A stretch of 34,611 bases of DNA from Candidatus Moraniibacteriota bacterium (lineage in GTDB: Bacteria > Patescibacteriota > Minisyncoccia > CAIUEV01). Below the pieces are notes generated by a model. The model saw only the letters and a list, made by a program, of their open reading frames with translations, searched no databases and was not told the DNA's origin. Within the stretch, counting starts at the first letter, position 1, and the number at the start of each line of letters is the position of its first letter. A program made the translations under genes and the position numbers. Shown here piece after piece: positions 1 through 34,611 of this stretch. The stretch lies in NCBI GenBank assembly GCA_016867255.1, contig VGKB01000003.1, forward strand, positions 1 to 34,611, in the 5' to 3' direction.

Positions 1-105
1 GGCCACAAATTCGGCGTGACCCGAGAGAGAATTCGCCAAATTGAGGCCAAGGCGCTTGACCGCTTGAGAAAACATAATGTTTCAAACAAACTCAAAGATT
101 TTTAA
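1..105 (+). CDS. rpoD: RNA polymerase primary sigma factor, C-terminal fragment (region 4.2), 5' truncated by the window edge
   Basis: Manual translation of frame 1 gives [34 protein letters not shown], containing the sigma70 HTH signature [13 protein letters not shown]. Confidence 0.9.
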
Positions 106-148
106 TAAGTCTTATAGGGCATATATGACCTATAAGACTTATTAAAAA
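99..148. terminator. 20-bp perfect inverted repeat after rpoD, probable terminator
   Basis: tttttaataagtcttatagg (99-118) is the reverse complement of cctataagacttattaaaaa (129-148). Confidence 0.6.
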
Positions 149-167
149 GGACTTATTAAAAAATAAA

Positions 168-620
168 ATGTCAAAATCCAAAGCCAAAAACAAAAATAGG
201 GGTTTCACACTGATTGAGATGATCGTGGTTATTGGCGTTATTGGCCTGCTAACCACAATGATCTTGGTGTCCGTGGGCAGAATAAGGAAAAATTCCATTG
301 ACACTAGGAGAAAATCTAACATTGAAAATGTGCGCGGAGCCATTACGATGTATTATGCCGCCAAGAGCGCTTGGCCGAGCATTTCCAGCGGGTGGAGCGG
401 GTTGATTACTGATTTGTCGGATGGGGGATATATTTCTGATAACATTCCGGCGGACGAAGATGGCGACGGAGTGAATGATTATTCGGTGTGTTCTTGCTCC
501 TCGTGCAGCCCGGCTTGCAGTAGCGCGAGCGTCCAAATGAAGCTTTGCACCAGCTGTATGGTTGAAGACGGGGAGGGTTGTTCGGGCACTCCCAGTAAAT
601 ATTGTCTGGAAGTAAAGTGA
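168..620 (+). CDS. Type IV pilin / pseudopilin with prepilin cleavage-methylation motif
   Basis: Basic leader followed by G|FTLIEMIVVIGVIGLL; Cys-rich C-terminus. Confidence 0.9.
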   Translation: MSKSKAKNKNRGFTLIEMIVVIGVIGLLTTMILVSVGRIRKNSIDTRRKSNIENVRGAITMYYAAKSAWPSISSGWSGLITDLSDGGYISDNIPADEDGDGVNDYSVCSCSSCSPACSSASVQMKLCTSCMVEDGEGCSGTPSKYCLEVK

Positions 621-649
621 CACTAGCCCACTGATTGCGCAAAAACAGT

Positions 650-678
650 TTGACAATCTTGAAATATTATTTTAATTT
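650..678 (+). promoter_or_regulatory. Putative sigma70 promoter for khpA
   Basis: TTGACA (650-655), 17-nt spacer, TAATTT (673-678; fits TAnnnT). Confidence 0.5.
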
Positions 679-748
679 CAAACCAGATAAATTGAGCACA
701 TTGCCAAAAAGGCAACATAGTGAAGGATAATCATTAAATTAAGAAAAG

Positions 749-1108
749 ATGACCGCAGCAACACCGAAAGACGCAGACTTCGTGGAGTACGTGGTTAAAT
801 CCATCGTGGACCACCCCGACGAAGTTAAAGCCGAGCGTAAGGTAGATGAAATGGGAGTATTAATTACTCTCCATGTTCACGCCGAAGATATGGGCATGGT
901 GATCGGAAGGGATGGTTCAACCGCCAAAGCTCTCCGCACTTTGCTTCGCGTGGTGGGAGCCCGCAATAACGCCCGGGTTAACCTTAAGATTAGCGAGCCG
1001 GAAGGCGGCAAGAGGGCCAGGAAATTTGAAAGAGGGGAAGAGGAAAGAGGGGGACGGAAGGAGAAAAAAACTGATATTGAAGAAGTGGTAAATGATTTAA
1101 AACTGTAA
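749..1108 (+). CDS. khpA: KH-domain RNA-binding protein (KhpA/YlqC family)
   Basis: VKSIVDHPDEV...DMGMVIGRDGSTAKALRTLL, with the KH GxxG loop. Confidence 0.9.
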   Translation: MTAATPKDADFVEYVVKSIVDHPDEVKAERKVDEMGVLITLHVHAEDMGMVIGRDGSTAKALRTLLRVVGARNNARVNLKISEPEGGKRARKFERGEEERGGRKEKKTDIEEVVNDLKL

Positions 1109-1274
1109 AATTAAGTGCTTGGTTTTAGTTACCAAGGCGGAAAGCGGAGAATGTTTCTTGTCTTCACTTGGTAACTTTATACTTAGTACTTAATATTCAA
1201 TTGCTTTTCGCGAATATTAAAAAAATCAATTATTATAATATAATTAAACAGTAATAATTAAACCTAAGAAAAAA

Positions 1275-1625
1275 ATGCAAAAAAAGAAAAACAAAATGAA
1301 GGAGAAGCTGAACAGTTTGCTTAGTTTGGTGCCAGTGGCGAGCGCTGACATTACCGATGCCGCGAGCAAGGCCCGGGGGGTGGCTAAAAAAGCGGACGTG
1401 GTGGAGATGCTTTTAACCATTATTAACTACGCTTTAATTGTCCTTGGCGTGCTGGCAGTGGCGGTATTTATTTACGCGGGGTTTTTATATTTGACGGCGG
1501 CGGGAGTGCAGGAGAAGATTGATAAAGCCAAAAATACTTTGCTGTACGCCGTTATTGGTATTGTGGTGGCAGTTTTGGGATTTGTGGCAGTGGCAACCGT
1601 CCAGCGGTTTATTGTTCAAGGATAA
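1275..1625 (+). CDS. TrbC/VirB2-like pilin
   Basis: Two hydrophobic helices joined by FIYAGFLYLTAAG..EKIDKAKNTLLYAVIG. Confidence 0.8.
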   Translation: MQKKKNKMKEKLNSLLSLVPVASADITDAASKARGVAKKADVVEMLLTIINYALIVLGVLAVAVFIYAGFLYLTAAGVQEKIDKAKNTLLYAVIGIVVAVLGFVAVATVQRFIVQG

Positions 1626-1661
1626 AATTTCTCGTTTTTTCTAAAAAGAAAAAAGAATAAA

Positions 1662-1889
1662 ATGGCGGATGACGGTCTGGTGCTAATAAAAACTCTGTTT
1701 GTCTGGGTGTCGGTTTTGGTTGGGATGCTGGGCGTGGTAATGATCGCGGTAGCAATTTTTTTGTACCTAATTGCCGCGGGAGAGGAGCCAAAAATGAAAA
1801 AAGCCCACGGGATGTTGTGGGGCGGGATTGGTTGCTTAATTGGAGCATTTGCGATGTATGCAATTGGATCAATCTTTAATTATTCTTAA
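1662..1889 (+). CDS. Short TrbC/VirB2-like pilin
   Basis: FLYLIAAGEEPKMKKAHGMLWGGIG between two TM segments; paralogous to its neighbours. Confidence 0.7.
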   Translation: MADDGLVLIKTLFVWVSVLVGMLGVVMIAVAIFLYLIAAGEEPKMKKAHGMLWGGIGCLIGAFAMYAIGSIFNYS

Positions 1890-1899
1890 TTCTTAATTA

Positions 1900-2397
1900 T
1901 TGTCGGTGGTAAAAAAAATCAAAAAACTGTTGCTGGTGGGGGTGCCTTTTGGCGGAATAATTTTTTATACGGTTGCGCTGGCGGCCGCTTCTCAGGAAGG
2001 ATGGGATCCGGACGCCCTGGCGGGCTCTATTGGGGGAAAAGGGCTTTCCACCCGCAGCGTGTCTGAGATTTTACTCTCGGTCATTGATTGGGCGCTTATA
2101 ATAATTGGGCTGTTGGGAGTTTTAACTTTTATTTACGCGGGGTATTTGTATTTGACCGCCCAAGGGGAGGAGGATAAGATTAGCACGGCTAAGAGAGTGG
2201 TTATCTGGGCGGTTGCGGGAATAGCAGTCGCGGTGTTGGGTTTCGTGGTGGTAAAAACCATAAACGATCTTTTGGTGGGTGGAGGATCTTCCGGCGCCGG
2301 CGGCGGCGGAGCCGGACCGGGAATGGGCGCTCCCACGGAGCCGGCCGCTCCTCCCAGCGGGTCATTGCCTGCGACGCAAGAGATGGTGGGACAGTAA
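1900..2397 (+). CDS. TrbC/VirB2-like pilin with Gly/Pro-rich tail
   Basis: Signal-like N-terminus; FIYAGYLYLTAQGEEDKISTAKRVVIWAVAG; start codon uncertain (TTG). Confidence 0.8.
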   Translation: MSVVKKIKKLLLVGVPFGGIIFYTVALAAASQEGWDPDALAGSIGGKGLSTRSVSEILLSVIDWALIIIGLLGVLTFIYAGYLYLTAQGEEDKISTAKRVVIWAVAGIAVAVLGFVVVKTINDLLVGGGSSGAGGGGAGPGMGAPTEPAAPPSGSLPATQEMVGQ

Positions 2398-2461
2398 AAG
2401 TTTAAAAATAAAAATTTTGAATTTAAAGCGGGGCGACAATTCAAGCCAATAATTATCCTTA

Positions 2462-2815
2462 ATGAAACTGAACCTAAAAAGCAGATTAACGAAGAAAGTT
2501 TTGATGTGGGAAAGCGTTATGGGGCCGTGGACGGGAGTGGGTAATTTACCCGATCCGGGCGGAGAGGGTGGGGGGCATCCAATCGCGGCAGTGCTGACTC
2601 GTGTGCTGAACTGGCTTTTGGTGATTTTTGGGCTGTTGGCGCTAATATGTTTTATCGCGGCAGGGTTTCTTTATCTGACGGCCCGGGGCGACCGGGGACG
2701 GATTGAAAAAGCCCATAAAGCAATCCTGTACGGGGTAATCGGCGTAGTGGTTGGGCTTATTGGGATGGTGGCGGTAAAGACGATTGATTCGCTGCTGCGG
2801 GGAGGAGGACAGTGA
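2462..2815 (+). CDS. TrbC/VirB2-like pilin
   Basis: FIAAGFLYLTARGDRGRIEKAHKAILYGVIG between two TM helices. Confidence 0.8.
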   Translation: MKLNLKSRLTKKVLMWESVMGPWTGVGNLPDPGGEGGGHPIAAVLTRVLNWLLVIFGLLALICFIAAGFLYLTARGDRGRIEKAHKAILYGVIGVVVGLIGMVAVKTIDSLLRGGGQ

Positions 2816-2849
2816 AAAGTGAAAATTGATAAGTATTGAAAGTTAATTT

Positions 2850-3182
2850 ATGTTTATGGCTAAAGAAATTGGTGACAATGACTTCAAGTCGGAGATAGAA
2901 GATTATAAAGGATTGGCGCTGGTGGATTTTTGGGCGCCGTGGTGCGGCCCCTGCCGCGAAATGGGACTAATAATCAATGAGTTGGCCGAAGAATATTCCG
3001 CGAAAATTAAAATAATTAAGTTGAACGTTGACGAAAGTCAGGAAATTGCCTCAAAGTTTGCGGTAATGTCAATCCCCACGCTGATTTTTTTCCGGGACGG
3101 AAAGGAGATTTTAAGAAAGATTGGATTGCAGGCAAAGGAAGAAATTATTAAAATCATTGAGAAAGAAAAAGCTGATAAATAG
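2850..3182 (+). CDS. trxA: Thioredoxin
   Basis: VDFWAPWCGPC active site; SIPTL cis-Pro motif. Confidence 0.95.
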   Translation: MFMAKEIGDNDFKSEIEDYKGLALVDFWAPWCGPCREMGLIINELAEEYSAKIKIIKLNVDESQEIASKFAVMSIPTLIFFRDGKEILRKIGLQAKEEIIKIIEKEKADK

Positions 3183-3217
3183 AAAAAGTGGAAGATAAAA
3201 ACAGGTGCAAATAAATA

Positions 3218-3254
3218 ACATAGAGACGGGGAGAGCCCGTCTCTATGTGTTTTT
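3218..3254 (+). terminator. Rho-independent terminator after trxA
   Basis: 13-bp perfect stem acatagagacggg / cccgtctctatgt, 5-nt loop, followed by gttttt. Confidence 0.8.
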
Positions 3255-3304
3255 AAATAATTTGTATATAATGAGAAGCAACTGTTTTACCCGCCTGCCA
3301 AAGT

Positions 3305-3376
3305 GCCGCTTTAGCTCAATGGCAGAGCAACTGTTTTGTAAACAGTAGGTTGTCGGTTCAAATCCGACAAGCGGCT
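3305..3376 (+). tRNA. tRNA-Thr(TGT); CCA not encoded
   Basis: Cloverleaf: acceptor GCCGCTT/AAGCGGC, anticodon arm ACTGT-TT-TGT-AA-ACAGT, T arm GTCGG-TTCAAAT-CCGAC. Confidence 0.95.
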
Positions 3377-3470
3377 CAACAGTTAATCCATCAAGTTTTT
3401 TAAGTTTATAAAGTTTGTTAAGAAAGAGTCAGCAGTTTAAAATTATTCTCCCCCTTGATGAACTAATTAT

Positions 3471-5249
3471 ATGTCAAAACAAATCATTACTCCCCAGATG
3501 GATTATTTTCTGGATGTTTTAGAGCAGGAAGCCAAGAAAAAGAAAGACACTAAACAAACCATATTTAAATTGGAAACTTCCGATGTTGCCGGGCAGATGG
3601 CTCTTTGGTATGAAAAAGTCCGCACGGCCGTGCAGTATAAAGAAGAGCACTTACTGCGGCGGACGGCGATGTATCGTATCCTAAAAAGGTTAATTCTTTT
3701 TGAACAGCGGCGCAAGAAGAGGGAAATCACCATGGCGTTGTTTGTTGAACTGGTCCTGGCCGGCTATCTGCAAAACAAAGACGCAAATGACGATAATTTT
3801 GAGAAGACCGAAAAGATAGTTCAGCGCCACTTGAAAGCAATCGGGTATTTGGGAAAACTGGTTAAAAATCCGGCGGAATCAATGGAAACAAGGCGCTGGT
3901 TGATTAATTTGCTTTCAGAGGAGATTGAGAGTCTTATTAATCCCCAGCGAGAGAAAATGGCTTTTATTTTTGCCGTTTATGAAACTTTGAGGCAGAGAAT
4001 AAATTTTATCCTTGAAAAACCACCCTTTCCTCTTCCTGGGTCAAAATCCGGAGGGCTGCACAGCGTGGCGGAGGAATATCTGGGAGTGGGGTCTTTGGTG
4101 GAGCCGATAGCTGAAAGTTTTTCACCGAGCGAGAAGGTGGAAGAGAATAGCAGAAGTTTAAGGGAAAAAGAAAAAATCCTGAATTTAGTCACCTATCTTG
4201 CGATTTTTCGCAATCTAAGGCGCTCTGACCGGGTAATGCTTCGGTCGTTAATTTTCAATGTTTATTTCCCCGCCTGGAATGATTTGGACCCTCTTGACGA
4301 CGAAAAGATTCATTACATAATGAAAAAATTTCTAAGAAAGAGAAGAGAGATTGGAATTATTGCGGAGCATCCGCTGGTGCCAAGAATCCTTTTCCCCGTA
4401 AAGAAATATATGCTTTGTTCCTCTTTTTTGTTTGATGCTTTGATAGGCAATCCCAAGGAAGCCCGGAGTATAGTCTCTCAAGAATTTTTGCTGCATCAGC
4501 AAATTAGAGAAAAATGCAACGTTCGCTACGCCAAGGAAAAAGGAAAATTGAGGAAGAGAATTATCCGGGGCTTTATTTACGTCTTTCTCACTAAGATGCT
4601 GGTGGCGATAATTTTGGAAATTCCTTACGAATATCTCAAGAGTACTGGAGGGGTGCAGTATCGTTCATTGTTAATCAACTTGCTGTTTCCTCCCTTCCTC
4701 TTGACCGCCATTGCGTCTTCGGCGCGGCAGCCCAGCGAGGAAAACACCAAAGAAATTATAAAAGGAGTGGAGACGCTTGTGTACAAGGCCAAACAGGAAG
4801 AGGAGCTGCGTGAAATCAGGGTTACCGACAGGGAAAGCGCTTGGGCGGAAAGGATATTAGACCTGTTTTACGTGATAGTATTTGTCGGAATGTTTTTTTT
4901 GTTGATAAAATTACTCAATATCCTGGATTTTAACGCGGTGGCGGCAGTGATATTCGTAATTTTTGCCGGGACGGTCAGCTTTTTTGGCGCTTTAATCCGC
5001 CAATCAACCAGAGATTTAGTGATAACTAAAGACAAGGAGGGATTTTTCAGTCTGGTATTTGACACTGTCTTACTGCCTTTTGTGAGATTTGGCCGGTTGC
5101 TTTCCGTAAAGTTTTCCCGAATCAACGTCTTCATTTTTCTGTTGGATTTTTTAATAGAGGCCCCTTTTAAGTTTATCATTAGAGCTTTTGAAGCTTGGAT
5201 AGATTTTTTGCGGCGCAAGAGGGATGAAATAGAAAGACAGATTGATTAA
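3471..5249 (+). CDS. Hypothetical membrane protein (large soluble N-terminal domain plus several C-terminal TM helices)
   Basis: 592-aa ORF with hydrophobic segments in the last ~230 aa; no catalytic motif recognised. Confidence 0.75.
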   Translation: MSKQIITPQMDYFLDVLEQEAKKKKDTKQTIFKLETSDVAGQMALWYEKVRTAVQYKEEHLLRRTAMYRILKRLILFEQRRKKREITMALFVELVLAGYLQNKDANDDNFEKTEKIVQRHLKAIGYLGKLVKNPAESMETRRWLINLLSEEIESLINPQREKMAFIFAVYETLRQRINFILEKPPFPLPGSKSGGLHSVAEEYLGVGSLVEPIAESFSPSEKVEENSRSLREKEKILNLVTYLAIFRNLRRSDRVMLRSLIFNVYFPAWNDLDPLDDEKIHYIMKKFLRKRREIGIIAEHPLVPRILFPVKKYMLCSSFLFDALIGNPKEARSIVSQEFLLHQQIREKCNVRYAKEKGKLRKRIIRGFIYVFLTKMLVAIILEIPYEYLKSTGGVQYRSLLINLLFPPFLLTAIASSARQPSEENTKEIIKGVETLVYKAKQEEELREIRVTDRESAWAERILDLFYVIVFVGMFFLLIKLLNILDFNAVAAVIFVIFAGTVSFFGALIRQSTRDLVITKDKEGFFSLVFDTVLLPFVRFGRLLSVKFSRINVFIFLLDFLIEAPFKFIIRAFEAWIDFLRRKRDEIERQID

Positions 5250-5302
5250 AGAAGAAAAGGATTTAACAATCGCTGATTTTCCTAATTTTTAATTATATTG
5301 CT

Positions 5303-5947
5303 ATGCAAAACTATGACAACGATGGAGGGAAAACTAATGTAATCATTGCGCTTATTGTGCTGCTGCTTATCATTACAGGGTTTGTGGCTTACAAAAAAGG
5401 GATTTTTACCGGTCCGGCAAGCAGCGTCAAGGAACCTCCAGTCGTTAGGGAGAACAGGAATGACAACGCCGCTTCTAGCCCGAATCAATCAGAGTCAAAC
5501 GATAACGAAGAAGTTGACTATGCCGATGATGCCATTTCGGACCTTGCCGATGAAGGAAAAAGAAGCCCGGAAAAAGCGGACGAATCTCTGAGACAGAGGG
5601 TTATTGATTTCGTTATGGATAACCTGAACAAACTTGTCCCTCCTCCCAAGGATGATAAATGGGATATCCCATTGTTTTATTTTGTCGGCAACAGCAATAT
5701 CTATCTGGAACTGTATGGGTACGACACGGAATTAACTGGGTTAAAGTTGCTTTATAAGGTGGAAAAAGACGGAGAGAAATTTAAGCTCACCGAATTAGCC
5801 CGCTATAAAGAAGGAAAGGAAGATTGGACTCTGGTCTCCGGGACTGATTCTTTCAGTGATTACATAATAGAAGAATATGGTTTCGACGAAGAAACGAACA
5901 AATGGGAAAAAACTGATGAATTTGTTGACGAATCAAGTTTTGAATAA
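5303..5947 (+). CDS. Hypothetical membrane-anchored acidic protein
   Basis: Single N-terminal TM helix (VIIALIVLLLIITGFVAY) followed by a D/E-rich domain. Confidence 0.7.
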   Translation: MQNYDNDGGKTNVIIALIVLLLIITGFVAYKKGIFTGPASSVKEPPVVRENRNDNAASSPNQSESNDNEEVDYADDAISDLADEGKRSPEKADESLRQRVIDFVMDNLNKLVPPPKDDKWDIPLFYFVGNSNIYLELYGYDTELTGLKLLYKVEKDGEKFKLTELARYKEGKEDWTLVSGTDSFSDYIIEEYGFDEETNKWEKTDEFVDESSFE

Positions 5948-5971
5948 AAAATAACAATATAAATTCATTAA

Positions 5972-7789
5972 GTGCCCAAGATTGATATAAAAATAAACCA
6001 CCGTGATTATTCAGTGGAGGAAGGCGCGGGAATTTTAGAATTTTGCCGAAAGCGGGAAATTGATTTGGCCGCTCTTTGCCAGCATCCCGACTTTATTAAA
6101 AGTGAAGCGGTATGCCGCTTATGTCTGGTCAAAGTAAAAACTGGTGGCAGCGGAGAGGAAAATCTGGTCCCGGCCTGTACGCTTTCCGCCGAGGCGGGAA
6201 TGGAAATAATTACCGAGGATGCCGAAATAGCCAAAATAAGAAAGACAATCATTGAACTGCTCTTTCCGGAACACGCGGGTCTCTGCGCTAGCTGTTACCG
6301 AAACTTGAATTGCGAGTTGCAGTCTTTGGCCATGAAATATTCGGTGGATGAATTTCGATTTTTGCCAAAGACGGCGGAGATTGACGATATTGAAGAAAAA
6401 GAAAGATTGTGGGATCGGCTCAGAAGAAGGGTGGTGGATACTGCCAATCCGTCAATTGCGCGAGACAGCTCTAAATGCGTGGAGTGTCGGCGCTGTATAA
6501 AGGCGTGCCGGGAAATTCAGGATGTCAGAGCATTAGAAATTCAGAAAAGAGGTGTATCGTTAAATGTGGGAACGGAATATAACACTCCGCTTGAGTGTAC
6601 CTACTGCGGACAATGTGTGCTTCATTGCCCTACTGCGGCTATTATTGAAAAAAGCGATATCGCCGATGTAATTAAAGCCCTCAAAAAATCCGGAAAATTT
6701 CTAGTGGCCCAGACGGCGCCGGCGGTAAGATTTACTCTGGGGGAGGAATTTGGCTATTTGCCCGGAACGGTAACCACTGGGAAGATGGTCACTGCTCTTA
6801 GAAAGTGCGGTTTTGAATACGTGTTTGACGTTGTTACAGGAGCGGATTTTACAATTGTTGAGGAAGGGACAGAATTAATTAAACGTTTAAAAAATGACGG
6901 AGAAAAGAAACAATTGCCTCAGTTTACCAGCTGTTGCCCGGCTTGGGTTTTGTTTTGCGAACAAAATTATCCTCAAATTTTACCCCACTTGTCTTCCGCC
7001 AGATCTCCTCAGATGATGATGGGGTCTTTAATAAAGAGTTATTGGGCGAAGAAGTTAAAAATAAACCCGGCGGAAATTATTTTAGTTTCAATTATGCCCT
7101 GCGTCGCGAAAAAATACGAGGTCTTAAGGCCGGAATTTATGTCCAAAGGCATAAAGGATGTGGATTTGGTTTTAACCGTGAGAGAGCTTACCCATATAAT
7201 CAAAAGCATGGGCATCTCCTACAACGATCTTCCTGACGGCGATTTTGACCCGGCTCTGGGAATAACGACCGGATCGGGAGTTATCTTTGCCGCAAGCGGC
7301 GGAGTGGCTGAAGCGGCCCTTCGCACCGCTAATTTTTACCTGTCGGGGAGGAGTCTTCCGGATCTGAATTTTAGAAAGGTTCGGGGGATTAGAGGAGTAA
7401 AGGAGACCGAAATAAGGATGGGGGGCAGGAGCGTAAGGATGGCTATCGTGCAAGGTCTAAAAAATGCACGTAAAATTGTAACGATGGCTTTAAAAAATGA
7501 ATGTCCCTACGATTTTGTGGAAGTGATGGCTTGCCCCGGCGGTTGCGTTGGGGGAGGAGGCCAGCCAGTGCCAATCAATAACTCTATTAGAAAGGCAAGA
7601 ATGAAAGCAGTCTATCTAACCGACAAAGCGCTTCCCGTAAGAGAGTCGCACAATAATCCGGTGGTAGAGGAGGTGTACAGGAGCTTCCTTTACGGGCCGG
7701 GAAGCAGAAAGGCGGAAAAATTGCTCCATACTAAATACTGCCCGTATGATTGGAGATTGCGCCGGGAATATTTGCGAGGCAGAGTTTAA
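5972..7789 (+). CDS. hydA: [FeFe]-hydrogenase, group A catalytic subunit with N-terminal FeS domains and fused small subunit
   Basis: H-cluster motifs FTSCCPAW, MPCVAKKYE and EVMACPGGCVGGGGQP; [2Fe-2S] (C..CRLC..PAC), His-ligated cluster (EHAGLCASC..NCELQ), two CxxCxxCxxxC ferredoxin motifs. Confidence 0.95.
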   Translation: MPKIDIKINHRDYSVEEGAGILEFCRKREIDLAALCQHPDFIKSEAVCRLCLVKVKTGGSGEENLVPACTLSAEAGMEIITEDAEIAKIRKTIIELLFPEHAGLCASCYRNLNCELQSLAMKYSVDEFRFLPKTAEIDDIEEKERLWDRLRRRVVDTANPSIARDSSKCVECRRCIKACREIQDVRALEIQKRGVSLNVGTEYNTPLECTYCGQCVLHCPTAAIIEKSDIADVIKALKKSGKFLVAQTAPAVRFTLGEEFGYLPGTVTTGKMVTALRKCGFEYVFDVVTGADFTIVEEGTELIKRLKNDGEKKQLPQFTSCCPAWVLFCEQNYPQILPHLSSARSPQMMMGSLIKSYWAKKLKINPAEIILVSIMPCVAKKYEVLRPEFMSKGIKDVDLVLTVRELTHIIKSMGISYNDLPDGDFDPALGITTGSGVIFAASGGVAEAALRTANFYLSGRSLPDLNFRKVRGIRGVKETEIRMGGRSVRMAIVQGLKNARKIVTMALKNECPYDFVEVMACPGGCVGGGGQPVPINNSIRKARMKAVYLTDKALPVRESHNNPVVEEVYRSFLYGPGSRKAEKLLHTKYCPYDWRLRREYLRGRV

Positions 7790-7805
7790 TTTTTGATACC
7801 CCAAA

Positions 7806-8369
7806 GTGGACATAATTGGCGGGAAAAGCAATAAAAGGTTTTCGCTTGGCCGCTCCCGGGCAAGACAGAAGAGAAGAGAAGAAAAATTTTCTCCGCTGGG
7901 AGCTGGCGGGGAAACATTATTTTGCTGGAAGGCGAAGGAATTTCCTTTTTACAAAAAATCAAAGGGCTGGTTTTTTGCCGGCGGGATAATTTTTTTTCTG
8001 CTGGTGGGTTATTTTACTTACTCAAAACAGTTGATTACCGCGCTAACCTTTCTTTTACTGGGGCTTACTATTTACCTTTTTTCTTTCAAAAAGCCGCGAG
8101 AAATTGATTGTGTTATAACCTACCAATCAATCAGCGTTGACGATACGATCTATCCATTTAAAGAACTTATTTCTTTCTGGACGTTCTATGAGCCTCCCGA
8201 TTTTAAGGTAATCAGTTTGAAACATAAAAAACCTTACCTGCCCTATATCCAAATTCCTTTGGGAAATGAGGATCCCATGAAGATTCGCAGGGTGCTGCTT
8301 AAATATTTGCCTGAAGAGGAGCAGGAAGAACCGTTTAGCGATCGGTTAGCTAGGATTATTCGTTTTTAA
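7806..8369 (+). CDS. Hypothetical membrane protein (two TM helices plus small C-terminal domain)
   Basis: WKAKEFPFYKKSKGWF, two TM segments, then a soluble domain; true start may lie downstream. Confidence 0.7.
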   Translation: MDIIGGKSNKRFSLGRSRARQKRREEKFSPLGAGGETLFCWKAKEFPFYKKSKGWFFAGGIIFFLLVGYFTYSKQLITALTFLLLGLTIYLFSFKKPREIDCVITYQSISVDDTIYPFKELISFWTFYEPPDFKVISLKHKKPYLPYIQIPLGNEDPMKIRRVLLKYLPEEEQEEPFSDRLARIIRF

Positions 8370-8381
8370 ACGTCTAGCGTT

Positions 8382-8507
8382 ATGGCAAAAGACAAAACAT
8401 TTTTGGAAACTTGGCCGGAGGCAGTGTTATTAAAAATTCAGTTCTTGTGGCTGCCATTTGTGGCGATGGTGAAAATAATCCAAAAAATAAGGGAAAAGAA
8501 GAAATGA
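8382..8507 (+). CDS. Small 41-aa peptide absent from the ORF track
   Basis: MAKDKTFLETWPEAVLLKIQFLWLPFVAMVKIIQKIREKKK*; fills the gap between two co-oriented genes. Confidence 0.5.
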   Translation: MAKDKTFLETWPEAVLLKIQFLWLPFVAMVKIIQKIREKKK

Positions 8508-8532
8508 AAAATAATTATTAATTTTAAGATTC

Positions 8533-9363
8533 ATGCGCCGCGTTTACAAACAAATTTTGATTATTTTTACCGTTATACTGTTTCTTTCAGCCATTACATA
8601 TGGGATTGTTTGGTTAATCCAAGTGGAACCGACTTGCTTTGATAAAATCCAAAACGGCGAAGAAGAAGGAATTGATTGTGGGGCGGTTTGCGGCAATACC
8701 TGTGAAAAAATTGTCAAGCCAATGCCGCTCCGGGTGAGCAAATCTCAAGTTATTCAAGGAGGGGCGAAATGTGATTTTGTGGCCGTTGTGACTAATCCCA
8801 ATGCCTCAAGCGGCGCCCAGAACATACCCTACGAACTGCGTTGGGGTGAGGCAAGCAAAAAGGGAGAATTTTATATATATCCCAGCGAAGAGAGATATAT
8901 TGCGGAAGTGAATCTCCCCTGCCAAGCCGGCACTAATTGGGAATTTAAACTAGGAGAGCCCTCCAAGTGGGAGATTCTGAAAGGTTATACCGGCAAGCCG
9001 AATTTGCAAATTTCCAATGCGAAATTTCAATATTTGGATAACTCCCTTGAGTTTGCCGAGACGACGGGCATTATTACGAACAAAAGTTCTTTTGATTTAA
9101 AGACAATTGAAATCTATTCCATAATTAAAAATGCCGCGGGGGAGGTAATCGCCGCTAACAAAACAAACCTTAACAGTTTACCGGTAAGCCAAAAAAGAGA
9201 GTTTAGGATTTTTTGGACTCACAGTTTTCCCAAGGGGGGGATTAATAGTTTTTATTTAACCACCAACCTCTTTGATTCGGAAAATTTTCTCAGGACTTAT
9301 GACGCGGAAAGCGTTAAATGGGGGATTGGAGAAGAGAAGGGACAGATTTATTATCAAAAGTAG
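8533..9363 (+). CDS. Membrane-anchored hypothetical protein with Cys-rich motif and probable beta-sandwich domains
   Basis: N-terminal TM, PTCFDKIQNGEEEGIDCGAVCGNTC, then two beta-rich segments (AVVTNPN; GIITNKS). Confidence 0.75.
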   Translation: MRRVYKQILIIFTVILFLSAITYGIVWLIQVEPTCFDKIQNGEEEGIDCGAVCGNTCEKIVKPMPLRVSKSQVIQGGAKCDFVAVVTNPNASSGAQNIPYELRWGEASKKGEFYIYPSEERYIAEVNLPCQAGTNWEFKLGEPSKWEILKGYTGKPNLQISNAKFQYLDNSLEFAETTGIITNKSSFDLKTIEIYSIIKNAAGEVIAANKTNLNSLPVSQKREFRIFWTHSFPKGGINSFYLTTNLFDSENFLRTYDAESVKWGIGEEKGQIYYQK

Positions 9364-9373
9364 ACTTTGGTGA

Positions 9374-10465
9374 TTATTTTTTCTGTACGCACTGGCTACC
9401 CTGCAGACATTTGCCTTCCGGACAGTTGCAGGCCGTGATTAAGGCACGGGATTTTTCGGAAGTGCATTTTACGCTTTCACATTTTTCTTGTTCGGCGCCG
9501 CAAATGTCATTAAAGCGGAACCAAACGCCACCGGAAGTGAAACACTGGTTTATGTCTTGGACTATGTCAAGGATGGCGGAGACGGGTATGTTGCCGGCCG
9601 GGTTGTCTTTCAAGTTGATATTCGGCCGGTCGGTGATAATGGTGATTATTTCAATATTGTTTTCTAGGAGCCGATTAACGAGTTGCGCCAGTTCGCTGAA
9701 AAATTTCTCTATCTCGGCAGAATTATTTCCCGCGGCGTAGGCCGAGGAAACGCCGAGAAGATTTTCCGGTTTAAATGAGGATTTTAGAGAATCAATGATA
9801 GCGCTGCGGTTAATATACAGGAGCTCCGGCTCCTCGTTGCGCTTGCCGATGACGGCAAATGTCTCGGTGTTTTTTCCGGCCCTGACCTCAAGAATTAAAA
9901 TGTCGTCTTTATCCAGCCGGGAAAATAGTTTTACTAGGTCTGAAAGGGGCGTTCCTTTGGTTAATTTACCGCTAACCTCTCCCCCCGAAGCCGCTGAATT
10001 TATGAGATATCCGGCTTCCCGGCGCGGTATATTGATGCTGATGTCTTCTGAATCTGACACGCATTCAAAACTGCTCCAAATTGCTTGGTCGGTAGCGCCG
10101 CTTATCCTGAAAGTCGTCTGGATGGCTATCCAGCCAAATAGGATGAAGCCAAAGCCGATGATTGACCAGATTACGGTTCTTTTGGCCTGAAACATCCAGT
10201 TTTCGTTTCCCCGCGAGCCGATGTAGACGAAGCCCCCGATTACCATAAAGAGAATGGCGAAGACAAAAGAAGTTCCCATTACCCAAGTGGCAATGTTGGA
10301 TATCATTTCCAGAAGCTTGCAGACATCGCAATCCATCCCATTGCAGGTCATCAAAGAATTGCTACCGCTACTTTCGGCGGACTCGGCGGCGGAAACAAAG
10401 AAGTTTAACATACGGAGACCTGAATTAAATTTTTTATTTTTGAAGCAGTTTAATCGCTTTTTCAA
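9374..10465 (-). CDS. TrbC/VirB2-like pilin domain fused to a large C-terminal domain
   Basis: VIGGFVYIGSRGNENWMFQAKRTVIWSIIG matches the pilin motif at 1275-2815; Cys-rich at both ends; start uncertain. Confidence 0.7.
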   Translation of the reverse strand: MKKRLNCFKNKKFNSGLRMLNFFVSAAESAESSGSNSLMTCNGMDCDVCKLLEMISNIATWVMGTSFVFAILFMVIGGFVYIGSRGNENWMFQAKRTVIWSIIGFGFILFGWIAIQTTFRISGATDQAIWSSFECVSDSEDISINIPRREAGYLINSAASGGEVSGKLTKGTPLSDLVKLFSRLDKDDILILEVRAGKNTETFAVIGKRNEEPELLYINRSAIIDSLKSSFKPENLLGVSSAYAAGNNSAEIEKFFSELAQLVNRLLENNIEIITIITDRPNINLKDNPAGNIPVSAILDIVQDINQCFTSGGVWFRFNDICGAEQEKCESVKCTSEKSRALITACNCPEGKCLQGSQCVQKK

Positions 10466-11348
10466 AGGAAGTTTGGCTGTTGGCGAAGATTATGTATTTA
10501 CCGACCACGATATAGTTAAGGGAAACAACGCCGTTGCCGGAAAAGTCAACGAAGCGAGCCCCCCGGTAAATGTTGCTGTTTTGAAAAGTTTTTTGGCCGG
10601 AAGCTTCCACAAAGTCTTTCTTAAGGCCAATTAAGATAAAGGGTTTAAGAGTGTTGATTAGCGAACTTTCCCAATTTCCGAGAGCTTTATCCAATTCGCT
10701 CTTTTCCATTCCGGTTGAAAGCACCAAGGCGGTTCCGGGCCCCTTTTCCTCCGGCGCGCGGTACATAAATATTCGGTAGAAGCTATCCAGGCGACTGAAC
10801 AGATTTTCAGGAACTTCAATCCGGGATCTGTCAAGAAATTCGCTCAGTGGCAGTTGGGCGTTGCGGGTGTTGTAAAGATTAATTTCCATTAGACCAGAGA
10901 TATCCGGAGTGATTGTGTTAAGCGAACTTAGGGGGTTTTCGTTCTCGTCAATCATTAAGCTTTTTTGAATGGGAACGCCTTCAATTGGATTGCCCGCTTC
11001 GTCCACGGCTACTCGCGCTCCGCTGGTTTTAGCCGGATAAGCGTTTTTCGGCTCTCCCGCCTTCTGGGCGGTGTCGGTGCCGGCACCGCGGCTATAGTTT
11101 TCGTCAAAAACAATGCCCGGCGTTTGGTCCAGCCCTTGCTCAGAAAGTTCTGCCGCTGCCTGTTCTTTTGTTTGCTCTTTCTTGCTTCCGGAGACTAAAG
11201 ATAAAATCACGGCGATGACCACTAGGACGATTGCCACCGCTCCGCCAATGATGAGAAGTTTTCGGTTTCCCTTGTTGTCGTCATAATTTTCTTCCAGCTC
11301 CTCAATCAGTTTTTCTTCTAATTCCGCCTTTTTTGTTTCTTTGTTCAT
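10434..11348 (-). CDS. Hypothetical single-TM protein
   Basis: 304-aa ORF: acidic N-terminus, one TM (LLIIGGAVAIVLVVIAVILSLV), extracytoplasmic domain. Confidence 0.7.
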   Translation of the reverse strand: MNKETKKAELEEKLIEELEENYDDNKGNRKLLIIGGAVAIVLVVIAVILSLVSGSKKEQTKEQAAAELSEQGLDQTPGIVFDENYSRGAGTDTAQKAGEPKNAYPAKTSGARVAVDEAGNPIEGVPIQKSLMIDENENPLSSLNTITPDISGLMEINLYNTRNAQLPLSEFLDRSRIEVPENLFSRLDSFYRIFMYRAPEEKGPGTALVLSTGMEKSELDKALGNWESSLINTLKPFILIGLKKDFVEASGQKTFQNSNIYRGARFVDFSGNGVVSLNYIVVGKYIIFANSQTSFEKAIKLLQK

Positions 11349-11511
11349 TTTAAGTGATTTAATTTTCTTATTTATTTTTTAAGGCAAAAAGACTATTTAA
11401 TACATTTTAAGTGAAAAATTTTATTTGGCAAATATTTTTTATTTTGAAAAAAGCAAATAGTGCCAACAAAAAACTTAGCAATGGTATAAAAAAGATATTT
11501 TTTAAACTAAA

Positions 11512-11598
11512 TGGTGCCGAGGGGGAGATTTGAACTCCCAAGCCGATTAAGGCACATGGTCCTAAGCCATGCGTGTCTGCCAGTTTCACCACCTCGGC
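11512..11598 (-). tRNA. tRNA-Leu(TAG); CCA encoded
   Basis: GCCGAGG...CATGG-CT-TAG-GA-CCATG, long variable arm, GGGAG-TTCAAAT-CTCCC, CCTCGGC-ACCA. Confidence 0.95.
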
Positions 11599-11601
11599 CG
11601 G

Positions 11602-11650
11602 AACATAAAACATAAAACATGAAACATAAAAAATAAAACTTGGAACACGG
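11602..11650. repeat. Degenerate 7-mer tandem repeat (AACATAA, ~7 units) in the tRNA-Leu leader
   Basis: aacataa aacataa aacatga aacataa aaaataa aacttgg aacacgg. Confidence 0.75.
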
Positions 11651-11653
11651 GTT

Positions 11654-13114
11654 CTAATTCTTTTCCTTTTTTCTGCGGAACACGTCTTTTACCAGCGTTA
11701 GTTCAAACTGATTGAATTCTTTCAATATGTAAAGCAAAAATACATAAAACGCTAGTAAAATTGCTGACCAGAGCGGAAAAAGAAAACTGTCGCGGGGGAA
11801 CAGGAAAGATAATCCGTAAAGCGCGCCTGACCCTATCAGTATCTTAATAATGCTCTCTAATTTAAACAAATAGCCGAAAAATTTATAAGAATAGCCGAGA
11901 ATTATTAGCATCACTAAAAGTGAAGTGAGGGTGGTGCCCACTACGGCGCCCCAGAGGGCGTATTTTGCTATTAGCACATAAGTTAAAATGGTGTTTGCTA
12001 ACAGTCCCAAGAATGATATTACCATTGGCACTTTGACCTTGCCGGCTCCGTTAAGCGCGAAAGTCAAAACATAAAACACGGTCAAAAATCCTACCCCAAA
12101 AACAAAAAGGGACATTAGCGGCGCGGCATCCAAAAACCGCCGGGAATAAAAAAGCTGGATAATTGGGCGGGAATAAAGAGACATCAGGATACAAATAGGG
12201 AGTAAAAACATCACCATTAGGCGCAAGGATTGACTAATCAGCTTTTTTGTTTCCGCGGCGTTTTTACTGGAGGTGGCTTTTGAGACGGCCGGCAGCAGTA
12301 TAATGGTCAGCGCGTAGAACAAATAATAGGGAATGCGCCCCACCGTGATGGCGGCATTGTAAATGCCAGTATGATAGTCGCTCATTAAAATCCCCTTAAC
12401 CAGATAGAGGTCAACGGTTATTAAAAGCTCGTAAGCGATCATAAAAAAAGTTATCGGCCAGGCGTAATGAAACAGTTTTTTCCAGTCAAATGTGCCGCTC
12501 GGTTTATATTTATGCAGCGAATCGTATATTTTTGCTCCCAAAAAGACCAAGAGGGGAGCCAAAGCGAAACCAATAACGCTGCCTTCTAGGGACAGATTTT
12601 GCGGCTTTAATAACCAAGCGAAACCCAGGATAAACAAAATGCGGGAGAAGGATCGCAGGGTCTTAAGGAAGGCCTGTACTTTAAACTTGTGGATGCCGGT
12701 GTAGTAGGAGAAATAAAAAGAGGCCAGGGCAAAAGTTGGGATGATAAGAGAAGATATCCGGAAAAGCGGCGTCAAAGAAGGGTCTTTGAGCAAGGCGGCA
12801 AGAACCGGAGCTAAGAGGAAAAACGTCAAAGTAACGCTTCCCATCAGAAGCGCCTGAAATAGAGCGGCCTTTCGCTTGATAACCGGGATCAGCCCGGGCT
12901 TGTTTTCAAATATCTCGCTTAGATATTTAGCCATAGCGGTAGGGATCCCATTGCCGATCAGGATGATGATCGTGGTGGTAAGGGTAATTACCACGCCGTA
13001 GCGGCCATAATCAGCCGGTCCTAAAATTCTTCCGATGCCGCTGTGCACCACATAACTGGATATGTTGTAGACAATCTCGCTGGCTAGGACGAATGCAAAA
13101 GATTTGGCAAGCAT
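11654..13114 (-). CDS. MOP-superfamily flippase (Wzx/MurJ/SpoVB-like)
   Basis: About 14 TM helices; GRILGPADYGRYG and GIYNAA motifs; co-oriented downstream of murC. Confidence 0.85.
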   Translation of the reverse strand: MLAKSFAFVLASEIVYNISSYVVHSGIGRILGPADYGRYGVVITLTTTIIILIGNGIPTAMAKYLSEIFENKPGLIPVIKRKAALFQALLMGSVTLTFFLLAPVLAALLKDPSLTPLFRISSLIIPTFALASFYFSYYTGIHKFKVQAFLKTLRSFSRILFILGFAWLLKPQNLSLEGSVIGFALAPLLVFLGAKIYDSLHKYKPSGTFDWKKLFHYAWPITFFMIAYELLITVDLYLVKGILMSDYHTGIYNAAITVGRIPYYLFYALTIILLPAVSKATSSKNAAETKKLISQSLRLMVMFLLPICILMSLYSRPIIQLFYSRRFLDAAPLMSLFVFGVGFLTVFYVLTFALNGAGKVKVPMVISFLGLLANTILTYVLIAKYALWGAVVGTTLTSLLVMLIILGYSYKFFGYLFKLESIIKILIGSGALYGLSFLFPRDSFLFPLWSAILLAFYVFLLYILKEFNQFELTLVKDVFRRKKEKN

Positions 13115-13165
13115 GATAAAAGATAGAAAATGGATAATGGAAAATGGAAAATAAATATACTTTTT

Positions 13166-14674
13166 TTAATTCTCCCTTTTTAAATAGTTTTTTCCCACTC
13201 GCCAGCCGTCTCCCGCTCCCATAGTTATTAAGATAGTCGGTTTCTTGGATTTATATTTTTTCAGGAAATCAAGGCAATCCTGATGGGAGGGAAAATTAAA
13301 GGCCGTTTTTTTGTTTTTGATAAGCTTTTTAGCGATGTCAGCGCTTCTGACTTTACCTTTTAATTCTCTGGCAGAGCCATAGATCGGAAGAAGCCCAATC
13401 AGATCGGCGGCGGAAAGCGATTTAATAAATTCAGCAAGGAACGCACTGGTTCGGGTGAAAGTGTGCGACTGGAAGATTACGAAAATTTTAAACTTGGGAA
13501 AGTGCCTTCTTACGGCGGCTAAAGTCGCGTCAATTTCAGCGGGATGGTGGGCGTAATCGTCATAGACCAGTACTTCCCCCCTTTTTCCAATAAATTGCAT
13601 CCGACGCTCGGTTCCCCGGAAACTCTCAAAACTTTTGGCTATTTTATTGTTTGAAATTTTCAACTTGAAGTTTGGGACGCAAGATAATGCCAAGACAAAG
13701 GCGACCGCCGCCGCTAGATTATAGGCGTTGTGCTCGCCAAAAAGAGAGGCGGAGACGGCAATTTTCTGTTTCTTATTGAAAATATTTTGTGCTGTCTTCT
13801 TTGGCAGGTTAATCTTGAAAAAGTATTTTGGAATTTGGAATCTAGAATTTGGAATTTGGTTTGGATCCTGGGATCCGGAATCCAAAATTTGAATATCATT
13901 ATTTTTATTTTTTCCGTAGGTTAAAATTACGCGATCATCGTTATTTTTTAGGTTTAATTCCTTCAACATGCGTAATGTTTTAACGTCATCCCCGTTAAAT
14001 ACGCCGATTTTAGGCAGCTTTAATTTTGTTCTTGCCCACTTCCCTACCCACTTTTCAAACACCCGGTAATAATTTTCCGGTTTTTTATAGTAATCCGGAT
14101 GGTCATAGTCAATATTGGTAATGATAATGGACCACGGCCGGTAATGTCTTAGTTTATTTTGGTGCTCGTCGGCTTCAATTACGAAAAACGAACTTTTGCC
14201 GGTTATCGCGTTAGTCTGCCAATTGGCTACCCGACTGCCGATTAGCGCGGTGGGATCTAAGCCAAGGTTTTTCATTGATTCGGCGATAAGGGCGGAAGTG
14301 GTTGTTTTGCCGTGCGTTCCTGAAACCGCGATGCCCAAAGAGGCGTTAAATAAAGCGCTAACTGCTTCAGGATACGACATAACCGGAATTTTTTTCTTTT
14401 TGGCCGATAAAATCTCCGGATGCTTTATTGGATCAAAAGCGGTTGAGTATACTACCAGTTCAGTATTTTTGGGCAAATTAGAAGTTCTGAATCCTTCTCT
14501 GAAAGGAATTTTGAGTTTCTTAAGCACCGCGTCAGTAAAAAATTTTTCGTGGGTGTCCGAACCACTGATGATTTTACCGCGGCTCTTAAGAATCTGCGCC
14601 AGCGCCGTCATCCCGACACCCTTGATGCCGACCAGATAAATATGTTTTAATTTTTGCAATAAATTATTTTTCAT
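13166..14674 (-). CDS. murC: UDP-N-acetylmuramate--L-alanine ligase
   Basis: VGIKGVGMTALA, SGTHGKTTT, IEADE, TNIDYDHPD, DDYAHHPAEI, TMGAGD. Confidence 0.95.
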   Translation of the reverse strand: MKNNLLQKLKHIYLVGIKGVGMTALAQILKSRGKIISGSDTHEKFFTDAVLKKLKIPFREGFRTSNLPKNTELVVYSTAFDPIKHPEILSAKKKKIPVMSYPEAVSALFNASLGIAVSGTHGKTTTSALIAESMKNLGLDPTALIGSRVANWQTNAITGKSSFFVIEADEHQNKLRHYRPWSIIITNIDYDHPDYYKKPENYYRVFEKWVGKWARTKLKLPKIGVFNGDDVKTLRMLKELNLKNNDDRVILTYGKNKNNDIQILDSGSQDPNQIPNSRFQIPKYFFKINLPKKTAQNIFNKKQKIAVSASLFGEHNAYNLAAAVAFVLALSCVPNFKLKISNNKIAKSFESFRGTERRMQFIGKRGEVLVYDDYAHHPAEIDATLAAVRRHFPKFKIFVIFQSHTFTRTSAFLAEFIKSLSAADLIGLLPIYGSARELKGKVRSADIAKKLIKNKKTAFNFPSHQDCLDFLKKYKSKKPTILITMGAGDGWRVGKNYLKREN

Positions 14675-14765
14675 TTGGCATTCTCCAATTATACGAAACG
14701 ATAGAATATATTATAGATATAGTATAATATTTGCATATATTAACATTAATTTTTGATTTAGCCTC

Positions 14766-16592
14766 ATGGCAACGCTTGTCGATGACGTGAAGGATAAATT
14801 GGATGTTGTGGACATTGTCTCCGGTTACGTTAAATTGACGCCGGCCGGCGCGAACATGCGAGGTTTGTGCCCTTTTCACCGGGAGAAAACGCCTTCTTTT
14901 ATGGTGAGCAAGGAAAAACAGATATTCCACTGCTTTGGCTGCGGCAAGGGGGGAGATGTGATTACTTTCATTGAAGAAATGGAAGGGATGGAGTTTAAGG
15001 AGGCGCTCCGAATGTTGGCGGAAAGAGCCGGCTTGGATTATCGCAGATATCAGGGGACTTTTTCCGACCAAGGCCAAGTAGATGATAAAGAGACAATTCG
15101 GCGGCTGCTGGAAGCCACCGCGGTTTTTTACGAGAAAGAGTTAAAAGGAGCCAAAGGCAAAAAAGCTACCAATTACCTTAGAGAACGGGGGCTGAAAAAC
15201 AGTTATGCCTCTTTATTCCGTTTGGGCTACGCCCCCAGATTAAACGCTAAAGGCACTCCCGCGGCCCTTTATGATCATTTGAGAGAGCTTGGCTTTTCCG
15301 CGGATGCTATTTTGAAAAGCGGCAGTGTGTATAAAAAAGACAACCAAGATGTTTTTGTGGACCGTTTCCGGGGACGGCTGATATTCCCGATTACGGATGG
15401 TCTGGGGCGGATAGTAGGATTTTCCGCCCGACTGCTTCCCGGCGATGAGAGCGGGCAAGGGAAATACATCAATACGCCCGGAACAATCCTCTACGACAAG
15501 AGCAGTTTGCTCTACGGTTTTCACTTGGCAAAAAACAGCATTCGGGAAAGTCAAGAGGTGATAATGCTGGAAGGTAATCTGGATGTTATTCTGAGCCATC
15601 AAGCCGGAGTAAAACAAGCCGTGGCCACTTGCGGCACTGCCGTGGGAGTTAAACAACTTACTTACTTGCGCCGTTTTACCGAAAAACTAATATTAGCGTT
15701 TGACGCCGATATGGCGGGGGTGAAAGCTGCCAAAAGAACCGCGGAATTGGCTTGGGCGCAGGATATGGACGTGAAAGTGATTCCCCTAAAAACCGGCAAG
15801 GACGTGGCGGACATTGCCAGCGCGGAACCGGATAACTGGCAAGAGATGGTAAAAAAGCCCAGAAGCGTGGCCGGATATTTTTTTAACCTTGCTTTTGGGA
15901 ACCGGGTGTTAAGTCTGGACCAAAAAAAAGTATTGGCGGAAAAAATTATAAAGTTGCTGTCTCAGATCCCATCGCGGGTGGAGCAGTCCTACTACCTGAA
16001 AAAATTGGCCGAATTAGTAAAAGTGCCGGAAAATCTTCTTTGGGAAAAAATTTCGGGAAAAAACGCAAATTTGGCGCTAAAACAAGAATCTGAGAAAGAA
16101 AAAAGCCCCTTCTTTTCCAAAGGCAGGAGGATTTTATTGGAGGAAAGACTTATCGGACTAATCTTCAATTACCCCGAGTTGTATTTCAAAAACAGGGAGA
16201 AAGTCGGGAGTATTGTTTTGGTGGGAGAAGTAAACAAGTCTATTTGGCGGGAAATGAAGAATTATCTGGATTCACTGGACGCGAAGAAAGAAGGCGCGAA
16301 AGAAAAAATTGATTTAAAATTTTCCAGTCGGGAGCTGAACCTTTTAGCCAAAGAATACGCAATAAGCGTGGACAAGGAATTAGGAGGAGATTCAGATAAC
16401 ATTCTGGAGGATGCGAAAAATGAGCTGCTTAAGTGCGCCAACGCTCTGGAATTGGAATTTTTAAAAGACAAAAGATCGGAATTATTGGCAAAAATAGAGA
16501 AAATATCTCCCTCAAAGAAAAAAAAGCTGCGGGCGGTCATGAAACAGTTGGAAAGGATAAGCAAGGAAATCAACCGTAAAAGAGTATTCTGA
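14766..16592 (+). CDS. dnaG: DNA primase
   Basis: CHC2 zinc finger CPFHREKTPSF..FHCFGC; DRFRGRLIFPI; KYINTP; TOPRIM EG..D and FDADMAG. Confidence 0.97.
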   Translation: MATLVDDVKDKLDVVDIVSGYVKLTPAGANMRGLCPFHREKTPSFMVSKEKQIFHCFGCGKGGDVITFIEEMEGMEFKEALRMLAERAGLDYRRYQGTFSDQGQVDDKETIRRLLEATAVFYEKELKGAKGKKATNYLRERGLKNSYASLFRLGYAPRLNAKGTPAALYDHLRELGFSADAILKSGSVYKKDNQDVFVDRFRGRLIFPITDGLGRIVGFSARLLPGDESGQGKYINTPGTILYDKSSLLYGFHLAKNSIRESQEVIMLEGNLDVILSHQAGVKQAVATCGTAVGVKQLTYLRRFTEKLILAFDADMAGVKAAKRTAELAWAQDMDVKVIPLKTGKDVADIASAEPDNWQEMVKKPRSVAGYFFNLAFGNRVLSLDQKKVLAEKIIKLLSQIPSRVEQSYYLKKLAELVKVPENLLWEKISGKNANLALKQESEKEKSPFFSKGRRILLEERLIGLIFNYPELYFKNREKVGSIVLVGEVNKSIWREMKNYLDSLDAKKEGAKEKIDLKFSSRELNLLAKEYAISVDKELGGDSDNILEDAKNELLKCANALELEFLKDKRSELLAKIEKISPSKKKKLRAVMKQLERISKEINRKRVF

Positions 16593-16612
16593 AAATAAAT
16601 ATAATTTTAAAA

Positions 16613-17590
16613 ATGAGAACCGGACGAAACAGAAAAATAATTTTTCTCGCGGTTGCCGCGATAGCGGCGATTATATCATTGCTTTTGATTTTTCTTCCCT
16701 CTACCAGTTCGCGCCAAATCGGGCTCGGATCCTCCTTTTTTACTGCTTCTCTTCCCTCGGACGGAGATAATTTTGAATTTGCCGTAATTGGCGATACGCA
16801 GAAGTTTAACCCGGGGAGAAAAAACGGGGGCCTGCAAAAAGCCGCAGAGGGTATTGGCAGAAAAAAAGCTGCTTTTACTCTGGCAATGGGAGATTTAGCG
16901 ACCGATTGTAAAGGAGGAAAAAAATGCGAAAAGAATTGGAGGAAATGGAAAAAGATTGTTTTAGCTGATGTGCCGGAAGTTTATCCGGTAATGGGTAATC
17001 ATGACCAAATCAAGGACGAAGCTTATGCGACTTGGCGTAGAGTTTTTAACCTGCCGGATAACGGTCCGGAAGGATACCAGGAGATAGTTTATTCCTTTGA
17101 TTACGGCAATTCCCATTTTGTGGTTTTAAATAGCGGAACCAGCCATTCTGTCAATAAAGAGCAGCGAGATTGGCTGGAAGAAGATTTAGATAGCAACCAA
17201 AAGGAAAACATTTTTGTGTTTTTTCACGAACCTGCCTGGCCTACTGGTGATAAAATTGGAGAAAGTCTGGACGTACATCCGGAAGAACGCGATGAATTGT
17301 GGGGAATATTAGATAGACACGGCGTTGCGGCGGTATTCTCAGGACACGAGCATTTATTTAGTCGCAGAAAAATAACGGCCGTTCAATTCTCTGGAGCAGA
17401 GAAGGAAATTTATCAATTTATTGTGGGCAACACTGATTCGTTTCGGCACGGCAAACCTCGGAAAAATAAAGCGGATTATTATTTTACTAATAAGAGTTAC
17501 GCTTTAGTTCAAGTTAACGGATCAGAAATAACCGTGAAGAACTATTCTATTGGAGGCAGAAAGATGGACGAGTTTAAATTTACCCGGTAA
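16613..17590 (+). CDS. Membrane-anchored calcineurin-like metallophosphoesterase
   Basis: GDTQ, MGDL, GNHD, FFHEP and SGHEH motifs; N-terminal TM. Confidence 0.9.
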   Translation: MRTGRNRKIIFLAVAAIAAIISLLLIFLPSTSSRQIGLGSSFFTASLPSDGDNFEFAVIGDTQKFNPGRKNGGLQKAAEGIGRKKAAFTLAMGDLATDCKGGKKCEKNWRKWKKIVLADVPEVYPVMGNHDQIKDEAYATWRRVFNLPDNGPEGYQEIVYSFDYGNSHFVVLNSGTSHSVNKEQRDWLEEDLDSNQKENIFVFFHEPAWPTGDKIGESLDVHPEERDELWGILDRHGVAAVFSGHEHLFSRRKITAVQFSGAEKEIYQFIVGNTDSFRHGKPRKNKADYYFTNKSYALVQVNGSEITVKNYSIGGRKMDEFKFTR

Positions 17591-17593
17591 AAA

Positions 17594-17866
17594 CTACTTT
17601 TTCTTGTTGGAACGCAATTTTTTATACAAGTGCCTTTTTTTGCGGGCGGCGGTATTTTTTTTAATTACGTTTTTTTGGGCGGCCCGGTCAATTATTCTTT
17701 GGGCCTCTCGCAAAATTTTATTAATCTTGGTTGGATCAACATTTTCAGCGATGTGTTTTTCGGCTTTTTTGATGATGTCTTTAACTCTTTTTTTAACGAT
17801 AGTGTTGCGAATTCGGTTTTTTTGAGCGACCTTTAGGTATTTTTTTGCGGCTTTTTTAATGGGCAT
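17594..17866 (-). CDS. rpsT: 30S ribosomal protein S20
   Basis: MPIKKAAKK...IDRAAQKNVIKKNTAARKKRHL. Confidence 0.93.
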   Translation of the reverse strand: MPIKKAAKKYLKVAQKNRIRNTIVKKRVKDIIKKAEKHIAENVDPTKINKILREAQRIIDRAAQKNVIKKNTAARKKRHLYKKLRSNKKK

Positions 17867-17916
17867 GTGAAAAATTTAATTTAGGGATTTAAGTTGGTTT
17901 CTTAAACTTCCGTAAC

Positions 17917-17945
17917 AATCTACGAATTATTAAAGATAATGTCAA
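17917..17945 (-). promoter_or_regulatory. Putative sigma70 promoter for rpsT
   Basis: Minus strand TTGACA (17945-17940), 17 nt, TAGATT (17922-17917). Confidence 0.6.
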
Positions 17946-18012
17946 ATTATCCCACTTTTAAAATTGGTGATAAAATAACAAAAACTCAAAGAAATTTTGT
18001 GACCATTAGATT

Positions 18013-19143
18013 ATGCCGCCCCAAAAAAAGAAAGTGAAGAAAATAGAGGAGAATGACCGGTCTTATAAAAAAGAGCTGCCCGATGGTAAACTATGGCTTA
18101 ACTTGCTTCGCTGGGCGGCGGTTTTTGCAACAGTTTTTGTTATTGGTCTTATGGTTACTGTTTGGGGGATATATCAAAAAAATTGGCAAAATTATTTTAT
18201 TGAGGCGTTTGAGAAATCCATTCCCTTTCCTGCGGCAAGTATTGGATATGGAGGTTGGATTAGTATTGCCGAATTTAACAGTAAGACAAAGGCCATAAAA
18301 GTCTTTTTGGAAGGGCGGGAAGTGGTTTTCCAAAGGGGGATATTTGATTTTTCTACTCCGGAAGGGTTAAGAAGACTTGAAGTGATTAAGAAAAACGTCT
18401 TGAATCAGGCAATAGAGAATAAAATTATGGAGATTGAAGCCGAGAAAAGAGGAATCCAAGCAGATAGGAGCGAAATCAAAGATATTAGCAGGAAGATTTT
18501 AGAAAGAGACAATAAAAGAGAGGAAAATCTCAATCAATTAAAATTGATGTATAATTGGGGCGAAAATGATTTTTCAGAGCAGATTGTTAAAAAAATGGTA
18601 ATTAAGGGAAAATTGGAGGAGAAGCTAAAATCATCCGGGGAACTAAATGCCGCCGCGAGAAAGAAAGTCAATATCGTCAGGGAAAAAGTTGAACGGGGAG
18701 AAAACTTTGAAAATGTTGCTCGTGAGTACAGCGAAGCGTCAAGCCGCCAATACGGCGGGCTACTTCCGCCCTTTAGCCAAAATGAATCTCCCGAAGAATT
18801 CAAGAACACCGCCTTTTTGTTAGGGGAGGGTGAGGTAAGTGAACCGATAGAGACTGAAAATGGCTGGCAAATTATCAAGCTAGAGAGAAGCTATCCGGAA
18901 GGGGGCGTAAAGAAAGTAGAGATAAGGCATATTTTGATAAACAAAAACAGCTTTGACAGTTGGGTGGCGGAAAGAAAGAAGGCGGAAAAAGTGAAAGTAT
19001 TTTTAAAACCCTATTATTGGCATTCTCAAATGGGCAGATTATATTTTAAGGATGAGGAGTTAAACGGTTTTGAGGATCAAATCAATAGGGAATACCTGGA
19101 AGAGAGGTCGCAAGAAATTGATTTTATAATTAACACTGAGTAA
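18013..19143 (+). CDS. PrsA/SurA-like parvulin peptidyl-prolyl isomerase
   Basis: N-terminal TM, SurA-N-like helices, FENVAREYSE..YGGLL..F..GEVSEPIETENGWQIIK. Confidence 0.88.
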   Translation: MPPQKKKVKKIEENDRSYKKELPDGKLWLNLLRWAAVFATVFVIGLMVTVWGIYQKNWQNYFIEAFEKSIPFPAASIGYGGWISIAEFNSKTKAIKVFLEGREVVFQRGIFDFSTPEGLRRLEVIKKNVLNQAIENKIMEIEAEKRGIQADRSEIKDISRKILERDNKREENLNQLKLMYNWGENDFSEQIVKKMVIKGKLEEKLKSSGELNAAARKKVNIVREKVERGENFENVAREYSEASSRQYGGLLPPFSQNESPEEFKNTAFLLGEGEVSEPIETENGWQIIKLERSYPEGGVKKVEIRHILINKNSFDSWVAERKKAEKVKVFLKPYYWHSQMGRLYFKDEELNGFEDQINREYLEERSQEIDFIINTE

Positions 19144-19161
19144 GAATAGTAAACGTAAAAA

Positions 19162-19770
19162 ATGGGCAAAATCAATCAAAAAAACAAATTAGTGGAAGAA
19201 CTGAGAATTATCGGAAGCGGATTCATTGACCCTGAAACAGTGGCGGCTGACTGGAACATAAAAAAAGGGGAAGTAGTCGCCGATTTAGGTTGCGGCGGCG
19301 GATATTTCACTATCCCTACCGCCAGGATGGTTGGCGATGAAGGGAAGGTGTATGCGGTAGACGTGATGGAAGGGCCTATAGAATCAGTAAAGAGCCGTGC
19401 TTATCTGGCTGGGTTAAGTAATATTATCGCGATAAGAGCTGATTTGGAGGGGAAAGAATCTCTTTCAAAATGGGTAAAGGCGGGAGAATGCGATAAAGTG
19501 CTTTTAGCTAACGTGCTTTATACTTCAAAAAAGAAGAACGCTATAATTAGCGAAGCAAGGAGGATATTGAAGAAAAAAGGAAACTTAATTGTAGTTGAGT
19601 GGAAGAAAAAAATTGAAGAAGGCCAAGAAAAAATAAAATATTTTGGTCCTCCGGAAAAGACCAGGATTAGCGGGAAAGAGCTTAAAGACATGCTCAAAAA
19701 GTCCGGATTTAAATTTATTCGGGGTTTTGAAGCGGGTAACTTCCATTTCGGTATGGTACTGGAAAAATAA
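19162..19770 (+). CDS. Class I SAM-dependent methyltransferase
   Basis: VADLGCGGGYF, VYAVDV, RILKKKG. Confidence 0.88.
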   Translation: MGKINQKNKLVEELRIIGSGFIDPETVAADWNIKKGEVVADLGCGGGYFTIPTARMVGDEGKVYAVDVMEGPIESVKSRAYLAGLSNIIAIRADLEGKESLSKWVKAGECDKVLLANVLYTSKKKNAIISEARRILKKKGNLIVVEWKKKIEEGQEKIKYFGPPEKTRISGKELKDMLKKSGFKFIRGFEAGNFHFGMVLEK

Positions 19771-19789
19771 TCAATAACATTTATCGTCC

Positions 19790-22147
19790 GTGGGTAGAAG
19801 AAAAAAGAAAAAAGAAATTGACTCAGAGTTGAAAGAGGGAGAATTAAATATATCCAGTACGGCAGAGCGGTGGCTTATAGGGGTATTGGCTTGGGGGATA
19901 GCGTGTATTGTTGTTCTGAGTCTTTTTAACGAAGCCGGAATTGTGGGAAAATATTTAGGGAAAGGAATGGTTGAAATTTTCGGCTGGGGAAAGTATTTGA
20001 TTCCATTTATTCTTATGGTAAGCGGCTACTGGATTATCCGGCAGGAAAGATTAGCCCATCCCTATTATCGGGTAAACGGGCTCTTTTTAACTTTTATTTG
20101 TGCGCTGGCAATTTCATCTTTGGTTAGTAACGGGCTGGAAGGAAAGGTAAACTTGCCTGTCATGAAATCGGCCGGCGGTTACGTGGGGTTGGCGTTGGGG
20201 TATGCGGCAAGTTACTTGGGTTTTTGGGGCGGTTTGATAATTTTAATCACCCTATTTTTTGTAGGGATAATATTGTTGCTTGACGGATACTTCAGGAAAG
20301 TTGAATCAGCGGAAAAAGAACAGATTTCAGCAAAGACCGAATTTGCTGAATCAGAAATAATTGAAAAGGAAGGAGAAGAGGCGAAGGAATTTTTGGCTCA
20401 GGGTTTTGTTTTAGAAAAAGACAATTGGAAAAACTCTCTCCTCCACACCCTGAGAAAAGTAAAAAACAAACTTATAAAAAACAAGAGAAATGGGGCATTG
20501 CAAGATCTAGAGGCCTTTGGGGATAAAAAGAACCAAACTAATGAAGCTTCTTTTTCAGGGACGCCTTCAGAATCTGGGAAAAATAAAAAAGGGAGCCAAC
20601 ATTTGAAAGTAAAGATAATTCCGGGATTGAATGAGAATTGGAAATTTCCTTCACTTGACATTTTGGAGAAAAATACTACCAAGGCGGTTGCGGAAGACAT
20701 CAAAACCAATTCAGCCGCGATTAAAAAGACATTGTTAAATTTTGGAATACCGGCGGAAGTGGCGGAAGTGAATGTGGGTCCAACGGTTACCCAATACGCT
20801 ATTAAGCCGGCAGAAGGGATAAAATTGAGCCGAATAACTGCAATCCAGAGCAATTTGGCTATGTCCTTGGCGGCTCATCCTATAAGGATTGAAGCCCCTA
20901 TCCCCGGTCGCTCTCTGGTGGGAGTTGAAGTGCCCAATAAAGTCAAAAGGGTCGTGAATCTCTGCGAATTGATAGAAGACCCGGCTTTTAAAGAATCGCC
21001 GGAAAAACTATTAATCTCTCTCGGAGAGGACCCGGCGGGAAATTATGTTTACGCCGATCTTTCTGAAATGCCCCATTTGCTTATTGCCGGCGCTACGGGT
21101 TCGGGGAAAAGCATTGACATTAATTGTCTAATTGCCAGCTTGCTCTACCGCAACACACCCAGAGAGATGAAAATGATCATGGTAGATCCTAAAAGAGTGG
21201 AGCTTTCAATTTTTAATAATATTCCGCATTTGCTAACCCCGGTTATTGTGGATCACCACAAAGTTGCCAATGCTCTCAAATGGGCAGTGTCAGAGATGGA
21301 GAGGAGATACATAGTTATTCAGGAAACAATGTCGCGCAATATTGTATCATATAACCAGAAAGTGGTGGACGGGGAAATTGAGCCGGAGGTGGTTAAAGAA
21401 ACCGGCGAAATAATTGAACCGGAATTTATGCCCTACATTGTAATAATAATTGACGAGTTGGCTGATTTAATGTCTTCTCCCTATGCCAAAGAGGTGGAAG
21501 CCCTTATTGTGCGGCTGGCGCAGATGTCACGGGCAGTGGGAATTCACTTGGTGCTTTCTACCCAGCGCCCTTCGGTAAATGTCATCACCGGCATAATCAA
21601 GGCAAATTTTCCCACGCGGATTGCGTTTCAGGTGGTCTCTCAAGTGGATTCCCGCACTATTCTGGATATGTCTGGCGCGGAGAAATTGTTGGGAAGAGGC
21701 GACATGCTCTATTTGCCGAAAGAGTCTAATCAACCCAGGCGCATTCAAGGGACTTATATTTCCGAGAAGGAAGTGCAAAAGATCGTGGACCATTTAATTG
21801 AACAGGAGGTAGCGAGCTACAATCCTACTGTGATTCAGTCCGTTGGACCGGAAATTGAAGGGAAGATGAGTAATCAGGGGGAGGAAGATGAATTATATAA
21901 TCAAGCGCGGGAAATTGTTTTGAGAGACAATAGGGCTTCAACTTCGTTGCTGCAAAGACATTTACGGATTGGTTACTCCCGGGCGGCAAGAATAATGGAT
22001 TTATTAGAAGAAAATGGGGTTATCGGCCCGGCGGAAGGATCGCGCCCGAGGCAAGTGATAAAAGGCAGTGGAAATGAGGAAAGCAAAGAAATTAATTATG
22101 AAAATCCGGCGCAAGATCAAGAGAAAAGAGATAACTGGACGCAATAA
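19790..22147 (+). CDS. ftsK: DNA translocase FtsK/SpoIIIE
   Basis: 4-TM N-terminus; PHLLIAGATGSGKS; IIIDELADLM; gamma domain ASTSLLQRHLRIGYSRAARIMD. Confidence 0.97.
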   Translation: MGRRKKKKEIDSELKEGELNISSTAERWLIGVLAWGIACIVVLSLFNEAGIVGKYLGKGMVEIFGWGKYLIPFILMVSGYWIIRQERLAHPYYRVNGLFLTFICALAISSLVSNGLEGKVNLPVMKSAGGYVGLALGYAASYLGFWGGLIILITLFFVGIILLLDGYFRKVESAEKEQISAKTEFAESEIIEKEGEEAKEFLAQGFVLEKDNWKNSLLHTLRKVKNKLIKNKRNGALQDLEAFGDKKNQTNEASFSGTPSESGKNKKGSQHLKVKIIPGLNENWKFPSLDILEKNTTKAVAEDIKTNSAAIKKTLLNFGIPAEVAEVNVGPTVTQYAIKPAEGIKLSRITAIQSNLAMSLAAHPIRIEAPIPGRSLVGVEVPNKVKRVVNLCELIEDPAFKESPEKLLISLGEDPAGNYVYADLSEMPHLLIAGATGSGKSIDINCLIASLLYRNTPREMKMIMVDPKRVELSIFNNIPHLLTPVIVDHHKVANALKWAVSEMERRYIVIQETMSRNIVSYNQKVVDGEIEPEVVKETGEIIEPEFMPYIVIIIDELADLMSSPYAKEVEALIVRLAQMSRAVGIHLVLSTQRPSVNVITGIIKANFPTRIAFQVVSQVDSRTILDMSGAEKLLGRGDMLYLPKESNQPRRIQGTYISEKEVQKIVDHLIEQEVASYNPTVIQSVGPEIEGKMSNQGEEDELYNQAREIVLRDNRASTSLLQRHLRIGYSRAARIMDLLEENGVIGPAEGSRPRQVIKGSGNEESKEINYENPAQDQEKRDNWTQ

Positions 22148-22171
22148 AATAGAAAAAAGTTACACATTGTG

Positions 22172-22312
22172 ATGGTTATAAAACTCCCCATTTTAATTTT
22201 TTTGTGGGACGCCCGCCTGCGCCGAGGCTTCGGCGGGCAGGTCGCCTGAGAGGCATTAACTGCAATGCGAGCTAGATACAAAAAAATTAAAAAAGTTGAG
22301 TTTTATAACCAT
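22172..22312. repeat. Nested inverted-repeat element (candidate structured ncRNA or MITE)
   Basis: 15-bp perfect IR 22172-22186/22298-22312 and 13-bp perfect IR 22193-22205/22278-22290 enclosing GC-rich hairpins. Confidence 0.7.
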
Positions 22313-22367
22313 TTTTCTCTATACCTGAGCTAAATTTCATAAAAATTTTATCTGGATTTAATAATCG

Positions 22368-23930
22368 TTGTGGTATGGTGGGTGCATGAAACATACCAGT
22401 CGAGTTAAATCATGCGCCGTGGTCGGTTTAGACACCGTTATTGTGGATGTAGAAACTGACTTTTTCCCAGGAATCCACAAATTTAATATTGTGGGATTGC
22501 CGGATGCCGCCATTAAAGAGTCCCAACAAAGGGTTGGATCTGCCCTGAAAAATAGCGGCGCCGTTCCTCCGTATCGGCTGGGGGTGGTAATTGTTAATTT
22601 GGCTCCGGCCGATTTACGCAAGGTGGGAGCGGTTTACGATCTTCCGATAGCAATTGGGATATTGTCGGCCAGCAGCCAAATCCGTTCCAACTCTTCCTAT
22701 TTAAAGGACAGTCTTTTTGTGGGCGAACTGGCCTTAAATGGAGATCTAAGAGGAGTAAAAGGGGTGTTGCCGATTGCCTTGTCTGCAAAAAATGCCGGCT
22801 ATAAAAACTTATTTATCCCTGAAGCCAATGCCAGCGAAACATCGGTCGTTAAAGGACTGAGAGTGTATCCCGTGAAAAATCTAGAGCAGTTGATGCTATT
22901 CTTTGAAGAGGAAAAAAACATTACTCCCTTTAAAGTCTTCCGGGAAATTAGCATTAAGCCAAAATATCTTTTTGATATGAGAGAGATTTGCGGCCAGGAA
23001 CACGTTAAACGGGCTATGGAAATTGTGGCAGCTGGGGGACATAATGTTTGTCTTATTGGACCGCCGGGCTCGGGCAAGACCTTAATTGCGAGAACTTTTC
23101 CTAGCATCCTTCCTGAAATGGGGTTGGAAGAATGTCTGGAGACTACCAAAATATTCAGCGTCGCGGGTAAATTAGATGACAGTAATCCGCTGGTAAGAGA
23201 ACGGCCTTTCCGGGCGCCTCATCACACCTCTTCTAATATTGCTTTGATTGGGGGCGGGACTAACCCTCATCCCGGCGAAATAAGTCTTTCTCATCGGGGC
23301 GTGCTATTCTTGGATGAATTTTTGGAGTTTCCGGCCAAGACTTTGGATTGTTTGAGACAACCTTTGGAGGACGGAATTATTACCATTTCCCGGGCGGCGG
23401 GCTCAGTTACCTTTCCAGCCCGTTTTATTCTTATTGCCGCTATGAATCCTTGTCCTTGCGGCTACGCTACTGACACGGAAAAGGAGTGTACTTGCAACGC
23501 TAACGCCATTAGCCGGTATCAAAGGAAATTGTCCGGTCCGATTTGTGACCGAATTGATATTTTTGTGGACGTTCCCCGAGTCAAGTATGACAAGCTAACC
23601 GGAGAAGGAGGGAGAGAATCGTCCGAAGAAATTCGTGAAAGGGTGCAAAAAGCCAGAGACATTCAAAGTTTGCGCTTTAAGGAAAACGCGATATTTTCTA
23701 ATGCGGAGATGAACAATCAGTACATAAAAAAATATTGCCAATACGGTCAGGAGACAAAGGATATCCTTATTGAAGCTATCAGGAAATTTCATCTTTCCGC
23801 CCGGAGCTACTTTCGGACGCTTAAAATCGCCCGTACCATCGCAGATCTTGAGAATTCTGGCCAAATTGAAACGCGGCATGTGGCGGAAGCGCTCCAGTAC
23901 CGTTTTCAGGGCGAATCATTAATTTCTTAA
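22368..23930 (+). CDS. comM: ComM/YifB Mg-chelatase-like AAA+ ATPase (ATG at 22386 is the likelier start)
   Basis: VGLPDAAIKES, NLAPADLRK, GPPGSGKT, RPFRAPHH, LFLDEF, MNPCPCG, ARTIADL. Confidence 0.95.
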   Translation: MWYGGCMKHTSRVKSCAVVGLDTVIVDVETDFFPGIHKFNIVGLPDAAIKESQQRVGSALKNSGAVPPYRLGVVIVNLAPADLRKVGAVYDLPIAIGILSASSQIRSNSSYLKDSLFVGELALNGDLRGVKGVLPIALSAKNAGYKNLFIPEANASETSVVKGLRVYPVKNLEQLMLFFEEEKNITPFKVFREISIKPKYLFDMREICGQEHVKRAMEIVAAGGHNVCLIGPPGSGKTLIARTFPSILPEMGLEECLETTKIFSVAGKLDDSNPLVRERPFRAPHHTSSNIALIGGGTNPHPGEISLSHRGVLFLDEFLEFPAKTLDCLRQPLEDGIITISRAAGSVTFPARFILIAAMNPCPCGYATDTEKECTCNANAISRYQRKLSGPICDRIDIFVDVPRVKYDKLTGEGGRESSEEIRERVQKARDIQSLRFKENAIFSNAEMNNQYIKKYCQYGQETKDILIEAIRKFHLSARSYFRTLKIARTIADLENSGQIETRHVAEALQYRFQGESLIS

Positions 23931-23939
23931 ACGTAGATT

Positions 23940-24371
23940 ATGGATGACTCTCGCAAACTGCGCGGTTCCTTTGCCGAGGGAATAGCGATAAACTTTTTAA
24001 AAAAGAAGCGATTTAAGATTATCACTGCTAATTATCAGTACCGAGGCGGGGAGATAGACATAATTGCGTTTGACCCCCGAAAAAAAGAATTGGTATTTGT
24101 GGAAGTGCGTAGTAAATGGTGCGATAGTTTGGCAAAGGATTGGCAGACTATGCCAATTATACCGGAGGATAGTGTGAATAAGACGAAATTCCACAAGATT
24201 GAAAAGACTGTCTGGTTTTTTCTGGAGAAGGAAACCGTGTCTTGGCAAAGATACGCCGGGAATTTACCCCGGTATTCCTTTCCGGAATGGCGAATTGACC
24301 TAATCAGCGTGACTATTGAAAAATATACCAAAACAGCCCAGATAAGGCACTATGAATATTTATTTTTTTGA
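23940..24371 (+). CDS. yraN: YraN-family PD-(D/E)xK nuclease
   Basis: G..AE..A..FL..K.F.II..NY...GGEIDIIA..LVFVEVR, WRIDLISV; adjacent to comM. Confidence 0.9.
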   Translation: MDDSRKLRGSFAEGIAINFLKKKRFKIITANYQYRGGEIDIIAFDPRKKELVFVEVRSKWCDSLAKDWQTMPIIPEDSVNKTKFHKIEKTVWFFLEKETVSWQRYAGNLPRYSFPEWRIDLISVTIEKYTKTAQIRHYEYLFF

Positions 24372-25811
24372 TTTCCGCTGAGTGATCTTTATTTTGTAAT
24401 CCCAGTTGTCTCTTTTTTCTTTTCCTTCTATGAAAATATGATTGGGGTAGTTCTGCACCGCTTTTTGAAATTGGCTTTCAGAGGGATAAGGAAGCACCCC
24501 GTAACGCAAAATTAATTTTCTGGTTAAGGGATTGTGATTGCCGACGTAGCAAAGCAAAGGGACATTCAAACGGAAATTGGAGAGTTTGGTAATAAAAGAT
24601 GCCGGGACGCGCGACAGAATAATTGCTTTGGGATGCATTTCCTCCGTTAAGTTACCGATTGTATGAATATTCATTTCCTCGCTGTTTCCGGGTGTTTTGG
24701 AGCGGATTTTCAGTAATTCCGGGATTTTATTCTGGTCGTCAAAATGGGATTTTTCAGTAGTCTTTATGATTTTACTCATTGTCGCGACGGAACGGACGGG
24801 ATATTTGCCGTTAGCCGTTTCACCCGATAGCATAAGAGAATCCGCTCGATCAATTACCGCGTTGGCAACATCGGTAAGCTCCGCTCTGGTGGGTCGGGGT
24901 AAAATTGTCATTGATTCCAGCATATTGGTGGCGACTATTACCGGAATATTGTTTTTAATACAATGCCTGATTAGTAATTTTTGGTATAGAGGGACTTTCT
25001 CCTGCGGGGCTTCAATGCCCATGTCTCCTCTGGCCACCATAGCGGCATCCGCTACGGCTAGAATTTCTTTGATGTTATGAAGAGCGGCGAGGGTTTCAAT
25101 TTTTGCCACCACTTCGGGCAACCCCTTTCTTCTCCCTAAAATTTTAACCATTCTTTTCCGCAAATTAATGATGTCATTGGCGTCTTTGACAAAGGAAAGC
25201 GCAACAAAGTCAACTCCTTGCTTTAGGGCAAAGTGTAAATCAGCGGAATCTTTAGAAGTGAAGGAAGGAATATATCGGGCTAACGTAGGGAAGTTTATTC
25301 CTTTTCTAGTTTTAATCAGGCCGTCGTTTTTCACTTCCATCTCCCAACCCTGTTTTTTTCGGTTTTTTTCTGCTGTAAGTTCTACCGTGCCGTTATCTAA
25401 ATAGACTTTGTCTCCCGTTTTTAATTTTCCCAACAAAGAAGTGTCAGAGTCAATCAGGATTTGTTTTTCTAGATATCCGGGCAGTCTTTTGGAAGAGCGA
25501 TTTTCTTTAAGGAGGATCCTGTCGCCGCGATTGAATTGCAGCTTAGAAATTTTGATTTTCTTGTCTTGGAGTTCGGCGATTCTAATGCGCGGTCCCTGAA
25601 TATCGGCCATTATACCAAGACATTTTTGGGCCTGATAAGCGGCGTGGCGTAAGTTTATTATGGCTTGAAAGTGCCAATCGTGGGATCCGTGAGAAAAATT
25701 CAATCGCGCCACGTCCATGCCGGCTTTAATCATTGCTTTTAAGGTTTCCCGTTTTTCGCAGGCGGGGCCGATAGTGCAAACTATTTTTGTTAAATCGTCT
25801 TTTCTTTTCAT
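24360..25811 (-). CDS. pyk: Pyruvate kinase
   Basis: TKIVCTIGPA, ARLNFSHG, AKIET, MVARGDMGIE, PTRAELTDVANA, MLSGETA.GKYP. Confidence 0.96.
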   Translation of the reverse strand: MKRKDDLTKIVCTIGPACEKRETLKAMIKAGMDVARLNFSHGSHDWHFQAIINLRHAAYQAQKCLGIMADIQGPRIRIAELQDKKIKISKLQFNRGDRILLKENRSSKRLPGYLEKQILIDSDTSLLGKLKTGDKVYLDNGTVELTAEKNRKKQGWEMEVKNDGLIKTRKGINFPTLARYIPSFTSKDSADLHFALKQGVDFVALSFVKDANDIINLRKRMVKILGRRKGLPEVVAKIETLAALHNIKEILAVADAAMVARGDMGIEAPQEKVPLYQKLLIRHCIKNNIPVIVATNMLESMTILPRPTRAELTDVANAVIDRADSLMLSGETANGKYPVRSVATMSKIIKTTEKSHFDDQNKIPELLKIRSKTPGNSEEMNIHTIGNLTEEMHPKAIILSRVPASFITKLSNFRLNVPLLCYVGNHNPLTRKLILRYGVLPYPSESQFQKAVQNYPNHIFIEGKEKRDNWDYKIKITQRKSKK

Positions 25812-25914
25812 GGCAATATCAATAACAATAGTAAATATTAAAATTACATATCAAAATTTAAAACTGTCTAAATCTTAAAATTTTAATTTGTCGTTTTGAT
25901 ATTTGATTTTTGAT

Positions 25915-26505
25915 TTATTCTATACAACAGTTTACCGCTTTTTTGACTAATTCGCCTAATTTTCCGAGCAGCCCTTGGGGTTTTTTTGCGCCGGGAATTT
26001 TTTGGTTTATTCCCAGTTTTTTTAATTTATCCATAACGGCTTTGTCAACTAATTTAGACTCGCCGGGCTTAATGACATCCATGTTGATTCCCCAAAACAG
26101 CAAGTAAAGCTCGTAACTTAGCTTAAACATCTCCTTGGCGGTATCCTCGCTGCCTTCCTTGAGGTGTTTAGTGCCGACTTCCATGAGGCGCATGCTGCCG
26201 GAAAGCAGGTGCTTACTAGTGCACCATACTTCCCCTTCGTATTCTTTAACAATCCTTTTAAGCAGGTTTTTGCGCATTTCCCGAACTGTTTTAAGCAGTG
26301 CAAAGTAGCCGTCTTTTTCAGTCTTTTCGGCGGTGAAAAAGAGATGTTCTTCAATGGCGATTAAGTTCATGATAGCCAAACTTAAGTCTTCGTCGGTTGA
26401 GAGATCAAGCTTATTGTCCCGCTTCAAATCGTTAATTTTTTTGACAAACTCGGCAATTCTCTCTTCAGTGAGCAGATTTTCAAGTATGTCGTTATGGCTG
26501 GGCAT
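25915..26505 (-). CDS. Hypothetical helical protein, possibly metal-binding
   Basis: 196-aa ORF overlapping the upstream transporter stop; IEEH, WCTSKH and terminal NCCIE motifs. Confidence 0.75.
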   Translation of the reverse strand: MPSHNDILENLLTEERIAEFVKKINDLKRDNKLDLSTDEDLSLAIMNLIAIEEHLFFTAEKTEKDGYFALLKTVREMRKNLLKRIVKEYEGEVWCTSKHLLSGSMRLMEVGTKHLKEGSEDTAKEMFKLSYELYLLFWGINMDVIKPGESKLVDKAVMDKLKKLGINQKIPGAKKPQGLLGKLGELVKKAVNCCIE

Positions 26506-27559
26506 TCTGGTTGTTGCTTAAATATTTTTTTTCAAATATTTCCAGAAGAGCGAAAAATATTGTTACTAAAAGCGGACCGATTACAAAGCCCATAATGCCA
26601 AATTCCAATATTCCGCCAAACGTTCCAATTAAAATCCACAAAGGATGAAGCGCCGTGTCGCTGCCGATTAACTTGGGGCGCAAGAAATTATCCACCGATC
26701 CGATAATGAAACTGCCAAAGAAGAGTAGCACCAACCCTTTTATCCAGAAACCGGAGACGATGAGCCAAATGGCCACGGGCAGCCAGATTATTACTGGCCC
26801 GATAAGGGGAAGAACGGAGAAAATCCCCATTATTACTCCCCAAAGAAAGGGGGCGCCAATGCCTAATGCCCAAAAGGATAAACCGCCCAACAACCCTTGC
26901 ACAATGCCAATAATAATTGTTCCTTTTATGGTCGCGCGGTTCATTGACAAAAAACGGTTTAAAATAATTTTTTCGTCTTTACTGGAAAGAGGCGAGATTT
27001 GGAAGAGAGAGCGAATAAATCTATTTCCATCCAAGAAAAGGTAATACAAAGCGAAAAGCATAACGAACGCCAAAAATATGAATTCGCTGATCTTTTGGTA
27101 AGCTCCGGTTAAAAAATTCGCCGCCAGACTCGTCGCCTTTTTTAGCCCTTCCGAAAAATCAATCTGATTGAGTGAATTTTCTACTTTACTTTGGTCTATG
27201 CCGAAGCTTTGAAAATAAGACGACAAGGAATTTTGAAGACTTTTTTGAATTTCAAAAAAAGGGACTGGCTCTTTAACCATACTTTTATAAAGCTCGGAAG
27301 CTTCTTTTGCGGCAATGCCCCCAATTATAAAGAAAGGCAAAACTATAATAATGGCCACCAAAAAACAAGTAATTAGCGCAGAAGTCTTGGGATGGCGGGT
27401 GATTTTTCCAAGATAATCAAAGACCGGGTTGAAAAGCTGCCAAAAAATAAAGGCCATAAGAAGAGTGGCCATGAAGGGCAAAAACATCTTAAAAACCGCT
27501 ATTCCGATCAAGATAATTAACGCAATTAGGAAATAACGGCTAATGTTTTGACGAAACAT
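26492..27559 (-). CDS. AI-2E (PerM/UPF0118) family transporter
   Basis: Multi-TM; VDNFLRPKLIG..LHPLWILIGTFGG..FGIMGFVIGP. Confidence 0.92.
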   Translation of the reverse strand: MFRQNISRYFLIALIILIGIAVFKMFLPFMATLLMAFIFWQLFNPVFDYLGKITRHPKTSALITCFLVAIIIVLPFFIIGGIAAKEASELYKSMVKEPVPFFEIQKSLQNSLSSYFQSFGIDQSKVENSLNQIDFSEGLKKATSLAANFLTGAYQKISEFIFLAFVMLFALYYLFLDGNRFIRSLFQISPLSSKDEKIILNRFLSMNRATIKGTIIIGIVQGLLGGLSFWALGIGAPFLWGVIMGIFSVLPLIGPVIIWLPVAIWLIVSGFWIKGLVLLFFGSFIIGSVDNFLRPKLIGSDTALHPLWILIGTFGGILEFGIMGFVIGPLLVTIFFALLEIFEKKYLSNNQNAQP

Positions 27560-27616
27560 AAAATTTAGTTACTTTTAATATTGATAAACTAACAGATTTT
27601 TTAATTTTAGAAAAAT

Positions 27617-27838
27617 ATGAAAGAGATTTTGTCGCTTGTCCAAATTATTTCATCCGTACTTCTTATTGTGGTAATTTTACTGCAAAATCGGGAAGGCGGC
27701 GTATCCGGTATTTTAGGGGGAGAGGGAGTAGGCGGATCGTTTTATACCAAAAGGGGTATTGAAAAAAGTTTGCTGTACGCGACAATAATTTTAGCCGTTA
27801 TATTTGTCGGCAGTGCCATACTGAGCTTTCTCAGCTAG
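27617..27838 (+). CDS. secG: Preprotein translocase subunit SecG
   Basis: Two TMs; ILLQNREGGVSGILGG..KRGIEK. Confidence 0.93.
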   Translation: MKEILSLVQIISSVLLIVVILLQNREGGVSGILGGEGVGGSFYTKRGIEKSLLYATIILAVIFVGSAILSFLS

Positions 27839-27899
27839 TTTTTTATCTGCGCTGCAATAATAAGGTTGCTGCAACAAGGCCGTGAGTCCGAGGAACGCT

Positions 27900-28799
27900 T
27901 CAATTCTGAAGCAGGTAAGCGTCCAATAGCGATTTGGGGCTTGCTCCCGAAAAAGATTGGGATTGGTCTATAAAATCTAAAATTAAGCGTAATTTATCCA
28001 GCGTAGGCGCAGAGCTTTCTCTTGGTTTTTTCTGGAGATCTTTTTTTAGCAGTTCCGTGAGTCTTATTGCCTCAAATTGAAAAAAATCTAGAATTTTGGA
28101 ATTGCTGTCCCCTAGCTGTTCACTGCCTAATTTTAATTTATTGGCGGGAGAAAGTTTTTTTTGTTTTTCGTGAAAATCAGACAGTTCCCAAAAGCGATTA
28201 TAATTTTGGGACATTTTGGCGGCGTTCCCCAAATTCAGGCCCGACCAGGAGAGAATATTTTTCCTTTCAGCGTAAGACATTTCCGGGTGATTTCTTTGAA
28301 GGTATTTTGTTAATAATTGGGGGGATTTTAAATTTAAATTCAAGATGAGCGAGCGGGATAAAATAGTCGGAAGTATCTTATTTTTTTCCGGGGAGAGCAG
28401 AAGCAAATACCGGGACCGTTGGGGTTCTTCCAGAGTCTTAAGCAGGGCATTTTGTGACGGGTGAGTTAGATGTTGAGCGCTTGGGACAATGCCTATTTTA
28501 TAAGGAAGATTCTGGGACGAGAGGGACAAAAGATAGATAAATTGGCGAACCTGCTTTACTTCAATGGTGTTTTTGTCTTTTTCCTTCTCTAACACTATAA
28601 TGTCCGGGTTGTAGCGGGTGTTGCGCGCGCAAATTCCCCGAGCTTTGTTTGGTCCGACAAGCAGTTTGATGATTTCGTCCCCAAGCCACTTCCATTCGTG
28701 TTCCGAGAACCCTGCCAGCAGTAGGGGCGGTCTTTCTTTGTTTTTTGTCCAACTGGAAAGTGCCTTATGGAGTGAAGGGAAATAAGTTTTTATCAGCAT
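27900..28799 (-). CDS. holB: DNA polymerase III delta' subunit
   Basis: PDI, IEVKQVR, LTHPSQNALLKTLEEP, ILPTILSRS; P-loop and Zn module degenerate. Confidence 0.85.
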   Translation of the reverse strand: MLIKTYFPSLHKALSSWTKNKERPPLLLAGFSEHEWKWLGDEIIKLLVGPNKARGICARNTRYNPDIIVLEKEKDKNTIEVKQVRQFIYLLSLSSQNLPYKIGIVPSAQHLTHPSQNALLKTLEEPQRSRYLLLLSPEKNKILPTILSRSLILNLNLKSPQLLTKYLQRNHPEMSYAERKNILSWSGLNLGNAAKMSQNYNRFWELSDFHEKQKKLSPANKLKLGSEQLGDSNSKILDFFQFEAIRLTELLKKDLQKKPRESSAPTLDKLRLILDFIDQSQSFSGASPKSLLDAYLLQN

Positions 28800-28817
28800 T
28801 TGTTTGTTTAGCGGAGC

Positions 28818-30602
28818 TTATTCTTCCGGGATATGGTAGATCAGGATTGAATTGCCAATCATATCCACTGGCTGGTAGTTATCAGTTAACCAATGGTAAT
28901 TGCCTTTTTGGGGAGGATTTAATGTATTCCATTGGATGGCGCTGGCGCTTAGAGCGAACCAACCCTTGCTGGGCATTTTATTGTAACCCCAGCTCTCATA
29001 GCGGTTGCCTAAGTAGTAATCAAGGTTTCCTCCGCCAAAATAGTCAACCTTGATGGTTTGGATGTTGTTTTTATCTGCGTAATCGCGCAAGCGAATAAGG
29101 TCTTGGCCCCAGTCTACGTTTGAGTCAACCATATATTTCCAACCGTTTTTTGACCCGCCGATAAACTCGTTAAAATAAGGAAGGTAGCTGGGAAATACTG
29201 AAACATTACTTCCAAAATGCCAAATCAGCAATCCGACAAGGATGATTATATTTGCCCAATAGTAGCCAAGGCGTTTCTTGAAGTCAAAGTTTTGGGAGAA
29301 TTTCCAGAGCATCAGGGCGATAAACAAATATAAAAAGGGAAACACGGGCAGGATATACCTGATACCCAGCTGGAGCCGGTTCATGGATGACATGATAAAA
29401 ACCAGAAGGGCAAAAAAGAAATAACCGATCATGACTGCGTTTTCCCTGACCCAGATGCCGAGCTTGAACTTTCGGCGCAAGATGGTAAAGGCCAGCACGG
29501 TGAAAAAAACCATCACGGCGAAATAAAACAGTATTTGGGCGGCAATCGTCTCTTTTAAAAAATAAGCGAAGACGAAATATTCCGGCCAGTGAGTGCCGAT
29601 TTCTCCAAAAAAATAAGTTGTGTGGCCGCCGGTCGTATGCGCCGAGACCATAAGAAATCCCAGAAGATACTGGGCGTAGGGACGCAGAAGGGAGATATCG
29701 GTCATATTATTGAGCAAAGTGTTAAAACCAAGCTTGCCCAAATCCCTATCCGTAATGGATTCATTGATGAGCTTATGCTGAACGGCAATCGGCATGTTCC
29801 AGATGTGAATTTCATACCATACGCCTACCAAAAGATAGCCGATCGCCATTATCCCAATTGCTTTCGCGACGCTTAAGCCGGTTTCTTGAAGAGCAATTTT
29901 AATTTTTCCTTTGCGGAAAGTGCTTATTCCGTGGAGAAAAGCAATTACCAAAAAAGTGGGTATAAGTAAAAATAGGTTGAATTTTGCCAATTGCGCCAGA
30001 CCGAAGACGATGCCTGCCCAAATAAACCTGCCCCAGTTGGGTCTTTCCAAGTAAAGGTAGTAGGCGTAAAGAGCAAAGATCGTAAAAATGGTGGCTCCCA
30101 TATCCGTAGTGATGAAACGGCCGTGGGCCATTAAATTGGGAGAGAACAGAAATAATGCCAAGGCGACAAGGGCCAATTCCCTTCTTCTGATTATTTTTTC
30201 GCTGAAACGGTAAAGCACCCATCCTCCCAACAAAAATACCAAAACCATCATAATTCTGCCCGCAAATAACATTTGATCAGCGTCATTGCCGTATTTATAG
30301 AGAAATTTGTCTCCCAAATCCCACTGGTCGTTGACGTTATCTCGCCAAGCGGGATCATTCTGCGGAAAATAGATATTCTGGAAAAGCAGCGGCAGGGCGG
30401 CTAATTCTTTGATGAGCGGAGGATGCTCCGGGTTAACCCGGTAATCCGCCTCGGTGAGATACGAGTAGCCGGCTACAATATGGGGCATCTCATCGCGGAT
30501 GGCCGAATCTTTCCACATACTGCCGACTGCCAAGAGACCGGCCGCGGCAAGCAGGACGGCGGCAATAAAATGGGTTTTGATGAGGTTTTTCCAGAATTTC
30601 AT
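28818..30602 (-). CDS. GT-C fold glycosyltransferase (ArnT/PMT-like)
   Basis: DEMPHIVAG, NPEHPPLIK, AHGRFITTD, LAQLAKF, IRYILP, DSNVDWGQD; many TMs. Confidence 0.85.
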   Translation of the reverse strand: MKFWKNLIKTHFIAAVLLAAAGLLAVGSMWKDSAIRDEMPHIVAGYSYLTEADYRVNPEHPPLIKELAALPLLFQNIYFPQNDPAWRDNVNDQWDLGDKFLYKYGNDADQMLFAGRIMMVLVFLLGGWVLYRFSEKIIRRRELALVALALFLFSPNLMAHGRFITTDMGATIFTIFALYAYYLYLERPNWGRFIWAGIVFGLAQLAKFNLFLLIPTFLVIAFLHGISTFRKGKIKIALQETGLSVAKAIGIMAIGYLLVGVWYEIHIWNMPIAVQHKLINESITDRDLGKLGFNTLLNNMTDISLLRPYAQYLLGFLMVSAHTTGGHTTYFFGEIGTHWPEYFVFAYFLKETIAAQILFYFAVMVFFTVLAFTILRRKFKLGIWVRENAVMIGYFFFALLVFIMSSMNRLQLGIRYILPVFPFLYLFIALMLWKFSQNFDFKKRLGYYWANIIILVGLLIWHFGSNVSVFPSYLPYFNEFIGGSKNGWKYMVDSNVDWGQDLIRLRDYADKNNIQTIKVDYFGGGNLDYYLGNRYESWGYNKMPSKGWFALSASAIQWNTLNPPQKGNYHWLTDNYQPVDMIGNSILIYHIPEE

Positions 30603-30619
30603 TTTTTTGTTTTAGTATT

Positions 30620-31645
30620 TTAAATAAGCATTTTTTTAAATTTTTCTACCATTGCCACCGGCGTGGGGTCAATTCCGTAAAGCAGCGCCAGGTAATAAGA
30701 GGCGAAACAGCCGATCTGAAGGGTGGAAAAGATCCGGTGGATTATTTCTCCTTCTGGCATTTCTATAATTGTAGATTCAAAATTGTATTCTTTCAAAATT
30801 TTAGCTGTTTTTTCAAACCGCTTAAGGTTCTGGGGGTAATCGTCTCTGTTGCGCAGGTAAATAAAATGGAAATTAGCCTGTGGAAGAGTAAATCCCACCA
30901 TTTCATTATGGTTTAACTCTGGGAGATAGTTCCAAAAAGCCGGCGTCTTGGCGTTCTCATTGAACATAATTTTCCAAATCATGGCCAGCGAGCGGTATTG
31001 GTAAGAGGCGTAAATTATAGGGGTCTTGCCCTTTACTTTTTTAGCGATGTCTTCCCCTAGAGCCCTGTATATGGCAAGATCCGCTTTAATTTTTTCCGCC
31101 GTGTCTCGGAATTTAATTAGGGGATCGTTTATTAAGCCCAATACGGAAAAATATTTTAAGATAGCGGAAAGAGCGTAACCGTAGCCCATTCGGGGCTGGA
31201 ATTGCGGGTGGGGTTTAGGAAGGAGGATAAAGGGGATATTTTTTTCTTTGCATACGTCAATCAATTTTCCCCCGCTGGCCATTCCCAAACAATCTAAGTT
31301 ATTTTTTAGGGCTTCCTCAAAGCAGGAGAGGGTTTCTTCGGTGTTACCGGAATAGGAGGAGATGATATTCAGGCAGTTCGGCTCATAAGCTTCTTTTGGC
31401 AAGCTGTAAGAGCGATTGACGTGTGTTTTGATCGCCGTCTCCCGTCTGCTATCTGTTGTCTTAAGATATGTTTTTAGCAATTCTCCCACTAAAGCCGACC
31501 CTCCCATGCCGCTTAGGACGAAAGTGTTGAAATCACCTTTGGGCACGTTACTGCGCACCAATTCCGGCCCCGCAAGCAGCTGCTCGGGTATTTTTTTGAT
31601 TGTTTCCAATAGGTTTTCTTTGTCTATTTCGTGTTGTAGATCCAT
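30620..31645 (-). CDS. Bifunctional phosphoglucose/phosphomannose isomerase (SIS fold)
   Basis: SGMGGSA, SSYSGNTEET, QPR, FNENAKTPA..PELNHNEMVG, DPTPV. Confidence 0.93.
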   Translation of the reverse strand: MDLQHEIDKENLLETIKKIPEQLLAGPELVRSNVPKGDFNTFVLSGMGGSALVGELLKTYLKTTDSRRETAIKTHVNRSYSLPKEAYEPNCLNIISSYSGNTEETLSCFEEALKNNLDCLGMASGGKLIDVCKEKNIPFILLPKPHPQFQPRMGYGYALSAILKYFSVLGLINDPLIKFRDTAEKIKADLAIYRALGEDIAKKVKGKTPIIYASYQYRSLAMIWKIMFNENAKTPAFWNYLPELNHNEMVGFTLPQANFHFIYLRNRDDYPQNLKRFEKTAKILKEYNFESTIIEMPEGEIIHRIFSTLQIGCFASYYLALLYGIDPTPVAMVEKFKKMLI

Positions 31646-31721
31646 ATTTTACTAGTTACAAATGACTAGTTACTTTTTATCTATTTTCTCCCACTTTTTC
31701 TAAAAATCAAGAAATACCCAT

Positions 31722-31796
31722 TGGGGTGGCTAGAGGGAGTTGAACCCTCGTGACTTGCTCCACAGGCAAGCGTTCTACCGTTGAACTATAGCCACC
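31722..31796 (-). tRNA. tRNA-His(GTG), intact, with G-1 and encoded CCA
   Basis: G-GTGGCTA..GTTC/GAAC D stem, CTTGC-CT-GTG-GA-GCAAG, GAGGG-TTCAACT-CCCTC, TAGCCAC-C-CCA. Confidence 0.92.
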
Positions 31797-31840
31797 CCGA
31801 TAGGTATTAATTATTCAAATAATGTACTATGGTACGTTAC

Positions 31841-31862
31841 AGAACACGCCAGGGCGTGTTCT
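31841..31862. repeat. Short GC-rich palindrome (REP-like or terminator)
   Basis: agaacacgcc-ag-ggcgtgttct, with perfect 10-bp arms. Confidence 0.55.
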
Positions 31863-31894
31863 TACACAAATAAACTTATCAGATTTATACTATT

Positions 31895-32452
31895 TTACAA
31901 ATCATTCCAAGATTTTTCCAGGAAGAAGAGCTTATCTAATAAATATATTAAAACTGATGAAGTGAATTGAATTTCCTTATTAGAATAGCTTTTATCGACA
32001 TTTTCCAGTCCTTGTAAATGAATTTTGTTTCTTGATAATCTAACTTTTTCTATTTTTTAAAAATCTTTCTTTGAAAAAATATTTAACCTCAAGCAAACCT
32101 CATTAATTTTTTTAAAATCGGTATTTCTATTCAACTCGAATTTTTCACGTCTGCGTTTACAGACACTCAATCTATATTCATCAACGGAAAACTTAATTGG
32201 AAGGAAGTGTGATTCAAAGCACCTATAATTTTCCAAAAGTCTTTTGTCTTCACTGCTAATCTTTTTCAAATTTCTTTTTAACAACTCATGTGCTAGTGCC
32301 TCAACAATCGAGCAACTCAACATCAAAGCAATTTTATAATATCCGCTTCTTGCTTTGCCTTTTACCTTGCCTGCGTGGCTAATTTGGATAGCAACCTGTT
32401 TGAGGTTCCAAATAATATTTTTTCTTAGAACATCGTCTACTAGATAAATCAT
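31895..32452 (-). pseudogene. HEPN-like protein interrupted by an in-frame TAA (32059-32057)
   Basis: The frame stays open for 53 codons after the stop: KIEKVRLSRNKIHLQGLENVDKSYSNKEIQF...WNDL*; upstream helix LSCSIVEALAH. Confidence 0.7.
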
Positions 32453-32463
32453 CGGGGTTGTTA

Positions 32464-32658
32464 TTATCTAGAACATGCAGCTTTTTCGAGTGCTTCACCA
32501 AGAGAAACGAAACCTTTTTTTTTCAGATATGTACTTAATTTCATATCGGGCTTAACGCCAAGTTTAACGTTGAAGTCTTTTTCAAAGCTTTTTACGGAAA
32601 TGTCTATACAGCGTTTTTTTCTTGAATAACCTATTTTTGCTTGTCGTTTGCCCCTCAT
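32464..32658 (-). CDS. Small basic hypothetical protein
   Basis: 64 aa, K/R-rich; ends 11 nt before the start of the HEPN-like gene. Confidence 0.65.
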   Translation of the reverse strand: MRGKRQAKIGYSRKKRCIDISVKSFEKDFNVKLGVKPDMKLSTYLKKKGFVSLGEALEKAACSR

Positions 32659-32716
32659 GAGTATGATTTATTTACTTTTGTCTATATTATATTATTAAAA
32701 ATGTCAACTTACAAAT

Positions 32717-33394
32717 TTATTTTATTTTCACGCCTAGTTTCCCCAGATCAGATATTTTCTCACTTGAAATTAGTTTATTTTTAATCAGAAAACTTTTTAC
32801 TTTCTCGAAAATAAATTTATGGCCGGTGGAATTGGGGTGGACGCCGTCGGTGATGAATTTTTTGTAATCTAGTTTTGCCACTTCTTTATAAATATCAATA
32901 AAATACACACTATTTTCTTTAGCCACAGATTTCATTGCATGATTATATTTTTCAACATACTTATTCTCATAAGAAAATCCTAGTTTCCAGGGGATGGGAT
33001 TGACTTTACTTTCATCAACTGGAAAAAATCCTACAAAAACAATCTTTTTGGAATAATTATTGGCTAGTTTGATTATTTTTTGGAGATTTTCAGTATAATT
33101 TTCTATGGAAACATTATTCAAGCTCGTTTCATTGTTTAACATACAGTCATTAACTCCAACAGAAACTATAAATAAGTTTTCTTCGTTATTGCCCGCTCTA
33201 GCTTCAACTTCCTTTTCAAATCTGCTAATTAAATCTTGGCTTGTGTTTCCTGAAATCCCTAGATTATACAAAAAACAAGATGATTCGTCTAAATTTTTCT
33301 CATCAATATATTTTCTTAGCCTTCCAACCCAACCACCTTCTTCATCCCAAGCTCCGTAAGTCAGACTATCACCAAAAGCAAAAATATTATCCAT
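32717..33394 (-). CDS. SGNH/GDSL hydrolase
   Basis: FGDSLTYG, NLGISG, GVND, DGVHPN. Confidence 0.93.
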   Translation of the reverse strand: MDNIFAFGDSLTYGAWDEEGGWVGRLRKYIDEKNLDESSCFLYNLGISGNTSQDLISRFEKEVEARAGNNEENLFIVSVGVNDCMLNNETSLNNVSIENYTENLQKIIKLANNYSKKIVFVGFFPVDESKVNPIPWKLGFSYENKYVEKYNHAMKSVAKENSVYFIDIYKEVAKLDYKKFITDGVHPNSTGHKFIFEKVKSFLIKNKLISSEKISDLGKLGVKIK

Positions 33395-33479
33395 AATTAG
33401 TTTTATTTATTTTAACAGCCCAATAACTTGATTCTAAGCCATATTTTGACTGTTTCCTTGGGAAAGTCATTGTCCAAGC

Positions 33480-33541
33480 GGACTCGAACCCACAGCCACC
33501 AGGACCACAACCTGGCGCTCTACCATTGAGCTACTACCACC
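33480..33541 (-). pseudogene. 3'-truncated tRNA-His(GTG), positions -1 to 62 only
   Basis: GGTGGTAGTAGCTCAATGGTAGAGCGCCAGGTTGTGGTCCTGGTGGCTGTGGGTTCGAGTCC, followed by sequence that cannot complete the T stem or acceptor stem. Confidence 0.85.
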
Positions 33542-33606
33542 AAGACAGCCATAAGCCGTAAGCCATAAGCTGTTTAATTTATTCTACCTCAACTTTTCTA
33601 ACTGGT

Positions 33607-34467
33607 TTAGAGTAGCAGGTTTTGTAAGGTTTTGTCAAAATTTCTAGTTAAAAATTCCCAAATTTTTTTAATTATCTCCCAAGAACTGCTTTCTTTTGCT
33701 TGAAGGCCTATATTAGCATTTTCAAATTCGGTAGCTGTTTTTTTGGCTATTTCCCGGTCTTTTTCGTCCACCGGGCCGGGGTAATTACAATCTTTTTCTA
33801 TATTGCCAAGAACATTTTGAGAAAATTTATTGTCGGTTAATTTGATTGATTCGTACCAATAGTAATCAGGCGGCTGTTTGCCTTCGGGAATAGAGCAGTC
33901 AATCCCGTATTTCTGGTTTTTCTCAAAACCGTTCTGGAACAATTTAATCTTTCCCTCGTCTCTAGTAAAAGTGTAAAATTGCAAGGCCAAACCGCTGGCG
34001 CCGTTGCCGGAAAAAACATTTTTATTAATTTCTAAATTGGTTTTTCCTACGATGAGCTCTATCCCGCTTTCGCCGTTATTTTCAAACTTATTGTTAGTTA
34101 TAAACCCGCTTATGGCGTTTCTTACGTCCAGACCTTCTTCTTGACAATGAGATATGTTGGAGTTGTAAATATTAACGGTCCTTCCCGGCTGAATATACAA
34201 TCCTTTGCCGGCCTGGCTGGTTATTTGGGAGTCGCTGATCGTTACGGTTCCGCTTCCAGGCAGGGCCTCTACGGCGATTTTCTTATTGGTGTTAATGATA
34301 CAATTTTTTATGGTCACATTGGCATCGCCTTCTATCACAATGCCAGAACTGCCGCTTAAAACGGCATCTTTCAAAAAATCACCGTCTTTTAGCTGGATGA
34401 TGCCATTATCTGAAGCATTAACGGCAATAGGCAAAAAAAATAGGAAAAACACCCAACATTTTTTCAT
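33607..34467 (-). CDS. Secreted right-handed parallel beta-helix (pectin-lyase-like) protein
   Basis: Signal peptide; repeated N-ladder units (ITNNKFENNGESGIEL, INKNVFSGNGASGLAL). Confidence 0.82.
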   Translation of the reverse strand: MKKCWVFFLFFLPIAVNASDNGIIQLKDGDFLKDAVLSGSSGIVIEGDANVTIKNCIINTNKKIAVEALPGSGTVTISDSQITSQAGKGLYIQPGRTVNIYNSNISHCQEEGLDVRNAISGFITNNKFENNGESGIELIVGKTNLEINKNVFSGNGASGLALQFYTFTRDEGKIKLFQNGFEKNQKYGIDCSIPEGKQPPDYYWYESIKLTDNKFSQNVLGNIEKDCNYPGPVDEKDREIAKKTATEFENANIGLQAKESSSWEIIKKIWEFLTRNFDKTLQNLLL

Positions 34468-34610
34468 TTTATTTGATTGTAATTGCGAATGAAATTGCTG
34501 GGACTGCGCCAGTATTCCAGTTTCGTGCGCAGCGTACCTTCGCGGTAATATCCCGGCAGCACAGCGCCCTTCCAGGGGCCTAGATAAATCGCAAAATGTA
34601 GATGAGTGGG
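34464..34610 (-). CDS. M23-family metallopeptidase C-terminus (partial at window edge)
   Basis: Manual translation PTHLHFAIYLGPW...SPSNFIRNYNQIK*; HLHF zinc motif; TGA overlaps the next ATG (ATGA). Confidence 0.7.
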   Translation of the reverse strand, partial: PTHLHFAIYLGPWKGAVLPGYYREGTLRTKLEYWRSPSNFIRNYNQIK

Positions 34611-34611
34611 C

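Follow-up and report, generated by a model that had tools for sequence, protein, structure and literature searches.

Locus and features

We describe here a tRNA-His locus of a Candidatus Moraniibacteriota bacterium, located in a window of 34,611 nucleotides (nt) (contig VGKB01000003.1 of assembly GCA_016867255.1, here G000). On the minus strand, the order is truncated tRNA-His, SGNH hydrolase gene, 64-amino-acid (aa) gene, HEPN-like gene, palindrome, and intact tRNA-His (Table 1). This order had been given in an initial annotation made from the sequence alone and agrees with the list of open reading frames (ORFs) and with Rfam and ARAGORN. The AT-rich interior that it described was confirmed; the GC content is 25-38% from ~31800 to ~33400, against 43% genome-wide. 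The palindrome is unique in the genome (1 match in 105 contigs at ≤3 mismatches) and was not called as a terminator, no T-run following it.

The junction at 33480, for which a misassembly had been considered, is spanned by Logan contigs from runs X1 (31600-34113) and X2 (31600-34611), which are possibly the source samples of the assembly; one X2 contig continues for several kb past both ends of the stretch searched. It is bridged in two further runs, X3 (33233-33546) and X4 (33424-33575), with 0 differences each. With contigs of four runs crossing the junction, the assembly is sound at this point.

Table 1. Coordinates of features at the tRNA-His locus, numbered from the first nucleotide of the window
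Feature	Position	Strand	Evidence
Intact tRNA-His(GTG), resident gene	31722..31795	-	ARAGORN; Rfam tRNA, 69 bits
Proximal native leader (AATACCTATCGGG)	31796..31808	-	Inverted repeat I1; comparison with relatives
Inserted AT-rich islet, ~1.77 kb, inside the leader of the resident tRNA-His	31809..33576	-	GC content; homology break
GC-rich 20-nt palindrome (GAACACGCC..GGCGTGTTC)	31842..31861	.	Direct reading
Broken HEPN-like gene	31896..32452	-	Homolog coverage; invariant columns; fold
64-aa basic protein gene	32464..32658	-	ORF; 2 homologs
SGNH/GDSL hydrolase gene	32717..33394	-	Pfam Lipase_GDSL_2 (PF13472), 2.6e-26; PF00657, 1.5e-22
Element end: 16-nt terminal repeat and last ~17 codons of a large serine recombinase (LSR) gene	33427..33477	+	Conserved junction
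Foreign tRNA-His 5′ part, G-1 to ~position 63	33478..33541	-	Reading; Rfam; identity
Foreign leader, ~35 nt, brought with the truncated tRNA	33542..33576	-	No similarity to fetched loci
Distal native tRNA-His promoter/leader (TGCTACTCT, extended -10-like box)	33577..33618	-	L037/L038 similarity

Genes of the islet

The SGNH hydrolase gene is apparently intact, with GDS (FGDSLT) and DGVHP motifs in the translation, and is patchily distributed (4/61 relatives, including G000). It is absent from five genomes of the same family (0/5). The HEPN-like family occurs in 7/401 genomes of the class and in none of these five, and none of the three islet genes was found in them.

The 131-aa HEPN-like ORF (32057-32452) ends at an in-frame TAA (32057-32059, codon 132), present in contigs of runs X1, X2, and X3 and followed by 53 more in-frame codons. 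The stop lies just before the motif R138..R141-N-K-I-H145, in which R138, R141, N142, and H145 show no variation across 19 sequences. The 57 homologs, 167-187 aa long in a family of ~170 aa, cover 86-95% of the read-through and span the stop. The copy in the window is a pseudogene, inactivated by the nonsense codon. The usual HEPN motif is RNxxxH or Rx4-6H; here the spacing from R138 to H145 corresponds to Rx6H, and RN..H is one residue shorter than the usual RNxxxH.

Neither the 131-aa nor the 64-aa ORF matched a Pfam, NCBIfam, or PADLOC family, and a Pfam search with the HEPN-like read-through returned only DUF7584 at an E value of 0.14 and no HEPN profile. The structural model of homolog P0003 (pLDDT, 93.5) places the motif in helix 121-140 and has a beta-hairpin insert at residues 65-97. 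HEPN or HEPN-like domains, HEPN toxins included, make up 14 of the best 15 VIA rows for this model (Z, 9.0-11.3; root mean square deviation, 2.5-3.9 Å; 108-130 residues), Z scores of 9-11 being within the range that helical bundles can reach by arrangement alone. Foldseek against the PDB gave nothing at E ≤ 0.001 and HEPN entries only at E values of 0.3-1 (all E > 0.26). The model suggests that the family has the alpha-helical HEPN fold.

A small partner, either a 56-61-aa ORF or a tblastn match, is found directly upstream of the HEPN-like gene in 5/6 homolog loci. The 64-aa protein appears to be this conserved upstream partner, in an antitoxin-like position. The initial annotation had suggested that the pair is associated with tRNA genes and joins an RNase to a cleavage-resistant tRNA. 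A survey of the homolog loci found a tRNA gene in 0/6, and with the HEPN-like gene broken and its homologs without tRNA linkage, neither suggestion was upheld. A genuine HEPN (PF05168) and NTP_transf_2 pair is carried by L040, a metagenome contig introduced below, at a different place.

Recombinase junction

The truncated tRNA-His is fused at its T-stem/acceptor junction to a 16-nt terminal repeat (TTGGACAATGACTTTC on the minus strand) and the 3′ end of an LSR gene, whose remnant on the plus strand is LDSKPYFDCFLGKVIVQ; a stop codon precedes. The same junction occurs in three other genomes (G013, G009, and G401, in the last as locus L034) and on four metagenome contigs (L037-L040). The junction pattern was matched in 3/401 class genomes, in 3 records of a 185,579-species collection, and on the 4 metagenome contigs, with 0 matches in viral contigs. 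The tRNA part varies among the truncated copies (52-82% identity), and ACAATGACTTT is invariant.

The L034 junction coincides with the 3′ end of an LSR gene that is intact there and encodes a 548-aa protein with Resolvase (6.5e-27) and Recombinase (1.3e-13) domains and a Zn_ribbon_recom match of 0.0019, below its cut-off. Of the junction-type loci, L034 alone still has the LSR, on a contig that stops within the element. The intact tRNA-His of its genome, G401, was not found among 47 Rfam tRNA matches, 46 of which were typed with ARAGORN. The window junction is identical to that of L034 at 17/17 nt and, further in, matches L037-L040 at 19/20 nt. The link between the window and the LSR is carried by ~51 nt, in which direct translation gives the in-frame reading ..KPYF....GKVIVQ, in agreement with the LSR C terminus ..KPLFVSHRKVIVQ. 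Within the protein-level similarity, D/E-S/L-N-P follows from the T-arm sequence. The window remnant was not among the tblastn matches of the L034 LSR, even at an E value of 100.

Eleven LSR family proteins share the C terminus ..FKPLFVSH[RK]K..Q. The tails that follow it correspond to the antisense T arm in 4 and, by hand reading, to the sense tRNA-His 3′ end in the other 7, and both orientations relative to the tRNA occur in the family. We infer that the LSR would catalyze formation of the tRNA junctions. In the window, the LSR catalytic domain, Recombinase domain, and zinc ribbon are absent, and only ~17 terminal codons remain. The G000 assembly contains no serine recombinase homolog (tblastn at 1e-3, no match; a further search, 0 matches), in line with the earlier statement that no integrase is present.

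The truncated tRNA and its conserved ~55-nt extension might instead be a functional tRNA-like noncoding RNA or a selected cis site, such as a recombination site for mobilization in trans. The LSR gene is gone from 6/7 inspected junction loci, yet conservation breaks off at nearly the same point; in addition, the truncated tRNA sits behind the native tRNA-His promoter, and a weak YrlA-like Rfam match was obtained (23.6 bits). That match is far under the gathering score of 69 and was rejected as a D-arm resemblance. The tRNA part is poorly conserved and grossly damaged in relatives, L037 having a 20-nt D-loop insert and L040 lacking the anticodon loop; the conserved part can be translated in frame as an LSR C terminus, and G000 has no cognate LSR. 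This makes a functional RNA or cis site very improbable, and the junction is treated below as the scar of an LSR element.

Related elements

The same 16-mer as in the window scar forms both ends of an element on contig C16 of G535, where 16-nt terminal inverted repeats (15/16 matching) lie ~15.7 kb apart. The acceptor strand of the tRNA-His 5′ half there (GTGACTG) is exactly complementary to that of the 3′ half at the LSR end (CAGTCAC), and a complete second tRNA-His is located ~95 nt inside the element. The G535 LSR has Resolvase and Recombinase domains and is found at the opposite element end from the arrangement in the window and L034. The most economical reading is that this element splits a tRNA-His and carries a complete spare.

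G009 contains truncated and intact tRNA-Gly genes that are identical over 66 nt (positions 1-65) and flank a 3.1-kb recombinase-less islet. Such identity is more easily explained if the 5′ part was borne by the element than if it was imported as flanking DNA, and members of the family may differ in this respect. We read G444 as a probable case of the classical configuration of intact tRNA, element, LSR, and 3′ fragment; no 5′ half with the repeat was found there within 39.5 kb.

These cases allow a broader but doubtful proposal, which we put forward only tentatively. The LSR family of Patescibacteria might use the T-stem/acceptor junction of the single-copy tRNA-His as its attachment site in either orientation, cutting an essential gene and compensating with a complete tRNA-His of its own. 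The host could thereby come to depend on the element-borne tRNA, and recombinase-less islets that keep the terminal ~50 nt might move in trans.

Resident and truncated tRNA-His genes

A genome-wide ARAGORN count (42 tRNA genes, 105 contigs) gave the gene at 31722-31795 as the only intact tRNA-His of the assembly. It encodes CCA, and its G-1 is at 31796. A tRNA-His of this type directly adjoins the PGI and PMT genes, in the order PMT-PGI-tRNA-His, in 5/5 genomes of the same family, to whose tRNA-His genes it is 77-90% identical; in G001 (66/73 identical) and G002 (66/74) the PGI/PMT neighbors are the same. The junction was not found in any of the five. The proximal leader is complementary to the trailer at 31713-31721, so that the precursor has a longer acceptor helix (arms of 23 nt in inverted repeat I1, 87% complementary). 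This leader is also present in G001, G002, L037, and L040, and blastn homology of the window to L037-L040 runs from 31808 to 31736.

The truncated tRNA-His keeps G-1, the acceptor 5′ strand GTGGTAG, the D arm, the anticodon arm (CCAGG/TTGTGGT/CCTGG), and the T arm; the T stem is incomplete at its end, and the acceptor 3′ strand is missing. The Rfam tRNA model matches it partially at 33476-33535 on the minus strand (37.6 bits; model positions 6-65 only). The two copies are identical at 41/64 positions (64%). The stem differences quoted in the initial annotation (acceptor, GTGGTAG versus GTGGCTA; anticodon stem, CCAGG versus CTTGC) are correct, as is its view that the islet is not a simple att duplication. 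The truncated copy is 53-54/65 identical (~83%) to tRNA-His genes of sister family f2 and of other families and only 44/64 identical to those of G001 and G002; it is evidently a foreign, imported copy. Its 35-nt leader contains a 14-nt tandem duplication (33547-33573; repeat D12) and has no similarity to L037/L038. BLAST of this leader and the right end of the islet against all fetched loci gave chance-level matches only, and no donor was identified. A matching 3′ half (acceptor CTACCAC) with a second terminal repeat was not found in G000. Two candidates for the far element end, a 2-mismatch match on contig C83 and a motif match on C9, were judged to be chance.

Homology to the contiguous promoter-leader-tRNA arrangement of L037/L038 ends at 33577 and restarts at 31808. 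The distal part is 88% identical over 42 nt to L037/L038, where it is contiguous with a family-type tRNA-His, and it resembles the region upstream of the G001 tRNA-His. Its TGCTACTCT box overlaps the stop codon of a beta-helix gene. That gene was considered as the element common to the window and L037/L038 and rejected, the common 42 nt being the tRNA promoter/leader. The islet is flanked by an imperfect 10-11-nt AT-rich direct repeat, GAATAA(A)TTAA, at 33574-33584 and 31807-31816 (read directly), the only repeat at its boundaries, which are without element terminal repeats. The native promoter is now parted from the resident tRNA-His by ~1.8 kb, so that the gene would have to be transcribed by read-through or from a promoter within the islet. 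Judging by sequence comparison, the intact tRNA-His is the ancestral gene of the organism, because of its family synteny with PGI/PMT, its 77-90% identity to family genes, and the native promoter/leader that the islet splits.

Origin of the islet

The initial annotation had assigned the two copies the other way around. In that model, an incoming element destroyed a resident tRNA-His at 33478-33541 and supplied the gene at 31722 as a replacement, which would make the islet hard to lose and pair a HEPN RNase with a cleavage-resistant tRNA. A native-type promoter/leader does lie upstream of the truncated copy, only one functional tRNA-His is present in the genome, the G535 element has a complete tRNA-His inside a split one, and in L037-L040 the family-type tRNA-His is the truncated copy. 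Against these points, the intact gene with its leader, trailer, and PGI/PMT neighbors is orthologous in 5/5 family genomes without the junction. The copy at 31722 is thus the ancestral type, and the proposed roles are reversed. The truncated copy is distant from the G001/G002 genes and has a foreign leader, and the HEPN-like gene is broken and belongs to a family with no tRNA gene at the homolog loci. Replacement can hardly be maintained at this locus. Destruction of a tRNA-His by an element that brings a spare is wrong for the window and remains the most economical reading for G535.

Accretion or nesting of elements is a less remote alternative, which we nevertheless consider unlikely. The truncated half could be the 5′ half of a tRNA-His that an older element carried at this hot spot and that a second LSR element subsequently split; or the last element could have brought positions 1-63 of the intact gene, with its leader, from a close relative, the native 3′ end being joined to them. 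Elements of the LSR family carry tRNA-His genes that are themselves potential targets (G535), and G009 has its perfect 66-nt duplication around a recombinase-less islet. The stretch between the M23 peptidase gene and the tRNA-His differs among the window, L038, and L040, and the neighbors upstream of the G001 tRNA-His are on a separate contig, C38, in G000. Serial insertions and scattered partial tRNAs have been described for tycheposons (10.1101/2020.12.28.424599). On the other hand, the sequence upstream of the truncated copy shows neither a second terminal repeat nor an older element end, the two parts of the native leader on either side of the islet match up as they would after a single simple insertion, and the leader/trailer complementarity argues for the intact gene as one native unit.

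We therefore favor an insertion into the leader of the ancestral gene. The islet (~31809-33576) is probably an immobile remnant of foreign DNA scarred by an LSR element, which agrees with its initial description as acquired DNA, the remnant, now without a recombinase, of an element that had integrated at a tRNA gene. LSR elements of Patescibacteria would have tRNA-His genes as their targets (in one case, tRNA-Gly), with recombination at the T-stem/acceptor junction. The upstream scar would consist of ~63 nt from the 5′ end of another lineage's tRNA-His, the 16-nt terminal repeat, and the last ~17 LSR codons, the remainder of the LSR gene having presumably been lost from the islet. The truncated half may stem from a former host or element, having been imported either as flanking DNA or as a nested target. 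The remaining cargo is the SGNH hydrolase gene and a toxin-antitoxin-like module of two genes, for the 64-aa protein and a ~170-aa protein of predicted HEPN fold, the latter apparently inactivated by the nonsense codon just before its R..RNxxH motif. We infer that the islet does not currently contribute to tRNA-His supply.

In G000, the islet would thus be ordinary decayed mobile DNA. It holds no working RNase, and its reading as a tRNA-replacement/RNase cassette is not worth following at this locus. Of wider interest is a coherent LSR family of 11 proteins, with a 3′ end directly adjoining tRNA-His sequence in all members that were read. A literature search gave no description of such LSR elements in Patescibacteria among the matches listed. 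G535 offers one complete element that appears to split a tRNA-His and carry a spare, making tRNA replacement by a mobile element directly testable. Because the genomes of these bacteria are tiny and their tRNAs single copy, such elements could influence the choice of tRNA gene in a lineage. Those seeking new serine integrases may also find the short symmetric sites and the tRNA target of interest.

Comparison with known systems

The HEPN-like family resembles HEPN toxin modules (HepT/MntA, SO_3166/SO_3165, and abortive-infection HEPN proteins) in the four-helix fold of the P0003 model (Z, 10-11 to 2hsb, 5yep_B, 8xdj, and 7ae2), the invariant Arg...His motif, and the small partner gene immediately upstream. 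It differs in the motif R-x2-R-N-K-I-H (Rx6H, or Rx3H counted from the RN pair), in matching no HEPN profile, and in the beta-hairpin insert. Unlike in HepT/MntA, the partner here, 56-64 aa long, belongs to no known family and is not an MNT nucleotidyltransferase. PrrC and RloC have an N-terminal ABC-type ATPase fused to the nuclease and are linked to tRNA or restriction genes. The HEPN-like family is ~170 aa and single domain, without ATPase or anticodon-nuclease architecture, and its homolog loci are without tRNA genes (0/6).

As in the tRNA islands of Islander/TIGER, an intact tDNA and a same-orientation fragment of the same isoacceptor mark compositionally odd, acquired DNA. The two tRNA-His(GTG) sequences of the window share the minus strand, and the 5′ fragment precedes the intact tDNA, a configuration that Islander allows according to PMC4383910, which counts 5′ fragments as rare (159 of 3919 islands). 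The crossover at the T-stem/acceptor junction corresponds to the "J" site of tRNA-targeting islands described there (PMC4383910). Tandem or degenerate islands, such as those of Prochlorococcus tycheposons, are likewise described as sites where integrase-less remnants, partial tRNAs, and foreign flanking DNA accumulate beside a tRNA (PMC4383910; 10.1101/2020.12.28.424599). In contrast to Islander islands, the window fragment does not duplicate the resident tDNA, from which it differs in all stems, whereas the G009 fragment does match its resident tDNA, as the Islander definition has it. The window islet also departs from that definition in having no integrase gene, and from tRNA islands in lying in the leader and not within the tDNA. 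The recombinase associated with its scar is an LSR; PMC4383910 states that, as of 2014, serine recombinases were not known to target tDNAs. Among the 937 tycheposons reported in 10.1101/2020.12.28.424599, 910 have a tyrosine recombinase, and an LSR is found in the remaining ones.

The elements described here share with other LSR elements short dyad-symmetric sites (here, the 16-nt terminal inverted repeats), splitting of the target gene without a long duplication, and a recombinase gene at one element end (L034, G535, and G444). Target genes split by phage-type serine integrase elements include spsM (SPbeta), comK (A118), and groEL1 (Bxb1). Here, unlike in those cases, the target is an essential single-copy tRNA gene, and compensation would come from a complete spare tRNA-His (G535) or, as we read G444, from a supplied 3′ end. 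A further difference is that the LSR reading frame crosses the crossover into tRNA sequence. Integrase frames that run into a tRNA are noted in PMC4383910 for the tyrosine integrases of Mx8 and SSV.

The AT-rich islet described in the initial annotation, flanked by a broken and an intact tRNA-His and carrying a HEPN-like gene, is real by ARAGORN, the Rfam tRNA model, sequence reading, and the GC profile, which drops to 25 to 38% over about 31800 to 33400. It lies on contig C3 of an 870-kb assembly (G000; 105 contigs, 43% GC content), in which a genome-wide count gave one intact tRNA-His among 42 tRNA genes. Read from the sequence, the truncated copy extends from G-1 through the T loop and lacks the acceptor 3′ strand. 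No sign of misassembly was seen at position 33480, which is covered or bridged, with 0 differences, by contigs of four sequencing runs (two maybe source samples).

Features of the tRNA-His locus in the window and of one complete element in genome G535
Feature	Location	Strand	Basis or detail
Intact tRNA-His(GTG)	31722-31795	-	ARAGORN
Complementary leader/trailer arms	31713-31735 and 31786-31808		23 nt, 87%
Blocks matching L037/L038	33618-33577, then 31808-31736		first block, 88% over 42 nt
SGNH/GDSL hydrolase gene	between the two tRNA-His copies	-	Pfam 2.6e-26
64-aa ORF	between the two tRNA-His copies	-	
131-aa ORF (HEPN-like)	between the two tRNA-His copies	-	
GC-rich palindrome	between the two tRNA-His copies		
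Imperfect direct repeat	33391-33414 and 33563-33586		24 nt, 79%
Recombinase scar	33427-33541		
Partial tRNA match	33476-33535	-	Rfam tRNA model, 37.6 bits, model positions 6-65
Tandem duplication in foreign leader	33547-33573		14-nt unit
Beta-helix protein, then adjoining M23 peptidase gene	33607-34467, 34464-34611		Pfam Beta_helix 2e-19
Complete LSR element	L132 (G535:C16:8500-28000), about 2168-17949		about 15.7 kb, 16-nt inverted repeats, flanked by complementary tRNA-His halves

Both tRNA-His copies were used as queries against 60 relatives and G000. The intact type is present in all five other genomes of the family (G001 to G005), adjoining in each the orthologous PGI and PMT genes (45 to 58% and 69 to 71% identical to those of the window, respectively). 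The intact gene is identical to that of G001 at 66/73 positions, to that of G002 at 66/74, and to those of G003 to G005 at 56 to 59 of 72 to 74, and its 13-nt proximal leader and trailer, which pair with each other, are kept in G001 and G002. The truncated copy matches the intact one at 41/64 positions and the G001 and G002 genes at 44/64; against tRNA-His of the sister family f2 and other families, the figure is 53 to 54/65. Family-wide PGI/PMT synteny, the tRNA identities, and the conserved leader and trailer show that the intact gene is ancestral and the truncated one foreign, the reverse of the earlier proposal that the broken copy was the resident and the whole copy its replacement. The initial annotation had itself named an ancestral intact copy in relatives as evidence against that proposal. 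The complementary arms lengthen the acceptor helix in the window and likewise in G001 and G002, and may serve as a processing signal of precursor tRNA-His in this family.

In L037 and L038, two of four metagenome contigs from relatives (L037 to L040), a promoter-like box, the leader, and a family-type tRNA-His are contiguous, and the region upstream of the G001 tRNA-His is similar to their promoter and leader. The window matches these contigs in two blocks separated by 1.77 kb without counterpart in them, and the imperfect repeat GAATAA(A)TTAA was read at both islet boundaries. The three islet genes were not found in any of the five family genomes; counting G000, the SGNH gene occurs in 4/61 relatives and the HEPN-like family in 7/401 class genomes. 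By these comparisons, the islet is inserted DNA that interrupts the resident tRNA-His leader.

The similarity of G013, an f2 genome, to the truncated copy runs past the truncation point. The junction pattern derived from it occurs, with ≤3 mismatches, in 3/401 class genomes (G000, G009, and G013), and a looser exact pattern was found in three records of a 185,579-species collection (G009, G013, and a new locus, L034, of G401), in four metagenome contigs, and in no viral contigs. At every junction locus, the 5′ part of a tRNA (tRNA-His; tRNA-Gly in G009) breaks off where the T stem meets the acceptor stem; TT[GT][GA]ACAATGACTTT and about 40 more similar bases come next. The tRNA parts are diverse (52 to 82% identity); those of L037 and L040 belong to the family type and carry damage, a 20-nt D-loop insert in the former and a lost anticodon loop in the latter. 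L034 has, on the opposite strand, an intact gene for a 548-aa large serine recombinase (LSR; Resolvase, 6.5e-27; Recombinase, 1.3e-13), and the conserved stretch forms the 3′ end of this gene. Translations of the LSR strand read LDSKPYFDCFLGKVIVQ in the window (past a stop codon), DDFKPLFVSHRKVIVQ in L034, and LDFKPYFQLRKVIVQ in L037. A search with the LSR C terminus yielded 11 proteins, including the query, with the common motif ..VVAIEP..FKPLFVSH[RK]K..Q. Past this motif, four tails correspond to antisense T arm (GELNP, GESDP..HCHR, AESDPR, and ADSNP), and the other seven were read by hand as the sense tRNA-His 3′ end (e.g., ..ATP from GCC ACC CCA); thus, every LSR member read evidently terminates in tRNA-His sequence, in either of two orientations.

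Several further observations were made at these loci. The 47 Rfam tRNA hits in G401 include no intact tRNA-His, the sole copy being the truncated one next to the LSR gene; its functional tRNA-His presumably lies within the unassembled part of the element. Defence-type genes accompany scars in G013 (L035; a Shedu SduA_C-domain gene and DUF2130) and, by eye, G009 (L036; a gene resembling N6-adenine DNA methylase), and in L040 a canonical HEPN (PF05168) gene, paired with a nucleotidyltransferase gene, sits a short way upstream of the promoter of tRNA-His. A segment of about 35 nt upstream of the truncated tRNAs is conserved between G009 and G013 (TTAATCTACCAA..AAAATAATAAAG). The D-loop insert of L037/L038 is GC-rich and palindromic, and the 5′ halves of L037/L038 and L039/L040 decay differently. 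Over the roughly 190 nt shown past the junction, the two pairs do not differ. The MATCAP-like proteins encoded downstream are mosaic: close to the junction they are identical, and at their far end they have diverged. This pattern suggests that strains exchanged the islet recently.

Close LSRs were found in 3/401 genomes by a phylum-wide search. On G535:C16, the tRNA-His 3′ half GCCCCATCAGTCACCC follows the LSR gene, and about 15.7 kb from the LSR end, the 5′ half is joined to TTGAGCAATGACTTTC, which repeats the LSR-end 16-mer in inverted form (15/16). The acceptor strand of the 5′ half, GTGACTG, exactly complements the CAGTCAC of the 3′ half. About 95 nt into the element comes a complete second tRNA-His, with acceptor GTGACCA/TGGTCAC, noncomplementary to GTGACTG; no further close tRNA-His match was found in the G535 genome. 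On the preferred reading, the element cut the resident tRNA-His of this locus in two and carried a spare. Its cargo comprises a type I restriction-modification system, Fic, BRO-N, an HTH protein (HTH_17), and a tyrosine-integrase-like protein; the genes for the last two adjoin the spare tRNA and could be a second, nested element. G444:C2, with an intact tRNA-His, about 15 kb, the LSR gene, and a 3′ fragment directly before tRNA-Arg, looks classical. G009 holds a 3.1-kb islet without recombinase between truncated and intact tRNA-Gly copies identical over 66 nt.

In the window, the scar has the orientation with the LSR end against the tRNA 5′ half. The 5′ half is of the foreign tRNA-His type, accompanied by 35 nt of foreign leader, and the LSR gene is cut down to about 17 codons. 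The 95%-complete assembly encodes no serine recombinase, and a search of G000 yielded neither a second terminal repeat nor the matching 3′ half. We conclude that the islet is probably a fragment of an LSR element with a piece of its former target, fixed today in the resident tRNA-His leader; the earlier view of a recombinase-less mobile-element remnant holds, and that of a destroyed resident tRNA does not. The 24-nt direct repeat surrounds a 172-nt block with the truncated tRNA and LSR remnant; this repeat and the tandem duplication could mark a separate small insertion event.

The islet may have arrived through illegitimate or short-homology recombination at its AT-rich repeat, been imported as flanking DNA, a route described for Prochlorococcus tRNA islands (10.1101/2020.12.28.424599), or be what is left of several elements that nested and decayed at one hot spot. 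Some evidence favors the hot spot: between the M23 peptidase gene and the tRNA-His promoter, the window has a beta-helix gene, L038 a 235-aa ORF, and L040 a HEPN/MNT pair, and the genes upstream of tRNA-His differ among G000, G001, and G002. Orthologs of the G001 neighbors lie at the start of G000 contig C38, and those of G002 elsewhere in C3 (13181 to 17866); the upstream side is a rearrangement breakpoint in the family, and the PGI/PMT side is fixed. The beta-helix protein, right-handed and secreted-looking, had no match in the five family loci (each at most 16 kb) or in L037 to L040, and its gene may also have been acquired. A second, full-length M23 gene, on C69, resembles that of L040 more.

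Read through its TAA (as X), the 131-aa ORF matches 57 other proteins of 167 to 187 aa over 86 to 95% of the read-through sequence, all of them unnamed and, where the source is named, from Patescibacteria-group bins. No curated HEPN profile matched the window's ORF. The predicted structure of an intact homolog, P0003 (pLDDT 93.5), best matches HEPN domains and HEPN toxins (Z 9 to 11.3), with weak Foldseek E values. In 5/6 homolog loci, the place directly upstream of the homolog is taken by a 56- to 61-aa ORF or by sequence that matches the 64-aa protein in tblastn. From the model matches and this small ORF, the pair looks like a putative toxin-antitoxin-type module of a new HEPN-fold family. 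The premature stop, at codon 132, six codons ahead of the invariant R138..R141-N-K-I-H145, was confirmed in contigs from three runs, and none of the six homolog loci has a tRNA gene. The module is apparently dead in G000 and unlinked to tRNA genes, which counts against the suggested pairing of a working RNase with a cleavage-resistant tRNA.

We rate the window feature as an ordinary remnant. No description of such LSR elements in Patescibacteria was among the literature matches listed, and one may exist. The locus resembles a tDNA island in outward signature but lacks two defining features: its fragment does not duplicate the resident tDNA, and it has no integrase. A study of tDNA islands reports that targeting of tDNA by serine recombinases was not known and that 159/3919 islands have a 5′ fragment (PMC4383910). 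Unlike classical tyrosine-integrase islands, the LSR elements use a serine-type recombinase, leave behind either 5′ fragments or genes cut fully in two, and include one element with a complete spare tRNA.
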